NCBI GenBank assembly: GCA_002457605.1
Contig: NTJT01000003.1
Span: 8,748-72,747 of the forward strand
Length of the DNA: 64,000 nucleotides
Source of the DNA: Marine Group II euryarchaeote MED-G34
GTDB taxonomy: Archaea; Thermoplasmatota; Poseidoniia; Poseidoniales; Thalassarchaeaceae
Reading direction: 5' to 3'
The notes beneath the pieces were generated by a model. It saw only the letters and a program-made list of their open reading frames with translations, made no database searches and was not told where the DNA came from. Shown piece by piece: positions 1 through 64,000 of this stretch (its first letter is position 1; every line of letters starts with the position of its first letter). Position numbers and translations under genes: made by a program.

Positions 1-1305
1 TATTGGCTCGGTGGAATGTTTAACGGTCCGTTTGAGATGTTCGCTGGTGATGCCTCGATTTGGGAAGGGCTCAGAGGGCTGTTGTACTCATGGTTTGAGT
101 CTATGTCTGGATTCACCACAACCGGGGCTACGGTGATTGACCTATCGACTAGTCCAGTGTGTTCTGCACTCACTGTGGCTGATGACTGTATTGGGAGTCA
201 GAATAACAGTCTGATCCTATGGCGATCGGTGTCCCAATGGGTAGGGGGGATGGGTGTAATCATGCTTGGTCTACTGATTTTGTCCCGAGTACTTGGAGGT
301 GGGATGTCGCTGGCTAGAGCCGAGCTAACCGGGCCTACTCTGTCCCGTCTAGGGCCAACATTGCAGTGGACTGCTAGCCGGCTTTGGATGATTTATGTCG
401 TTCTGACGATTCTCGAGTTCCTATTGCTTCACTTCTTTGGGGGGCTGGGAATTTTTGATGCTGTGAACTACTCTCTAACCACTTTGCCCTCTGGTGGTTT
501 CGGCACCAGTGATGAGGGAATAATGGCCTTCAACTCGGCACGGGTCGAGGTCATTCTGATAGTCTTCATGTTGCTTACCTGTATCAACTTCAGCCTCCTG
601 CACCTAATGCTCGCAGGCCAATCAAAAGATGCTTGGAAGGATGAGGAGTTACGAGCTTACTTACTGATACTACTCTTAGCGTGGTTGGCAATGGCATTCA
701 ACCTATACAGGTTCGGCGCCAATGAACAAGAAATGGCTCCCCTTGTTGCCCTTAGGCATGCCCTGTTCCAATCTATTTCGATATCGAGCACAGGATACTC
801 TAGTGCCGACTTCACCACTTGGCCGGTGTTCAGCCAGTTTGTCTTGCTGTTACTAATGATTGTAGGTGCCAGTGCCGGTTCGACTGGCGGCGGACTCAAG
901 GTCATGAGAATCCGAATCGCTTTCGAGCTGGCCAAGAGAGAAGTCGTCAAGATCATACAACCTCGTCGGATTGTGGCAATACGTTTCAATCAGCAGATTA
1001 TCGAGGAAAGGAAAATCTGGATTGTCCTCGGTATGCTAAGTTCGTGGATGGTTCTCGTGACGGTATCGATGCTAACACTATCATTCCTTGAGCCATCATT
1101 GGAGCTCATAGACGTACTCTCGATATCGGTATCACTACTTGGAAACACTGGACCAGCTCTCGGAGCATTCGGACCAACTGCGACATGGGCAGCACTCAGT
1201 GAACCGTCGATGCTAATCGCTACCATGCTGATGTGGCTGGGCCGCCTTGAGTTGCTAACAGTACTAGTACTACTGCACCCCAGGACATGGTCTGGTACCG
1301 ACTGA
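1..1305 (+). CDS. trkH: TrkH/KtrB-family K+ uptake membrane subunit (5' end probably outside the window)
   Basis: ORF 16..1305. The frame stays open back to nt 1 (YWLGG precedes the first Met). Polytopic membrane protein with repeated pore-loop-like motifs (SGFTTTGATV, LPSGGFGTSD, SISSTGYSSAD, GSTGGGLKV, LLGNTGPALG) typical of TrkH selectivity-filter repeats. Confidence 0.8.
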   Translation, partial: YWLGGMFNGPFEMFAGDASIWEGLRGLLYSWFESMSGFTTTGATVIDLSTSPVCSALTVADDCIGSQNNSLILWRSVSQWVGGMGVIMLGLLILSRVLGGGMSLARAELTGPTLSRLGPTLQWTASRLWMIYVVLTILEFLLLHFFGGLGIFDAVNYSLTTLPSGGFGTSDEGIMAFNSARVEVILIVFMLLTCINFSLLHLMLAGQSKDAWKDEELRAYLLILLLAWLAMAFNLYRFGANEQEMAPLVALRHALFQSISISSTGYSSADFTTWPVFSQFVLLLLMIVGASAGSTGGGLKVMRIRIAFELAKREVVKIIQPRRIVAIRFNQQIIEERKIWIVLGMLSSWMVLVTVSMLTLSFLEPSLELIDVLSISVSLLGNTGPALGAFGPTATWAALSEPSMLIATMLMWLGRLELLTVLVLLHPRTWSGTD

Positions 1306-2826
1306 CTAGAAAGAATCGAGCGAGAACTGGGTCCCACCTGTTTCGTCTTCATCCGAATTGTCGTCTTCGATAATCTCCTCGATGAGTGCCTCTTCAGGCT
1401 CGTTCGTGTTCTCGGAATTGAAGTCCTCGAGAATTTTACGTGCTTCTCTCTTGCTCCTAGGGATTCCGTGCAGCGCCAGATGAGCCTCACCAGGCAGTCC
1501 AAGGTGCTTGGCAATGGTGAACTCTTCAGGGTCACCGCCAAGTGTCGAATCATGCACCGCTAGAAGATTAGGCCACAAGTCTTCTCTGATTGAGGCCTTG
1601 CTGGTGCCAAGGGCCTCAGATAGGTATTCTACCACAGTGCTGGACCTCCATGCCTCCCCTCCTCTTCGTAAGAAGTTTGGATATGCTAGGAACGGGTCAG
1701 ATGCACCGTCAATGGGAAGGTGCGAAACAGCAGCCTGGGATGACAGAGCCGACCCCCAATACCAAGATCTGAAGGCACGGTTGGTGTATTTCATAGCAAG
1801 AGATCTGTCAGCCATACACATGGCCGGACTAATCTCTGCCAGCACCCCACTGTCGAATACTGTCTGGTTGTTCCAGACGAACCAAGCAAGCATCTCATCG
1901 GGGTCCTTGTCAGAAATCATCAGAATCCTGTTTGCTTCCTTGCCTGAGCGACTTTGGTATACTTCGCGAAGGGCCCTGAAGACATCAATCTGAGAATCCC
2001 TCTCAGCGACTTCGGCTAAATCGAGGATGGCAGAGATGTCAATGTGTCCTTTCCGGAGGGCACAGACTGCTTGCAGGTCTCTAACTAAGGCCCTTAGGTC
2101 GCCAGGGTTACCTCCGATGAGGGCCTCTAGAGCCTCAGGATCCATACTCCTGCCCTCGGCATCGAGAACTCGGTGAGCAACCCTTCTGAGGTGTAGTTTC
2201 CCCGCCCTCTTGAAATTCACCAATTCGGCCTTCCGGAGAAACCGGTCTCGATTCCTCCTCCAGTTTCTATTCCTGCCCCATAGCCTCATCGGATCATTAC
2301 AGGTCATGATAACTGGCTGGCGTGCGACATCAAGCAGATTGAGTAACTCAGCCTTGCCTCCCGAGTCACCTCTGAGAATAGTAGATTCCTCTTCAGGATT
2401 TATTGACTCCTCAATCCTACCATCTGAAACCCTACCAAATCCCCCGCTGAGGTGGTCTACTTCATCGAGGAGTATCAGGGTCTTACCGCTAGACACTCCG
2501 CCCCCTGAAAACTGGTCGAGAGAGACGTGCTGAGATCCATGGGTCGCCGCCCTACGTATGGCGGCAGCATTCCTTTCCTCACTAGCGTTCAACTCGATCA
2601 TTGTCCACCCTCTTTCCAAAGCAGCTGCGCGAGCAAGCGTGGTCTTACCTACTCCAGGAGGTCCTGCCAACAGCAGTCCACGCTTCTCGTTAGGCATACC
2701 TCCATCCCATTGGTTCAACCACTGTCTGATTCTGCGAAGCTGGGCCTCATTCCCTTCCATTAGGCCGATGGATTCTGGACGATGCCTTTCGGTCCAGTCA
2801 TCATCGGAGGGCTCGGCCATAGTCAA
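1306..2826 (-). CDS. rfcL: Replication factor C, large subunit
   Basis: N-terminal WTERHRP (the W-x-x-K/R-Y/H-RP clamp-loader box), Walker A LLLAGPPGVGKTTLA, ELNASEERN, Walker B LILLDEVD. The 506-aa length fits the archaeal large subunit, not the small one. Confidence 0.75.
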   Translation of the reverse strand: MTMAEPSDDDWTERHRPESIGLMEGNEAQLRRIRQWLNQWDGGMPNEKRGLLLAGPPGVGKTTLARAAALERGWTMIELNASEERNAAAIRRAATHGSQHVSLDQFSGGGVSSGKTLILLDEVDHLSGGFGRVSDGRIEESINPEEESTILRGDSGGKAELLNLLDVARQPVIMTCNDPMRLWGRNRNWRRNRDRFLRKAELVNFKRAGKLHLRRVAHRVLDAEGRSMDPEALEALIGGNPGDLRALVRDLQAVCALRKGHIDISAILDLAEVAERDSQIDVFRALREVYQSRSGKEANRILMISDKDPDEMLAWFVWNNQTVFDSGVLAEISPAMCMADRSLAMKYTNRAFRSWYWGSALSSQAAVSHLPIDGASDPFLAYPNFLRRGGEAWRSSTVVEYLSEALGTSKASIREDLWPNLLAVHDSTLGGDPEEFTIAKHLGLPGEAHLALHGIPRSKREARKILEDFNSENTNEPEEALIEEIIEDDNSDEDETGGTQFSLDSF

Positions 2827-2856
2827 GTGTCCGAGAGGAACCCCATAAGATTCGCG

Positions 2857-4578
2857 TCAGAACAGTGTCGACACGGTGCCGGTACCCAGATTCAATAGAA
2901 CATCGTCAATCATGACCCTAATCTGTTTCTGGTCATCTCTGCGTCGAACTGTAACACTTCCATCTTTGAGGGTGTCGTGATCGACTGTGATGGCCCAAGG
3001 TACACCGATTTCATCTACCCGGGCATACCGCCTGCCAATCGACTTCGATGAGTCCATCTCGCCTCTCAGCCCTGGCATTGAGTTCACTCTGGAGAGTATA
3101 TCTGAGGCAATTTCTCCCATTCCATCTTTGTCGAATAAAGGGAGTACGGCCACATCATAAGGAGAAACCATCGAACTGAGTCTCATTATGCTGTACTTCT
3201 CCCCCTCCTTCTCAGTCTCAGTGTAACTGTGATCTAAGATATGCCATATGATTCGGTCTATCCCGAATGCTGGTTCGATGACATGAGGGGTGAACCACTC
3301 GCCGTGTAAGGTAACCTCTTCTGTTCTCCTAGTGGCCATTTCATCGGTGATTTGAACGCTCGAACCATCTGTTAGGATGAGTTCAAACGGCATCTTTTCG
3401 GGAATCTCAGTCAGGTTTTGCAGAGCCTCTATTACTTTACCAGCACGTCCCTTGAATGCCGGACCGAGTGATGCCCCGTTTGGAATTAATACATCCCTAA
3501 TCTCGCTTCGAGGCTCTTCAAACTGCCTCCAAGCCTTGAGCAAATTGGAGCCCGAGTGTCTTTCATGAGACAGCAGGTCGTGACAGGTCCTATTGGCTAT
3601 GCCCACGCATTCTACCCAGCCGTGCTCACCGTGTAACTCACAGTCCCAACAGTCATCTGCATAATGGGCCATCTCAGTGCTAGCATGCTGCCTAAACCTG
3701 ATTCTAGTTGAATCGATTCCTACACTAATTAGGAAATCCATAGTTCTGGCAAGGAACCATGCTACTGTGGGGTGCCGCACTATTCCTGCGGACAATGCCT
3801 CCGAGATTGTCATCAAGCATTCTCCAGAGTGTTTGCCATCGGGATCTGGAACCAGTGCAATTGAATCGCTCCAAGTATTCAGATTAGGGCAGGGCGGGTC
3901 CTCTGGATCGATGAAGTACTCAAGTTCGGCCATGTTGAATTCACGCAGCCTAATCATGCCCTGACGTGGACTAATCTCGTTCCGGTATCCCTTACCTGTC
4001 TGAATGGCTCCGAAGGGTAGTTTCTGCTTGAAGTGCCTGAATAGGGCAGGGTATAACATGAACATTCCTTGTGCTGTTTCGGGCCTCATGTACGCTTTAC
4101 GCCCGCCCTTCATCGCTCCGATTTGCGTGCTGAACATCAGGTCCATCGTCCTTACATCAGACCATTTAGATTCTTTACATGTGGGGCATTCAATACCAGC
4201 AGACAAGATTGCGACTAGCTCCTCTGGAGCCAGAGAATCTGTGTTCTCGTGACTATCCTCAATCAAATGATCTGCTCTGAAGGCGCCCGTACAACCACCA
4301 CACTCGACCATCAAATCGTTGAACTCACCGACATGTCCACTAGCAACCAGCACTGACTCAGGCGTGATGGTGGGCGAATCAACTTCAACGATGTCTCCGT
4401 GACTGGTCCAATGGTCTATCCAGGAATCCATGACTTTGCGCCTAATCCTCGCACCTACGGGCCCGTAATCTACCAACCCGGAAACTCCTCCGTACAACTC
4501 GAATGAAGGCAGGACTATTCCACGCCGCCTCAGTAAGGAAGTCAGTCTATCGACTCGTCTATCACTCATGAACGGCAC
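2857..4578 (-). CDS. glyS: Glycine--tRNA ligase (archaeal/eukaryotic alpha2 type)
   Basis: N-terminus RRGIVLPSFELYGGVSGLVDYGPVG is characteristic of alpha2 GlyRS. Class II core motifs (FRNEISPRQGMIRLREF) and a C-terminal anticodon-binding region are present. 573 aa. Confidence 0.9.
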   Translation of the reverse strand: MPFMSDRRVDRLTSLLRRRGIVLPSFELYGGVSGLVDYGPVGARIRRKVMDSWIDHWTSHGDIVEVDSPTITPESVLVASGHVGEFNDLMVECGGCTGAFRADHLIEDSHENTDSLAPEELVAILSAGIECPTCKESKWSDVRTMDLMFSTQIGAMKGGRKAYMRPETAQGMFMLYPALFRHFKQKLPFGAIQTGKGYRNEISPRQGMIRLREFNMAELEYFIDPEDPPCPNLNTWSDSIALVPDPDGKHSGECLMTISEALSAGIVRHPTVAWFLARTMDFLISVGIDSTRIRFRQHASTEMAHYADDCWDCELHGEHGWVECVGIANRTCHDLLSHERHSGSNLLKAWRQFEEPRSEIRDVLIPNGASLGPAFKGRAGKVIEALQNLTEIPEKMPFELILTDGSSVQITDEMATRRTEEVTLHGEWFTPHVIEPAFGIDRIIWHILDHSYTETEKEGEKYSIMRLSSMVSPYDVAVLPLFDKDGMGEIASDILSRVNSMPGLRGEMDSSKSIGRRYARVDEIGVPWAITVDHDTLKDGSVTVRRRDDQKQIRVMIDDVLLNLGTGTVSTLF

Positions 4579-4733
4579 TTCGACCCCGCATAACGCCTTT
4601 CAAGCCATCCTAGCAAAGTAGTCCTAGGAAGTGTTTGTCAACCCTCGCTTTCGCTACGAAGTCCCGATTCCAGAAGAATACCAGGCCCTAAGGGCCTGAA
4701 ACTGTATCCAAAGGAGAAGCATTCATTTACGGC

Positions 4734-7700
4734 ATGGAGTCCCTTTCGCCCGTAGGGTGTAGAGAAAAAATGCCTGAAATCGAATACATAGAAGATAAGA
4801 TGGAGACTGAGGAACTCCTAGAGAGCCTCTCAGCCCCGGTCAGGAACTGGTTTGAAGATAAGTTCCCTGATTTCACCGAGCCTCAGAAGATTGCAATTCC
4901 AAGAATCATGAAAGGCGAACATCTTCTGCTGTGCTCACCTACAGGTTCGGGTAAGACCCTGACCGCATTCCTGTCCATCATCGATGATCTAGTTAGGAAA
5001 TCCTTGGATGGAACTCTTCCCGACACCGTTCAATGCATCTACATTTCACCAATCAAAGCACTCGCCAATGACATACAGAAAAACCTCATCGGACCTCTGA
5101 CGGAGATTAAGGAGAGATTCCTACCAAGTAGGGCCAAGGATATCAAGGTAGGTCTGAGGACTGGTGATACTCCTCAGAAGGATAGACAGAGGATGCTTAG
5201 GAAACCTCCACACATCCTAATCACAACACCTGAGTCTTTGGGACTAGGATTGGCATCCAAGAGATTCAGACCGATTCTTGAGGACCTACGCTGGATGATA
5301 ATCGATGAGATGCACTCACTGGTGCCGTCTAAGCGTGGCACTCACTTGTCTCTATCTCTCGCCTTGATGGATGCAGTCTTACCCTCAAAAGTCCAGAGGA
5401 TAGGAATCAGTGCTACTATGGAACCACTCGATGCTGTAGCTGAGTTCCTAGTCGCGAGTGATCCCCGAGAGAGTGACGTGAATCCGCAGAAAATCTCGAT
5501 AGCAAAGGTCTCGGGTGCACGTGAAATCGATATGGACATCCTACTTCCGACGGCAAGGTTCTCTTCGACACCCGTCAAAGAGATTCTTGATCACAACATC
5601 GATCGGATCAAGGAATTGGTCGAGGCGCATACAACTACGCTGGTTTTCGTCAATACGAGGAACATGACTGAGACCGTTGTTCAACGCCTCAAGGTTGCCG
5701 GCCTAGAAGGAGTTGAGGGGCACCACGGATCTATGGACAAGATAATTCGGCTCGATGTTGAGCGACGTCTGAAGAACGGATTACTGCGCGCTGTGGTCTC
5801 GTCATCGAGCCTTGAGATGGGTATAGACATCGGTTCTGTCGACCTAGTCATTCAGGTTGGATCTCCCGGCTCGATTTCTACTGCTCTGCAGAGGGTTGGG
5901 CGTGCAGGCCATCAAGTCGGGGGCGTGCCACGAGCTCGCTTCCTACCCACATCTCCGCACGATTTGCTTGAATTAGTAGCCGTCCAGAATGGCATTCTAC
6001 AGGGCACTATGGACAAACTCAGTTTCCCTGAGAACTGCCTAGATGTCCTTGCTCAGTTTGCTATCGGACTCTCTATCATCAGGGAGTGGGACATCGATGA
6101 GGCCTACGATCTTGTTACTTCATCTTGGCCATATCGCTCGCTTCCCTACGATGACTACATCGAGGTTCTTGACCTTCTAGACGAGGAGCGTCGAATTTGG
6201 GTAGATTGGGAGGAGAACAGATTCGGGAAGCGCGGTTTCGCACAGATGATCTACTACACAAACATAGGTACCATTGCACCGGATAATAACTACCTGGTCT
6301 TTACCTCGGACGGGACCCTAGTAGGACAACTGTCTTCATCATTCGTCTCAAGTCTACGTAATGGTGACGTCTTCTTACTAGGCGGCTCTACATACCGAGT
6401 CTCCAGTGTTATCGGGACCAGAGTCAACGTCACCTCCGCAACGGGATATCGGCCCACTATACCATCGTGGACTGGTGAAGCGAATAGCAGGACACTAGAA
6501 CTCAGTCAAGAGGTCCTATCTTTGCTCGACCATGTCTCTGTTCGGCACCGCTTAGAGGAAAACTCACGAGATATGATGATGAAAGTAATGAAACTCAACA
6601 GACCAGTTGCAAACGCACTCTCCGATTTCTTCGAAGAACACTGTGCAACTACGTTCCAGGTCCCGTCGAGAGATAGGATACTTGTTGAGCAGGTTGAAGG
6701 TCCACTGCCGACCTACATTGTGACTACATGCAGAGGCCGAGCATTCAATATGGCGCTCGGTTACCTGTTCGCTGGAATCGCTTCAGCAGACAACGTCATG
6801 GTGCATGAAATATCGTTCGATGAGAACGGTTTCATGGTGAGACTAAGCCATGAGGTCGAAATATCGAGGATTCCCGATGTGTTCAGGAGTGGAAGGAGTG
6901 CTGAGACGTTGCAGAGGTATCTCATGGACTCACAGTTGTTTGCCAAGAGGTTCCGCGAAGTCTCTTCGAGGAGTATGCTCAATCCGCGACGCATCGGTGG
7001 CGATGAGGTCAGCCCCAAGCAATTCCAGCAGAAAGCTGAGAGGATTATGCACCAGCATCGCCAGATGGACGATTCTGTCCTCGTTCGTGAAGTAATGAAT
7101 GAAATAATGCATACGGATCTAGATCTGGGGCAGCTTGACGATTTCATCTCGAGGATGGACAGCGAGGATGTACGTATTGTACATCGCAGGGTACGTATGC
7201 CCTCTCCTCTAGGAATGACTCTATTCATGTCCTCATTTGAGGACCTACTCTCTCTCCGGACGCGAGCATATCTGATTAAGGACGTAGATCCGGAGATACT
7301 GCGCCGACTTCTGGGTGCACGTTCGCTGGCAACAGATCTGGATGAAGAGAAACTGTCCGAGTACTACCAGTCAAAGGTCTCGAAACCAACTAATGCCAAT
7401 GGACTACTCAGATTGATGGACATGGGTGGTGGACTCGAACCCTCATTGACGAATCCCCTGTATAGTGAGAAGCTAAGTCACATCAATCATGATGTGATGA
7501 AGACCTGGGTCTACGAACTCGCTGAACGAGGACTCATCACCAAAATCAAGGATACTGGGCATGATCTGATAGATGACAAGTGGTTCTCCATGAGGATGGC
7601 TGAAGTGCATGGTACTTTGGGGTGTCTAGCAGTGGCTGGCGCAGCTGAGATGGACGATCTTACTGAACTCTACACAGGCGGTCTAAGTTATCGGATGGGT

Positions 7701-10061
7701 ATTGATTTCGAAGCAGGAAAACCCGGTCGTTGGAAGGATAACAAGTTGTCCGACCCACTCGACTGTTTGCGTCTGAAACTACTCGACATGCTCGGCTCTG
7801 AGGGTCCTCAGACGTCGGAGACTCTGTGCGAGAGACTACCCTTCCCTCCGGCCCAAGTCGACTCAGTACTGCAGGAGTTAGAGATGAGGAATCTAGTCTC
7901 TATCGGCTTTTTCAGACAAACTGACGAAGGAGAATATATTCTGCGGATGGACGAATATAGGATTACAGGAGGAGAGGTCGATGTTGTCGATTACAGAACA
8001 CTACAGACCCTGCTTCTCCAGAAGTCCTTTACTAAGTACGACGAACCAGCTGATGCGATTCGCTCCTTGGTCCTGATTCAGCGCCGAGACGAATTACTTC
8101 ATAGAGTCAGTAACTACCGATTCAGGGATTGGAAGGACATCAAGCACGATCCTGATGTGTTTAACGGTAGACTTTTGCATAATCGGGTTGGGTACACACT
8201 CAAAAGTCAGATTCCAATTCTTACCGGCTTACGCAGTGAGCCTTGGCTCGGAACTCTCGAACTTGAACTCCTTGAGAAGATCCCCAAAGAAGGACTGACG
8301 CGCGCCGAACTCTTCGACGGATATCCCAGGGGTAAGGAACATGTTCACGTTCAAAGGAGCCTCAAAGGCGCTCTGAACAATCTGGAGAGGCAATTGGTTA
8401 TCGCTAAGCAGTACATCGAAGTGCCGAACAGAAAACGCTCGCTGGCCATCTATCACAGAATTCACGAGGTGATTGAACCTCTGCCTTTTGAGGATGCACT
8501 AGTCGAACTCATCAACAGGATAGGGCCAATCCGCCTGCACACATTGAGGTTCTTCGTCAGTAGACCGGTTGAGGAGTTGGCCGACGCCCTACGAAGCCTC
8601 GAGGACTCCAGCAGGATTAGTAGAGTAGTGGCTCTGCAACCCGATCCTACTGATTATTACTCTTCTAAAGAGGACTCCGAGTTCTTACTGTCGCCTATGC
8701 CGGAAGACCGTAAGATGAGGATCCTCTCACAGTCCGATCCATTCTGTAGTCGCTTTATCAACGAGATTCGCCTAATACTCAAGCAGGGATGGTATCATCC
8801 CGTGTTCAAGGGCGTCGATCCAATTGGCAGAATCTTGATGTTTGTTGTAAATGATTACTTAGAGATCAAGGATATCAACATCCCCCATTCCTACCTTGAT
8901 GAATTCAAAGAGACATTCTCCGAATTGCTTGATAATTACAGGGATAGACTAGTGGACGTCTCTGTACTGCACGCCTTCAACGGAGTTCCAGTGCATGACT
9001 GTGACGAGGACATCCAGCAGATTCTCGTCGAACTCGGTTTCTCCAGTATGGGTGATGGTGAGAGGTATATTCGTGGAGGAGTGGTAGAGCCACGCTCTCG
9101 TAATGAAGTAAACCGACTACTATTCCATCATCACAAAATGCACCAAGATAGCCGCCTAGAGAACGAGACCATGGCTCTCGAGCATTTGCGGGAGCTGCGA
9201 GACGACTTCGCGCTCCGAGGCAGGTGTGAGATGTTCCGAGTTAACCTACATTCAATGGCCGCAGCGCATCAACTCCACCAAGGCACGAGTCTACGTAATC
9301 ATCAGGTCTGGGCAAAACTCCCTCATTTCCGACGACTACTCACCATACGCAACATCCAGTCGGCCGAGGAGGATGAGGACATATTGCAGTTCTTCAGGGA
9401 TTATCATGACCCTTCCATCTATATGGAGAGGCACGCGATGAAGAGAGCTGAGTTCAGGAAACTAATATCGCCATTAGTGCGCAGTGGTCATCTGGTCCAG
9501 GACTATCGAGGAGGCTTCAAGACAGTAGAGCCACTGAGTGGTGTCGATTTATGGGAGGTCAAGAGAGATTACCTTAGGGAGTTAGTGAGTGATTACCCTG
9601 TAATATCCTTGCGTCAGTTAGAGAGGTTGGCCGGGTCCCCGTTTTCAGCTGAGGAGATTAGCGACGTCATGCACGAGTTCGAAGAAGACGGGACTCTCAT
9701 CAAAGGATTCCTAGTCGATGATTTACAGGACATCTGTTGGGGTAGGCAGGACCTCTTAGAGGGTCTAGAGGGACTGCGCAAGTCGCGCGATTTGGTAGTA
9801 CCTCCCTCGGATAACCTGATTCACTACTTTGGAGGAATCCTAAGGGAGAGGTTCTCATTTGGTTCGGCCTATATGGTGTTCCACAATGAGGAGGCCATTG
9901 CCGCATTCAAGGCCAACACTAGGGATGGCACCATTGAGGTAACAGATTTCGTAGGTGATTCTGATCTGGAGAAGGAGGCACTCAGGGTGATGAAAGAGTT
10001 CGCATGGGAGCACGACACCAAACTCACAGGGAAACTGTATGATAAGCTCCGCTCACGTTGA
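4734..10061 (+). CDS. lhr: Lhr-family superfamily-2 DNA helicase with a very long C-terminal extension (1775 aa)
   Basis: Walker A CSPTGSGKTLTAF, motif II IIDEMH, motif III SATM, motif VI QRVGRAGH. These are followed by an Lhr-type domain (GDVFLLGGSTYRV ... VNVTSATGYRPTIPSWTGE). About 870 further residues contain several winged-helix-like segments. Confidence 0.8.
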   Translation: MESLSPVGCREKMPEIEYIEDKMETEELLESLSAPVRNWFEDKFPDFTEPQKIAIPRIMKGEHLLLCSPTGSGKTLTAFLSIIDDLVRKSLDGTLPDTVQCIYISPIKALANDIQKNLIGPLTEIKERFLPSRAKDIKVGLRTGDTPQKDRQRMLRKPPHILITTPESLGLGLASKRFRPILEDLRWMIIDEMHSLVPSKRGTHLSLSLALMDAVLPSKVQRIGISATMEPLDAVAEFLVASDPRESDVNPQKISIAKVSGAREIDMDILLPTARFSSTPVKEILDHNIDRIKELVEAHTTTLVFVNTRNMTETVVQRLKVAGLEGVEGHHGSMDKIIRLDVERRLKNGLLRAVVSSSSLEMGIDIGSVDLVIQVGSPGSISTALQRVGRAGHQVGGVPRARFLPTSPHDLLELVAVQNGILQGTMDKLSFPENCLDVLAQFAIGLSIIREWDIDEAYDLVTSSWPYRSLPYDDYIEVLDLLDEERRIWVDWEENRFGKRGFAQMIYYTNIGTIAPDNNYLVFTSDGTLVGQLSSSFVSSLRNGDVFLLGGSTYRVSSVIGTRVNVTSATGYRPTIPSWTGEANSRTLELSQEVLSLLDHVSVRHRLEENSRDMMMKVMKLNRPVANALSDFFEEHCATTFQVPSRDRILVEQVEGPLPTYIVTTCRGRAFNMALGYLFAGIASADNVMVHEISFDENGFMVRLSHEVEISRIPDVFRSGRSAETLQRYLMDSQLFAKRFREVSSRSMLNPRRIGGDEVSPKQFQQKAERIMHQHRQMDDSVLVREVMNEIMHTDLDLGQLDDFISRMDSEDVRIVHRRVRMPSPLGMTLFMSSFEDLLSLRTRAYLIKDVDPEILRRLLGARSLATDLDEEKLSEYYQSKVSKPTNANGLLRLMDMGGGLEPSLTNPLYSEKLSHINHDVMKTWVYELAERGLITKIKDTGHDLIDDKWFSMRMAEVHGTLGCLAVAGAAEMDDLTELYTGGLSYRMGIDFEAGKPGRWKDNKLSDPLDCLRLKLLDMLGSEGPQTSETLCERLPFPPAQVDSVLQELEMRNLVSIGFFRQTDEGEYILRMDEYRITGGEVDVVDYRTLQTLLLQKSFTKYDEPADAIRSLVLIQRRDELLHRVSNYRFRDWKDIKHDPDVFNGRLLHNRVGYTLKSQIPILTGLRSEPWLGTLELELLEKIPKEGLTRAELFDGYPRGKEHVHVQRSLKGALNNLERQLVIAKQYIEVPNRKRSLAIYHRIHEVIEPLPFEDALVELINRIGPIRLHTLRFFVSRPVEELADALRSLEDSSRISRVVALQPDPTDYYSSKEDSEFLLSPMPEDRKMRILSQSDPFCSRFINEIRLILKQGWYHPVFKGVDPIGRILMFVVNDYLEIKDINIPHSYLDEFKETFSELLDNYRDRLVDVSVLHAFNGVPVHDCDEDIQQILVELGFSSMGDGERYIRGGVVEPRSRNEVNRLLFHHHKMHQDSRLENETMALEHLRELRDDFALRGRCEMFRVNLHSMAAAHQLHQGTSLRNHQVWAKLPHFRRLLTIRNIQSAEEDEDILQFFRDYHDPSIYMERHAMKRAEFRKLISPLVRSGHLVQDYRGGFKTVEPLSGVDLWEVKRDYLRELVSDYPVISLRQLERLAGSPFSAEEISDVMHEFEEDGTLIKGFLVDDLQDICWGRQDLLEGLEGLRKSRDLVVPPSDNLIHYFGGILRERFSFGSAYMVFHNEEAIAAFKANTRDGTIEVTDFVGDSDLEKEALRVMKEFAWEHDTKLTGKLYDKLRSR

Positions 10062-11060
10062 ATCGGGCTTAGCATTTACAATTCCCAGCGCTTCCATCAC
10101 AGGGCGGAGAATTCGCATAATATTGCTGTGCAACTCGGGAAGTAAATCAAACAGTGCCAGTGCCATAAGGAACATGGCGAACAGACTGCCAAACTTCGCG
10201 GCGTAACTATGAGAGAATTCAAACATCTCCATGCCCAAGAATGACCATTCGGTGTAATTATCTGTTAACCAGACGATTCCAGTATTCCTGAACACATTGA
10301 GGACGTGGATGGTGGGTATCGCAATGAACAAGGCCCTAATCCTTCTACTCCATTCCACTGAGCCAAGTGCCACTATCGCACCGACAAACACTATCATAGA
10401 TTGTAGTCCAGAGCATGCGAGTATGAAACTGACACTCACCAAAGTCCCATCAGAGTGTTCCAAAGGGACAAAGAAGCCATTCTCTCCTAAGGGTTCTGCC
10501 ATGACCCATCTGTTTCCCTTCCACTCTGAAGCCGGAATTTCCCCACCTTCTAGGAGATCTACCATCATCGGCCCCATTTGGTAGCTCCCGAGTCCTGTAA
10601 ATTCCAACATGAATTCTGTATTCCATGCGGTTGCGTAGACTAATGCCATATTGAGCCATGGAACGCTGTATACGACATAGTAAGGTATCACTGCCCACAC
10701 TACGCATCCCCTGAACCAAACCAGAGCATCAGGAGCATCTTTCCAGTTCCGAACTTCCCATACGCCGAGCGCTATACCTGCAGGAAGGGCTGAAGCAGTC
10801 ATCAAAACTAGAACGGGGTCCTTGATATCCACATAGTGCGAGGACTGTAGGTATAGGAATAACCCGACAGATATCCAACCAAGAGCCGATGAGTATGGTG
10901 CATACCACCTATCTTTGAGGTGGAAACCTATCCCAAGGGCAACAGCACCTAAGGCGCATATTAGCAGTTTCAAGCTAACATCAGCCATGCCCACAGAGTC
11001 TGCAATCATTGCCACGAGCAACCCCAGAGGCTCCTGCATCAGTGTGATTCGACCCATCAA
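10053..11060 (-). CDS. artA: Archaeosortase/exosortase-family polytopic membrane protein
   Basis: 335-aa multi-TM protein with the family catalytic-type motifs in order: SFILACSGLQSM (Cys), VLNVFRNTGIVW (Arg), FSHSYAAKFG (His). Confidence 0.6.
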   Translation of the reverse strand: MMGRITLMQEPLGLLVAMIADSVGMADVSLKLLICALGAVALGIGFHLKDRWYAPYSSALGWISVGLFLYLQSSHYVDIKDPVLVLMTASALPAGIALGVWEVRNWKDAPDALVWFRGCVVWAVIPYYVVYSVPWLNMALVYATAWNTEFMLEFTGLGSYQMGPMMVDLLEGGEIPASEWKGNRWVMAEPLGENGFFVPLEHSDGTLVSVSFILACSGLQSMIVFVGAIVALGSVEWSRRIRALFIAIPTIHVLNVFRNTGIVWLTDNYTEWSFLGMEMFEFSHSYAAKFGSLFAMFLMALALFDLLPELHSNIMRILRPVMEALGIVNAKPDST

Positions 11061-11072
11061 CCCGTAAATAGG

Positions 11073-11681
11073 ATGCCCTCACCGGCGGTAATGGGGATAC
11101 CTGTGAGTTTTGACTTTGATGAGTTCGCAGACTCATATATTGCAGATTTGAAGCAGACCCTAGATGACCTCCCCAGGGGTCCATTGAGAGAATTTTGGCG
11201 AATGGTTGAGAGTACCCGTACCAATGATGGTAGCATTCACTTCATCGGGAATGGAGGAAGTGCTGCTACGCCGTCTCATAGCGCTGGTGATTGGTCGAAG
11301 GAATTAGGCTTGCGAACAATCGCCCATACTGACAACGCCGCTTCTGTGACAGCTTGGGCTAATGACACAAATTTTACCAATATCTTTGTCGGACAATTGT
11401 CGACTTTCCTGAGAGAGGGTGACTTGGTCGTTGCATACAGTGGTTCAGGTAAATCTGCTAATGTCTTGAACGGCATGCATTACGCCAAACAGCAGGGTTG
11501 CTCAACAGTAGCAGTAACTGGTAATATCTCGGGTTCAAATCGGGAGAACAATGGAAATATCACGGATATCGCGGATATCTCAATTGTAGCCCCTACTGGA
11601 TCAATGGAGAGAATTGAGGACATCCAACTGGTGATTAACCACATCATCAAGGAGGCTGTCAAGGCCCATAATGGGTTGTGA
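11073..11681 (+). CDS. gmhA: SIS-domain sugar isomerase, phosphoheptose isomerase (GmhA/DiaA)-like
   Basis: IHFIGNGGSAATPSHSAGDW, TAWANDTNFTNIFVGQL, GDLVVAYSGSGKSANV and IQLVINHII match the GmhA pattern. Confidence 0.7.
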   Translation: MPSPAVMGIPVSFDFDEFADSYIADLKQTLDDLPRGPLREFWRMVESTRTNDGSIHFIGNGGSAATPSHSAGDWSKELGLRTIAHTDNAASVTAWANDTNFTNIFVGQLSTFLREGDLVVAYSGSGKSANVLNGMHYAKQQGCSTVAVTGNISGSNRENNGNITDIADISIVAPTGSMERIEDIQLVINHIIKEAVKAHNGL

Positions 11682-12327
11682 TGACATGCTCACACCTCAC
11701 CGAGACGATGTAGAATTAACTTCGCCACTGCAACTACCTCAACTTCCGAATGACGCTGTATGGGATGGGAGCATAGCATATCTGGATCGTGACGGCGTCA
11801 TCATCGAAGGATCAGAGAACTACGTGAATACCGTAGACGAAGTAGTTCTTCTACCCGATTCGGCTAAGTCCGTTGGCGATCTGAGGCGAGCAGGGTACAG
11901 AATCTGCATAGTGACAAATCAATCTCCTATCAACAGGGGCCTCTGGAGTAGCAGCAATCTATCGATGATTCATGATAGGATGCGTCAGTTGTTATTGCGG
12001 GACGATGGCGATGCACACCTCGATTTGATTCTACATAGCCCCTATGCTCCATGGGAGGGGGCTTGGGCACGTAAGCCGTTTCCGGGTATGCTTGAAGCAG
12101 GCAGACAGTTGATTGATAGCGCATCTTCAGATACCTCGTTGAAGAATATGAATCTCAAATTCGGTGATGATTGGTCTGACAGGCCAGATGAAAGTAATTC
12201 TGTAATGGTTGGCGATCGAGGAGTGGATATGTCTGCAGCAGCCAGATTTGGCGTCGTTGGATTTCTATGCGACCCGGATACAGGTATCTCAAGTGTCATG
12301 GATAGCATACTGGGGGACTCCTATTGA
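11671..12327 (+). CDS. gmhB: HAD-superfamily phosphatase, GmhB/HisB-N-like (D,D-heptose bisphosphate phosphatase family)
   Basis: HAD motif I YLDRDGVI, motif II VTNQS, RKPFPGML, motif IV VGDRGVDMSAA. It lacks the Zn-binding Cys cluster of classical GmhB. Overlaps the upstream SIS gene by 11 nt. Confidence 0.6.
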   Translation: MGCDDMLTPHRDDVELTSPLQLPQLPNDAVWDGSIAYLDRDGVIIEGSENYVNTVDEVVLLPDSAKSVGDLRRAGYRICIVTNQSPINRGLWSSSNLSMIHDRMRQLLLRDDGDAHLDLILHSPYAPWEGAWARKPFPGMLEAGRQLIDSASSDTSLKNMNLKFGDDWSDRPDESNSVMVGDRGVDMSAAARFGVVGFLCDPDTGISSVMDSILGDSY

Positions 12328-13583
12328 AATCGGGCCATCTGGCTCTACGAATCGGGTTGGATGACACTGATCACCCACTCTCAGGATGTACCACCTCGAC
12401 GTTTGACGAACTCCTTAGTCTACTAGTGGCGAAAATTCCAGATTTCCATGTTATCGAGAGGGGACTGGTCAGGTTATGGCCATTCGCAGCACGCAGGACT
12501 CGCGGTAATGGGGCATTGCGTGCCGAGGTCAGTATCCCTCAGAGTAGGAAAGCAGAATTTAGGAGTCTATGTTGTGAATGGTTTGAAGATGTAATGGAAG
12601 AGGTGGCGAATCAGCCAAATTCATCTACTCCTGCAGCACCTGTACTCCTAGTTTCAGAAAACCCTCCTCCGGAGGAATGGTACTGGGAAGCAGTGACCGG
12701 TCATGTAGAACTACAGTCTCGTATAGTATCGATTCACAACGAAGGATGTTGGATGCTGTCTGGCGAAGAGAAGTGGGGTGCTGTCGGGGCCAGTGCTGCT
12801 ATAGCATGGAGTCCAGGGATTACATCAACCTGGGAACTTATTGCATGGAGAAATCATGAATTGATTGGGCAACCGAGAAAGATAACATCTGAGGCTGTTA
12901 GGATGATGGAGGGAGAACATCCCTTGACTTTCGTTAACAGAGATCCGACAGCAGGACGAGGACTAATTGCACCCAGGACCCCCTGTCCAGTACTATACGG
13001 TATTAGGGGCGCCACATCTGAATGTGTAGAGGATGCCCATCACTGGATGCAATCTCGTAGTGATGTGGAACAATCAGTCCGATGGGGAGTGCACAGAACG
13101 AATCAGTTGACTGACGACCATCTAGGCATGGTGACATTTGGTACCGTAATCAGTAGTCCGGAAGAGGTTAAAGGGGCCCACTCAAACATTTCAGTTTTCT
13201 CCGAAGGAAGTAGAGTAGAACTAGTCGCATTCTCTGAAGGCGGACCTGTGAACAGGCTTCTCAGGACGTTGCAGATTGGAGATCGAGTCGCGTGGCTTGG
13301 TCTTGCAGCCCAAGATGACGCAATCCATCTTGAACGCTTGACTCTAGTTAATCAGGTGCCTAGGGTGGTTGGTAGGCCGACATGCTGCAACAGAACAATG
13401 CGCAGCGGCGGCGCAGGCCAACAACTGAGGTGCCGTGAATGTGGAAGTACGTCCCAAAGGGAGTGGGATAGTGAAGAAGCGGACCTGAGTGGAATTGAAT
13501 TAGTCGAAAATTGGTCACAACCCCCTCCTTCTAATCGTAGACATCTGGCTATGCCCCTAGAGTTAGGAATTCCGGGGGCATAA
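12324..13583 (+). CDS. tiaS: tRNA(Ile2) 2-agmatinylcytidine synthetase
   Basis: N-terminal RIGLDDTDHPLSGCTTSTF (TiaS kinase-domain signature) and a C-terminal Zn ribbon (CCNRT...CRECGS). 419 aa. Apparent TTG start overlaps the gmhB-like stop. Confidence 0.8.
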   Translation: MKSGHLALRIGLDDTDHPLSGCTTSTFDELLSLLVAKIPDFHVIERGLVRLWPFAARRTRGNGALRAEVSIPQSRKAEFRSLCCEWFEDVMEEVANQPNSSTPAAPVLLVSENPPPEEWYWEAVTGHVELQSRIVSIHNEGCWMLSGEEKWGAVGASAAIAWSPGITSTWELIAWRNHELIGQPRKITSEAVRMMEGEHPLTFVNRDPTAGRGLIAPRTPCPVLYGIRGATSECVEDAHHWMQSRSDVEQSVRWGVHRTNQLTDDHLGMVTFGTVISSPEEVKGAHSNISVFSEGSRVELVAFSEGGPVNRLLRTLQIGDRVAWLGLAAQDDAIHLERLTLVNQVPRVVGRPTCCNRTMRSGGAGQQLRCRECGSTSQREWDSEEADLSGIELVENWSQPPPSNRRHLAMPLELGIPGA

Positions 13584-13586
13584 TAC

Positions 13587-13802
13587 GTGGTGTCAACAGA
13601 TGCAATCGCAGTGGCACTGACTGTGTCCGCAGCCCTCTTGCTAAGGGAACTAATACGAAGAAGGAGGTCTGGGGACAACTTCGACGAAGAATCTGAGTAC
13701 TCCGGAACGGCTAGGAATCCTGATGCACTGGAATCAGCTGATGATCAAGCTCTAGAGGAACTAGACAGACTCCTGGAGATTTATGGTGCGGACACGGATT
13801 AG
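13587..13802 (+). CDS. Hypothetical small protein (N-terminal TM helix, acidic tail)
   Basis: 71-aa ORF with a GTG start 4 nt after the tiaS stop. One hydrophobic helix followed by RRRRS and an acidic C-terminus. No recognisable family. Confidence 0.3.
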   Translation: MVSTDAIAVALTVSAALLLRELIRRRRSGDNFDEESEYSGTARNPDALESADDQALEELDRLLEIYGADTD

Positions 13803-13858
13803 TAATCTGCTAGTTCAGACTCCCTGAATGCAACAGTTTCTATCGAGAATGCTATACA

Positions 13859-14089
13859 ATGCCATACTGCCGCAAGACCGTGACACAGCAGACGGAGAGG
13901 ATACCACGGCGCCCTCCACCGGACTATGAGGAGTCGGAGGAAGGCATGATGGGAGCAATCTCAGATGCTGGATTCCTCAGTGTGGCATTGAACGACGCCA
14001 ATCAATACGGCCCTCACGCAATGGTGATGTTGCTGGGAATATTTGCATCACTGACAGGACTGGTCCTTCTAGCATTGATGGCTCTCTAG
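13859..14089 (+). CDS. Hypothetical small tail-anchored membrane protein
   Basis: 76-aa ORF with a C-terminal hydrophobic helix (MVMLLGIFASLTGLVLLALMAL). No recognisable family. The true start may be the internal MMGAIS. Confidence 0.3.
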   Translation: MPYCRKTVTQQTERIPRRPPPDYEESEEGMMGAISDAGFLSVALNDANQYGPHAMVMLLGIFASLTGLVLLALMAL

Positions 14090-15435
14090 TCCAGCATAGT
14101 GCGCGCTCTAGCTACCGCTTCGTCTACGATACGCCCACTGTGACCCAAATGGCCTTCCGGGCGAAATAAATCACTTAGTTCAGACGAATCGAAAATACTC
14201 GAAATACCACTATCTTTGGCACACACAGCTTCCAATGTATCGCCACTGGAAAGCGCCACCATTGATGCCTCTCTCAGCATTTCGTGTGCTTTATCTCTAG
14301 CGACACCCCTGTCGACTAGAGCCAACATTACTTTCTCGGCCATGACGAGTCCCTTCTGAGAGTCTATATTGGCTCGCATCCTGCTTGAATCTACAACGAG
14401 ATTAGACAGGACCCTATCGGTCTTGGCCAAGATGTCGTCTAGAAGAATCATTGAATGAGATAGCGTAAACCTCTCAGCCGAGGAGTTCGCAAGATCTCTC
14501 TCATGCCACAACAGCGCGTTCTCATATGATGGCACAATCATTGAACGGACAATCCTAGCCAGACCACAGGCGTTCTCAGAAGTAATCGGATTGCGTTTGT
14601 GAGCCATCGTCGAAGAACCAACCTGTTTGTCTGTATCGAAAGCCTCAGCAACCTCAGCAATCTCGGTTCTCTGAAGGTTCCTGACCTCTTGCAACACCTT
14701 CTCGACGCTAGTGGCGACATTTGCCATCCAGCCGACCCATTCGATGTATCGATCTCGACCGACGACTTGGGTAGTGGCAACGGGAGTTCCGAGCCCCAGT
14801 TCTCCCATGATGAGGCTCTGTAGTTCGAACGCTTGATCACCCTGCGCTGCACCAGTTCCAACCGCACCTAGGAATTTTCCTGTGGTGGCACGGGAGGCCA
14901 ATTCTTCAAGCCTCTCAAGATGCCTAGAGAATTCATCTACCCAAACCGCAACTTTCAGGCCAAATGTGATTGGTACCGCGGCTTGTCCGTGAGTTCGCCC
15001 CAGCATGACAGTGTCCCTTTCCCGCTCAGCAATCTCACACATGGTCCCCATTAACTGCTTGAGGGCATCACGTTGCATCACAATACTGTCCTTGATCTGC
15101 AGCGCTACAGCTGAATCGACTATGTCATTGCTGGTGGCACCTAGGTGGATGCACCAACCAGCATCACCGGCAGCTTCAGCCATTGCCTTTGTCAGTGCCA
15201 TGATATCATGCTTAGTTTCAGCCTCGATTTCGTCTACTCGGTCTGCTGTGACTATTCCAGGATCGGCGATGTCTGCGACCTTGTCATAGTCTTCCACAGT
15301 TACTCTACCAAGTTGGCAGTGGGCCCATACAAGAGCCCTTTCGACCTCTAATTGACGTGTGTGTCGACCTTCTCGAGACCAGATATGTTTGGCCTCGTCA
15401 CGACCGTATCTGTAGTCCAACGGCGATACTGACAC
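14086..15435 (-). CDS. purB: Adenylosuccinate lyase
   Basis: SPLDYRYGR N-terminus and the fumarate-lyase signature GSSTMAHKRNP. 449 aa. Confidence 0.9.
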   Translation of the reverse strand: MSVSPLDYRYGRDEAKHIWSREGRHTRQLEVERALVWAHCQLGRVTVEDYDKVADIADPGIVTADRVDEIEAETKHDIMALTKAMAEAAGDAGWCIHLGATSNDIVDSAVALQIKDSIVMQRDALKQLMGTMCEIAERERDTVMLGRTHGQAAVPITFGLKVAVWVDEFSRHLERLEELASRATTGKFLGAVGTGAAQGDQAFELQSLIMGELGLGTPVATTQVVGRDRYIEWVGWMANVATSVEKVLQEVRNLQRTEIAEVAEAFDTDKQVGSSTMAHKRNPITSENACGLARIVRSMIVPSYENALLWHERDLANSSAERFTLSHSMILLDDILAKTDRVLSNLVVDSSRMRANIDSQKGLVMAEKVMLALVDRGVARDKAHEMLREASMVALSSGDTLEAVCAKDSGISSIFDSSELSDLFRPEGHLGHSGRIVDEAVARARTMLD

Positions 15436-15477
15436 AGTCTTCCCCGTGACCAGCCGACCCCAGACCCCTGTTTGAGG

Positions 15478-16233
15478 CTAGCGCATGGGCGATAATCTTG
15501 CAGATTCTATATTCCAAACACCTCTGGTACCATCCCACAGGCTCTCAGCACTGCATTCTATACGGGCATGCATGTGTGGTGCTGCAAGTACTACGGTCTC
15601 AAACTCGCCTCCTTCACCATCTAGATTGAATCTGTGCCTCTCGGCCAGTTCTTCCAGTACCGCTAACGACTCATTATCCACTCTCCTTCCTAGCCAATCT
15701 TCGCCCAAACCCTCGGAAGATACCGATGCTATTCGCGCATCGAATCCATGATCCACCAGGGCATGCATGTGCTCGTGAGATTCGTGATGCCACAATGGAC
15801 TGTATGAGATAATGCCAAGACGTTCGCACATCCTGTCAATTCGCGTCTTTTGGTAGTCCGAACGGAGCGCCCCTGCAACAAGTGCGTCAAAGTTAGGCGC
15901 ATCTGTCAAAATCTCAAGCTGCTCCGGCATATCCCAATCTTGCGGCCATGATTCAAAGAAAGCGGATTGAACATCGCTGTGCCCTCGCAGGGCCTCTTCC
16001 AACTCAAGGACCTCATGATTCTCCTCGCCTGAACTCAGCACTGGGAGCCACGGCACTCCCATAGATGCAGCCTGCAATGCAGCTACGGCCGTTCCATTCA
16101 ATTGATACATCATAGAATCATCTCCCGAAACGCAGACAGTCACGAGACACTCTACTTCCCAACCTCTCATCATGGCCCACCATGCTGCGTAAGCCGAATC
16201 TTTCCCGGCAGAAGCTAGGACCGCAACCCGCAT
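15478..16233 (-). CDS. dph6: Diphthine--ammonia ligase (MJ0570-type PP-loop ATPase)
   Basis: N-terminal PP-loop MRVAVLASAGKDSAYAAWWA followed by a DSMMYQ-type motif. Size (251 aa) fits archaeal Dph6. Confidence 0.7.
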   Translation of the reverse strand: MRVAVLASAGKDSAYAAWWAMMRGWEVECLVTVCVSGDDSMMYQLNGTAVAALQAASMGVPWLPVLSSGEENHEVLELEEALRGHSDVQSAFFESWPQDWDMPEQLEILTDAPNFDALVAGALRSDYQKTRIDRMCERLGIISYSPLWHHESHEHMHALVDHGFDARIASVSSEGLGEDWLGRRVDNESLAVLEELAERHRFNLDGEGGEFETVVLAAPHMHARIECSAESLWDGTRGVWNIESARLSPMR

Positions 16234-16331
16234 ACTCCTGCGTATCGCTTCATCACCAAGAATGCCGCGATGCGCAAGACTCTATCCAACCAAGATTCAT
16301 AAGACTCCGTCTTGGGTCCATCTCGTTGACC

Positions 16332-17042
16332 ATGCAGCCCAGTGGACGCGGATATGACTCAGGAGTCTCTACCTTTTCACCAGACGGCAGGCTATATCAG
16401 GTCGAATACGCCCGAGAATCGGTGAAGAGAGGCACTACTACTGTGGGGCTGAAGTACCGCGATGGAGTCATTCTAATAGTGGACAAGAGAATTTCCAGTA
16501 AGCTGGTAATAGCTGATTCTATAGAGAAAATGTATCAGATTGACGACCACATTGGGATAACTACCTCTGGCCTAGTTGCGGATGCACGACAACTAGTTGA
16601 CCGTGCTCGCGTACAGTGCCAAGTCAACCGTATGACCTATGGGGATTCGATAGCTGTCACATCCCTAGTCAAGAAGATGTGTGACCATAAACAGTCTTTC
16701 ACTCAGTATGGTGGAGCACGTCCATTCGGAACCGCTCTGCTGATTGCTGGAATCGATGATGAAGGAATCCATCTGTTCGAGACCGATCCCTCTGGTGCCT
16801 ACCAATCGTATCAAGCCGGAGCTATTGGCAGGGGCCGCTCTGCTGTCATAGACCACTTTGAGAGCAGCTGGAAGGCAAACATGACTCAAAATGCAGCCAT
16901 CAAACTTGGATTGGAGGCTCTTAGGGAGTCCTTGGAAGATGATCTCAACTCTGACACTGTGGAGATAGCGGTTGTGAACTCAGATGGCTACTGTAAGCTA
17001 GATCACGAAACTACACTGAAACACCTTGGAAAGCTATCCTGA
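16332..17042 (+). CDS. psmA: Proteasome subunit alpha
   Basis: YDSGVSTFSPDGRLYQVEYA alpha-subunit signature. I moved the start to the internal ATG at 16332 (MQPSGRGYD). The longer ORF from 16182 overlaps dph6 and adds a non-conserved leader. Confidence 0.9.
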   Translation: MQPSGRGYDSGVSTFSPDGRLYQVEYARESVKRGTTTVGLKYRDGVILIVDKRISSKLVIADSIEKMYQIDDHIGITTSGLVADARQLVDRARVQCQVNRMTYGDSIAVTSLVKKMCDHKQSFTQYGGARPFGTALLIAGIDDEGIHLFETDPSGAYQSYQAGAIGRGRSAVIDHFESSWKANMTQNAAIKLGLEALRESLEDDLNSDTVEIAVVNSDGYCKLDHETTLKHLGKLS

Positions 17043-17081
17043 GTACATTCATCTAAGGACATCCCCCTCCTGTGCCATAAC

Positions 17082-17771
17082 ATGGTCAGCCTCGACGACG
17101 CAGTACTCGCCCGCCTTGAGAAGGGCGGTTCTAGGTACGAGATTCTCGTCGACCCCGAATTAGTTGAGACTTGGAAGGCAGATCCAAATTCTGTAGAATT
17201 GTCCGACCTGCTTGCTATAGACGAAGTGTGGTCAGATGCTAAGGCCGGAGATAGACCAACTTCCGATGCCCTAGAGAGGGTATTCGGAAGCACCGATCTT
17301 TCAACATGCGTGGATAAGATTCTCAGGGATGGCTCAATACAACTGACGACCGCTCAGAGGCGGCAGATGGTAGATGAGAGGATGAAGCAGATTGTCAATG
17401 AGATAGCGATGACGGCTACCGATCCAAAGACCAAGTTACCACATCCTCCGACTCGAATCGAGAACGCTTTGCAAGAAGCCCGTTTCAAAGCCGACCCCTT
17501 TCTATCTGTGGAGCGTCAGGTGAAAGACGCGGTGAGTATTCTGAAGCCGATTATTCCACTTCAATTTATCACAATAAAACTGGCTTTCAAAGTACCTGGT
17601 AAGGATTACGGCGGAGTCAGTAATCTACTACGCGATTCCATGCAGAAAGATCAGTGGCTTCCAGACGGTTCTTGGGCTTGCGTCATCGAGGTCCCTGGAG
17701 GTATGAAGAATGAGATCATCAGCAGGGTAGCTAACCGCTCTTCAGAGGTAGAAGTTAGAGAAATGGACTGA
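17082..17771 (+). CDS. sdo1: SBDS/Sdo1-family ribosome maturation protein
   Basis: ARLEKGGSRYEILVDPE N-terminal FYSH-domain pattern. 229 aa. Canonical position between psmA and rrp4 in the archaeal exosome superoperon. Confidence 0.85.
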   Translation: MVSLDDAVLARLEKGGSRYEILVDPELVETWKADPNSVELSDLLAIDEVWSDAKAGDRPTSDALERVFGSTDLSTCVDKILRDGSIQLTTAQRRQMVDERMKQIVNEIAMTATDPKTKLPHPPTRIENALQEARFKADPFLSVERQVKDAVSILKPIIPLQFITIKLAFKVPGKDYGGVSNLLRDSMQKDQWLPDGSWACVIEVPGGMKNEIISRVANRSSEVEVREMD

Positions 17772-17783
17772 GGCGCACCGAAG

Positions 17784-18506
17784 GTGTCTGCATCAATGGT
17801 TATGAAGGATGGGCGGGTCGCGCGGCCAGATAACATGAGTGTTAGCAATGACGCGGGCGGACCGCGAAACCAAGGACGGGCTTCCCTGCTCGTCGCACCG
17901 GGAGAGGATCTCGGGGAATCAGAGGGCCACGAAGCCGGTCACGGAGTCCTAGAAATGGACGGACGGCTACGTGCGACGAAGCACGGAAGAGTGAACGATA
18001 ACGGCACTGAGATTGCCATAGAGCCGCTTCGAACGGCCTACATACCACGACCGAGTGATCTGGTCATCGGATACGTAGAGGGATGCACCAACAATATCTG
18101 GTTCATCGACATTGGAGCACCATTTAACGCAATATTACCTATGAGCCTCGGGCCTGGTAAAGCCGCATTCGGTGGGACTAGGAGTATCATGGATATCGGC
18201 GAAGCCGTGCTATGCAGGGTGCAGGAGGTCGAGGAGACCCATTCTAGTGTAGTCACTATGAAGGGCATGGGACTGCGAAAGATTCGCTCTGGTAACATAG
18301 AGCAGGTCGACCCGCATCTACTTGGGCGACTCATAGGCAAGGGAGGAAAGGCCCTGCGCCAACTCAAGGAAGACACTGATTGCAGAATCATAGTCGCTGA
18401 CAACGGAAGAGTTTGGATAGACGGGGAGTTTGACGGCATCGTCTCTGCCCGTGATCAACTCAAAGCCATGTCAGACGACGCCAAATCGATAGGAGTTGAT
18501 GCTTGA
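17784..18506 (+). CDS. rrp4: Exosome complex RNA-binding subunit Rrp4 (S1 + KH)
   Basis: VAPGEDLG N-terminal domain, S1 region YIPRPSDLVIGYV, KH-like GRLIGKGGKALRQLKE. The start is uncertain: GTG at 17784 or a downstream Met. Confidence 0.85.
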   Translation: MSASMVMKDGRVARPDNMSVSNDAGGPRNQGRASLLVAPGEDLGESEGHEAGHGVLEMDGRLRATKHGRVNDNGTEIAIEPLRTAYIPRPSDLVIGYVEGCTNNIWFIDIGAPFNAILPMSLGPGKAAFGGTRSIMDIGEAVLCRVQEVEETHSSVVTMKGMGLRKIRSGNIEQVDPHLLGRLIGKGGKALRQLKEDTDCRIIVADNGRVWIDGEFDGIVSARDQLKAMSDDAKSIGVDA

Positions 18507-19222
18507 TGGGAGGTTATGGCGACGTGCAGATGATTGACGAGAACGGTATTCGAGTGGACGGTCGTGGACCAGGCGACTTGAGACCTGTCTCGATTGAGAC
18601 GGGAGTTATCCCAGTCGCAGACGGCTCCGCTCGTGTGATATGGGGTACCAATCATGCAGTAGCGGCAGTATACGGGCCCATGGAGTGCCACCCAAGGAAG
18701 ATTCAGCGACAGGACCGTGCCGTACTGGATGTACGTTACAACATGGCCCCCTTCTCAACAACCGATCGGATGCGACCCGGTTTCAACCGCCGCAGCAGGG
18801 AAATCAGCAAAGTAACTGCAGATGCACTTGAGAGTGTAGTGTTACTGGAGATGTATCCCCGATGTAAGGTTCGAGTGGAAATCGAGATTCTTTGTGCCGA
18901 GGCCGGAACCCGCTGCGTGGGCTTGACTGCCGCTTCGGTTGCCTTGGCACATGCAGGAATACCCATGACAGACATGGTGGTTTCCGTTGCTTCAGGTAAA
19001 ATCAACGATGTTGTCGTATGTGACTTGAACAAGGAAGAGGACAATTACGGGGAAGCCGACTTACCTATGGGAATTCTTCCTAACTCTGGAGAACTCGTGT
19101 TCCTGCAAATGGATGGCGACTTGTCGCAAGCAGAATTCCAACAGGCTTGGGATTACAATATGGAAGCAGCGATGGTGGTCCACCAGATAATGGTCGACGC
19201 ACTCAAAGGAGGCGATGCGTGA
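18506..19222 (+). CDS. rrp41: Exosome complex exonuclease Rrp41 (RNase PH fold)
   Basis: IRVDGRGPGDLRP and RNase PH core motifs. The ATG at 18506 shares its A with the rrp4 TGA (TGATG junction). Confidence 0.9.
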   Translation: MGGYGDVQMIDENGIRVDGRGPGDLRPVSIETGVIPVADGSARVIWGTNHAVAAVYGPMECHPRKIQRQDRAVLDVRYNMAPFSTTDRMRPGFNRRSREISKVTADALESVVLLEMYPRCKVRVEIEILCAEAGTRCVGLTAASVALAHAGIPMTDMVVSVASGKINDVVVCDLNKEEDNYGEADLPMGILPNSGELVFLQMDGDLSQAEFQQAWDYNMEAAMVVHQIMVDALKGGDA

Positions 19223-20016
19223 TGGCAATTCCTATAGTTCCACAGTTACTAAGAGCTCATCTGGCCGAATTGGCCGAGAATGATGAGAGGCACGATGGCC
19301 GTGCACGATGGGAGTCCAGAAACACTGAACTCGAAATCGGTGTACTGCGGAATGCCGAAGGTTCTGCAAAGGTTAGGATAGGTGACACCATCGTATACGC
19401 GGGTGTAAAATTCCAAATCATGACCCCATATCCAGATCGTCCAAATCAGGGTGGTCTGATGTGCAGTGCTGAGATTAGGCCCGTAGCAGGGCCAAACTGG
19501 GAACCCGGCCCCCCTAGTCCAGAGTCGATAGAACTCGGACGAGTAGTCGACAGAGGGATACGCGAGTCAGGGTGCATAGATGTCGATAACCTCTGCATCA
19601 TTCCCGGAGAGAAGGCATGGCAGGTAATTCTTGATCTGTTTGCAATTTCTGATGACGGCAATCTGTTCGATGCATTTGCTTTAGCTGGAATTGCGGCATT
19701 GAAGTCCGCAATGCTCCCTGAAGTGAAATTCGAAATGAGTGACAGTGACAGACCCCTACCAGTATCCAAGACCCCCATAATGTGCTCCTATCACAAAGTC
19801 GGCGGACGTTTCGTTTACGATGCCGATGGTAGGGAGGAACTCGGTGGCGATGAGCGAATACACATCACATTGGGTGATGACGACCACGTTCATTCTCTAC
19901 AAAAGGGCCTAAAGGGCATATTCACAGAGAATGAGTTTTCTGAAATCATGGAACATGCTCAAAGCAGATGCAAGGAGCTTCGAGAGATGGTGCATAATGC
20001 CGAGGAGGCAGATTGA
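19222..20016 (+). CDS. rrp42: Exosome complex subunit Rrp42 (RNase PH-like, inactive)
   Basis: RHDGRARWESR plus EGSAKVRIGDT RNase PH-like motifs. Internal ATG at 19222 forms a TGATG junction with the rrp41 stop. Confidence 0.85.
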   Translation: MAIPIVPQLLRAHLAELAENDERHDGRARWESRNTELEIGVLRNAEGSAKVRIGDTIVYAGVKFQIMTPYPDRPNQGGLMCSAEIRPVAGPNWEPGPPSPESIELGRVVDRGIRESGCIDVDNLCIIPGEKAWQVILDLFAISDDGNLFDAFALAGIAALKSAMLPEVKFEMSDSDRPLPVSKTPIMCSYHKVGGRFVYDADGREELGGDERIHITLGDDDHVHSLQKGLKGIFTENEFSEIMEHAQSRCKELREMVHNAEEAD

Positions 20017-20381
20017 TGGCTAAGAGAACCCAGAAATCTGGTGCCACGGCTCGTTTCGGTGCTCGATACGGCGTGAGCGTACGTAGGAGAGCTGGCTCAG
20101 CTATCAAGAAGAAGTCTAGGAAATACACCTGCCCCGTATGCCAATACCAGAAGGTTAGGCGTAAGGCAGCAGGAATCTGGGAGTGCCGCAAGTGTGACCA
20201 CACTTTCACTGGGGGCGTTTGGGAACCATTCACTCGAGCTACAGATTCCAATAACAGAATCATCCGCCGTTCTATGGAGGGCGCTACTGCTACAGATATG
20301 ACAGTTATCGCTCAGCAGGCGGCACTGGACTATGAGCGAAAGCTCGATGAGGCTGAGTTAAATGACTCCGAGGAAGAGTGA
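20016..20381 (+). CDS. rpl37ae: Ribosomal protein eL43 (L37Ae) with acidic C-terminal extension
   Basis: MAKRTQKSGATARFGARYG and a C4 Zn ribbon (CPVC...CRKC). TGATG junction with rrp42. About 30 extra C-terminal residues ending in SEEE. Confidence 0.9.
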   Translation: MAKRTQKSGATARFGARYGVSVRRRAGSAIKKKSRKYTCPVCQYQKVRRKAAGIWECRKCDHTFTGGVWEPFTRATDSNNRIIRRSMEGATATDMTVIAQQAALDYERKLDEAELNDSEEE

Positions 20382-20595
20382 GTCGTCAAGACTAGTACTC
20401 AAATTGACTCATAAGAATGCGGATGCTTTAGCCGCCTCCCTAACAACCGAGGCTGAATTCAGCGATATCGAAGGCACCATAGAGGTCACTGAACGGGCAG
20501 CAAGTATGGTGGACTTGAGGGCTAGATGGAACACTTTGATGCGTGGGTTAATTGCATCAGAGCAGGTACTGGGAATCACAGAGGGGAGTGAATGA
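20362..20595 (+). CDS. pcc1: Probable KEOPS subunit Pcc1
   Basis: 77-aa protein. NADALAASLTTEAEF ... DLRARWNTLMRGLIAS resembles the Pcc1/CTAG family pattern (A..i..sL.pE ... LRa..ns.lR). Located in the exosome superoperon. Assigned from memory only. Confidence 0.5.
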   Translation: MTPRKSESSRLVLKLTHKNADALAASLTTEAEFSDIEGTIEVTERAASMVDLRARWNTLMRGLIASEQVLGITEGSE

Positions 20596-20915
20596 GCGAA
20601 TCTGATGTTACAGCACAGGCCCTACAGACTGTGGCCCAAGAACTCCAATTGACTAGATCACAGTTACAGGCTGTCTCCGCGCAGGTTAACGAGATATCAT
20701 TGACGATTGAAGCCCTTTCGACTCAGGAATCTTCGCGACCCGTATTCAGGGCGGTAGGAAATCTACTACTGGAGGTAGATGATCGAATAGCTCTCACCAA
20801 AGAATTAGAAGATTCAAAGTCGACTTTCAAGATTCATGCAGACAGATTGGCAGAGAGGGAATCTGCATTAGTTTCGCAGTATGAGCAGATGGCTAAAGAA
20901 TTCGAGGCCCAGTGA
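20592..20915 (+). CDS. pfdB: Prefoldin beta subunit
   Basis: 107-aa coiled-coil protein with central RPVFRAVGNLLLEVD beta-hairpin motif. ATGA overlap with the upstream gene. Confidence 0.8.
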   Translation: MSESDVTAQALQTVAQELQLTRSQLQAVSAQVNEISLTIEALSTQESSRPVFRAVGNLLLEVDDRIALTKELEDSKSTFKIHADRLAERESALVSQYEQMAKEFEAQ

Positions 20916-20922
20916 GGTCGAG

Positions 20923-21753
20923 ATGGTAGCCGAAGATTCGTCGAAATCTCGACTACAAAATGACTTTCTTGAATTCCGACAGACCATACTCAGCGGAGAC
21001 GTTGCAACAGCCATCACTGACTCTGCAAGTATCCTTGAGCGTTCGAGATCTAAAGAAGAGAGGGACCCTGCCATCGAGGCCATGATACGAATGGAGAGGG
21101 CGTTGCACGTACCTAACGAACCTTCGTTGGTCGGTACGGAATTGAGGTGGTGTGCAGATAGGATGAATGCATTATCTCCGGGTTCGGCGAGCCATGGAAT
21201 ATGTCTACTCAATTTAGCAGCATGGCATCGAAACAGGGGAGAGACGATGATGTCACTGGCCACACATTCAGGAATCTCCTTGTCTACGGGACATCCAATC
21301 GAGATAGTCGGTCTTTCCAGATTAGAGGTGGCAAGAATTCTAGTCGGACTCAATGATCTAGACCCTGCGATGAGGCACTTTTGGTCTGCGAGGGAATACC
21401 TGACGAAATCTGGTATGTCTCCAGAGGCTTTGTCCGCTTCGCTAGAGTGGCTAGACCTAGCTCTTGAGGAAGTTGATAGTAAATCCCCTAGGATGTCTGT
21501 CCGAGTTACAGAGGCAACACCTAGGGGTAAGCCAGGAAATACATGGGTACCTGCGAATCCAGAAGACATCAGAGAGATAGTGGAATCATTAATTCCAGTC
21601 TTGCTTGTAGATGTCTCAGGCGATGAACGAAAGGATATCGGATTGATATTGGATGCCGCAGAGTTACTTGCAGAGGATTCGTGGCTGGAAATAATTTCCG
21701 AGAGAATTTCCGAGATTCAAGACTCGAGTGTTGTCGCAGCACTCCAATCGTGA
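20923..21753 (+). CDS. Hypothetical protein (helical-repeat-like)
   Basis: Open frame 20881..21753. I prefer the ATG at 20923, which is preceded by GAGGT and lies just after the pfdB stop. Acidic composition like neighbouring real genes. A 233-aa Ser-rich ORF on the opposite strand is judged a shadow. Confidence 0.45.
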   Translation: MVAEDSSKSRLQNDFLEFRQTILSGDVATAITDSASILERSRSKEERDPAIEAMIRMERALHVPNEPSLVGTELRWCADRMNALSPGSASHGICLLNLAAWHRNRGETMMSLATHSGISLSTGHPIEIVGLSRLEVARILVGLNDLDPAMRHFWSAREYLTKSGMSPEALSASLEWLDLALEEVDSKSPRMSVRVTEATPRGKPGNTWVPANPEDIREIVESLIPVLLVDVSGDERKDIGLILDAAELLAEDSWLEIISERISEIQDSSVVAALQS

Positions 21754-22172
21754 TCTAACATCTTCTCAATTTCTTCAGAATCCCATGCAGTATCGTGTGG
21801 TATCTGCATACACCATCCCACTTCTTCGATCCTATGCTCTGGGGATTGCCATGATACAGGACCTGGCTCTTCTTCCACTTCTATCCACACAACATGCCCT
21901 CCTTCGACTATCTCAGAATCGTATGCTTTAGCCGTGCCCAATAATCCCGTTTCTTCAAATAACTCTCTCAGAGCAGCTTCTTCAATCGCCTCTCCTTCAT
22001 TGATCTTACCGCCGGGTAGTTCCCAACCTCTCTTAGCATCGCGTACCATTATCCAGCATACTTCTCCATCATCTTCCAACAAATTCGAAGTCGAAGTGGT
22101 CCAGGCCAAGACAAATGCTTCAGTCACGAATATCCTTCCTAATTGTCTCCACCAGATCAATCGCCCCCTCAA
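21717..22172 (-). CDS. NUDIX hydrolase
   Basis: Complete Nudix box GGKINEGEAIEEAALRELFEETG. Start uncertain, since the ORF overlaps the 3' end of the next gene. Confidence 0.85.
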   Translation of the reverse strand: MRGRLIWWRQLGRIFVTEAFVLAWTTSTSNLLEDDGEVCWIMVRDAKRGWELPGGKINEGEAIEEAALRELFEETGLLGTAKAYDSEIVEGGHVVWIEVEEEPGPVSWQSPEHRIEEVGWCMQIPHDTAWDSEEIEKMLDHDWSAATTLES

Positions 22173-23106
22173 CCCCTTCAGCAGCCATTCTACGGGCTAG
22201 AAAGAAAGCCTCAGACAAACGCTCCTCATTCAGAAGTATGTGGACTTCTTCCAGAGGATTACTGGGAACTTCGTCGGACTCATTCACGGTAGTGGGAATA
22301 TTTTCGTCATTGGGTGTGGCTAATTGCTGCATTCGAGTCAAGAAATCTACCCGCCGACTTACTTCAGGCTCCTTCCACGGTTCAGAGACTCTACCATCCA
22401 TCTTCGCTTCCATCCTATCTCTAAAACGGTCCCTTTCATGAATCTCAGGGAAGTGTGTCTGTGCTTGATCGTAGCACATCCAAGCCTGCTCGAACTCACC
22501 ACGTCTTTCGTGCATCCGTCCTAGTTCTGCCCAGGCCTCATGGTTGCTAGGTCGCTGTGCCAGAATAATTCTGGATAGTTCTAGGTACTGTTCTTCCATT
22601 CCACTATCTCTTACCCTTTCCAACCGTCTAGAGAACAATACATTGGCCCTTTGATCGGTTAGGTCAAGATTCTTGACTCGCTCGATGAAATCTCCAAGAG
22701 TTACATCTGATTGAGAAGTCGATGTCCACCATTCATCTGGATCCAAGGGATCTGCCATCAAACTGGCTTCAAGTATTGGAAATCCAGATTGACTCATGCT
22801 CACCTCGTCAAGTTGTGCCAACGCCTCTGGATCTCGACCAAGAATAGTGAACAACTCATTCAGAACTGCTCGTATCCCATGCTCATCCCCTGATTCTAAT
22901 TTTACTCGCACTAGAATCCTCCAATTCTCGGGGTTGGTAAAATCGTGTAGCACGGCCTGCCTAGCACTCTGTTCAGCCCATTCTAGATTCTGCGAATCTA
23001 ATTCAGTCAATGATAGAAATTTTTCTGCCTGACTCCTATGCCTGTTCCCTAGGCTTCGCCGGGGGTGCTGTAGCCTCGTAGACATGTCATCGGTGGTTTT
23101 GGCCAT
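22120..23106 (-). CDS. Hypothetical TPR-like repeat protein
   Basis: Helical-repeat sequence, e.g. NHEAWAELGRMHERRGEFEQAWMCYDQAQ. Start placed at the internal ATG 23106 (MAKTTDD) to avoid overlapping the upstream gene. Confidence 0.5.
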   Translation of the reverse strand: MAKTTDDMSTRLQHPRRSLGNRHRSQAEKFLSLTELDSQNLEWAEQSARQAVLHDFTNPENWRILVRVKLESGDEHGIRAVLNELFTILGRDPEALAQLDEVSMSQSGFPILEASLMADPLDPDEWWTSTSQSDVTLGDFIERVKNLDLTDQRANVLFSRRLERVRDSGMEEQYLELSRIILAQRPSNHEAWAELGRMHERRGEFEQAWMCYDQAQTHFPEIHERDRFRDRMEAKMDGRVSEPWKEPEVSRRVDFLTRMQQLATPNDENIPTTVNESDEVPSNPLEEVHILLNEERLSEAFFLARRMAAEGVEGAIDLVETIRKDIRD

Positions 23107-23113
23107 CTGATCC

Positions 23114-24424
23114 TCACAGGACCGATTCAAACGGTCCACGGTTCACTCCTAGGGGAAGGGTTGCATCCATTCCAATCTTACTGGTTGAACCGTCTTCGTA
23201 CCTGCTTGGGTCCAGTGACGAGCCTTTCTGACCTGTGAGGATGACTGTATCAGTATCGGGTTGCCATCTAGTCATCAGCGCCCATTCGACCCTAATTGGA
23301 TTAGCTATGTCTATGTCTTCATCCACCACCACAACTTGCTTCATTGATCGATGTCCATCGAGTGCAGCATGTATTGCCTTGATTCCATCTCCATCATGCT
23401 GTGGCTTAATCTGAACGACAGATGACAGCCAACCACACCCCCCTTCAGTCAGATAGACATCTGTGCAATTGACGACTTCGGAGACAGCCGCCTTGATGGT
23501 CGGAGCACGTGGCATCCCCATTAGAGTCCTGTGCTCTACTCCGGCTGAGATTAGAGCATGGAAGACAGGATCTGAGCGATGATACACTGAGTCGTACTCT
23601 ATCACGGGTTCCTGTCGAACATCATCAACCGTACCAGTGATATCAACGTAAGGTCCTTCATCATCCAACTCTAGAGTGATTCTAGCTTCCATGGCATACT
23701 CTGAGTCCGCTGGTACAGATATTCCATTAGGGAGTCGGACCATACGCAGAGGTTTTCCATGTAGTCTGCTGTGAAGGGCCGCAGCTACAGTTAGCTCGTC
23801 TAGATCCTCGTTGAAAGACATGGCAGCAGCCAGAAGAACGGTAGCATCTGCCCCATTGACAACAGCAATAGGAACTTCATCTCCGTTAGCACTGGCTTTC
23901 TCATACATAGTCCGTAGATGTCTCGGCACGAATCTAGCCACACAATGTCGCTTCCCTCGAAGTAGCTGGCGGTGATATGACATGTTCCGTATGCCGTCGT
24001 ACTCAGCAATTATGACCGATGCGGATTGATATCTCCCAGCATCTTCTTTGTAATGCTTAGGAATAGGTATCTTCTGTAGGTCAACAGGTTCCTGTTTGCA
24101 CTGGAGCACCTCAGCCTCTGTAGATTCGATTTCGAGAGGGGATTCCGGATTGGCCATCCCCCAAGCAAGCACATCGATGAGTTCACCAGGGCTAACCGAG
24201 AAAACCTCGCACAGACGGTCCCTGACTAGTACATCCAGTGCAGCCCTGTGTCCAGGAGTCTCGATGACATCATTGAACACTACCCCCTTTCCTCCCGACA
24301 CAGAAGCTCTGTCAAACATTTCCAGATTTACACTCACAGCGTTATCGTCGCAATCGACTCCATGTAGCAAATCACGGAACGCCATGGTGTCGTCGCCGTG
24401 CCTAATCGGTTTGAATGTTAGCAA
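23114..24424 (-). CDS. UbiD-family (prenyl-FMN-dependent) decarboxylase, short archaeal form
   Basis: UbiD-like motifs DAGRYQSASVII, NMSYHRQLL, DDEGPYVDITG. 423-436 aa depending on the start (the internal ATG at 24385 gives MAFRDLL). Confidence 0.7.
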   Translation of the reverse strand: MLTFKPIRHGDDTMAFRDLLHGVDCDDNAVSVNLEMFDRASVSGGKGVVFNDVIETPGHRAALDVLVRDRLCEVFSVSPGELIDVLAWGMANPESPLEIESTEAEVLQCKQEPVDLQKIPIPKHYKEDAGRYQSASVIIAEYDGIRNMSYHRQLLRGKRHCVARFVPRHLRTMYEKASANGDEVPIAVVNGADATVLLAAAMSFNEDLDELTVAAALHSRLHGKPLRMVRLPNGISVPADSEYAMEARITLELDDEGPYVDITGTVDDVRQEPVIEYDSVYHRSDPVFHALISAGVEHRTLMGMPRAPTIKAAVSEVVNCTDVYLTEGGCGWLSSVVQIKPQHDGDGIKAIHAALDGHRSMKQVVVVDEDIDIANPIRVEWALMTRWQPDTDTVILTGQKGSSLDPSRYEDGSTSKIGMDATLPLGVNRGPFESVL

Positions 24425-24518
24425 CGCTAAACCCCTCTAGGCTACACTCACCTATGGTGAGCCCGTCACGCTCTTATACCATCGGTGGGTCGGCGGGGCG
24501 TCAGTTTGAGGTGTACAC

Positions 24519-24959
24519 TTGGGTCGTGGATTGTTCTCTGGACCGAAGATGAAGACCGACCGTAAGAAATATCGCTGGAAGGAACGCAAGTTTCGAAACC
24601 GCCAGTTCAAACGCAGAGCGGGCGGTGTTCTCAAGCACGATCCACTCCGAGGGAGTACCCAAGGCAAGGGTATCGTGATTGAGAAGGTCGGTTTCGAGGC
24701 TAAGCAACCAAATTCTGGAATACGTAAGGCAGTCAAGATTAGTCTGATTAGAACCGGGAATAAGTTGACCGCATTCGCACCCGGAGACGGAGCCATATCA
24801 TTCATTGATGAGCATGACGAAGTGCTCGTCGAGGGTATTGGTGGGAGTATGGGACGCTCATATGGTGACCTTCCTGGTGTCCGATTCAAAGTAATCAAGG
24901 TAAACGGAGTTTCTCTCGACGAGATGGTTCGTGGACGTAAGGAGAAGCCAATCAGGTGA
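24519..24959 (+). CDS. rps12: Ribosomal protein uS12
   Basis: [30 protein letters not shown] plus a conserved N-terminus (GLFSG...KKYRW) that requires the TTG at 24519 as start. Confidence 0.95.
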
Positions 24960-24969
24960 GGTATTCAGA

Positions 24970-25578
24970 ATGGCCGAGGAAGTGCAGGTAGAGCAAGAGG
25001 CACCTATTGCCGGTATCGGCACTATGGTATTCGGAAAGTGGGATGTATCAGAAATCACCTGTGATGATCCCGGGCTGGCTCCATACATCAATCTCACAAC
25101 GATAGGGACTCCTCACTCAGGAGGTAGGCACGCCAACGCGTGGTTTGGTAAGTCCAAACTATCTGTTATAGAGCGCTTCATTAACAACCTGATGCGAACA
25201 GGTAAATTCTCTGGGAAGAAGCAACATTGTGCCAAGGCTTACGAACAGGCTCTAGACAAGATAGCATCCAAGAGTGGGCAGAATCCACTACAGAAGTTCA
25301 TCGATGCAATCGTCGAAGCTGCTCCTTGCGAGGAGACGACTCGCATCAAGGTCGGAGCAGTTAGTCAGCCTAAGGCTGTAGATTCATCACCCAGTCGTAG
25401 ATTGGACATAGCATTGCGCAACATCGCTATCGGTGCGGCCGCTGCCACAGCAAAAAGTCGCCGAACTCTCACCGAGGGAATAGTGGCAGAACTATCCAAA
25501 GCAGCTGAGGGAGATGTCAATTCTTACTCGGTAGGGAAGAGGGAAGAGATCGAGAGAATCGCCGCTTCCGCGCGATGA
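24970..25578 (+). CDS. rps7: Ribosomal protein uS7
   Basis: Archaeal S7 pattern (KWDVSEI, IERFINNLMRTGK, AIVEAAP, SRR..AL). Start placed at the ATG 24970, 10 nt after the rps12 stop. Confidence 0.9.
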   Translation: MAEEVQVEQEAPIAGIGTMVFGKWDVSEITCDDPGLAPYINLTTIGTPHSGGRHANAWFGKSKLSVIERFINNLMRTGKFSGKKQHCAKAYEQALDKIASKSGQNPLQKFIDAIVEAAPCEETTRIKVGAVSQPKAVDSSPSRRLDIALRNIAIGAAAATAKSRRTLTEGIVAELSKAAEGDVNSYSVGKREEIERIAASAR

Positions 25579-25681
25579 TTCCGTCACTCTCAAAATAAGG
25601 CCGCTGAGAGTAGATTGAGTCGGTCTCGCAATCGGCTTTATGAACCGTTGTCAGGTCGCCGCATCATCCAGAGGTCTAGTC

Positions 25682-27889
25682 ATGGGTCGTAAGGAAGACA
25701 ACATCAAGCGTGCGACCGAGGTCATGCACGTTCGTGAGAAAATTCGGAACCTAGCAATAGCAGCACATATCGATCACGGCAAGACCACTTTGTCAGACAA
25801 TCTGATAGCCGGTGCGGGCATGATGTCAGAGGATTTGGCAGGTAAGTCACGCGTGCTAGACTTTGATGACCAGGAGAGTGCTCGAGGAATAACAATCAAT
25901 GCAGCCAGCGCTTCTATGGTGCACGGCGTCGGAGGCGATGATTATCTCATTAATCTCATTGATACGCCCGGGCACGTTGACTTTGGTGGCGATGTTACAA
26001 GGGCCATGCGAGCAGTTGATGGATGTATCATCCTAACGTGCGCGGTTGAAGGAGCCATGCCGCAGACTGAGACTGTAGTCAGGCAGGCCCTCAAGGAGAA
26101 GGTTAGGCCAGTACTATTCATCAACAAGGTCGACCGACTAATCAACGAGTTGCAAGTCACTCCTCAAGACATGATTAGTCGATTCGAAGAGCAGATTACC
26201 AGAGTCAACACTCTAATTCGTCAATTCGCTCCAGCGGAGCATCGCAAGGACTGGCAAGTCAATGTGCAGGATGGAACAGTCGCATTTGGTTCTGCGTACC
26301 ATAATTGGGGAATTACATTACCCTACATGGAGAAGTCCGGGGTCGGTTTCAAGGATATCTTTGAGCACTGCCATAACGAGGAACAGAAGGAACTGTCCAA
26401 GAAGGCACCCGTGCACGAGGTCCTCCTTGATATGGCCGTCGAGAAATTACCTTCACCACTTGTGGCGCAACAGTATAGGATACCGAATATTTGGCAGGGA
26501 GATCTAGAATCAGAAACCGGTTTGGCAATGCTCAGTTGTGATTCAGAAGGCCCACTTTCTTTGATGATTACCAAGATATGGATGGACCCACACGCAGGGG
26601 AGGTTGCCGTTGGCCGGATTTACTCGGGCACAATCAAGCACGGTGAGACAGTATGGGCCCTTGGAGGAGCTAAATCAGAGCGTGTACAGCAGGTGAGCAT
26701 GATGGTTGGTAGCGATAGAATTCAAGTTCCAGAGGTAACTTCTGGTAACATTGTCGCACTGACTGGCGTGCGTAGTGCTGCGGCAGGAGTCACGATAACA
26801 CGAGATGAAGATTCGACCCCGTTCGAAGCCATTCGACATTACTCTGAGCCCGTGGTAACTGTAGCAGTAGAACCGAAATCAATGAAAGATCTACCAAAAT
26901 TCATCGACGCACTAAGAACACTCGGTAAGGCCGATGCGTCTCTTCAAGTCTCCACAAATCAAGAAACTGGGGAGGCGTTATTGGCTGGAATGGGTGAGTT
27001 ACATCTCGAGATCACAGTATACAGGCTAGAGGAAGAGCAGGGAATAAAGGTCACAGTCAGTGAGCCGATAGTGGTGTACAGAGAATCAATTTCATCCGAT
27101 AACACGGGACGTGCCTTTGAGGGGAAGTCACCCAACAGACACAATCGTTTCTACATAGAGACCGAACCACTTCCTGATGACGTTACCAATGCTCTACGTG
27201 AGGGCACTTTCGGAGATGGCGCAGTTAGGAATAAAGATGCCAAGGAGATAGGGGACAGGTTCGCCGAGTTCGGAATGAACAAGGATCTGATGCGTAAAAT
27301 TTACGCAATTAATGGAACAAACATTCTAGTGAATGACACAAAAGGAATTCAGAATCTACATGAGACACGTGAGTTGATTATTGAGGGATTCAATGACGTT
27401 TGTGAGAAGGGCCCCGTAGCTGATGAGCCACTGATGGGTGTAATGGTCAGGCTCGTTGATGCTAAGTTACACGAGGACGCTATTCATCGAGGTCCCGCAC
27501 AGACAATTCCCGCTGTACGCAATGCGGTCAAGGGTGCACTGCTACGTTCTAAGTCAGTAATTTTTGAGCCCATACAGAATATCAGAATTGATGCACCACA
27601 AGATGTCATCGGTGGCGTTACCCGAGAAGTCACCACACGCAGAGGAGTAATTGAAGACATGCCAATAGACGGCAATACGGCCAGTGTCATAGGAGTCATG
27701 CCTGTCGCAGAGTCTTTCGGATTCTCTAATGATATTCGAGCAGCTACCCAGGGAAGGGCGGTTTGGAACACAGAGAATGCTGGATACGTTCATCTTCCAC
27801 CGAGCTTGTTCCACAAGGTCACTGCAGAGATAAGGGAGCGCAAGGGTCTGAAGTTAGATATTCCAGACGAGCTTCAATACACTGACTGA
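25682..27889 (+). CDS. fusA: Translation elongation factor 2 (aEF-2)
   Basis: G-domain AHIDHGKTTLSD, DTPGHVDF, NKVDR. Diphthamide-site context HEDAIHRGPAQ. Start placed at the ATG 25682 (MGRKEDNIKR). Confidence 0.95.
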   Translation: MGRKEDNIKRATEVMHVREKIRNLAIAAHIDHGKTTLSDNLIAGAGMMSEDLAGKSRVLDFDDQESARGITINAASASMVHGVGGDDYLINLIDTPGHVDFGGDVTRAMRAVDGCIILTCAVEGAMPQTETVVRQALKEKVRPVLFINKVDRLINELQVTPQDMISRFEEQITRVNTLIRQFAPAEHRKDWQVNVQDGTVAFGSAYHNWGITLPYMEKSGVGFKDIFEHCHNEEQKELSKKAPVHEVLLDMAVEKLPSPLVAQQYRIPNIWQGDLESETGLAMLSCDSEGPLSLMITKIWMDPHAGEVAVGRIYSGTIKHGETVWALGGAKSERVQQVSMMVGSDRIQVPEVTSGNIVALTGVRSAAAGVTITRDEDSTPFEAIRHYSEPVVTVAVEPKSMKDLPKFIDALRTLGKADASLQVSTNQETGEALLAGMGELHLEITVYRLEEEQGIKVTVSEPIVVYRESISSDNTGRAFEGKSPNRHNRFYIETEPLPDDVTNALREGTFGDGAVRNKDAKEIGDRFAEFGMNKDLMRKIYAINGTNILVNDTKGIQNLHETRELIIEGFNDVCEKGPVADEPLMGVMVRLVDAKLHEDAIHRGPAQTIPAVRNAVKGALLRSKSVIFEPIQNIRIDAPQDVIGGVTREVTTRRGVIEDMPIDGNTASVIGVMPVAESFGFSNDIRAATQGRAVWNTENAGYVHLPPSLFHKVTAEIRERKGLKLDIPDELQYTD

Positions 27890-29620
27890 TTAGTTGATAC
27901 GAGTCAACTGAAAATCAGTTAATTCTCTAAGAATGGACAACGCGGGGCTGTCATTCAATACGTCTAGACAACTGTGGGCGAGAGAATGATAATTCATAGC
28001 ACGCTGCTTGGCGTAGTCTATCGATCCACTGGATTCTAGTTCAGAAACAGCTTGAGCAAGGTCCTCATCACTGCATTCACCAGCCCCGAACACCTTTGTG
28101 AACATCGGTAATTCGGAACCGCATTCTAGGGCGCGTATTGCAATAAGCGTCCTCTTGCCCTGGACAACATCAGAACCCGCTGGTTTTCCTAATGTCTCAG
28201 TGTCCCCTGTGATATCAATCAAGTCGTCCATAATCTGGAAGCACAATCCTAAATTCAATCCCCACTCGGCCATGTTATTCACAGTGGCATCATCTGCACC
28301 AGCCAGCTTAGCTCCAGTCATCGCGCAAGTCTCGAACATAGCCGAAGTCTTCCCCTTTATCATGGAAATATAGTCTGCTTCGCTCACATCTTCTCGATTT
28401 TCGAATTCCATGTCCACCATCTGTCCTTCGGCAACCTTCCTGACCATCTCCCCTATCGATCTAACTAGGAACGCTAGGTTTTCATTCTCAATATGTGGTG
28501 ACTCTGCTAGGATTTCGAACCCAACGGCTAACATAGCATCTCCAGCGTTAATGGCAGTTGCATCATCATATGCTACGTGGACTGCTTCCAGGCCCCTACG
28601 AATGGGATCCTGATCCATGATGTCATCATGCACAAGGGTGAAATTGTGAATTATCTCAATACAGGCACCCAAGGTATAGTGCCCATCGTGAACTTCTCCT
28701 ACGGCTTCACCGACCAAATATGGTAGGGTGGCTCTGAGCCTCTTGCCCCCACCTGTGAACAGATGAGTCATTGCACCATGTAAACGCTCTTGCTTCATCT
28801 TGCTGAGGCTCTGCAGAATCACACCTTCGACACGATTCCTATGGAGTGCTATAGCACGCATCAGATTCTGCCCGGGCACCAATGAATTGCTATCCATATC
28901 TACTTCTCCGAAAGATACGACACCTTCTCTAGGTGCAGGAGGTAGTTCTGGCACTTGCAGAAGTAAAAACTCCTTCCACAGCAACTTGAACCAGGGGGCA
29001 ACGACTTCATCTTTCCAAATGTCCGTGTCCGAATGTATCGGTTCTTCGCCACTTACCATGTCCCATACTTCGGTGATATGCAACCATCTCGTCTCTGAAA
29101 TTTCATTGGGATTGGGTTCAACATGTAGATCGTCTTCTAATTCTTCAGGCAGTTGGGCCACAATAACATGGTCAACTTCATTTTCCACCCAATTTTCATC
29201 CCACCTACATTCATACTGAAATCTCCCAATATGCTCAAAGTCGATTAAATCTAACTGTTGCCGAGGTATTCCTAATTCTTGGTGTAGTTTTCTCTTTGCA
29301 GCATTAATCACTCCACTGACTGCATCCTCATTTTCACCAGGGATATCGAGAGGGTGGCTGCAGCAGGTATTTGCCCAGACTGAAGGAAAAGTAATTTTTT
29401 CAGCAGATCTCTTCTGTACCAATAGATATTGACCACCACCTTTGAACAATAACACACTGAACGCGCGATGTAGAAGCCCATCTCCATAGTGGCACTTGAG
29501 TTTAGTTTCAGAACCGATTCTATTGTCTGAAGAATCAACAAGAATACATCGCTCCTGCATCATATCTGCTTGAGACAGATCGTGCTCATCGAGAATTTTA
29601 GTCCCTCCTTGCTCAGTCAT
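27890..29620 (-). CDS. Fusion protein: type-1 isopentenyl-diphosphate isomerase (N-terminal) plus geranylgeranyl/polyprenyl diphosphate synthase (C-terminal)
   Basis: N-terminal LLHRAFSVLLF...LLVQKRSAEKITFPSVWANTCCSHP (IDI1 signature with catalytic Cys) and ENEVDH. C-terminal FARM LVHDDIMD and SARM FQIMDDLID. One uninterrupted 576-aa ORF. Confidence 0.85.
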   Translation of the reverse strand: MTEQGGTKILDEHDLSQADMMQERCILVDSSDNRIGSETKLKCHYGDGLLHRAFSVLLFKGGGQYLLVQKRSAEKITFPSVWANTCCSHPLDIPGENEDAVSGVINAAKRKLHQELGIPRQQLDLIDFEHIGRFQYECRWDENWVENEVDHVIVAQLPEELEDDLHVEPNPNEISETRWLHITEVWDMVSGEEPIHSDTDIWKDEVVAPWFKLLWKEFLLLQVPELPPAPREGVVSFGEVDMDSNSLVPGQNLMRAIALHRNRVEGVILQSLSKMKQERLHGAMTHLFTGGGKRLRATLPYLVGEAVGEVHDGHYTLGACIEIIHNFTLVHDDIMDQDPIRRGLEAVHVAYDDATAINAGDAMLAVGFEILAESPHIENENLAFLVRSIGEMVRKVAEGQMVDMEFENREDVSEADYISMIKGKTSAMFETCAMTGAKLAGADDATVNNMAEWGLNLGLCFQIMDDLIDITGDTETLGKPAGSDVVQGKRTLIAIRALECGSELPMFTKVFGAGECSDEDLAQAVSELESSGSIDYAKQRAMNYHSLAHSCLDVLNDSPALSILRELTDFQLTRIN

Positions 29621-29693
29621 GCTATGAACGCCGAGAATACGCTTGCATATAATCGAAATGCTATGAATGAAGTCACATATCAGATTAACATGT

Positions 29694-30494
29694 TTACTGC
29701 AGTACCTTGGTTCCTAACGTATCCTCTTTAGACACAACAGTCAGCATCCTACTGGGAACTGTTCCATTGAGGAGCCAAACATCTTCAACTTGACGAGCTA
29801 TCATGGACGCACATTGAGCCTTCAGCATAATTCCACCAGTTACATCAATATCCGCATTATGAGATTTTGAGAATCCCTCATCCAATTTCCATGTTGGTAG
29901 CAGAACAGAGCCGGGCTCGCTAGGTGGCCTATCCATGAGTCCCTCGACATCTCCCAAAAGGAAGATGCATGCAGATACATCGGGTACCTCACACCCGAGA
30001 CGCACCATGATATGGTCTCCTGAAAGAATTCCAAATCTAGTATCGTCTGCTGTATCTACTACATCGCCGAATGTAATTGGAATTGGTTGTTCTGGATCTC
30101 TAACAAAGGAATTCAAATCACCTTGAAATTCAACACCCACCCCTGTAGCCCACTCTCTTGGCGGCATCACTTCGCACTCAATTCCGACATTCATTAGAGA
30201 CCTCACGACGTATTCATTGAGGTCGTCCATATCTGAGCGGACTCTAGATATTGCTTTCGACTGCTCTTCGGAGATTTCTTGGTCGTAGCCCTCGGATAAT
30301 TTCCATTTCCTCGCTTCCAAGTGTCCGAATGAACCTGCTCCGTGAACTATGATTACAGAGTATCCAGAATCCTTCATTTCCTTAATCACAGCAGATACAG
30401 CATCGACGTAGTCCATTCTGACCTTCCTGTACTGAGACTTGTCGGTTATGAGTCCCCCACCCAGTTTCACTATCACTCTGGGCATATGACTCAT
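29694..30494 (-). CDS. ipk: Isopentenyl phosphate kinase
   Basis: Amino-acid-kinase fold motifs VIVKLGGGLITDK and IVHGAGSFGH. 266 aa. Confidence 0.85.
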   Translation of the reverse strand: MSHMPRVIVKLGGGLITDKSQYRKVRMDYVDAVSAVIKEMKDSGYSVIIVHGAGSFGHLEARKWKLSEGYDQEISEEQSKAISRVRSDMDDLNEYVVRSLMNVGIECEVMPPREWATGVGVEFQGDLNSFVRDPEQPIPITFGDVVDTADDTRFGILSGDHIMVRLGCEVPDVSACIFLLGDVEGLMDRPPSEPGSVLLPTWKLDEGFSKSHNADIDVTGGIMLKAQCASMIARQVEDVWLLNGTVPSRMLTVVSKEDTLGTKVLQ

Positions 30495-30560
30495 TGTTGC
30501 TATGAGGTGTATGACTTAGCCTCTCCCGTAGTTTATGACTGAAGCCCCCGTGAGGGTCAT

Positions 30561-30890
30561 ATGGGCGACGGCGAGGCAATAGAACAGTTCCAGAGATGGT
30601 TGCAGGCTAGGTTAACCATAGTTGAGCAGATTGAGGACCCAACTGAGAGAAGCAGGGCCACAAAGCAAATTGAATCGGCAATTCAACTTACAATCCAATA
30701 CAGGCAGATTATCATGGTGGATGGGGAAGATATACCTCCTCCATTCGCTAAAAGAGACTCTCCAGTAAGGTTGGTTGAGGATGAGAGTGTCACTAGCACT
30801 ACAGTTTCAAACGACTCAGTTTGCAGGAACTGCGAAGTTGCTGTTAGCGAGGATTTGGACTTCTGCCCATCATGCGGTGAGTACCGGTGA
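30561..30890 (+). CDS. Hypothetical protein with C-terminal zinc ribbon
   Basis: 109-aa ORF ending CRNC...CPSCG. No family recognised. Confidence 0.4.
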   Translation: MGDGEAIEQFQRWLQARLTIVEQIEDPTERSRATKQIESAIQLTIQYRQIIMVDGEDIPPPFAKRDSPVRLVEDESVTSTTVSNDSVCRNCEVAVSEDLDFCPSCGEYR

Positions 30891-31634
30891 TTACTCTTCT
30901 TCGTCCCAATGCACCCTAGCTAATTCATACTCAGGGTGATCGTTGTCAACGACTGACAAGTACTCTGCTGGAACTTTGTCTACCAGGTACACGGTAACGC
31001 CAGCATGCCATACGGTCTCACCCGCTGCAACCATCCTAGCAGTATCGACTTCGAGTAGAGTTGGAAGTGTGTGATGAACATGTCCGGCTTCTGCTGCAGA
31101 GCGAATGGATGCCGACAAGTGTACGTGTGAGCGACCACTTGGTTCCAAGCCTAACTCTAGTAAATTGTCGCATTCACCTGGTGAGCAGGGAAAGTACAGG
31201 GCCTCTGGTATGTTATCAGTCGGTAAGTCCAACTCGATTTCGACTGTGTGCGCGTATGTGGCTCTCATCACGTTCCCTCTGACCTCATATCTGCCCTTTG
31301 GATCAGTCTCTGATATTGCTCGGAAGTGATGAGGTCTGAGCCAATGATATCTCTTTTCATTTGAGCCTTTGAACTGCTTGATCATATCCTTGACATCTAT
31401 CCAACCGTTAATGTCCATTTCCAGATTGAACTTCTCAGGGGCATGCCTGAGGACCAGTGCTAAACGTCTCGCCATACTGTCTCTCTCCCCCGTTCTCATG
31501 ATGAATTTCCCTTCAGAATTGCATGCAGGACACAGGTGGTCATCGGCGTAGTAGCCGTGATTGGCACATTCTCTAATCATAGTATCATAACTTCGAGAGT
31601 AATGCCTCTCATGAACCCCTCGGTCGAGCTCCAT
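30891..31634 (-). CDS. kptA: RNA 2'-phosphotransferase (Tpt1/KptA) with N-terminal Zn-ribbon-like segment
   Basis: LALVLRHAPEKFNLEMDINGWIDV, RYEV, HVHLS Tpt1 motifs. N-terminal C..HG...CPAC. Confidence 0.8.
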   Translation of the reverse strand: MELDRGVHERHYSRSYDTMIRECANHGYYADDHLCPACNSEGKFIMRTGERDSMARRLALVLRHAPEKFNLEMDINGWIDVKDMIKQFKGSNEKRYHWLRPHHFRAISETDPKGRYEVRGNVMRATYAHTVEIELDLPTDNIPEALYFPCSPGECDNLLELGLEPSGRSHVHLSASIRSAAEAGHVHHTLPTLLEVDTARMVAAGETVWHAGVTVYLVDKVPAEYLSVVDNDHPEYELARVHWDEEE

Positions 31635-31686
31635 CTTTCAACATTCACTGGTCAATGGTTATCTGTGAACACTCAGCCGTCTGTCT

Positions 31687-32820
31687 GTGAAAGCAGTAAT
31701 CGTGGATTGGGCTCGCACTCCCTTTCATAGAGCCCACAAGGGGGAGTTACGTGGTCTCCGTCCAGATGACATGGCAAGCCAGGTAGTCAAGGGCTTAATC
31801 GCTAGGAATGATATTGATACAGCTGAATTTGATGATCTTATAATGGGTTGCGGCTATCCAGAAGCCGAACAGGGATACAACATAGGCAGACTGGTAACTT
31901 TCCTAGCAGGTTTACCCGACAGTGTGCCAGGAATGACCCTCAATAGATTGTGCGGATCCTCAATGCAGGCCGTACTTTCTGCCGCGGCAAACATCGAATC
32001 GGGTTGGGGTGATTGTTACATGTGTGCTGGTGTTGAATCAATGAGTAGGGTGAAGCGTAGAGGATTCAACTGGAGCCCACACCCAGGTCTTGAACTCGGT
32101 TGGCCCCAAGCTTACGTCACCATGGGTCAAACGGCAGAGAACATTGCGGATAATTGGGAGATAGGACGTGAAGAACAGGAAATCTTCGCACTCGATTCTC
32201 ATGTCAAAGCTACAACTGCTCTGGAGGCAGGTGCATTCAATGATGAAATTATTCCGGTAATTGATGGAGACACAACCATCGAAGTGGATGGTTGCATTAG
32301 GCCAGACTCAACATTAGATGCAATGTCTGGACTAAAGCCGGTTTTCTCTGAAAACGGTACGGTTACTGCGGCAACATCCTCCCCACTCACTGACGGTGCG
32401 GTTGCTATGATTGTCTGTAGTGAGGAATTTGCTTCTGAAAGAGGACTCACTCCTCTGGCGAGAATTGTTTCGGGTGCAGTAAGTGGATGTCCACCCGGGA
32501 TTATGGGAATCGGACCTGTGGAAGCTACTAGGAAGGTTTTGGAGAGGACTGGATGGGACAATGAATCAATTGATTTGTACGAATTGAATGAAGCGTTTTC
32601 TTCTCAGAGTCTAGCTGTAATATCGGAGTTAGGGCTGAATCCATCAAAAATAAATATCGATGGTGGTGCTATAGCACTAGGGCATCCTTTGGGGGCTTCG
32701 GGGGCGAGGATTACTGGTAAAGCAGCATCCCTTCTAAGGCGAACAAATTCCAAAAGGGCAATCGCCACGATGTGTATAGGAGGGGGAATGGGGATAGCTA
32801 TCGCTTTGGAAACCCCATGA
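31687..32820 (+). CDS. Acetyl-CoA C-acetyltransferase (bacterial-type thiolase II)
   Basis: Active-site NRLCGSSMQA and C-terminal CIGGGMGIA, GHPLGASG. GTG start (VKAVIVDWARTPF). Confidence 0.9.
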   Translation: MKAVIVDWARTPFHRAHKGELRGLRPDDMASQVVKGLIARNDIDTAEFDDLIMGCGYPEAEQGYNIGRLVTFLAGLPDSVPGMTLNRLCGSSMQAVLSAAANIESGWGDCYMCAGVESMSRVKRRGFNWSPHPGLELGWPQAYVTMGQTAENIADNWEIGREEQEIFALDSHVKATTALEAGAFNDEIIPVIDGDTTIEVDGCIRPDSTLDAMSGLKPVFSENGTVTAATSSPLTDGAVAMIVCSEEFASERGLTPLARIVSGAVSGCPPGIMGIGPVEATRKVLERTGWDNESIDLYELNEAFSSQSLAVISELGLNPSKINIDGGAIALGHPLGASGARITGKAASLLRRTNSKRAIATMCIGGGMGIAIALETP

Positions 32821-33450
32821 TTACTCCTCTTCAGAATGCACTAACCTTTCACTGCAATTCGGACATGTATCGTTAATTGTTAATTGATTGGGCAATACCG
32901 CCAAGACACTATGGCACGATGGACAAGTTGCTAAGACCTCTTGTTCGAATTCAATTCCAGACTGATGAGAACTATTGGCCCCTCTGTACCACATTTCATA
33001 TGATGGATTTTTCATTGTCGGTATTTTCTTCAGTGTAGAGGCACCTAGTAGGATTAGAACTGCTGGAAGCAGAATTTCCTTACTCTCTCCTGTCAGATAT
33101 CCAATACCACCCAATGCCCCAAGCAACAGAAATGCAGCACCAGTTAATCCAAGGCTGGCAATTCCAAGATTAATTCCACCAGATCCACGTCTTAGCATAG
33201 AGATTACCGAAACTATGCCTAATGGAATTAGTACTAATCCAAGAAGCATGTAGAACACAAATATCGAGGCCGACCCAGAAGTATTCATTGTAATCAACAG
33301 CACTATCAACAACAATACATCCACAGCGATGAACCTAGTTAGATGCCTGTGCAACAACTCCATCCTACTCGGCTCCATGTCTCCCATTACCACAACAAAG
33401 AATACTTTTCCTTTGTCGACGCACTCATGAAGCCCCGTGCTCTCCCACAT
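32821..33450 (-). CDS. Hypothetical membrane protein with C-terminal zinc ribbon
   Basis: About 4 predicted TM helices followed by CPSC...CPNC. Start uncertain (several Met). Confidence 0.45.
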   Translation of the reverse strand: MWESTGLHECVDKGKVFFVVVMGDMEPSRMELLHRHLTRFIAVDVLLLIVLLITMNTSGSASIFVFYMLLGLVLIPLGIVSVISMLRRGSGGINLGIASLGLTGAAFLLLGALGGIGYLTGESKEILLPAVLILLGASTLKKIPTMKNPSYEMWYRGANSSHQSGIEFEQEVLATCPSCHSVLAVLPNQLTINDTCPNCSERLVHSEEE

Positions 33451-33452
33451 GC

Positions 33453-34646
33453 ATGGTCAACGACGCAGATGTTGAATTTCGCGGCCGTAGCCTTGCTAAT
33501 TGTCGTGTATTACTCATTGTCACTGGCGGCATAGCTGCAGTGGAATCTGTGAGACTATCGAGGGAGTTGAGGCGCCATGGAGCGGTTCTCTCTATCCTCA
33601 TGACCAGTGAGGCTGAAAAGATCATCACCCCATTGGCATTGTCGTGGGCTTCAGGAACTTCGGCACTGACTGGATGGGATCATGAGATGGCACAATTAGA
33701 TGATTATGATGCAATACTAGTTGCTCCAGCTACGAGGAACACCATTTCAAAACATATCCATGGACTTATGGACTCTCCCGCAACAATGGCTCTTTCTGCT
33801 GCCCGTGGTACTGATACTCCGATACTATTCGTACCCTCGATGCATTCTGACCTGTTCGATGACCCAGTAACTTCGGAACATATCACTGCCCTACGTGATG
33901 AGGGGAGTGCAGTTATGTTTGACGAACTTCGAGAAGGCCGTAGAAAGCAACCAGATTCCGTCTCTATAGTTGCTGAGTTATGCAATTTAGTGAATTCCGA
34001 GTTACCCGACAGGAAAGTTGTTGCGATTACTTTGGGGGCCAACAGAGCTCCAATTGATGCTGTGAGGGCTATTCAAAATGCTTCTTCGGGCTCTACTGGA
34101 TGGACTATTGCACAACACCTCCACAGAATGGGTCATAGAGTAATTTGTATAGCCGGAAAAACTTCAGTAGCTCCAGAATTCCAATTACCTGACGTACGAA
34201 GAGGGGGCTCTCCAAATGAAATGTTAGCTGTGTCATTGGAGGTAGCTACATCTGAACCAAAGCCAGATGCTTGGATATACTCAGCAGCTGTGTTGGATTA
34301 CTTCGCCGAACCTCTGAGTGAGAAGAAGCCCAGTGGCGATAAATCATGGAATATTTCATTGATTGAGGGGCCTAAGCATATCTCAGAGATTGCACCATTC
34401 GTGAGTGGTGCTAGGCGAATAGGGTTCAAACTAGAGACGGGTGTATCTGTAGAAGTTTTGATTGATAGAGCTAGACAACAAATTGAGCGTTACGGAGTCG
34501 ATGCAGTAGTAGCAAATCTGAAGGAAGAGGTTCATGATCAAGAATCCCCGCGAGGACGCATTGTACTTCCTGATGGCACTGTAAAGGTAATGAGTGATGA
34601 TACTGAACTGTGCGAGGCTGTAGAGTCATTATTGCATGATTCATGA
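33453..34646 (+). CDS. coaBC: Bifunctional phosphopantothenoylcysteine decarboxylase / phosphopantothenate--cysteine ligase
   Basis: N-terminal flavoprotein domain VLLIVTGGIAA. C-terminal DFP domain IDAVRAIQNASSGSTGWTIA. Confidence 0.8.
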   Translation: MVNDADVEFRGRSLANCRVLLIVTGGIAAVESVRLSRELRRHGAVLSILMTSEAEKIITPLALSWASGTSALTGWDHEMAQLDDYDAILVAPATRNTISKHIHGLMDSPATMALSAARGTDTPILFVPSMHSDLFDDPVTSEHITALRDEGSAVMFDELREGRRKQPDSVSIVAELCNLVNSELPDRKVVAITLGANRAPIDAVRAIQNASSGSTGWTIAQHLHRMGHRVICIAGKTSVAPEFQLPDVRRGGSPNEMLAVSLEVATSEPKPDAWIYSAAVLDYFAEPLSEKKPSGDKSWNISLIEGPKHISEIAPFVSGARRIGFKLETGVSVEVLIDRARQQIERYGVDAVVANLKEEVHDQESPRGRIVLPDGTVKVMSDDTELCEAVESLLHDS

Positions 34647-34695
34647 TGGCACCGCTGCGTCACATTCAAGCGGCGCACATGAAGGACGAGTAATC

Positions 34696-36216
34696 ATGGG
34701 AGGTCCGGGCAAGGCCAAGAGGGGCATCCCCCCCAAGTCCGATTTCAACTCATGGTATCCTGCCATAGTTGAGATTGCAGATTTAGTTGACAAGAGATAT
34801 CCCATCAAGGGCATGGATGTATGGAGGCCCTATGGGTGGAAGACGATGTCTCTCATAGATGCACTTACCCGATCCCAAATGAGTAGAACAGGTCACGAAG
34901 AGTACAATTTCCCCTTACTCGTACCCGAGGACCTCTTGGACAAAGAGAATCAGTTAGTTTCGAAGCTCAAAGCGGCTAGGGATGCAGGTGTTGACCCCTC
35001 TGAGTTGAGAATGGGGGAAGAAGAGGGTGGTTTTGAGAATGAAGTATATTGGGTTAAGCACGGGGGGAATAATGAACTCGAGGTGCCAATGTTTCTCCGG
35101 CCGACATCTGAGACCCCTATGTATACGATGTTCTCATTATGGGTCCGAAGTCATGCAGATTTACCACTGAAAACGTTCCAGATAGTGAACACCTTCCGAT
35201 ACGAAACCAAGCAGACTAGGTCATTCATAAGAGTCCGTGAGATACACTTCTTCGAAGCCCACACAGTTCATGCAGATGAACAAGGGGCCACAGAGCAAAT
35301 CGCTGAGGATGCTGAGATTGTCCAGAGGCTGTTGCATGAGTTGTGTTTTCCTGCAATAGTTTCCAAGCGACCCCTATGGGATACGTTTCCTGGGGCTTGG
35401 TACTCTACCGCTGTAGATGCAGTGATGCCTAATGGGCGAACTCTACAGGTGGCCACGTATCATCACTATCGTGATCAGTGGGCACGTGCGTTCGATTTAT
35501 CATATGAAGACAGCGAAGGTTCGACCAGATTCTGTCATCAGACGACATTTGGGATGTCTGAGCGTCTGCTGGGAGCAGTTGTCGGTATGCATGGTGATGA
35601 TAGGGGCCTGATTTTACCTCCTTCCATAGCGCCAATCCAAGTTGTAGTCATGCCTGTAGCAGCACACTCGGATGCTAATGTAATGCCGCGTGTAATACAA
35701 CTGGCAACACACTTGTCCGAGAGTGGATTTAGAGTACATCTTGATGACAGGGACCTTCGCCCTGGAGCGAAACACTACGACTGGGAGATCAAAGGCGTTC
35801 CTGTCCGTCTTGAGATTGGCCCTAGGGATCTAGCATCAGGCAACTGTGTCATTACTTTGCGTACAGGAGGGAAGAGTGAAGTTCCATTAGATGGGATTAC
35901 TCAGACAATGAATCAATTGCTTGATTCCGTATCAGATGAACTTCGAACTCGTTCTCACAGTTATGCTTCTGAAATGATACGTCCGTTTCCGGGGCTAATA
36001 AAGAATGGAAATGGTTGGCATCTTCAATCCCCTGTAGAAGACGGCATCGTCTATGAACTAGCTTTCGATGGTAATGATGCTGATGCAGAGATACTCGAGA
36101 AGACCACAGGATTGACCCTACTCGGTGATTGTGTCTCCGTGTATGATGAACCAGTAGATTGTGCTGTAACGGGTAAGCCTACGAACCGAAGGCAACATCT
36201 TGCTAAAATGTACTAA
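34696..36216 (+). CDS. proS: Proline--tRNA ligase (archaeal/eukaryotic type)
   Basis: FNSWYPAIVEIADLVDKRYPIKG N-terminus, class II motifs (FRYETKQTRSFIRVREIHF), C-terminal Zn-binding-domain region. Start placed at the ATG 34696. Confidence 0.9.
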   Translation: MGGPGKAKRGIPPKSDFNSWYPAIVEIADLVDKRYPIKGMDVWRPYGWKTMSLIDALTRSQMSRTGHEEYNFPLLVPEDLLDKENQLVSKLKAARDAGVDPSELRMGEEEGGFENEVYWVKHGGNNELEVPMFLRPTSETPMYTMFSLWVRSHADLPLKTFQIVNTFRYETKQTRSFIRVREIHFFEAHTVHADEQGATEQIAEDAEIVQRLLHELCFPAIVSKRPLWDTFPGAWYSTAVDAVMPNGRTLQVATYHHYRDQWARAFDLSYEDSEGSTRFCHQTTFGMSERLLGAVVGMHGDDRGLILPPSIAPIQVVVMPVAAHSDANVMPRVIQLATHLSESGFRVHLDDRDLRPGAKHYDWEIKGVPVRLEIGPRDLASGNCVITLRTGGKSEVPLDGITQTMNQLLDSVSDELRTRSHSYASEMIRPFPGLIKNGNGWHLQSPVEDGIVYELAFDGNDADAEILEKTTGLTLLGDCVSVYDEPVDCAVTGKPTNRRQHLAKMY

Positions 36217-37094
36217 TTATTCTTCCTAAATGCACTACGAAGAGTAATCATTCCAAACAACATCAGAAGGGCACCATCAAGCAATCCACCGCTCCCAGCC
36301 GGAGCCCATGAGTCAATGGATTCGTATTCAACGACCTTGTCCCAAAGCAGCCGTGTATTGTCTTCACATTGCGCTGGGATTTCAGAAATTTCAGCAAGTA
36401 TGGATGTTGTAGAAGAATTACCAGTGCAACCGTTAGATTGAGAAATCTCAATTCCCTCAGAGTATAGTGTGGAGACATAACACCCTGGCAGCACTGTTAC
36501 AGCTCGATTCTCCGAGTGAATCATATTACTCGATCCACTCCAATTGAACCAGCCATCGTCTACGAATTCCGAAGATCCATCTTGCGACATCGACCAATAA
36601 ATGCTGTAATTCGTGGTGGTATTCAGATTGGTAACTGACCAAGCAATGTGCATTGTGTCATTCTGCCATGCTGACGACGATGTATAGGTCAGCGGTGGGG
36701 CCTCTATCTGGTCATCACACAGTTCTAGGTACTGTCCAATTCCTATTGATACGTTAACACTCACTAAAATCAATCCGAGTAGGCCTGCCATCAGAACGAT
36801 GCGCCTGCCTGAAGATTCCTTGGACGATTGTTCGATAATTTCTTCAACTTCTGGAATATCTGGGAGTTCAACTTCCAGATTATTTCCGTTCGAGTGATTA
36901 GTAGGGTCAACTTCAGGAGGCCTCATCGGAGCAGCAACGCCCATCTCATCCAATGCTTCTCTGCCGTAGATTCTCTCCGCTAGGGCGTACAACTCAGCAT
37001 CGTCTTCTAATTCTGTGGGATCCATGCTTCCATCAAGTAGTCCCTTGACCCTCTCGGCATCGCCCATAGTGTCCCCCCGGGCACTATTGTTCAT
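36213..37094 (-). CDS. Hypothetical bitopic membrane protein with sequon-rich ectodomain
   Basis: Acidic N-terminal about 95 aa, a TM helix (IVLMAGLLGLILVSV), about 150 aa with many N-x-S/T sequons and paired Cys, then a C-terminal TM plus basic tail (LLDGALLMLFGMITLRSAFRKNN). Confidence 0.5.
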   Translation of the reverse strand: MNNSARGDTMGDAERVKGLLDGSMDPTELEDDAELYALAERIYGREALDEMGVAAPMRPPEVDPTNHSNGNNLEVELPDIPEVEEIIEQSSKESSGRRIVLMAGLLGLILVSVNVSIGIGQYLELCDDQIEAPPLTYTSSSAWQNDTMHIAWSVTNLNTTTNYSIYWSMSQDGSSEFVDDGWFNWSGSSNMIHSENRAVTVLPGCYVSTLYSEGIEISQSNGCTGNSSTTSILAEISEIPAQCEDNTRLLWDKVVEYESIDSWAPAGSGGLLDGALLMLFGMITLRSAFRKNN

Positions 37095-37119
37095 GAATCA
37101 AACGCTATGGTGTAGCAAA

Positions 37120-38073
37120 TCAGCCTGATTTCCTACTGATGGCCTTGAGGGCGGAGTTTTTGATGTCCTGTGATGTCAACCCCATCTTCAACATTAACTC
37201 GGCAGACTCCCCACTCTCTCCGAACTCATCTCTAACTCCAACCATTTCGAGTGGGGCAGTTATCCCGGTCGACAAATGTTCAGCCAGCGCTCCACCTAGC
37301 CCACCTATTACTGAGTGATCTTCAGCAGTTACGAAGCACCCACATGACTTTGCCATTGAGTCGACCAGTTCTATATCCAACGGTTTCAGTGTGTGCATAT
37401 CTATTACGGCGGCATCGATTCCACTGTCTGCCAATTCGTCCGCTGCTACCATAGCTTGTGATACCATCACTCCACAGGCTATGATGCAGACATCATTACC
37501 TCTGCGAATTATGCTACCTCGTCCAATCTTGAGTTCTCTAACACTGTCATGATCGTAGATTCTACCAATTTTATTTCGTGCGGTTCTCATGTATGTGGGT
37601 CCGTCATGGTCCAGTAGTTGTACCGTGAGCTCTTCTGCCGACAAGTCATCACACGGGTGAAGGACAGCCATTCCAGGTATAGTGCGATATATTGCTAAGT
37701 CTTCTATTGACTGTGCGCTACTACCATCCGTTCCTGTGTGGATTCCTCCATGACTGCCACAGATATGCACTGTGAGCCCAGGTCTTGCAATCCCATTTCT
37801 AATCTGTTCAAATGCTCGTTCAGTGAATATTGCAAATGTACTCGCAAATGGAATCTTTCCAGATGCAGCCATACCGGCCGCAACAAGCATCATGTTCTGT
37901 TCAGCAATTCCCATTGAGAATGACTTCGATGGATACTTGGTTCTGAAATGGCAGGATTTTGTGGATTTACCTAGATCAGCTTCGATGACAACTACCCGAG
38001 GATCGTCAGCAATTCTGAGTAGTCCCGAACCGTATCCATCTCTGGAAGCGCCACCTGTGGATGGGGCACTCAT
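37120..38073 (-). CDS. Transketolase, C-terminal section (Pyr + C-terminal domains)
   Basis: 317 aa. FSMGIAEQNMMLVAAGMA, HICGSHGGIHTGTDGSSAQ. Overlaps the upstream N-terminal-section gene by 4 nt. Confidence 0.9.
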   Translation of the reverse strand: MSAPSTGGASRDGYGSGLLRIADDPRVVVIEADLGKSTKSCHFRTKYPSKSFSMGIAEQNMMLVAAGMAASGKIPFASTFAIFTERAFEQIRNGIARPGLTVHICGSHGGIHTGTDGSSAQSIEDLAIYRTIPGMAVLHPCDDLSAEELTVQLLDHDGPTYMRTARNKIGRIYDHDSVRELKIGRGSIIRRGNDVCIIACGVMVSQAMVAADELADSGIDAAVIDMHTLKPLDIELVDSMAKSCGCFVTAEDHSVIGGLGGALAEHLSTGITAPLEMVGVRDEFGESGESAELMLKMGLTSQDIKNSALKAISRKSG

Positions 38074-38909
38074 GATAACTCCTCCAATGCAATTCGTAAC
38101 TCATCATCATTCGGAGCCTTTCCATGAAACTCAGGGTTTCCTTCCATGAATGAAACTCCCTTACCTTTCACCGTCTTGGCTACGATTACACAAGGAGAAT
38201 GGTTGATTGATTTGGCTTTATCTAATGCGTCCCGAATCTCTCGCATCGAATGTCCATCGATTTCGATGACCTCCCATCCGAATGAAGAGAATTTCGAAGC
38301 TACATCACCTACTTCCATCTGCACGTTGACAAAGTCATCATTTTGAATACCGTTCCTGTCAACAATCAATTTTAAATTTCCAGCCGAATGAAAATCTGCT
38401 GCCATTGCTGCTTCCCAAACCTCACCTTCCTGAACCTCTCCATCGCCAACCATTACCCAGATTGTTCTATTACTCCCGTCCATCTTAGCCGCTAGAGAAC
38501 ACCCCAATCCAAATGAAAGTCCCATTCCAAGACTGCCTGCAGAGAAATCAACACCTTTGGTCCACTTCATGTCTACATGGCCTTGGCATACAGAACCAAG
38601 TGTTCTGAAACTCATAAGGTCTTCTTCAGACAGATAACCGATTTCGTTCAGTATTGAATAGACTGCAGGACTAGCATGTCCCTTACTCATGATGAATCGG
38701 TCACGGTCTTCCCAGTCAGCATCATCAGCATCGATGCGTAGGAAATTGTGTCCGTATAGTCCGACTATCAAATCTATTGCTGAAAGCGATCCACCAGGGT
38801 GCCCAGCACCTGCTTCATGAGTCATTTTTACTATGTTAATTCGACATCTACGTGACATATCTTCTAATTCTTCGATAGATAGACTGGGGAGCTCTCTACC
38901 GCTGTTCAT
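38070..38909 (-). CDS. Transketolase, N-terminal section (TPP-binding PP domain)
   Basis: 279 aa. AGAGHPGGSLSAIDL, SKGHASPAVY, GDGEVQEGEVWEA. Confidence 0.9.
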   Translation of the reverse strand: MNSGRELPSLSIEELEDMSRRCRINIVKMTHEAGAGHPGGSLSAIDLIVGLYGHNFLRIDADDADWEDRDRFIMSKGHASPAVYSILNEIGYLSEEDLMSFRTLGSVCQGHVDMKWTKGVDFSAGSLGMGLSFGLGCSLAAKMDGSNRTIWVMVGDGEVQEGEVWEAAMAADFHSAGNLKLIVDRNGIQNDDFVNVQMEVGDVASKFSSFGWEVIEIDGHSMREIRDALDKAKSINHSPCVIVAKTVKGKGVSFMEGNPEFHGKAPNDDELRIALEELS

Positions 38910-39025
38910 GGTAATACTCAGTGAGTATGGCTATTGATGCTTTCCGGAGTTACTGGTTCTGAATTGAGCGCGCTAAACAGTCGAGTTAAAATCAACCATC
39001 TCATCACGGAAACTGAGGCACTGCC

Positions 39026-40234
39026 ATGGACATCCGATTCGAATCGATTGGTGGCAATTCCGACTGGAGGACTAGGTTGAGTGGGATGAGCGTTCCAGAT
39101 TGTGTCGCAACGGATTCAATTTTGTCATCCTGCCTCCAGACCCTTATCTCTGGAGGTAGTATATCCTCGGAAGTAGGCATTAGCCTGATGCATCACGATT
39201 CTCTCAGTGCATTGTGCTCATTGGCTAGTATGGTTAAGAAATCTCGATTCGATAATCGAGTCTTTTTCAACGAGAATCTGCATGTAAACACAACAAATAT
39301 CTGTGTACTAGCATGCAGGTTTTGTGCGTTCCGTAAAGGATCTAGGCACCCCGAGGCATATGCACTATCCGCTAAGGACTTCGTAGAACGAATCGAACCA
39401 TTCTCCAATAGGATTGACGAGGTTCACGCGGTCGGAGGCCTCCATCCTGATTGGACAATCGATCATTATGTTGAACTATACTCAACAATCAAGAATGCGT
39501 ACCCCGATATTCACCTAAAATCACTTACTGCCATTGAAATAATCCATATTGCCGAGCGTTCAGGTATTTCTGTCAAACAAACACTCCAATCTCTGTTGAA
39601 CTCCGGTCTCGGTTCAATTCCAGGAGGCGGAGCTGAGATACTTGTGGACTCTGTTAGGAATGTCATATGTCGAGGAAAAGAGACATCCTCGGAATATCTA
39701 GAAGTACATGCCATAGCGCACGATTTGGATATACCAACAAACTGTACAATGCTGTTCGGTACCATTGAGACGTTGGATCACAGAATTGACCACTTAGTAA
39801 AGCTCCGTGAGCAGCAGGAGGAGAGCGGAGGATTCCAGTGTTTTGTTCCATACCCGTTCCTGCCTGATAGGAGTAGATTACCGGAAGCACAGTTGGCTAG
39901 TTCTAGCGAAGTGGTTCGTATGATTGCAGTTTCAAGAATAATGCTTGATAATATTCCACACATCAAGGCATATCGTATGAACTTCGGAGATCATCTAGCT
40001 TCATTATGTCTGACAGCAGGGGCTGATGATATCGATGGTACAGTTGGCCACGAAGAGATTATGCACGAAGCAGGGAGTATGACCAGCGTCGATATGGAAT
40101 CAGAATCATTAGCTAGAATGATTGCTTCGACAGGGTCAATTGCAGTCAAACGAAATTCCACTTATACAAAATTCTCAATATTTGAGAATAGTATCGGTAC
40201 TCAACAAATTTTACCAGTATATGGTCAACGTTAG
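39026..40234 (+). CDS. Radical SAM enzyme of the futalosine pathway (MqnE/MqnC family)
   Basis: CxxxCxxC cluster CVLACRFCAFRKG in an MqnC/E-like context. About 400 aa. Immediately followed by an mqnA-like gene. I cannot separate MqnE from MqnC by eye. Confidence 0.7.
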   Translation: MDIRFESIGGNSDWRTRLSGMSVPDCVATDSILSSCLQTLISGGSISSEVGISLMHHDSLSALCSLASMVKKSRFDNRVFFNENLHVNTTNICVLACRFCAFRKGSRHPEAYALSAKDFVERIEPFSNRIDEVHAVGGLHPDWTIDHYVELYSTIKNAYPDIHLKSLTAIEIIHIAERSGISVKQTLQSLLNSGLGSIPGGGAEILVDSVRNVICRGKETSSEYLEVHAIAHDLDIPTNCTMLFGTIETLDHRIDHLVKLREQQEESGGFQCFVPYPFLPDRSRLPEAQLASSSEVVRMIAVSRIMLDNIPHIKAYRMNFGDHLASLCLTAGADDIDGTVGHEEIMHEAGSMTSVDMESESLARMIASTGSIAVKRNSTYTKFSIFENSIGTQQILPVYGQR

Positions 40235-40236
40235 GA

Positions 40237-41040
40237 GTGAATATGTCCTGGAAAGAAGTACTCGGGAGAGTATCATTCAGCAACTGTGACCCAATATTCT
40301 ATGGATTAGAAAATAGTTGGGGGATTTTGCCAGCACCACCATCTTGGCTTACTGGACATGTGATTAGGAAGGATTGCATTACTGCACCGATACCATCCGC
40401 CGATTATGCAGAATACCACGATCAATTAGTATTGATTCCCGATTTAGGAATAGTTAGTCGGGGAGATGTGGGATCTGTGTTGTTGTTTGGCACACGCCCC
40501 CTTGAATCGATGAGGGATATCGCAATTCCTTCGGATTCATCCACATCTAAGAAACTCCTAAGTTGGATACTAGATAATCGGGAAATAGATCCTAAGACAA
40601 TTGAGATGGGGCCAGACATTTCATCAATGCTTGAGAGTTGTGACGGTGCCCTGTTGATAGGTGATCGGGCACTATCGGCAGCATCTCGTAATCCCGAAAC
40701 AGTTCAATTGGATTTAGGTGCGGAATGGACTCGTATCACAGGTTTTCCTATGGTATTCGGTGTATTCGCGACTAGGAAAGATAGTCCCATGGACATAGTT
40801 CTTCGAGCTAGGGGAGATATGTTTGAACAGTATTCAAAATTCAAGCAAGACGAAGAATGGAGGAACGAGGTAATTTTGAATACGTCATTGAATAGCGGAC
40901 TATCGGAATCAAGAATCTCTGAATATTTCAGTCGTGAAGTTGAGAATATTCTTGATTCAGAGGCAATAATGGGATTAGAATTGTTCCTGCATGAGGCTTG
41001 TGGGATGGAAGCGGCAGTAGAATGGATACGATTGGACTAA
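40237..41040 (+). CDS. mqnA: MqnA-like chorismate dehydratase (VitK2_biosynth / PBP-fold family)
   Basis: N-terminal GRVSFSNCDPIFYGL resembles the MqnA pattern (G.isy.N..P...gL). 267 aa. GTG at 40237 or ATG at 40243. Confidence 0.6.
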   Translation: MNMSWKEVLGRVSFSNCDPIFYGLENSWGILPAPPSWLTGHVIRKDCITAPIPSADYAEYHDQLVLIPDLGIVSRGDVGSVLLFGTRPLESMRDIAIPSDSSTSKKLLSWILDNREIDPKTIEMGPDISSMLESCDGALLIGDRALSAASRNPETVQLDLGAEWTRITGFPMVFGVFATRKDSPMDIVLRARGDMFEQYSKFKQDEEWRNEVILNTSLNSGLSESRISEYFSREVENILDSEAIMGLELFLHEACGMEAAVEWIRLD

Positions 41041-41510
41041 TACTCCAGACTTTTACTCTGCACCCAATTCATGAGATCAATGGCTACTTCACAAGATTCT
41101 GCAATGACTGGCTCAGAATCGTATCTAAATTTCTCAAGTGTATCCATGGCCACCCTATCTCCTATGGCACCCAAAGCTTCTGCTGCTTCGTGCCTTACCA
41201 TAAGATCCTCATCACTATCTGATAACCTCTCTATCAAATACGGCACTGCATGCGAATCCTGCATTTGACCCATCACATATGCAATTTCATGCTTTAGCAA
41301 AGCCGATTCAGAATCGAATGCATTAGCTAATGCGTCTACCGATTCATTACCACCAATATTCCTTAGTGCAAACAATGCTCGCATACGTGCAAACATCTTA
41401 CTCTCCTCATTACAAAGAATCTCTCTAAGAGTCTCAACATCTGTCATACCACTTGGAGGAGCAGGATCAACAGAACCAAATTCACTAGTATCAGGTATAT
41501 CCTCAGACAT
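41037..41510 (-). CDS. HEAT-repeat protein, half-length deoxyhypusine hydroxylase (DOHH)-like
   Basis: 157 aa. Two His-Glu motifs in DOHH-like contexts (SALLKHEIAYVMGQMQDSHAVP and LMVRHEAAEALGAIGD), plus RALFALRNIGG and VIAESCEVAIDLM. The ATG immediately follows the mqnD stop codon. Confidence 0.65.
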   Translation of the reverse strand: MSEDIPDTSEFGSVDPAPPSGMTDVETLREILCNEESKMFARMRALFALRNIGGNESVDALANAFDSESALLKHEIAYVMGQMQDSHAVPYLIERLSDSDEDLMVRHEAAEALGAIGDRVAMDTLEKFRYDSEPVIAESCEVAIDLMNWVQSKSLEY

Positions 41511-42365
41511 TCATTCAACTCCTAAAAATTCGATTTTTGATACATCTAACGAGGATCCAACAACACCGATATTTTGCCCCTCTATGAGGAATCTACGGAC
41601 TGCTTCCCTCCCCTCTTCTCCATAATCCAATGTTCGCTCATTTACGTACATGCCTACGAACTCTCTGTTAGTATCATCATCAATCCCTCTCCCCCATAAT
41701 TTGGCGAATTCAAGTGCTGAGTCCGGATTGCTGAGGGAATACTGGATACTACGCCTGATGTCGTCAGTAACTTTTTGACAAATATCATCACCAAGATCCT
41801 TCCTTACAACGTTCCCCCCCAGAGGTAACGGAAGCCCCGTCCTATCATACCACCAAGCGCCCAAATCAAGGATTAGGTGCAACCCCTCATTAGCCCATGT
41901 AATTTGACCCTCGTGTATGATTAAGCCCAAATCGTATTCTCCCCTGACCACTGCAGGGATAATTTGGTCGAAAGGAACCACGTGAACATCCACGTCTCCC
42001 CAAGCAATTCTTAGTGCGAGATAAGCGCTAGTCCCCAGTCCCGGTATGGCAATTGTCCTAGTTTTCGCCTCATCAGGGGGCAACTCAGTTCGAGATACCA
42101 AAATTGGTCCATACCCCTCTCCCATAGAAGCTCCACAATTCATTAATTGATAGCGATCAGCAATAGTTGGATATGAGTGAATACTGACCGCAGAAACTTC
42201 GAACTTACCCTCTAATGCATATCTGTTCAATTGCTCGATTTCGTATAGTTCGTGAACATATTTCCTCCCTTGAGTATCTAGTAATCCGGTAGTTAATGCG
42301 TGGAACATGAATGCGTCATCGGGGTCTGGAGAATGGCCTATTCTAAACACGTATTCTTCACCCAT
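41511..42365 (-). CDS. mqnD: MqnD-like 1,4-dihydroxy-6-naphthoate synthase (VitK2_biosynth family)
   Basis: FRIGHSPDPDDAFMFHAL resembles the MqnD N-terminal pattern (G.SPCPNDtF.F.AL). Start moved to the internal ATG 42365. The 80-aa upstream part of the ORF is Cys/Arg-rich and looks non-coding. Confidence 0.65.
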   Translation of the reverse strand: MGEEYVFRIGHSPDPDDAFMFHALTTGLLDTQGRKYVHELYEIEQLNRYALEGKFEVSAVSIHSYPTIADRYQLMNCGASMGEGYGPILVSRTELPPDEAKTRTIAIPGLGTSAYLALRIAWGDVDVHVVPFDQIIPAVVRGEYDLGLIIHEGQITWANEGLHLILDLGAWWYDRTGLPLPLGGNVVRKDLGDDICQKVTDDIRRSIQYSLSNPDSALEFAKLWGRGIDDDTNREFVGMYVNERTLDYGEEGREAVRRFLIEGQNIGVVGSSLDVSKIEFLGVE

Positions 42366-42687
42366 AGTAATCCGAATGGTAATGGGTTGAAAATAACTCC
42401 TAGGGAGTAACTTGTAGAAGGCAACAGTCAATAATCGATAGGCTCTCGAAATACCATGCCCGATGCAACAAAACTGTCTACGGCAACAGGTCAATTGGGG
42501 CCCGTTTGCGCCCATACCGGTAAGGCGTTGACATTTGCCGAAGCTATTGTACTGGACAATCAGTATGTCTGCTGGGAGGCATACATCGAAATCACTGGGG
42601 CACAACCTGCAACCGAGGGCCGAGAGGCAAGTTCACTCGACCTTGAATGACGGCACAGTTCATTTGCCTAGACATTTTGTCTTGTTT

Positions 42688-43899
42688 ATGGCCGAGGGAT
42701 GGAGTCGATTCGCACTCCGATTCTCAGAGTATTACCAATCATTGGGTGTCAATGATATCTGGTGCCCTCCTAGATTTAGATCCAGGGAATGGATGTTCAT
42801 ACCATGGGGTTCCAGACCACCTGACAGGCATCGTGGATTCACCGATAAGTCCGAACTTCTCCACTACTTACATACAAAATCTCCACATTCATGCTTCCAC
42901 AGTACAGCATACTATCACGATCCCTCGCAACGCAGTATGATTGACAAGGGATGGAAGGGTGCCGATTTGATTTTTGACTTAGATGGCGATCATTTGCCTG
43001 GAGTCTCAGATAGGGATTTTCCAGCTATGTTAGAATTGATTCAGGATCAGGCATGGAAACTGTGGTCTGAATTCTTAGAGCCGGAATTTGGATTTCAGGA
43101 GCAGTATGTACAGACATCATTCTCAGGACATAGGGGATATCATATCCATGTTAGGGATCCTGCATACCTGCAGTTGGATTCAAATGCTCGTAGACAATTA
43201 GTCAATTACATCCGGGGTGAGGGAGTAAATGTCCAAACTGTGGTAGGGAATTCACAGGGAGGATGGAAAAATAGAGTTGAAGATGGAACTGATATAGTTG
43301 TAGAGAAATTACGTTCCATAGGTTCGAAAAGTGCGGTTGGAAACGAACTCTTAGTTGAACTGGACGGGATAATGAAGCAGAGGTTGAAAAGCCGGGATAG
43401 TAAAATCAAATCATTTAGCAAAAAGAAAATAGCAATGCTTGCCGAACAGAGTCTAAATGATACCAAGATTGAGAGATTAAAATCCAATACATCTCTAACA
43501 GTATTCGGGGAAGAACAAACTTCAGCATTTTGGGAACTCGTGAAAGGTGACTCAGCAGTAGTGTTGGGGGGTGCTGGTGAAACAGATGAAAATGTCACAG
43601 TTGATGTAAAACGTGTCATTAGGTGGATAGGGAGTCTTCATGGCAAGTGCGGTCTTAGAGTAACAGAATTACCCCTTAGCAGACTAGATCCAGATGCGTC
43701 TGATGCATTCGATCCACTCACCGAAGCGGTAGCCCTGGGGGGACAGTCTATGCACAAGATTGAGTTAACCAAGGACGACATAACGGCAAAAATCTCAGAA
43801 TGCTATGTTGAAGGTGGTACAGGTGACGTAATTGAAGTTCCTGAAAGCATGGCTACGTTCCTTTCTTTGAAAGGATGGGGGGCATTGATATCCCCATAA
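42688..43899 (+). CDS. priS: DNA primase small (catalytic) subunit PriS
   Basis: AEP motifs DLIFDLDGDH and SFSGHRGYHIHV. Start placed at the ATG 42688 (MAEGWSRF). Confidence 0.85.
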   Translation: MAEGWSRFALRFSEYYQSLGVNDIWCPPRFRSREWMFIPWGSRPPDRHRGFTDKSELLHYLHTKSPHSCFHSTAYYHDPSQRSMIDKGWKGADLIFDLDGDHLPGVSDRDFPAMLELIQDQAWKLWSEFLEPEFGFQEQYVQTSFSGHRGYHIHVRDPAYLQLDSNARRQLVNYIRGEGVNVQTVVGNSQGGWKNRVEDGTDIVVEKLRSIGSKSAVGNELLVELDGIMKQRLKSRDSKIKSFSKKKIAMLAEQSLNDTKIERLKSNTSLTVFGEEQTSAFWELVKGDSAVVLGGAGETDENVTVDVKRVIRWIGSLHGKCGLRVTELPLSRLDPDASDAFDPLTEAVALGGQSMHKIELTKDDITAKISECYVEGGTGDVIEVPESMATFLSLKGWGALISP

Positions 43900-44706
43900 G
43901 TGAAGATATCGAGTGCCCCCAATCACAGAATATTGAATAGTGGAGAGTTTCGGAATCAACTCGGTGGGCACGTGGCAGTAGACGACGACGACGTTTCTGA
44001 CGTATCCGAACTCCCTCTTCCTCCATTGCCTCCAGGAATCACATTACCTCCTCCTCCTCCGCCTCCCGCAATGATTGAGGAAGAAGAATTTGAGGGTGTT
44101 GAGACCATCGAGTTTACGGAGTCAGATATTGATGAAGAGATATCTGATGAACCGAGTGATTTCCAGGCTCAGTGGGAAAAGAGACGATTGTCAGACCCAG
44201 TCATAGGCACCGATTCGAAAGATAGTATGTACGGGCACATAGATAGGATAGCCACAGGTGATGTAGGCACTTTGTTAGATAGGTTCTCGGACCGCTTTGG
44301 CTCCGAACTCGATAGGGAAATTATCGTACTTAGAAAGCAGCAGCAGCAGGATATCAGGGCAGTAAAGCCTACGGTAGAGCTAGTATCCCCTCCCACAATT
44401 GAGATTGAAGAAGATGAAATAGATGATTCTGATGCAGATGAATTCGTAGAATTTTTTGATGTAGTCAACAATCTTCTTGGCAATATGCCTGAAGACTTCA
44501 TCGATCGGTTCGTAAATTCCGATTCATTCGCATTATTCGAATCAGTGGGCACAAATCCCGAAGCTGCGGACGAAGACGCGCGAAAGGCATTCTTCGTCAT
44601 GATAAACGCCGAACTAGGGGAATTACCGGAGGATAAGATAAACGAGTTCGTGGAATCACCGGGTTTTGAGATATTTACCCGTATGGGCCAGAATTATGGA
44701 GGTTGA
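43900..44706 (+). CDS. Hypothetical highly acidic protein with poly-Pro tract and internally duplicated C-terminal motif
   Basis: The frame opens with a GTG directly after the priS stop. PLPPLPPGITLPPPPPPP. Two copies of a 33-aa motif (FFDVVNNLLGNMPEDFIDRFVNSDSFALFESVG / FFVMINAELGELPEDKINEFVESPGFEIFTRMG). Start uncertain; the first ATG is at 44065. Confidence 0.45.
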   Translation: MKISSAPNHRILNSGEFRNQLGGHVAVDDDDVSDVSELPLPPLPPGITLPPPPPPPAMIEEEEFEGVETIEFTESDIDEEISDEPSDFQAQWEKRRLSDPVIGTDSKDSMYGHIDRIATGDVGTLLDRFSDRFGSELDREIIVLRKQQQQDIRAVKPTVELVSPPTIEIEEDEIDDSDADEFVEFFDVVNNLLGNMPEDFIDRFVNSDSFALFESVGTNPEAADEDARKAFFVMINAELGELPEDKINEFVESPGFEIFTRMGQNYGG

Positions 44707-44709
44707 AGC

Positions 44710-45501
44710 ATGGGACTGTTGGAAAAGGCTGAGAAGATTCAATCAGAAGATGAAGAAGAACAGGCCCCTGCTGACGAGCCACCTAAGACTGTCACGATTC
44801 AAGAGCCAGAGCCAGTACAGAAGAAGGCCAAGAAGGCGAAGAAGACTCGATCTCGCAGGGGGCGAAAGGAGAAGAAGGCCAAGAAGGAGCGAGTTGCTAA
44901 GGTTATACCTGAGGGATTTGAGCCAGCTGCTCGAGTGAGATCATCATTCCGGTATCTTGTAGACACAATAGCAAATTGGGGAATCATGATTATTACAGCA
45001 GTAATTATGAGTCAAGCAGATGCCGATCCTACGATTCCAATAATTGCTGCGATGGCACTAGCATTGGGAAATATGATCTACTTACCATCGAAGATTTCTA
45101 GATCAGCTGGGAATATAGTCACCGGGACTCAATTTGTAGACACGAGAGGGAACAACCCACAATTTCTATACCATCTAGCAAAAAGTGCCAATATTCCATT
45201 ACTTCTAGCTGGCTTATTTGGAATGTTACTATTAATTTCAGAAGGTACCGATTGGACATCAGGAAACAAGATATTTGTTGGCACTTCATTGACATTATTG
45301 TTAGTGCCTCTATTGGATCGTTTCTTGCGCAATAGGGGCGATGAAAAACTTGGATTCTGGGATAGGTTATTTGGAGGGGTTTGGCTAGTTACAGCTGAAA
45401 AGACAGAGTCTGATTCTGGATTAATCAAGAGACTACAGTCACTTGGAGATTATGCGGAACAACGTGGGATGATGGCGGAAGATGATGAGAAGACCGGCTA
45501 A
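44710..45501 (+). CDS. RDD-family-like membrane protein with Lys-rich N-terminal tail
   Basis: ATG preceded by GGAGGT. N-terminal KKAKKAKK...KEKKAKKE, then TM helices with R...D...D spacing (RYLVDT ... FWDRLFG) reminiscent of the RDD domain. Confidence 0.5.
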   Translation: MGLLEKAEKIQSEDEEEQAPADEPPKTVTIQEPEPVQKKAKKAKKTRSRRGRKEKKAKKERVAKVIPEGFEPAARVRSSFRYLVDTIANWGIMIITAVIMSQADADPTIPIIAAMALALGNMIYLPSKISRSAGNIVTGTQFVDTRGNNPQFLYHLAKSANIPLLLAGLFGMLLLISEGTDWTSGNKIFVGTSLTLLLVPLLDRFLRNRGDEKLGFWDRLFGGVWLVTAEKTESDSGLIKRLQSLGDYAEQRGMMAEDDEKTG

Positions 45502-45502
45502 A

Positions 45503-46564
45503 TCATTCCGAATCTGAATGCTCATATCTTTGCTTGGCCAATTCTCTCATGTCCTCGTGATGAACACCATCATCAATTCCTTCTTGATCGGACTCATCAA
45601 CAATCTCTACACCTAGAAGTGTCTCGATTATGTCTTCCATCGTAATTAATCCCACAGTACCTCCAAAGTCGTCCTTGACTATCAACATCTGTACCTTGTT
45701 CTCTAGTAGCACATCAAGGGCCTTATCGACTGAATCATCCTGCTTGCAGTGGTGTGTAGCGCGTGACAATTCTCCCATAGTGCTGGAGTAATCATCTACT
45801 GCCGCGCGCCTCAATATCTCACTTCTCAGTACCATTCCTTTCACGTCGTCAATACTGTCCCCAGTGACTGGCATACGACCGTAAATCATGATTGGTATTC
45901 TCTCAATAATTGACTGTACTGTTTCATCAGATCCCACAGTGGTCATGACAACTCGTGGAGTCATGACGTCACTGACCATGATTTCACGTAATCGTAGTAC
46001 ATTCTGAATTACGGCCTCCTCATCTTCTTCAATCTGGTCAGATTCTTCAGCAATATCCGCGAGCACCGATAGTTCTGACCTTGTCACGGCTTCAATCTGT
46101 ACTTCTGGTAATAGTGATCGGAGCATCTCAATTGGCCTGACAATTGGCCATAGTAGAATCATTAGTATTCGTAGTGTATGTGCTGAGGATACTGTCAACT
46201 TCCTCCAATACAATGCCCCTATTGTCTTAGGAAGTATCTCACTGAGCAACAGTATAGCAATAGTCAGTACAGCAGAAGCAACGGCGACTCCATATTCACC
46301 TGGATTCAGCTTCTCAACCTCATAACCTACTCCTAAGGCCCCAACTGTGTGTGCAAAGGTGTTCAAAGTAAGTATAGCAGTAAGCGGCCTCTCAGGGTCT
46401 TCTTTGTACCCCAGCCAGACACGACTGATCTTCTCATGACTATCACTCATTGACTTGATGTGCGCATGCGTAGTCGATAGCAGAACAGCTTCAAGAATGC
46501 TGCATAGGAATGACGCCCCTAGTGCCAAAAGGGCATAGGATACAATCAGTGTATAATCACTCAA
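45503..46564 (-). CDS. CNNM/CorC-type transporter (DUF21 membrane domain + CBS pair)
   Basis: DUF21 motif LLLSEILPKT, followed by tandem CBS-like segments (VMTPRVVM..., MLIVKDDFGGTVGLITMEDIIE). Confidence 0.8.
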   Translation of the reverse strand: MSDYTLIVSYALLALGASFLCSILEAVLLSTTHAHIKSMSDSHEKISRVWLGYKEDPERPLTAILTLNTFAHTVGALGVGYEVEKLNPGEYGVAVASAVLTIAILLLSEILPKTIGALYWRKLTVSSAHTLRILMILLWPIVRPIEMLRSLLPEVQIEAVTRSELSVLADIAEESDQIEEDEEAVIQNVLRLREIMVSDVMTPRVVMTTVGSDETVQSIIERIPIMIYGRMPVTGDSIDDVKGMVLRSEILRRAAVDDYSSTMGELSRATHHCKQDDSVDKALDVLLENKVQMLIVKDDFGGTVGLITMEDIIETLLGVEIVDESDQEGIDDGVHHEDMRELAKQRYEHSDSE

Positions 46565-46667
46565 TTCTGATGCCTCTTAGAGTTCATCCAAGGGATATGG
46601 ACGATTACCAACGCTATGCACGAGTTGCGGCTCCACTACAGGCGATGGGCGATGATGACATAAATAT

Positions 46668-48908
46668 GTGGCTCCGCCTTTCCCATTAGAGGCGGCGGAA
46701 ATGGAGCATGTAGCGATATTCATGGCTTGGCCATATGCAAACGGCCCTCTTCATTTAGGCCACGTAGCTGGCAACTGCCTCCCTGCGGACATACAATATC
46801 GATACGAACGTGCTCGAGGACGAAGTGTACTGATGTGCAGCGGTTCCGATGAACATGGAACACCCATAACTCTCACCGCAGAACAGGAAGGCGTAGGACC
46901 ACAGGAAATAGTCGATAAGTTTCATGAAGTGAATATGAAGGCATTAATTGACTTGGGTTGCTCATGGGGAAATAATGTAGATTCCAGAGGAATAGAGTTC
47001 GGGGGAGCGCTATACAACAGAACTTCTGATTATCGACATAAGGAAATTGTTAGAGAGGTCTTCACAGAATTACTCGATGCGAATATGTTATCCACAGAGA
47101 TCATGCAGCAGTATTGCTCAATTTCAGAAGAGGGGGCAGTACGATTCCTTCCTGACAGATATGTGGAAGGAGATTGTCCCGTATGTTCAGCTTCTGGGGC
47201 CCGAGGGGATCAATGCGACGATTGTGGAGCTACTTACGAGGCCAATGAACTAGTGAATCCCCGTTCCAAACTGGATTCTTCCTCAGCAATCGAAGTTAGA
47301 GATACTGAGCACTTATTCTTCAGATTAGATATGTTCCAGGAATCATTACTATCTCATTACGAAGATCGTAAAGGAACATGGAGACCAAATGTACGTGCGA
47401 TGACAAAGAATTGGTTAGACATGGGCCTTCGGCCGCGTGCTGTGACTAGAGATATTGAGTGGGGAATAGAACTACCTCTAGAGGGAGAGGAGTGGAAATC
47501 GAAGAGAGTGTATGTGTGGTTTGAAGCCGTTCAGGGATACTATACATGTGCACGTATTTGGGCAGAGAGGTTCGCAACCAAGTCCGGGCATTCCGATGGC
47601 AATCATGCATGGGAGCGTTGGTGGAAGATTTCTGAAGATGGAGATCAACCAAAGCACATCTACTTCATGGGTAAGGACAACATTCCGTTTCATACAATTA
47701 TCTGGCCTGCAATAATTATGGGGATAAATGCTGCAAATTCGGGTGAGGGCATCACGCACACACCAGAACCTGGACATTTGGCTCTTGAATACAACGTCCC
47801 TGCAAACGAATACCTGATGTTACAAGGTGGCCAATTCAGCAAGAGTCGTCGACACGCGGTATGGCTACCATCGTTTTTGAGTAGGTTTGATCCTGATACG
47901 CTGAGATATTACCTCTCAATCAACATGCCCGAAAGTCATGATACAGATTTCCGATGGAATGAGTACGTAGATAGGGTCAATAACGAGTTGATTGGAACAT
48001 ACGCAAATTTCGTACACAGAGTCATGACATTGGCACACAGATTACCTTCCGAGGAGGGAAATCCCCTCTCTCCATTTTTCAATCCATCTGATTTTCCCCA
48101 GTATTCATCAGATATTGACGAACTAATGTCTGCAGCAATTGAATCGATGGAGCAACAGAGATTCAAAGAAGCACTGCGTAGCATAATGGGCATTGCACAG
48201 TTGGGCAATTCAATACTGCAGATTGCATCTCCATGGAAGTATTTGGATAATCATGATTCCGAGGAGGCAAAATCTGCACTGTCAGCATTAGCGTTTTCTT
48301 GGTCTATGTGCCGAGGTTTAGCAGTGGCCCTAAGGCCATTCCTACCATTCCAGTCTGACCGACTATGGGCGATGTTAGGTGAGGAAACAGATATTGATAC
48401 AATACTCTGGGACGAAGCGTTTTCATTAGATAGCTTGAGTTGGAACTCAACAAAACCGAATCCTTTGTTCAAAAGATTGGATTTAGAGGAAATTATTGCA
48501 ACCGAGATGGCTGTAGCCGAGGAAGGAGCAGATAGCAAGGTCAATGAGACCGACACCGCACCCAAAGAGTCAGGGGGCGATTACATCGATTACGAGGATT
48601 TCTTGAAAGTAGAGATGAAGACGGGGAAAATCACTTCTGTTGATGACCATCCTAATGCCGACAAATTATACGTTATCACAATTGAAGATGCCCCCCAATC
48701 TAGTCGCACTATTTGTGCTGGATTGAAAGGGGTGGTGGATGCTTCCGATCTCCTAGGTCTCAATGTAGTATACGTGGCAAATCTGAAACCAAGGGATCTC
48801 AGGGGCGTGATTTCCGATGGAATGCTCTTAGCAGCTGAAGATGATAATGGAAAAGTTTCGGTACTGACGATTAGTGAAGACTTGGCACCAGGCTCAATTG
48901 TTCGTTGA
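46668..48908 (+). CDS. metG: Methionine--tRNA ligase with C-terminal EMAP/Trbp111-like tRNA-binding domain
   Basis: HIGH-type LHLGHVAG, Zn knuckles CPVC...CDDCG, KMSKS-type QFSKSRRH, C-terminal KVEMKTGKITSVDDHPNADKLYV. Start is GTG 46668 or ATG 46701. Confidence 0.9.
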   Translation: MAPPFPLEAAEMEHVAIFMAWPYANGPLHLGHVAGNCLPADIQYRYERARGRSVLMCSGSDEHGTPITLTAEQEGVGPQEIVDKFHEVNMKALIDLGCSWGNNVDSRGIEFGGALYNRTSDYRHKEIVREVFTELLDANMLSTEIMQQYCSISEEGAVRFLPDRYVEGDCPVCSASGARGDQCDDCGATYEANELVNPRSKLDSSSAIEVRDTEHLFFRLDMFQESLLSHYEDRKGTWRPNVRAMTKNWLDMGLRPRAVTRDIEWGIELPLEGEEWKSKRVYVWFEAVQGYYTCARIWAERFATKSGHSDGNHAWERWWKISEDGDQPKHIYFMGKDNIPFHTIIWPAIIMGINAANSGEGITHTPEPGHLALEYNVPANEYLMLQGGQFSKSRRHAVWLPSFLSRFDPDTLRYYLSINMPESHDTDFRWNEYVDRVNNELIGTYANFVHRVMTLAHRLPSEEGNPLSPFFNPSDFPQYSSDIDELMSAAIESMEQQRFKEALRSIMGIAQLGNSILQIASPWKYLDNHDSEEAKSALSALAFSWSMCRGLAVALRPFLPFQSDRLWAMLGEETDIDTILWDEAFSLDSLSWNSTKPNPLFKRLDLEEIIATEMAVAEEGADSKVNETDTAPKESGGDYIDYEDFLKVEMKTGKITSVDDHPNADKLYVITIEDAPQSSRTICAGLKGVVDASDLLGLNVVYVANLKPRDLRGVISDGMLLAAEDDNGKVSVLTISEDLAPGSIVR

Positions 48909-49439
48909 ATCTGGCTCGTCGAAGAATTCCCACTGCATTGCTGCTAATTCAGCATTTGTCTTGGCATTTGAATAGGCCTCCAATGGATTGCTATTCAGAT
49001 TCAAGAATTCATTCCCGAATGCGAATGGTTCGATGATTTTCCGACCTTGATCCCATCTTCCAGATATTATGACAGAGGCACATAGGGCTTCAGCGGTAGT
49101 CAATCTACCCGGTTTGCCCCACGATACTGGGTTAGCTGCGAGTAAAACGGGCAAAGTCCTTCCTCCAAGTCTAGTATGGCGAGATACCTCCTTGATTGCA
49201 CTATCCAGGGATTTCCACGAACAGTCCAGTGCGACAATTGATCCTCCCCTGTGTAGCAGTGTATTATCCCCTGGTCCCTGTAACGTTCCAGATTGTGGGT
49301 TAAGTAAGATACCTCTCTTGGGTGCTTGGCGCGGATGATGGTGCAATTCAGCATGGCCCCTAGTCTCCATGGCCCTTGCAGTGCACTTACGAGGATCATC
49401 CTGATTCAGGTGAATTACATGAAGGGGAACTTCAGCCAT
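48894..49439 (-). CDS. tsr3: 16S rRNA aminocarboxypropyltransferase Tsr3
   Basis: NQDDPRKCTA, VALDCSW, LPVLLAANPVSWGKPGRLTTAEAL, NEFLNLNSNPLEAY match the Tsr3/DUF367 pattern. Confidence 0.8.
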   Translation of the reverse strand: MAEVPLHVIHLNQDDPRKCTARAMETRGHAELHHHPRQAPKRGILLNPQSGTLQGPGDNTLLHRGGSIVALDCSWKSLDSAIKEVSRHTRLGGRTLPVLLAANPVSWGKPGRLTTAEALCASVIISGRWDQGRKIIEPFAFGNEFLNLNSNPLEAYSNAKTNAELAAMQWEFFDEPDSTNN

Positions 49440-49938
49440 CAGAGTCCCCTTTAGTCAAGTAGTCCTCTAAGGCATCAGCGATTGTCAGCCCCCTGCCTCC
49501 TCCTGGAGATAGTTGCGCGTCATATTCAATGTTTGACTCCCCTAGTAGGACTATACCTAGTACCTTCTCCAACTTCGCCACCAACTCATCTGTAGGTCTA
49601 GAACCGTTCTCAATTCTCTGTATTGTGTTAAGTCTCTCATTCATCCTCATTGCTAGATCTTTCTGCTCCCATCCTTTGGAGACCCTTTCATTCCTGATTC
49701 GTACGTGAAAGTCACTCAATAATGTCCCTCTAACAGAAGGTATGTGTTGTCTACGATTACTACCAGAATGCTTCTGTTGAGTTTTAGTATTTTCAACTCG
49801 AGAGTTTCTAAAGGGAGATTCGAATAATTCCAAACTCATGGAATCTATGCATCGTGAACAGGCTTCAACATTGACGTCAGAAGCAATTGCTTGCTGGGTC
49901 TGATGGGTATCGGAACCGCACAACTCACATGTTCCCAT
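49432..49938 (-). CDS. mbf1: Archaeal multiprotein-bridging factor 1 (Zn ribbon + HTH)
   Basis: N-terminal CELCGS...CSRC and a C-terminal Cro/C1-type HTH (IRNERVSKGWEQKDLAMRMNERLNTIQRIENG). Start placed at the ATG 49938. Confidence 0.8.
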   Translation of the reverse strand: MGTCELCGSDTHQTQQAIASDVNVEACSRCIDSMSLELFESPFRNSRVENTKTQQKHSGSNRRQHIPSVRGTLLSDFHVRIRNERVSKGWEQKDLAMRMNERLNTIQRIENGSRPTDELVAKLEKVLGIVLLGESNIEYDAQLSPGGGRGLTIADALEDYLTKGDSDG

Positions 49939-50012
49939 AACCCGGCAGAATGGGAATACGAGATTACCCTTCGGGTGGGAATGGTCAAAAACTCTGATGA
50001 GAGTAGAAGTTC

Positions 50013-51251
50013 GTGTCGAGCGAGGCAGAGGATGCACCCAAGGGCGACAATAGCCAGATACACGAATCGCGTGATTCCATTAGAGGGGCTCTCACATCAG
50101 TACAGAAAGAACTGAAGGAACTCTCAGAGAGTGCCCAACAACTACTTACTGAGAAATTGTTTCTTGAGAATGAGTGTTCTCAATTAAAGAAGCGAGTTAA
50201 TAGATTAGATGAAGAGCTTAGAAATCTACGATCTCCTCCATTTGTGATTGGTTTTGTCCAGGACCGTATTGGCGACAATGCTGTTGTTAGGAGCTCGAAT
50301 GGAACAGTCTTCCTTGTTACTGTCAATAGGCGTATTGATGAAGCTTCCATAGCACCCGGAGCAAGGGTAGCGATGAATCAAGATACTCTTTCGATTATCG
50401 AAGTTCTTGACAACGCGTGGGACCCATTGGTATCTGGTGCGGAGATTCTAGAGCGACCAGAAACAAGATTCACAGATCTAGGTGGGCTCGATGAACAAAT
50501 ATCCCAACTAAGGCAGTGCATCGAATTACCATTGGCTAGACCGGAGGCATTCAGAGAATTTGGCATTGATCCACCTAAAGGAGTTCTCATCACAGGCCCA
50601 CCTGGTACAGGAAAGACAATGCTTGCCAAAGCTGTAGCAAATTCCACAGAAGTCACATTCCTAAGTCTCGTTGGTTCCGAATTAGCCCAGAAGTATATCG
50701 GAGAGGGTGGGCGTATGGTCCGTGAGTTGTTTGAATTAGCAAGAGCCAAATCCCCTTCCATAATTTTCATCGATGAGATTGACGCAATTGGATCGAAGAG
50801 GCTTGATGTTGCCACTTCTGGAGATAGGGAGGTTCAGAGGACCCTGATGCAACTTCTTGCTGAACTTGACGGGTTCGATTCATTGGATAACGTCAAGGTA
50901 ATCGCTGCTACAAATCGCCCCGAATTACTTGATGCGGCGCTACTTAGACCGGGAAGATTCGATAGGATAATCACCATAAATAGTCCGAATTCAGAAGCAA
51001 GAGAATTGATATTTGAGGTTCATTGCAAGCACATGCCACTTACTGACGGTGTGAGTTATCGTAAACTATCAATTGCTACTGAAGGTTACAGTGGGGCTGA
51101 AATCAAGTCTGTTGTCATCGAAGCAGGAATGCAAGCAATAACTGATGGTAGATCATCATGCAATCACAAGGATTTCATGGATGCAATTTCAACAATCGAT
51201 ATCAAACGCAATGAATCCGACTATAGTGGTCCAGATTCTCTCTATCGTTGA
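50013..51251 (+). CDS. pan: Proteasome-activating nucleotidase (AAA+ ATPase)
   Basis: N-terminal coiled coil, OB region, Walker A GPPGTGKTMLAKAVA, Walker B IIFIDEID. GTG start; there is no in-frame ATG near the N-terminus. Confidence 0.9.
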   Translation: MSSEAEDAPKGDNSQIHESRDSIRGALTSVQKELKELSESAQQLLTEKLFLENECSQLKKRVNRLDEELRNLRSPPFVIGFVQDRIGDNAVVRSSNGTVFLVTVNRRIDEASIAPGARVAMNQDTLSIIEVLDNAWDPLVSGAEILERPETRFTDLGGLDEQISQLRQCIELPLARPEAFREFGIDPPKGVLITGPPGTGKTMLAKAVANSTEVTFLSLVGSELAQKYIGEGGRMVRELFELARAKSPSIIFIDEIDAIGSKRLDVATSGDREVQRTLMQLLAELDGFDSLDNVKVIAATNRPELLDAALLRPGRFDRIITINSPNSEARELIFEVHCKHMPLTDGVSYRKLSIATEGYSGAEIKSVVIEAGMQAITDGRSSCNHKDFMDAISTIDIKRNESDYSGPDSLYR

Positions 51252-51297
51252 TGAGCAATCCTCTTGACTCGTAAGCCCGAGGCGGCGTTGTGGTAGC

Positions 51298-52332
51298 ATG
51301 TTGATTGAGTGCGTGCCAAATTTTAGTGAAGGTAGAGACCCTACCATTATCGATGCAATCACTGACTCCATTAGTTCGATAGATGGTGTTTCAATCCTAG
51401 ATGTCGACATGGGCTATGATTTCAATCGCACCGTTGTAACGATGGTGGGCCAACCAGAATCTGTACTAGAAGCTGCAATTAGGAGCACTGCAGTAGCAAT
51501 GGAACTAATCGATATGAGAAAGCATCATGGTGAGCATGCTAGAATGGGTGCTGTAGATGTAGTCCCATTTATCCCACTAGAGGGGGCTACGATCGAAGCC
51601 TGTGTATCCCTATCAGAAAGATACGCAGACGCAGTATCGAAACAATTCGATTTACCTGTATATTTGTACGCAGAATCTGCTCGAAGTAACCAAAGAATCA
51701 GACTACCAGATATCAGAAGGGGGGAATATGAAGGGCTTGAAGCGAAAATCACCAGTTCTGAATGGATTCCAGATTATGGAAAGGCCGAATTCAAACCGAG
51801 AATAGGAGCTACAGCAACGGGTGCTCGCCAGATTCTGATTGCCTTCAATGTCAACCTCAATACTTCTGATAAGAAGAAGGCCAACACAATCGCTGGAGCC
51901 ATTCGAACCAGTGGTGTAATTCTACGTGATGATAATGGGGAAAAAATACTTTCAGATGATGGAAAACCAACCAGAAAACCAGGAATATTCCAACACCTCC
52001 AAGCAGCCGGATGGATGTATAATCAAGATATTGCACAAGTTTCAATGAACCTCCTAAATCACAATGTTACGGGATTACATTCTGTGACAGATGCTATTAG
52101 GATCGAAGCTAAAAAAATCGGCCTAGAGGCAGTAGCGGGAGAATTGGTCGGACTGGTTCCCCTCGGTGCGTTAGTCAGCGCTGGCAAGCACTACCATGAT
52201 GAACCAGATAATGCAGATCATGCTACATTAGTACAATCTGCAATTCAGGGCCTAATGTTGGATGAACTTGGGGAATTCGATGCCCACAACAGTATCATAG
52301 AGTGGGCACTAGAGGCTAATTTGGGTGATTGA
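51298..52332 (+). CDS. ftcD: Glutamate formimidoyltransferase (FTCD N-terminal-domain homologue)
   Basis: N-terminal IECVPNFSEGRD signature. 344 aa. Confidence 0.9.
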   Translation: MLIECVPNFSEGRDPTIIDAITDSISSIDGVSILDVDMGYDFNRTVVTMVGQPESVLEAAIRSTAVAMELIDMRKHHGEHARMGAVDVVPFIPLEGATIEACVSLSERYADAVSKQFDLPVYLYAESARSNQRIRLPDIRRGEYEGLEAKITSSEWIPDYGKAEFKPRIGATATGARQILIAFNVNLNTSDKKKANTIAGAIRTSGVILRDDNGEKILSDDGKPTRKPGIFQHLQAAGWMYNQDIAQVSMNLLNHNVTGLHSVTDAIRIEAKKIGLEAVAGELVGLVPLGALVSAGKHYHDEPDNADHATLVQSAIQGLMLDELGEFDAHNSIIEWALEANLGD

Positions 52333-52972
52333 GTTGAATGATGGATATCGCGAAATTCTAGATTCAATTGCATCTGATTCACCCACGCCGGGGGGAGGTT
52401 CAGTTGCAGCTCTATCTCTTGCACACGCTCATGCACTTGTTTGCATGGTATCCAGGCTCACTCTCAAGAGTGATAAATGGAAATCTGGACATGAATCTGC
52501 ACAAAATGCTCTCAGTTCGTCAAATGAAGGTATATCATATGCCATAGAATTAGCACATAGGGATGCTCGATCATTTGACTCTGTGATTTCAGCGTTTAGG
52601 ATGCCAAAATCTACTGAATCTGAACTTTCTAATAGGCGTGAGGCAATACAACAAGGCTACATTAGGGCCGCAGAAGTGCCTATGGAAACTGCCCGATCGG
52701 GGTGTGAACTACTGGGAATAACACTAATTGAACTCGCAACTAACTGCAATGCCAATGCAATTACGGATTTGGGAGCAGCAGCAGAGTTGACACACTCCGC
52801 GATAAGCATTGCAGCACTAAACGTCAGAATAAATATTGATTCGGTCGGGCCTAACATTACGTCAGAAACTGATGTTCTTCTTGCTTCAATGAACAGAATG
52901 ATTGATGACATCGAATCTCATGGTGCAAAACTAACCGGTGAAATTCGCGAGATTGTATCACGCAGGATGTGA
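52325..52972 (+). CDS. Formimidoyltetrahydrofolate cyclodeaminase
   Basis: SPTPGGGSVAAL signature. 215 aa. GTG start overlapping the ftcD stop by 8 nt. Confidence 0.85.
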   Translation: MIELNDGYREILDSIASDSPTPGGGSVAALSLAHAHALVCMVSRLTLKSDKWKSGHESAQNALSSSNEGISYAIELAHRDARSFDSVISAFRMPKSTESELSNRREAIQQGYIRAAEVPMETARSGCELLGITLIELATNCNANAITDLGAAAELTHSAISIAALNVRINIDSVGPNITSETDVLLASMNRMIDDIESHGAKLTGEIREIVSRRM

Positions 52973-52976
52973 TGAT

Positions 52977-54983
52977 ATGGAATTCTCTGATGATGTTTGT
53001 ATAGGGATTCCTACAGAATTACCTGAATCGATTAGAATTGATGACACACTGGACCATGCCCCTTCTCGCCCGGTTCACTTGACGTCCAATCAGAAACGCC
53101 TTGCATTACGAAATGCACTACGATACTTCCCATCTGATTGGCACGCCGAGTTAGCACCTGAGTTCGCTACTGAATTAGAGACTCTTGGACATATTTACAT
53201 GCATAGATTTAGGCCTCAATATCCCATGCATGCTCGTTCAATATCTGAATATCCAGCAAAGAATGATCAGTGCGCGGCGATAATGTTGATGATTCAGAAT
53301 AATCTCGATCCTAATGTTGCCCAGTACCCACATGAACTAGTGACATACGGTGGTAACGGAACCGTATTTCAAAACTGGATACAATATAGACTAACAATGT
53401 CCTATCTGTCTACTATGGGTGAGAATCAGACTTTAGTAATGTATTCCGGACATCCATTGGGGTTATTCCCGTCAAATCCGAATTCCCCAAGAGTCGTGGT
53501 GACAAATGGAATGGTTATACCTAATCATTCATCTCAGGATGACTATGAATTGATGAATGCTATTGGAGTCACTCAGTATGGTCAAATGACTGCTGGTTCA
53601 TACATGTACATAGGCCCCCAGGGGATAGTACACGGGACGACAATAACTCTGTTGAATGCTGCTCGCAAATATATTGGAATTAGTGCCGAAGAAGGATTGG
53701 GTGGCATTATGTATGTCACTTCTGGACTTGGTGGAATGTCAGGAGCTCAGGCGAAGGCAGCAGTTATCTCAGGTGCAGTTGCAGTAATTGCTGAGTGTAA
53801 CGAATTCGCAGCCAAAAAAAGGTATCAACAGGGATGGTTGTCTGAATTATTCTATGATTTAGAACCTCTACTCGATCGTGCAGAACAAGCCAAATCTCAA
53901 CGTGAGGCCGTGTCATTGGGATTCGTAGGTAACATAGTTGATCTTTTGGAAGGCCTCATAGATCGGCAAATATGTCCAGAGTTAGGCAGTGATCAGACAA
54001 GCCTACACAACCCATGGCTGGGTGGGTATATGCCTGTAGGAATGAACTATGATGATGGAATTAGAGCTCTGAAGGAAGATCCTAAGCAGTTTAGGAATGC
54101 TGTCAAAGCAAGCCTTATTCGACACGCCGATGCGATAAACACCCTATCAGAACGCGGTATGCACTTCTGGGATTATGGTAACGCATTCCTGCTAGAATGC
54201 TCCAAGGCAGGTGCTGATGTTGTATCTGAGAGTGGTGATTTCCGATACCCCTCGTATGTAGAAGATATCATGGGGCCAATATGCTTCGATTATGGATTTG
54301 GCCCCTTCAGATGGGTCTGCACTTCAGGATCTCAAAAAGATCTAGATGTAACTGATGAAATTGCTTCTGGTATACTCAGAGATTTATTCAATTCTGCATC
54401 GGACGATACTCGACTCCAGTATGCGGATAATTTGAAGTGGATTGAGAATGCAAATGCTCACGACCTAGTTGTTGGCACCAAAGCTAGAATTCTATACGCG
54501 GATGACTCGGGGAGGAGAGGTATTGCTTCTGCATTCAACAAAGCCATCTCTACTGGAAGAATCTCTGCCCCAGTTGTGATTGGTAGGGACCACCACGACG
54601 TAGGTGGTACTGACAGTCCGTATAGGGAGACTGCCAACATCAAAGATGGTTCGATGTTTGCTGCTGATATGTCTGTTCACAACTTTGTCGGCGATGCTTT
54701 CAGAGGGGCTACATGGGTTAGTTTGCATAACGGCGGAGGGGTTGGATGGGGAGAGGTAATCAATGGAGGATTCGGTATGGTACTGGATGGTTCGGATCAA
54801 TGTGAAGAACGTATTCAGTCGATGATATCTTGGGATGTGAACAATGGAATTGCTCGTAGGGCGTGGGCCAATAATCCCGGCTCTGTTTCATCGATCAAGC
54901 TCGCTATGAATCAGAATGACGAACTCTCGATAACATTACCAAATGTTGTGGACGAGAAGATATTGTCTGACCAATACGACTAG
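52977..54983 (+). CDS. hutU: Urocanate hydratase (long form, about 668 aa)
   Basis: ALRNALRYFP, VTYGGNG, GLGGMSGAQ (NAD site), GRDHHDVGGTDSP. Start at the ATG 52977. Confidence 0.9.
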   Translation: MEFSDDVCIGIPTELPESIRIDDTLDHAPSRPVHLTSNQKRLALRNALRYFPSDWHAELAPEFATELETLGHIYMHRFRPQYPMHARSISEYPAKNDQCAAIMLMIQNNLDPNVAQYPHELVTYGGNGTVFQNWIQYRLTMSYLSTMGENQTLVMYSGHPLGLFPSNPNSPRVVVTNGMVIPNHSSQDDYELMNAIGVTQYGQMTAGSYMYIGPQGIVHGTTITLLNAARKYIGISAEEGLGGIMYVTSGLGGMSGAQAKAAVISGAVAVIAECNEFAAKKRYQQGWLSELFYDLEPLLDRAEQAKSQREAVSLGFVGNIVDLLEGLIDRQICPELGSDQTSLHNPWLGGYMPVGMNYDDGIRALKEDPKQFRNAVKASLIRHADAINTLSERGMHFWDYGNAFLLECSKAGADVVSESGDFRYPSYVEDIMGPICFDYGFGPFRWVCTSGSQKDLDVTDEIASGILRDLFNSASDDTRLQYADNLKWIENANAHDLVVGTKARILYADDSGRRGIASAFNKAISTGRISAPVVIGRDHHDVGGTDSPYRETANIKDGSMFAADMSVHNFVGDAFRGATWVSLHNGGGVGWGEVINGGFGMVLDGSDQCEERIQSMISWDVNNGIARRAWANNPGSVSSIKLAMNQNDELSITLPNVVDEKILSDQYD

Positions 54984-55007
54984 CGCGATATTCTAATGCT
55001 ATGAGTC

Positions 55008-56555
55008 GTGCGAAATACGATGAGCAAGCGTATTGTATTGCTTAACGGCAGTTCATTATCAATCAAGGATGTGATTGACGCCGGTGAAGGCTCAGTAGTA
55101 TTCGAAATTGATGAATCAGCTGTAATTGCAATGACTGAGAGCAGGTCGGCTGTGAAGAGAATTCTAGAGAAGGGAGAAGTTGTTTACGGAATAAACACCG
55201 GTTTCGGTGCATTGTCCAGGGTCACCATAGAGCGTGACCAACTGGAGGAGTTACAATACAATCTCATTCGCAGTCATGCTTGTGGAGTAGGGGATGCAAT
55301 GGAACCTGAACACGTACTGATGATGATGGTGATCCGGGCTAACACGCTGTGTATCGGGCACTCTGGTTGTCGTCCAGATGTTGTTGAATTGCTTGTTCGG
55401 ATGGTTAACGAGGGAATTGCACCGGTAGTTCCCAGAATTGGTTCCCTAGGTGCTTCAGGCGATTTGGCACCACTATCGCACATGGCTCTTGGAATGATTG
55501 GAGAGGGCGACTGCAATGTCAGAGATGGCGATATCTGGGCAGAACCTCAGACATCAATATCTGCACTGGAAAATGCAGGACTTGTACCGTTGGTATTACA
55601 GGCCAAGGAAGGACTTTCTCTGATTAATGGCACAAGTCAGATGTGTGCTTATCTCTCAATTTGTGTGACGAATATGGAGCATCTAATTTTTGCCGCGGAC
55701 GTTTCTACTGCCTGCTCCGTTGAGGCAATATTTGGTTCACATTCTCCCTTCGATAGTAGGGTCCACAATGCCAGACCGCAGAGGGGTCAATCGATATCAG
55801 CAGCACGTATTTCCAGTTTACTTATGGGCTCGGATATTAACAAATCACATATTGATTGTGAAAGAGTACAGGATGCATATTCATTCCGCTGTGCCCCCCA
55901 AGTCCATGGCCCGGTAATCGATTTACTAGCCGAATCTAGGCGCATGCTTCAGATTGAGCTTAACAGTGCTACAGACAACCCTCTCATCTTCACAAACGGT
56001 TCCAAAGACGATGTAATCAGCGGAGGGAATTTTCATGGTCAGAATCTATCTCTCGCGGGTGATGCTTTAGCGCTGGCTTGTCACGAGCTGGCATCGATTT
56101 CTGAAAGGCGCATCAACCATGTAATGGATCCGCAATGGACAGGGCAAAATGCATTTCTAGCAAATACTGAGGGCCTTGAAAGTGGACTGATGATAGTACA
56201 ATACGTTGCTGCAGCACTTATCTCGGAGTTACATCTCTTGTCGAATCCTGTTTCAATTAGCAATGTACCGGTCAGTCTGGGAAAGGAAGACCATGTGTCT
56301 ATGGGAGCAACAAGTACTTTCAGGAGCATGCAATCAAGTGTGTTGTTGGCCCAAGTATTGGCAAACGAGTTTGTTTGCAGTTGTGAGGCACTGCGGCGCA
56401 CTGAATTAGATGCTGGCCTAGGGGTTCGTGCAACTACTGTGTGGGTCAATTCGCAAGTCCCAGCTCTCACTTCTGATCGAGCTATGTCCAAGGAATGTAT
56501 GAAACTGGCTCAGGCACTGCTCTCAGGTGGGCTTTCTGAGACACTGGGTGAATAG
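55008..56555 (+). CDS. hutH: Histidine ammonia-lyase
   Basis: MIO-forming GSLGASGDLAPLSH signature. YGINTGFG. Start is GTG 55008 or ATG 55020. Confidence 0.95.
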   Translation: MRNTMSKRIVLLNGSSLSIKDVIDAGEGSVVFEIDESAVIAMTESRSAVKRILEKGEVVYGINTGFGALSRVTIERDQLEELQYNLIRSHACGVGDAMEPEHVLMMMVIRANTLCIGHSGCRPDVVELLVRMVNEGIAPVVPRIGSLGASGDLAPLSHMALGMIGEGDCNVRDGDIWAEPQTSISALENAGLVPLVLQAKEGLSLINGTSQMCAYLSICVTNMEHLIFAADVSTACSVEAIFGSHSPFDSRVHNARPQRGQSISAARISSLLMGSDINKSHIDCERVQDAYSFRCAPQVHGPVIDLLAESRRMLQIELNSATDNPLIFTNGSKDDVISGGNFHGQNLSLAGDALALACHELASISERRINHVMDPQWTGQNAFLANTEGLESGLMIVQYVAAALISELHLLSNPVSISNVPVSLGKEDHVSMGATSTFRSMQSSVLLAQVLANEFVCSCEALRRTELDAGLGVRATTVWVNSQVPALTSDRAMSKECMKLAQALLSGGLSETLGE

Positions 56556-57287
56556 ATGCAAGATCGTCTGCATATGACTAGCCACCCTGGCACCAATCCA
56601 GAACCATTCACGGCCACTGTTGCTGAAATAGATGAGGATTTCATCATATTGAGTGAATCCTATTGTTACCCGCGGGGTGGTGGGCAGCCAGGGGATAGAG
56701 GGTCATTCAATGGAAATTGGGGAGATTCTGAATTTGGCGAAGTGCTTGGAGGTAATTTCATTCGTCATCCAGTAGATTCACCTGATAAATTCTCAGTAGG
56801 TGAACAAATTGAATGCAGAATCAATCAGGAAGTTCGGAACCGTCATGCCAAGATGCATACAGCACAACACATTGTTTCTGCTATGGCTGATGACCTGTGG
56901 GGAGCTGAAACGGCAGGAAATCAGATTAGTACACATTACACCAGAATAGATTTGCTGTTTGAAAACAGGGAAGTATATGACTCTCAGATATTAGAAGACT
57001 CAGTAAATGATATCATAGGCTCAAATACAGAGGTGCTAGTACATGATTGGTCGAGAGAGAAAATTGTTGGGCATGAACAGATGCGACATACAAAATTCAT
57101 GGATCGAATACCCAGTTCAATCCCAACTCTAAGGGTTGTAGAGATTCAGGGTATCGATCTATGCCCTTGTGCAGGAACACATGTTGAAAATACTGATGAT
57201 GTAGAATCAATTGTAATTACGAATGTCAAATCCAAAGGGGCCGGAAAATTCAGAATTACATATCAGTTTGAAAATGAATTAGAATAG
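56556..57287 (+). CDS. alaX: AlaX-type alanyl-tRNA editing protein (tRNA_SAD domain)
   Basis: Zn-binding HxxxH (HTAQHIVS) and CPCAGTHV motifs, N-terminal YPRGGGQPGDRG. The ATG directly follows the hutH stop. Confidence 0.8.
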   Translation: MQDRLHMTSHPGTNPEPFTATVAEIDEDFIILSESYCYPRGGGQPGDRGSFNGNWGDSEFGEVLGGNFIRHPVDSPDKFSVGEQIECRINQEVRNRHAKMHTAQHIVSAMADDLWGAETAGNQISTHYTRIDLLFENREVYDSQILEDSVNDIIGSNTEVLVHDWSREKIVGHEQMRHTKFMDRIPSSIPTLRVVEIQGIDLCPCAGTHVENTDDVESIVITNVKSKGAGKFRITYQFENELE

Positions 57288-57299
57288 GCACTATCCTAT

Positions 57300-57375
57300 T
57301 GGTGGGCTCGGCAGGAATTGAACCTGCGATCTTCGCCATGTCAAGGCGACGTCATAACCCCTAGACCACGAGCCC
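57300..57375 (-). tRNA. tRNA-Val (anticodon GAC), genomically encoded CCA
   Basis: The reverse complement folds by hand into a cloverleaf: acceptor GGGCUCG/CGAGCCC, anticodon stem UCGCC/GGCGA with loop UUGACAU, T arm GCAGG-UUCAAUU-CCUGC, discriminator A, CCA. 76 nt. Confidence 0.9.
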
Positions 57376-57836
57376 GGATTTTTTTGGAATCGGTGCGTCC
57401 ACATGAAGCATTCTATGCCTCATCCTACTATCTTAGAAATTCGTCCTTCGCATTCTAAGTTTGAGCACGATCCGGCTACTCTTAATCGACCATTGGACAT
57501 CTGAATGAGCTTGGAATTTCTAATGGCTCCGTATGTCTTGCACTTGAGACAGAATCCTGATGCTTGCATTTCACTTACTCACATGAGATGAGTGCTATTC
57601 AACCCATCTAGCAAGGGGTAAACATGCAAAGAAATACAATATTCACATAAACGCGTCACTGAAAGCCTGTATGCTCAATCAGTTCAGACAATGATTCCGA
57701 TAACCACTCTTATCGGACACACTGTATCACGAATTTAGAGGCGTAAATCCCATTCCAACCAGAATACCAGATAATATGGATTGAAAATACATCCAAATAG
57801 GTTTATACTGTAAGAAACATGAAAATAGATTTGAAT

Positions 57837-59135
57837 TTATCTATCCAAATTTACAATAGACCCACCAATAATTGTTTTCACTATGGGATTCTCTCCTGGA
57901 GTCTGACACCATCCATCGACTGATTGAGACCATAGTATGTTGAGGTCGGCACGACCGCTTTCTACAATAGTGCCGTTAATGGAGGGGTCGTCCAAAGTTG
58001 TCGAGGGGTTCCTCGTAGCAGCTACAAGTGCAGCAAACGGATCGAGGCCCATACGTGTTGTGGCTAAATTACCAATGAAAGGCATCGATAAAATGCGGCA
58101 GTTAGGATTGTAGTCAGTTGCAAGCGAAAAGGCCCAATTATTCTCAATACATTGATTCAATGGTGAATCCAGGGGTTTACCTAGCACATAGGGAGTTCCT
58201 GGGAGGAAAGTCTGCATTGTACCGTTATCCGATGCAGCTTGCCTAGACTCTACAGATGACTTGGCCGCATGATCCCCACTAACTGAACCTAGTTCCGCTG
58301 CTAAGGCCAGTCCACCAGAATCTTCGAATTCATCTACATGTAATCGTGATGGTATTCCATGTTCCGTTGATGCTCGGACAATATATTCGGTCTCATCATT
58401 TGTGTACCATCCCTCCTCGCAGAACACATCAACCCATTTGGCAATACCCTGCTCCGCTACTGCAGGTAATTGTGAATTAACCAATTCTTCAAGGTACTCA
58501 CTACGTTGGCGGCCATACGGGAAATCATGTGCGCCGAGCCATGTCGGTAGTAACTTGACTATGCTAGAATCGTCTATGGCTTTCATTGCCTCTAGTAATC
58601 TAAGTTCTGCCTCGGTTTCCAACCCATACCCACTCTTGGCCTCAATAACAGTAGTACCTGTCAAGACAGCTTGATTTGCCCTTGTAATCCCGATTCTACA
58701 TAAATCACTCAAAGACATACTGCGAGTACTCAGAACTGTCTTTGCTATACCACCTCCTGCTTCGGCAATTTGGCGATAAGTCATCCCTGCCTGTCTGAGG
58801 CGCATCTCAGATGAACGATCTCCGCCCCAAAGTAGGTGTGTATGGCTATCAACTAGTCCGGGGATAATCGCCTTTCCTTTAGCATCGACAACTGCCAAAT
58901 CTCCTGATATTTGTTCTGAACCATCCCACCATGGTGCGAATTCTGACTGGAGGGATTCGGAATCCCCGAAAATATGGAATTTTGAATCCTGTATCATAAT
59001 GCCATGTCCGGCAGGAAATATGTTGGACTCCCTATCGAGCATCTCTGCACCAACAAGCGGTTGAGTAGTATCTCCAGAACCCATATGTGCGACTTCGCCA
59101 CAGTTGAGTATCAGTACGCCCATGAGCCCCGACAT
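57837..59135 (-). CDS. hutI: Imidazolonepropionase
   Basis: Amidohydrolase metal site VDSHTHLLWGGDRS. N-terminal GVLILNCGEVA is typical of HutI. Start placed at the internal ATG 59135 (or 59123), because the 59213 start would overlap kae1. Confidence 0.85.
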   Translation of the reverse strand: MSGLMGVLILNCGEVAHMGSGDTTQPLVGAEMLDRESNIFPAGHGIMIQDSKFHIFGDSESLQSEFAPWWDGSEQISGDLAVVDAKGKAIIPGLVDSHTHLLWGGDRSSEMRLRQAGMTYRQIAEAGGGIAKTVLSTRSMSLSDLCRIGITRANQAVLTGTTVIEAKSGYGLETEAELRLLEAMKAIDDSSIVKLLPTWLGAHDFPYGRQRSEYLEELVNSQLPAVAEQGIAKWVDVFCEEGWYTNDETEYIVRASTEHGIPSRLHVDEFEDSGGLALAAELGSVSGDHAAKSSVESRQAASDNGTMQTFLPGTPYVLGKPLDSPLNQCIENNWAFSLATDYNPNCRILSMPFIGNLATTRMGLDPFAALVAATRNPSTTLDDPSINGTIVESGRADLNILWSQSVDGWCQTPGENPIVKTIIGGSIVNLDR

Positions 59136-59179
59136 ACACGATGCTTGAAAGCAGTGCCTGCTTGGAAGTGATGTAGAAC

Positions 59180-60178
59180 ATGATACTAGGCATCGAGAGC
59201 ACTGCCCACACACTGTCTTTTGGAGTGGTTGAAAATGATGGTCGCGCCAAGCCCTCTGTATCGAACCTGTTTAGGCCAGAAGAAGGTGGAATTCATCCTC
59301 GTGAGGCTGCTGATCACCATTCCAATGTCGCTGGAGAACTACTATCCGAAGTGATGGTGAAAAATTCTATCAGTAAATCAGACATTACTGCGATAGCATT
59401 CAGCCAGGGTCCGGGGCTCGGTCCCTGCCTGAGAGTAGGGGCTTCTGTAGCAAGGGCACTAGCAAACTCTTGGGAGGTCCCACTAATCGGTGTTAACCAC
59501 TGTGTTGCTCATATCGAGATAGGGAGGAATCAGACTGGATGTGAAGATCCGGTTCTACTCTATGTTAGTGGAGGGAACACACAGGTCATAGCACGTAGAG
59601 GGAATAAGTACAGAGTCCTTGGTGAGACTCTGGATATTGGTATTGGGAACATGTTAGACAAGTTCGCTAGATCTCAGGGTATACCATTCCCAGGGGGTCC
59701 TGAGATAGAGAGACTAGCTGGTAATTGGTTGTCCAGAAATACTGAATGTTCACTTGAATCTATATTATTGCCATATGGGGTTCAAGGGATGGATCTTGGT
59801 TTCTCTGGTATACTCACAGCTGCCATCAAAAAGACTTCGACCCATGAACTAAGTGAGGTATGTTGGTCCCTCCAAGAACACTCATTCGCTGCCTGTATCG
59901 AAGTTGCTGAGAGGGCTATGGCCCACACAGGAAAATCTGAGCTCTTACTTGGTGGTGGCGTTGCTTGCAATGAGAGACTCAGGGAAATGGCATCTATCAT
60001 GTGTCAGGAAAGAGGAGGGGAGTCGTATTCTCCCAACAAGGGGTATTGTGTCGACAATGGCACAATGATAGCAGAATTAGGGAGAAAAATGCTAGAGTCT
60101 GGTTCTCTGACTACACTGCAAGACAGTGCGGTATCGCCTGGGCTGAGAACTGATCAGACCATAGTCACATGGCACTGA
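59180..60178 (+). CDS. kae1: tRNA N6-adenosine threonylcarbamoyltransferase Kae1 (not fused to Bud32)
   Basis: ILGIESTAHTLSFGVV, GVNHCVAHIE metal site, LYVSGGNTQV. 332 aa. Confidence 0.9.
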   Translation: MILGIESTAHTLSFGVVENDGRAKPSVSNLFRPEEGGIHPREAADHHSNVAGELLSEVMVKNSISKSDITAIAFSQGPGLGPCLRVGASVARALANSWEVPLIGVNHCVAHIEIGRNQTGCEDPVLLYVSGGNTQVIARRGNKYRVLGETLDIGIGNMLDKFARSQGIPFPGGPEIERLAGNWLSRNTECSLESILLPYGVQGMDLGFSGILTAAIKKTSTHELSEVCWSLQEHSFAACIEVAERAMAHTGKSELLLGGGVACNERLREMASIMCQERGGESYSPNKGYCVDNGTMIAELGRKMLESGSLTTLQDSAVSPGLRTDQTIVTWH

Positions 60179-60243
60179 TGTAGATGTCCTGAGAAGCCTT
60201 ATGAGACCTTGTTGCGCGTGCCCGGCTGGAGTTTGGTCATCTA

Positions 60244-60993
60244 GTGCAGAAGCGTCGACGTTCCAAGGCAGTCCCAAAGGACATATTCGGCAATGCACCT
60301 AAGCCGGTTGCTTCCAAAAAAGAGGTAGTCAAACAGCCTCAAACTAGCAAACCACTACCTACTCCTGTCCCTGCTCCAGTACCCGAAATCAAGGATGAAG
60401 AAGAGCCTCCTGTAATCGAAGATAAGGTTCCCGAACCTACAGAAGAGATTACTCAAACACCCGATGAGGAGGTCATTCAGAGTCAGATACTTGGGACCAC
60501 TAGGCGCAAGTCAATCGGACTGCAACCGATGCAGGGAGAGAGTGTAGAAGATCCATCTGCCAACGTAGTCAGTGATAAGGCACAAGAGTTGATTGACGAA
60601 AGTAAACTACGTGCTAAGAATGAGCAAGAAGAAGAGTCAGTTACTGAACCAGTCAAAATTCCGACCATCCAGAGGGAGGTGCCCAAACCAAAACCCCCCA
60701 CACCTAAGTTTAGACGTAGGAGAAATTCATTCCAACCCGCAGCACGCGCCAAGCGATTAGATCGTAGCCGTCATATGGAATACAAGTACGAAGTTCGGGG
60801 ACTGATGGTGGATATTGGGGTGGAAGAGGAGCACCGATCCAATGTCCTCGGAACCATGTGGGCTAAGGGCGAGAGGCAGAACGCTGCCGAAGCAAAGGAG
60901 TTTCTCGAGAGCAAACATTCAGAAGGAGTCCTCACTGAAGAGCAGTTTAACAGACTCTGTGATGTTATAGACAGGTACACAGTCAGGAGATAG
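60244..60993 (+). CDS. Hypothetical protein: K/P/E-rich disordered N-terminal half, basic-then-helical C-terminal domain
   Basis: 249-aa ORF with a GTG start. No recognisable family. The C-terminal about 90 aa (RRRRNSFQPAARAKRLDRSRHMEYKYEVRGLMVDIG...) looks globular. Confidence 0.4.
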   Translation: MQKRRRSKAVPKDIFGNAPKPVASKKEVVKQPQTSKPLPTPVPAPVPEIKDEEEPPVIEDKVPEPTEEITQTPDEEVIQSQILGTTRRKSIGLQPMQGESVEDPSANVVSDKAQELIDESKLRAKNEQEEESVTEPVKIPTIQREVPKPKPPTPKFRRRRNSFQPAARAKRLDRSRHMEYKYEVRGLMVDIGVEEEHRSNVLGTMWAKGERQNAAEAKEFLESKHSEGVLTEEQFNRLCDVIDRYTVRR

Positions 60994-60996
60994 AAT

Positions 60997-61485
60997 ATGT
61001 CAGTAGTAGAACAAAATTCAGTGGTTTCAGTAATGTATACGGGTACATTCCCCGACTCCGGAGAAGTATTCGACTCAAATGTCAACCAACCGCCGTTAGT
61101 ATTTCTCGTCGGCCATGGAAACATCATAGAGGGATTCGAACAGGAGATACTCGGAGCAGCTGTGGGGGATGTTAAGGAATTCACCTTGACACCTGAGATG
61201 GCTTACGGGCACCGAGATGAAGCCGCTGTGCAACCAATTCCAAGAAGTCAATTTCCTGAGGGTATGGAACTGGAAGTAGGAAGGGTTGTGGGTGCGCAGA
61301 GCGACCAAGGACCTGTGCAGTTCACAGTAGTAGAGATTAATGATGACATTGTTATTGTAGATCTTAACCATCAAATGGCTGGATACACGTTGCATTTCAG
61401 CGTCGAAATAGTCGAAATTCGTGAGGCTACTTCAGAGGAGCTTGATCATGGGCACGCTCACGGTCCGGGACACCATCACCACTAG
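60997..61485 (+). CDS. slyD: FKBP-type peptidyl-prolyl isomerase, SlyD-like, with His-rich tail
   Basis: VSVMYTGTFPDSGEVFDSN, IIEGFEQEILG, HFSVEIVEIREAT and a C-terminal HGHAHGPGHHHH. Confidence 0.85.
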   Translation: MSVVEQNSVVSVMYTGTFPDSGEVFDSNVNQPPLVFLVGHGNIIEGFEQEILGAAVGDVKEFTLTPEMAYGHRDEAAVQPIPRSQFPEGMELEVGRVVGAQSDQGPVQFTVVEINDDIVIVDLNHQMAGYTLHFSVEIVEIREATSEELDHGHAHGPGHHHH

Positions 61486-61521
61486 CACATTGTTGATGGT
61501 GCAATTCGTCCTCCCCGGATT

Positions 61522-63114
61522 ATGCGGAAGAGTCGGTCCAAGACCATGAGTGGTATGGACAGGTCTGATATATCCACTAATGAAGCCGCCAGAGCCGCTG
61601 GTTACCCTCCAGAGGGGCATCCAATGCCAGGGGATCCGCCATACACTAGGGGGATACACTCTGATATGTACAAAAGCAAACTTTGGACTATGAGACAGTA
61701 TGCTGGATTTTCCTCAGCAAAGGAGACAAATCAACGATTTAAGATGCTCCTTGAACAGGGGCAGACAGGGCTTTCAGTGGCTTTTGATTTGCCTACTCAA
61801 CTCGGACTAGACTCTGATCACCCGCGTTCACTCGGTGAAGTTGGTAAGGTTGGTGTGCCAATAGATACTATCGAAGATATGCGGCAAATGTTTGATTCAA
61901 TAGATCTTTCAGAGGTCTCTACATCAATGACAATAAATGCGCCAGCAACTGCATTATTGGCGATGTACGTAGCAGTTGCTGAGGAGCAAGGAGTACCTAG
62001 AGAAAGTCTGAGGGGAACTGTCCAAAATGATATACTCAAAGAATATATTGCTAGAGGTCTGTACGTCTATCCTCCTGCACAATCTATGAGGCTTACAACA
62101 GATCTGATGGACTGGTGCATAGTTAACGCCCCTTCGTGGAATTCGATTTCCGTCAGTGGTTATCACATGAGGGAGGCGGGTTGTACCGCAGTAGAAGAAG
62201 TTGCATTAACTCTCTCGAACGCACTACAGTATACTCGAAGTGCAATCAATGCTGGTTTGAATGTAGACGACTTTGCCCCACGAATGTCATTCTTCTTTAG
62301 TTCACATAACGATCTATTCGAAGAGGTTGCAAAATTCCGTGCAGCTAGATTACTATGGCATGAATTGATGCAAGTTGAGTTTCAACCTGACAACCCCCGA
62401 TCAAGCCAATTGAGATTCCACACTCAGACTGCAGGAGTCACACTGACGGCACAACAGCCCCTGAATAATGCTGTCCGGGTTTCCTATCAAGCACTGTCCG
62501 CGGTCCTAGGAGGCACGCAATCTCTGCACACAAATAGTTTCGATGAAGCCATCGGTCTTCCTACTGAAGAATCTGCAAGAATTGCCCTTCGGACGCAACA
62601 GATAATTTCTGAAGAAACAGGTGTAGCAAACAGTGTTGACCCATTAGCTGGGTCCTACTTAGTAGAGGAAATGACATCGCGCATAGTCTCCGAAGCGAAG
62701 GCTCTGATTGAACAAATTGACTCCCAGGGTGGTGGATTGGAATGTATAAAATCAGGACTCCAACAGAGAATGATACACGACAGCGCTTGGAAAAATCTGC
62801 AGGAGATAGAGTCGGGTGAGATTGGAGTCGTTGGAGTCAATTCCTATCTCGAAGACAATGAGTATTCAATAAACACGCAGAAATTTGATTCGGCGGGTGT
62901 TCAGGCTAGGCTAGATGCTTTGACAGAGTACCGTGACAACAGGAATCAGAAATCCGTAAATACTGCACTAGAACTGCTAGAAAATGCATGTACAGGAGAA
63001 GATAATGTGATGGAGCCTATGATCGAATCTGTCAAAGCAGGGGCGACAATTGGCGAAGTTAATGGAGTATTGAAATCGGTTTTTGGCACTTGGATTTCAC
63101 CGAGCGGGGTGTAG
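61522..63114 (+). CDS. mcmA: Methylmalonyl-CoA mutase, catalytic (substrate-binding) subunit without B12-binding domain
   Basis: TMRQYAGFSSAKETNQRFKMLLEQGQTGLSVAFDLPTQ and the rest of the TIM-barrel domain. 530 aa with no C-terminal DxHxxG cobalamin domain. Confidence 0.9.
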   Translation: MRKSRSKTMSGMDRSDISTNEAARAAGYPPEGHPMPGDPPYTRGIHSDMYKSKLWTMRQYAGFSSAKETNQRFKMLLEQGQTGLSVAFDLPTQLGLDSDHPRSLGEVGKVGVPIDTIEDMRQMFDSIDLSEVSTSMTINAPATALLAMYVAVAEEQGVPRESLRGTVQNDILKEYIARGLYVYPPAQSMRLTTDLMDWCIVNAPSWNSISVSGYHMREAGCTAVEEVALTLSNALQYTRSAINAGLNVDDFAPRMSFFFSSHNDLFEEVAKFRAARLLWHELMQVEFQPDNPRSSQLRFHTQTAGVTLTAQQPLNNAVRVSYQALSAVLGGTQSLHTNSFDEAIGLPTEESARIALRTQQIISEETGVANSVDPLAGSYLVEEMTSRIVSEAKALIEQIDSQGGGLECIKSGLQQRMIHDSAWKNLQEIESGEIGVVGVNSYLEDNEYSINTQKFDSAGVQARLDALTEYRDNRNQKSVNTALELLENACTGEDNVMEPMIESVKAGATIGEVNGVLKSVFGTWISPSGV

Positions 63115-63116
63115 GC

Positions 63117-63527
63117 ATGAGTGATGTATCGGTCGATCACATAGGTATCGCTTCAGAGTCTATAGATCTAGCTAGTGGGTTCTGGGAACTACTTGGATTC
63201 AAACAGAGCTCAGAGCATGTGAATGATGAACAGGGTGTACGAATATTGATTCTAGAAGGAAATGTATCATCGGCCAAAATTGAGTTGCTTGAACCATTGG
63301 GGCCGAATACCCCCATTGGAAAATTCATATCGAATCATGGTGAAGGAATACAACAACTAGCTGTCAGAGTTGAAGATATTGAATCTACGATTACACAATT
63401 GATTTCATCAGGTGTGAGGATGATAAATGAACAACCTGTAAATGGGGCATCTGGCAGCATTATTGCGTTTGTTCACCCATCATCTACTGGTGGCGTCCTT
63501 GTCGAACTGGTAGAGCATATTAATTGA
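63117..63527 (+). CDS. mce: Methylmalonyl-CoA epimerase (VOC/glyoxalase fold)
   Basis: VDHIGIA, IELLEPLG, GEGIQQLAVRVEDI, VHPSSTGGVLVELVE. ATG 63117 lies 2 nt after the mcmA stop. Confidence 0.85.
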   Translation: MSDVSVDHIGIASESIDLASGFWELLGFKQSSEHVNDEQGVRILILEGNVSSAKIELLEPLGPNTPIGKFISNHGEGIQQLAVRVEDIESTITQLISSGVRMINEQPVNGASGSIIAFVHPSSTGGVLVELVEHIN

Positions 63528-63561
63528 CAATCATCAAAAAGGACTCCTAATACGGGGCGTC

Positions 63562-63864
63562 ATGAAGACCTCGATGAATCGCCTTCACACGAATGATTCT
63601 CTGACCTCGCAAATTGTTGCTAAAGAGGTGGTGTTCCTTTCTGAAACTCTAGGTAACCTGCGCGATTCAGGAGAGATATCCAATGATGCTTATCTCGAAG
63701 CTGGGGGCATTCAGGGTGGACTGGCACTAATTGCTAGCCTAATCGACCAAGATGTATCTGATGATGAAATTCAAGAAGGATTGGATCAGTTGGTTGTTAG
63801 AGCGTTTAGAATTAGCACTAACTATCCAGAGATGGATGAAAAGATAGAGAATTACAGAAGTTAG
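63562..63864 (+). CDS. Hypothetical small acidic protein
   Basis: 100-aa ORF with no recognisable motifs. Composition is similar to neighbouring genes. Confidence 0.35.
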   Translation: MKTSMNRLHTNDSLTSQIVAKEVVFLSETLGNLRDSGEISNDAYLEAGGIQGGLALIASLIDQDVSDDEIQEGLDQLVVRAFRISTNYPEMDEKIENYRS

Positions 63865-64000
63865 TATTCGTATAGTATTACTATGCGAATACTTATCAAT
63901 GGGTACTCTGGCCGAATGATGTGCCTAAAGTGAGCTTTGACATACCCTCAGAACTGCTAAGTGACCTTCGAAATCATGTTGGTGATGACAAGAAATTCGT

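What the first reader, a model, noticed from the sequence alone, without database searches (positions are those of the whole stretch)
41037..41510. Half-length deoxyhypusine hydroxylase homologue: candidate for the missing archaeal DOHH
The 157-aa protein reads as four HEAT-like hairpins with exactly two His-Glu motifs, SALLKHEIAYVMGQMQDSHAVPYL and LMVRHEAAEALGAIGD. From memory, these are nearly identical to the iron-ligand HE motifs of eukaryotic DOHH (human SALLKHELAYCLGQMQD and PMVRHEAGEALGAIGD). Other blocks match too: RALFALRNIGG, VIAESCEVAIDLM, and an N-terminal SVDPAPP like the start of the second half of the human enzyme. Eukaryotic DOHH is about 300 aa. It is an internal duplication whose four HE motifs build one di-iron site. 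A single-half protein would have to homodimerise to do the same, so this looks like a pre-duplication form. To my knowledge, hypusine rather than only deoxyhypusine has been reported in some archaea, yet no archaeal DOHH gene has been identified. This gene is a concrete candidate.
Basis: partly seen in the sequence, partly recalled or inferred. Interest (0 to 1): 0.8.

Follow-up and report, generated by a model that had tools for sequence, protein, structure and literature searches.

The report
Half-size deoxyhypusine hydroxylase in marine archaea
A widespread family of marine archaea (Marine Group II-b) carries a conserved gene equal to one half of the eukaryotic enzyme that completes the hypusine modification of translation factor 5A, an enzyme the literature says archaea lack, and it looks like the single-unit ancestor of both eukaryotic halves.

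Summary
ORF 41037-41510 (-) encodes a 157-aa, four-HEAT-hairpin protein with two His-Glu motifs. It matches human DOHH (4d4z) at E=3e-70 and aligns to both halves (116 and 121 bits). Every residue known to bind iron or deoxyhypusine has a conserved counterpart: H74, E75, G81, H107, E108. The AF2 model (pLDDT 90) superposes on 4d4z at TM 0.86, against about 0.65 for generic HEAT proteins.

The gene is real: dN/dS is 0.05, and over 100 syntenic loci were found, with every named source being a Thalassarchaeaceae/Poseidoniales archaeon.

The protein is intermediate between the eukaryotic halves. It is more N-like than 99/100 C halves and more C-like than 99/100 N halves. It falls outside both crown clades in most quartets. 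Its termini match the eukaryotic linker end (SVDPAPP) and C-terminal tail.

It most likely works as a homodimeric di-iron hydroxylase acting on deoxyhypusinated aIF5A. That mechanism is inferred, not shown.

This is an archaeal DOHH candidate, but I saw it only in MGIIb. It therefore cannot explain hypusine in Crenarchaeota. "Pre-duplication" is consistent with the data but unproven. The gene follows an mqnD-like gene in 87/89 loci and survives without it in two. The papers searched do not describe it, though JGI auto-annotates it.

The parts
41037..41510 (-). Half-length DOHH-like gene (157 aa, four HEAT hairpins, pI 4.2)
   Evidence: ORF. Human DOHH 4d4z matches at E=3e-70, aligning to both halves. 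AF2 pLDDT is 90.1 with 8 helices. Foldseek to 4d4z gives TM 0.86, rmsd 2.2 A, 47% identity. dN/dS is 0.053.
41286..41291 (-). His74-Glu75, first HE motif. It corresponds to human H56-E57 and H207-E208 (Fe ligand His; substrate-binding Glu).
   Evidence: Alignment (PDB chain index = UniProt + 5). H74 is invariant and E75 is at least 90% conserved in 36 orthologues. Both are invariant across MGII plus N and C halves. Residue roles are from PMC9117371.
41268..41270 (-). Gly81, corresponding to human G63 and G214 (deoxyhypusine-binding residues)
   Evidence: Invariant. Role is from PMC9117371, which prints G65 for the first glycine; the alignment places it at G63.
41187..41192 (-). His107-Glu108, second HE motif. 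It corresponds to human H89-E90 and H240-E241 (Fe ligands).
   Evidence: Alignment. Invariant.
41454..41474 (-). N-terminal SVDPAPP motif (residues 13-19), matching the conserved end of the eukaryotic inter-half linker
   Evidence: Alignment. S13, D15, P16, A17 and P18 are invariant in MGII orthologues. Eukaryotic linkers end in [YF]xSVDPAPP.
41040..41096 (-). C-terminal tail ESCEVAIDLMNWVQSKSLEY (residues 138-157), collinear with the C-terminal tail of eukaryotic DOHH
   Evidence: Eukaryotic C termini read ESC.VALDM.DY..S..FQY, and P0164 ends ...SDSLEY. Y157 is invariant in MGII.
41511..42368 (-). Upstream PF02621 (MqnA/MqnD-family, here called mqnD-like) gene. Its stop codon abuts the ATG of the DOHH-like gene, so the two are probably co-transcribed.
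   Evidence: Pfam PF02621 at 1.2e-68. TGA-ATG junction seen in the sequence. The gene is directly upstream in 87/89 testable loci. NCBIfam could not assign MqnA versus MqnD.
40237..41040 (+). Convergent PF02621 (mqnA-like) gene overlapping the 3' end of the DOHH-like gene by 4 nt. Context only.
39026..40234 (+). MqnE/MqnC-type radical SAM gene (futalosine pathway). Context only.
   Evidence: Pfam Radical_SAM + CofH_C. The best NCBIfam match is MqnE at 373.6 bits, below its 434.55 cutoff.

Best explanation
The gene encodes a single-domain (four-HEAT-repeat) member of the deoxyhypusine hydroxylase family, found in Marine Group II-b archaea (Thalassarchaeaceae).

Shown here:
- It is homologous to both halves of the eukaryotic enzyme.
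- It keeps, in one copy each, every residue that the two-domain enzyme uses to bind iron (His of HE motif 1; His and Glu of HE motif 2) and to bind the deoxyhypusine side chain (Glu of both HE motifs, and the Gly seven residues after the first His).
- It has the DOHH half-domain fold.
- It is under strong purifying selection.

Inferred:
- Two copies associate head-to-head, as the N and C domains of eukaryotic DOHH do. The pairs of H74, H107 and E108 from the two chains would build one non-haem di-iron centre at the dimer interface.
- That centre activates O2 through a peroxo-diiron(III) species and hydroxylates deoxyhypusine on aIF5A to hypusine.
- The substrate would be made by the archaeal deoxyhypusine synthase, which the literature reports in all archaeal genomes.

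Evolution: the protein sits near the node that joins the N and C halves. It is therefore either a surviving single-unit (pre-duplication-grade) form or a very early offshoot. Its narrow distribution implies that horizontal transfer links MGIIb and the eukaryotic lineage, in an undetermined direction.
For: - Homology: phmmer against the PDB gives human DOHH at E=3e-70, with the N half at 116 bits and the C half at 121 bits.
- Exhaustive search: the strong hits are about 300-aa proteins with two matched stretches at 40-51% identity, and those sampled are eukaryotic DOHH.
- Catalytic and substrate residues are mapped and conserved.
- Structure: pLDDT 90.1 with 8 helices. Foldseek gives 4d4z at TM 0.86, rmsd 2.2 A, versus about 0.65 for alphaRep proteins.
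- Selection: dN/dS is 0.053, similar to the neighbouring mqn-like genes at 0.037 and 0.103.
- Genuinely archaeal: 17 GTDB MAG loci and 80 metagenome loci share the same archaeal gene neighbourhood.
- Intermediate position in held-out HMM scoring: the C-minus-N score difference is -34 +/- 12 for N halves, +45 +/- 9 for C halves and +9.8 +/- 3 for MGII. MGII also scores higher on both HMMs than true members do.
- Mosaic of N-like and C-like character states.
- MGII is more N-like than 99/100 C halves and more C-like than 99/100 N halves, and bootstrap CIs exclude 0. The pattern holds for human DOHH, chosen a priori, and for the least similar third of the sample.
- Quartets place MGII outside crown C in 84% of cases and outside crown N in 73%.
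- A head-to-tail fusion of two MGII units predicts a Cys-to-SVDPAPP offset of 30 residues. The eukaryotic median is 27, IQR 25-33.
- No second paralogue is present in the window or in 100 loci, which favours a homodimer over a heterodimer.
- The gene persists intact where the adjacent mqn genes are absent (L022, L028).
Against: - No dimer model could be made, and there is no biochemical data. Iron binding, dimerisation and activity are all inferred.
- dhs and aIF5A are not in the window, and I could not check them in an MGIIb genome. Their presence rests on statements in the literature.
- The Euryarchaeota tested, including Thermoplasmatales, the closest relatives examined, carried deoxyhypusine rather than hypusine.
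- The gene is translationally coupled to a futalosine-pathway gene in 87/89 loci, which could point to another substrate.
- The tree of halves cannot be rooted, and bootstrap support for N and C monophyly is low at 19% and 15%.
- Both termini are C-half-like.
Confidence: 0.6

Rival explanations
1. It is a DOHH-like di-iron oxygenase that acts on a substrate other than aIF5A. One possibility is a quinone or naphthoate intermediate, or a protein, connected with the futalosine menaquinone pathway, since the gene is co-transcribed with a gene of that pathway.
For: The stop codon of the upstream PF02621 (mqnD-like) gene abuts the ATG. This adjacency holds in 87/89 loci. It survives a WD40-gene insertion on the other side in the most divergent clade. 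MqnE/C-like and mqnA-like genes lie next door.
Against: To my knowledge the futalosine pathway needs no hydroxylation step. The residues that bind the deoxyhypusine side chain in human DOHH (E57/E208 and G63/G214) are conserved. Identity to eukaryotic halves is 44-50%, about as high as eukaryotic halves show to each other. The whole 10-gene block, which includes primase, transketolase and a CNNM transporter, is collinear across MGIIb, so adjacency carries little functional information. L022 and L028 keep an intact DOHH-like gene without the mqnD-like and radical-SAM genes at the locus.
Confidence: 0.13
2. This rival concerns evolution only. The gene is not a pre-duplication relic. It is the C-terminal half of a eukaryotic or stem-eukaryotic DOHH, including the linker end, that the MGIIb ancestor acquired horizontally. 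Selection for a self-complementary homodimer then pulled the catalytic core back towards N-like, consensus-like states.
For: Both termini are collinear with the eukaryotic C half and its flanks: the SVDPAPP head and the ESC.VA.D..Y..S..LEY tail. The protein leans slightly towards C in identity (46.1 vs 43.6%) and in HMM score (+9.8 bits). Both strict diagnostic columns are C-like. The distribution is confined, as far as seen, to one archaeal family, whereas DOHH is universal in eukaryotes.
Against: It requires many convergent changes to exactly the N-half states (RALF, LLKHE, GQM, GAIG). MGII lies outside crown C in 84% of quartets. No particular eukaryotic C half stands out as a donor: the maxima are 57% for C halves and 56% for N halves. 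MGII is more N-like than 99/100 C halves. Convergence would, however, produce some of these same signals.
Confidence: 0.35
3. It is a generic PBS-lyase-type HEAT-repeat scaffold or adaptor with no oxygenase activity, and the His-Glu pairs are incidental.
For: Pfam recognises only HEAT_PBS and HEAT_2 repeats. NCBI annotates relatives as 'HEAT repeat domain-containing protein'. NblB and CpcE give weak NCBIfam hits.
Against: The NblB and CpcE scores of 42 and 27 bits are far below their cutoffs of 300 and 330. DOHH outscores any HEAT protein per stretch by more than 60 bits. H74, G81, H107 and E108 are invariant over 36 orthologues and across both eukaryotic halves. dN/dS is 0.05.
Confidence: 0.04
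4. It is a catalytic subunit that pairs with a second, divergent HEAT protein encoded elsewhere in the genome, forming a heterodimer rather than a homodimer.
For: Eukaryotic DOHH is pseudo-symmetric rather than symmetric, and its substrate binds asymmetrically. I examined only about 20 kb around each locus for paralogues.
Against: tblastn at E<10 finds no paralogue in the 64-kb window or in 100 loci. Among the best 150 hits of the exhaustive phmmer search, the only half-length proteins are two clusters, P0132 and P0222. Both belong to the same orthologous MGIIb family, though weaker half-length hits would not have been listed. The protein combines N-like and C-like features, as expected of a subunit that plays both roles.
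Confidence: 0.08

Closest known systems
Eukaryotic deoxyhypusine hydroxylase (DOHH / Lia1 / nero; EC 1.14.99.29; human structure PDB 4D4Z)
   Same: Same HEAT-hairpin fold (TM 0.86 to one half). Identity to each half is 44-50%. The HE motifs are identical in sequence context (LLKHE.AY..GQMQ and MVRHEAAEALGAIG). The substrate-binding Glu and Gly residues are conserved. It has the SVDPAPP motif and the C-terminal ESC.VA.D...Y..S..L.Y tail. It is acidic (pI 4.2).
   Different: It has one four-HEAT unit (157 aa) instead of two fused units (about 300 aa), and so two HE motifs per chain instead of four. It must therefore oligomerise to form a di-iron site. It is encoded in an archaeon, in an operon-like arrangement with a futalosine-pathway gene. 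Its sequence is intermediate between the N and C halves rather than belonging to either.
PBS-lyase-type HEAT-repeat proteins (CpcE/CpcF, NblB, MTH187, and the designed alphaRep proteins derived from them)
   Same: Same repeat type (Pfam HEAT_PBS, HEAT_2) and similar size for some members. Foldseek TM is about 0.65.
   Different: These proteins have no His-Glu metal motifs at the equivalent positions. Identity is about 32%. Family-specific NCBIfam scores fall far below the cutoffs. They have no SVDPAPP motif or DOHH tail.
Homodimeric relatives of internally duplicated, pseudo-symmetric enzymes. This is an analogy drawn from general knowledge, not a family.
   Same: A single-unit protein whose dimer would reproduce the pseudo-two-fold active site of a fused two-domain relative.
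   Different: For DOHH, the papers I searched describe no such single-unit form. Here the relationship is inferred from sequence only.

Membership tests
Deoxyhypusine hydroxylase (DOHH, EC 1.14.99.29) | Significant sequence similarity that is specific to DOHH rather than to generic HEAT proteins | tested here: met
   Human DOHH matches at E=3e-70, with 116 and 121 bits per half, against 30-50 bits per stretch for alphaRep proteins. Top full-length hits in 1.84 billion representatives are eukaryotic DOHH at 40-51% identity. MGII proteins score 185 and 195 bits on the N-half and C-half HMMs, above held-out true halves.
Deoxyhypusine hydroxylase (DOHH, EC 1.14.99.29) | His-Glu motifs positionally homologous to H56-E57, H89-E90, H207-E208 and H240-E241, and conserved among orthologues | tested here: met
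   H74-E75 and H107-E108 align to both pairs of human motifs. H74, H107 and E108 are invariant and E75 is at least 90% conserved in 36 orthologues. All four are invariant across MGII plus N and C halves.
Deoxyhypusine hydroxylase (DOHH, EC 1.14.99.29) | Four HE motifs and eight HEAT repeats in two symmetrical domains within one polypeptide | tested here: not met
   The protein has only four hairpins (8 helices) and two HE motifs in 157 aa. All orthologues are 150-168 aa. The canonical architecture could be met only at the level of a dimer.
Deoxyhypusine hydroxylase (DOHH, EC 1.14.99.29) | Substrate-binding residues (E57, E90, E208, E241, G63/G214 in human) | tested here: met
   The equivalents E75, E108 and G81 are conserved. 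Residue roles are from PMC9117371.
Deoxyhypusine hydroxylase (DOHH, EC 1.14.99.29) | Fold of a DOHH domain | tested here: met
   The AF2 model has pLDDT 90.1. The Foldseek top hits are 4d4z_B and 4d4z_A, at TM 0.86 and 0.84, rmsd 2.2 A.
Deoxyhypusine hydroxylase (DOHH, EC 1.14.99.29) | Formation of one di-iron centre from two four-HEAT units (here, by homodimerisation) | not testable with these tools
No multimer prediction or model coordinates were available.
Deoxyhypusine hydroxylase (DOHH, EC 1.14.99.29) | Co-occurrence with deoxyhypusine synthase and a/eIF5A in the same genome | not tested
   Neither gene is in the 64-kb window. The literature states that all archaeal genomes encode aIF5A and DHS.
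Deoxyhypusine hydroxylase (DOHH, EC 1.14.99.29) | Fe-dependent hydroxylation of deoxyhypusine on a/eIF5A | not testable with these tools
   This needs a biochemical assay or mass spectrometry of MGIIb aIF5A.
Phycobilisome lyase / NblB-type HEAT proteins | Score above the family cutoff for the NblB, CpcE or CpeY equivalog models | tested here: not met
   NblB scores 42.2 bits (cutoff 300), CpcE 26.8 (cutoff 330) and CpeY 14 (cutoff 600). Only the generic repeat models HEAT_PBS and HEAT_2 pass.

The most novel reading that the evidence does not exclude
The MGIIb protein is a living representative of the single-unit, homodimeric ancestor from which the eukaryotic two-domain DOHH arose by tandem duplication and fusion. 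It makes genuine hypusine on aIF5A. On this reading it would be the first archaeal DOHH, and the hydroxylation step of hypusination would have existed in a prokaryotic lineage before or alongside eukaryogenesis.
Probability: 0.3. Interest if true: 0.85.

Novelty: new variant of a known kind. Interest (0 to 1): 0.7.

Why it matters
For about twenty years, papers on hypusine have stated that DOHH is confined to eukaryotes and that no orthologue exists in archaea. This gene gives a counter-example that is concrete, abundant and highly conserved.

It makes three things directly testable:
1. Whether an archaeal lineage outside Crenarchaeota makes true hypusine. Marine metaproteomes can be searched for MGII aIF5A peptides carrying +87 Da (hypusine) versus +71 Da (deoxyhypusine).
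2. Whether a four-HEAT unit can homodimerise to build the unusual HEAT-based di-iron centre. If so, it would be a minimal and symmetric model of that active site.
3. How the pseudo-symmetric eukaryotic enzyme arose. The MGII sequence looks like the common ancestor of both halves.

It does not solve how Sulfolobus and other Crenarchaea hydroxylate deoxyhypusine.

Tried and rejected
There is therefore no dimer model.
2. The single genome-contig scan used 8-mer peptides taken from the query and so reached only close relatives. It returned 17 loci, all MGIIb. It cannot show absence from MGIIa, MGIII, Asgard or bacteria.
It was uninformative about other lineages, though useful for synteny.
4. The viral-contig scan found no relative, so there is no evidence for a viral vector.
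5. Strictly defined diagnostic columns numbered only two, too few to decide anything. I relied instead on HMM score differences and identity distributions.
6. My quartet 'control' is 1/3 by symmetry and carries no information, so I disregarded it.
7. NJ bootstrap support for N-half and C-half monophyly is weak at 19% and 15%. I make no claim about exact branching order.
8. I was concerned that picking eukaryotic sequences as the top hits to the query inflates the 'centrality' of MGII. I tested this with human DOHH, chosen a priori, and with the lowest-ranked third of the sample. The pattern persists.
9. Regex searches for the aIF5A hypusine loop (GKHG) and the DHS active site (SWGK) in six frames of the window found nothing relevant.
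10. NCBIfam could not tell MqnA from MqnD for the two PF02621 neighbours. The labels mqnA-like and mqnD-like are tentative.
11. Park et al. 2006 (PMC1324997) is not held, so I could not read its statements on the duplication.
12. I rejected contamination, chimera and pseudogene readings. The identical protein is seen on 86 contigs, synteny with archaeal genes is conserved, and dN/dS is 0.05.
Full report
**Observation.** It has two His-Glu dipeptides. H74-E75 lies in SALLKHEIAYVMGQMQD (codons at 41286-41291). H107-E108 lies in LMVRHEAAEALGAIGD (codons at 41187-41192). I checked both against the raw sequence.

**Is it DOHH-like or just HEAT-like?** Pfam sees only generic repeats, HEAT_PBS and HEAT_2. 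NCBIfam gives NblB and CpcE scores far below their cutoffs: 42 against 300 and 27 against 330. A search of all PDB sequences puts human deoxyhypusine hydroxylase first at E=3e-70. The query aligns end to end with each half of the enzyme: residues 24-152 to the N half at 116 bits, and residues 7-148 to the C half at 121 bits. Designed alphaRep HEAT proteins reach only 30-50 bits per stretch.

An exhaustive phmmer search of 1.84 billion representatives returns three kinds of strong hit:
- giant multi-HEAT proteins that win only by summing dozens of repeats;
- about 300-aa proteins with two matched stretches at 40-51% identity;
- two half-length clusters, P0132 at 71% and P0222 at 62%.

The full-length proteins I sampled are eukaryotic DOHH: Geosiphon, the amphipod Hirondellea, EukProt transcripts, and short contigs that JGI labels 'deoxyhypusine monooxygenase'. 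An AlphaFold2 model built from 36 orthologues is confident (pLDDT 90.1, pTM 0.82) and has eight helices, i.e. four hairpins. Foldseek against the PDB puts 4d4z first (TM 0.86, rmsd 2.2 A, 47% identity), well ahead of alphaRep proteins at about 0.65.

**Catalytic residues.** The PDB chain index equals UniProt numbering plus 5. On that basis the mapping is as follows:

| MGII residue | Human N half | Human C half |
|---|---|---|
| H74-E75 | H56-E57 | H207-E208 |
| G81 | G63 | G214 |
| H107-E108 | H89-E90 | H240-E241 |

According to Park et al. 2021 (PMC9117371), H56, H89, E90, H207, H240 and E241 anchor the di-iron centre. E57, E90, E208, E241 and two glycines bind the deoxyhypusine side chain. 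In 36 diverse orthologues H74, G81, H107 and E108 are invariant and E75 is at least 90% conserved, with one cluster carrying Asp. All five are invariant in a joint alignment with eukaryotic N and C halves. The refutation criterion 'HE motifs not positionally homologous or not conserved' is therefore not met.

**Is it a real archaeal gene?** The identical protein is seen on 86 contigs. The best 120 database hits are all 119-168 aa at 73-100% identity; nearly all are 150 aa or longer, and the one shorter entry is a fragment. NCBI names those it labels 'Candidatus Thalassarchaeaceae archaeon'. A scan of GTDB species representatives gave 17 loci, all from Poseidoniales/Thalassarchaeaceae (Marine Group II-b) MAGs. 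All 17 share the same ten-gene neighbourhood: transketolase N and C subunits, an MqnE/C-type radical SAM gene, a PF02621 gene, the DOHH-like gene, a second PF02621 gene, primase PriS, two unknown ORFs and a CNNM transporter. The most divergent cluster, P0222, is also Thalassarchaeaceae. Pairwise dN/dS is 0.053, comparable to the neighbouring mqn-like genes at 0.037 and 0.103. Contamination, chimerism and pseudogene decay are excluded. The rest of the window is ordinary archaeal housekeeping: aEF2, MetRS, an Lhr helicase and hut genes.

**Relation to the two eukaryotic halves.** I split 99 full-length proteins, plus human DOHH, into N and C halves. I aligned them with 15 MGII proteins over 121 well-aligned columns. 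Mean identities are:

| Comparison | Mean identity |
|---|---|
| MGII - N | 43.6% |
| MGII - C | 46.1% |
| N - C | 38.6% |
| N - N | 42.1% |
| C - C | 48.6% |

- The best NJ tree has three clean clades, with MGII attached between N and C. Bootstrap support is good only for MGII monophyly (93%) and is weak for N (19%) and C (15%).
- HMMs trained on 60 proteins and tested on 40 held-out proteins give a C-minus-N score difference of -34 +/- 12 for N halves, +45 +/- 9 for C halves and +9.8 +/- 3.0 for MGII. MGII scores higher on both models (185 and 195 bits) than genuine held-out members do (160 and 187).
- Character states are a mosaic. RALF, LLKHE, GQM and GAIG are N-like. F.R.R, LRN.G and ESC.VA.D are C-like.
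- The eukaryotic set was chosen as top hits to the query, so I checked for ascertainment bias. For human DOHH, picked a priori, MGII is 45.6% identical to the N half, where other eukaryotic N halves average 46.9%. It is 49.9% identical to the C half, where other C halves average 52.3%. True cross-half values are about 40%. The least similar third of the sample shows the same pattern.
- MGII is more N-like than 99 of 100 C halves and more C-like than 99 of 100 N halves. Column-bootstrap CIs exclude zero.
- Four-point quartets put MGII outside crown C in 84% of cases and outside crown N in 73%. A crown member would give 33%.

A recent truncation of a modern eukaryotic C half is therefore not supported.

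**Termini.** The MGII head EFGSVDPAPP matches the conserved end of the eukaryotic inter-half linker ([YF]xSVDPAPP). The MGII tail ESCEVAIDLMNWVQSKSLEY matches the eukaryotic C-terminal tail (ESC.VALDM.DY..S..FQY). One eukaryotic protein, P0164, ends ...SDSLEY. Fusing two MGII units head to tail predicts 30 residues between the Cys of the last helix and the SVDPAPP motif. The eukaryotic median is 27, with IQR 25-33.

These facts fit a duplication-fusion of an MGII-like unit, in which the N copy lost its head and its tail decayed into the variable linker. They fit equally well a derivation of the MGII gene from 'linker end + C half'. The three-clade tree has no outgroup, so I cannot decide between these. 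Homodimer constraints could also have driven convergence towards N-like states.

**Genomic context and the menaquinone rival.** The stop codon of the upstream PF02621 gene (mqnD-like; the MqnA versus MqnD assignment is tentative) abuts the ATG (TGA-ATG). Across 100 loci this gene is directly upstream in 87 of 89 testable cases. That includes the most divergent clade, where a 786-aa WD40 gene has been inserted on the other side. Co-transcription is therefore likely.

Four things argue against a role in the futalosine pathway:
- To my knowledge that pathway needs no hydroxylase.
- The deoxyhypusine-binding residues are conserved.
- The whole heterogeneous block is collinear at this divergence.
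- In L022 and L028 the DOHH-like gene is intact behind a ~340-nt intergenic region, while the mqnD-like and radical-SAM genes are absent from the locus.

I give the alternative-substrate reading about 13%.

**Most likely mechanism (inferred).** Two chains associate as the N and C domains of DOHH do. H74, H107 and E108 from each chain bind two irons. E75, E108 and G81 line the pocket for the deoxyhypusine side chain of aIF5A. O2 is activated via a peroxo-diiron(III) intermediate and the side chain is hydroxylated. No second paralogue exists in the window or in the fetched loci, and among the best 150 hits of the exhaustive search only one orthologous half-length family appears. That favours a homodimer. 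Their presence in MGIIb rests on statements in the literature that all archaeal genomes have them.

**Comparison with what is known.** The literature repeatedly states that no DOHH orthologue exists in archaea (Bassani 2018; Prunetti 2016; Chawla 2012; a 2021 review). Full-text searches found no paper combining:
- hypusine with Marine Group II;
- DOHH with Asgard;
- aIF5A with hypusine and hydroxylase, reporting an archaeal enzyme.

The one paper that mentions both deoxyhypusine and Poseidoniales is about polyamine decarboxylases and does not describe this gene. JGI's pipeline already auto-labels some members 'deoxyhypusine monooxygenase', while NCBI calls them HEAT-repeat or hypothetical proteins. 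So the similarity has been picked up by software but, as far as I can see, has not been discussed.

Hypusine itself was reported in Crenarchaea, and deoxyhypusine in Euryarchaeota including Thermoplasmatales. This gene therefore cannot be 'the' missing archaeal DOHH. It is a candidate DOHH for MGIIb specifically.

**Limits.** Distribution outside MGIIb is unknown. The genome scan was limited by its peptide patterns, the metagenome scan saturated with MGIIb, and only the top 150 of 559 strong representative hits were visible. No viral copy was found.

**Verdict.**
- It is a new variant of a known kind: a single-unit, presumably homodimeric DOHH in archaea.
- Interest is 0.7.
- The most novel reading not excluded is that it represents the pre-duplication ancestor of eukaryotic DOHH and makes true hypusine. 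I put that at about 0.3.

Noticed in passing
L018 10542-12902; L020 3135-5495: In the most divergent MGIIb clade, a 786-aa multi-WD40 beta-propeller gene is inserted between the DOHH-like gene and the mqnA-like gene.
   Followed up: no
L022 2873-4491; L028 1137-2764: Two MGIIb lineages lack the mqnD-like gene and the MqnE/C radical-SAM gene at this locus but keep the DOHH-like and mqnA-like genes. This suggests partial loss or relocation of the futalosine cluster.
   Followed up: partly
window 27890-29620 (-): A 576-aa fusion of a NUDIX domain with a polyprenyl synthetase domain.
   Followed up: no
window 4734-10061 (+): A 1775-aa Lhr-type helicase. Pfam domains cover only the first ~830 residues, so the C-terminal ~900 aa have no listed Pfam family at E <= 1e-5.
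   Followed up: no
protein P0082: A 75%-identical orthologue seen on 126 contigs is labelled 'Woeseia sp.' (a gammaproteobacterium) at NCBI. It is probably an MGIIb contig mis-binned into a bacterial MAG.
   Followed up: no
window 41037-41510 versus L001-L017: The identical protein occurs on 86 contigs, yet the closest GTDB species representative is only 75% identical. The window's lineage may have no close representative genome, or the pattern-limited scan missed it.
   Followed up: no
window 36216-37094 (-), 43900-44706 (+), 44710-45501 (+): Two ORFs with no Pfam match, 43900-44706 and 44710-45501, are nevertheless syntenic across MGIIb loci. A third ORF with no Pfam match, 36216-37094, was not tested for synteny.
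   Followed up: no
window 41511-42605 (-) and 42535-43899 (+): The mechanical ORF for the mqnD-like gene extends to a TTG start (364 aa) and overlaps the listed PriS ORF. Homologues are 285 aa, so the true start is probably the ATG at 42368.
   Followed up: partly
proteins P0121-P0124 and others: Giant multi-HEAT proteins (up to 6021 aa, 28 matched stretches) outrank genuine DOHH in whole-protein phmmer E-value because repeat scores are summed. This is a trap for automated annotation of HEAT proteins.
   Followed up: no
window 52938-59213: A histidine-utilisation gene group: urocanase, histidine ammonia-lyase and an amidohydrolase, with tRNA-Val(GAC) at 57300-57375.
   Followed up: no
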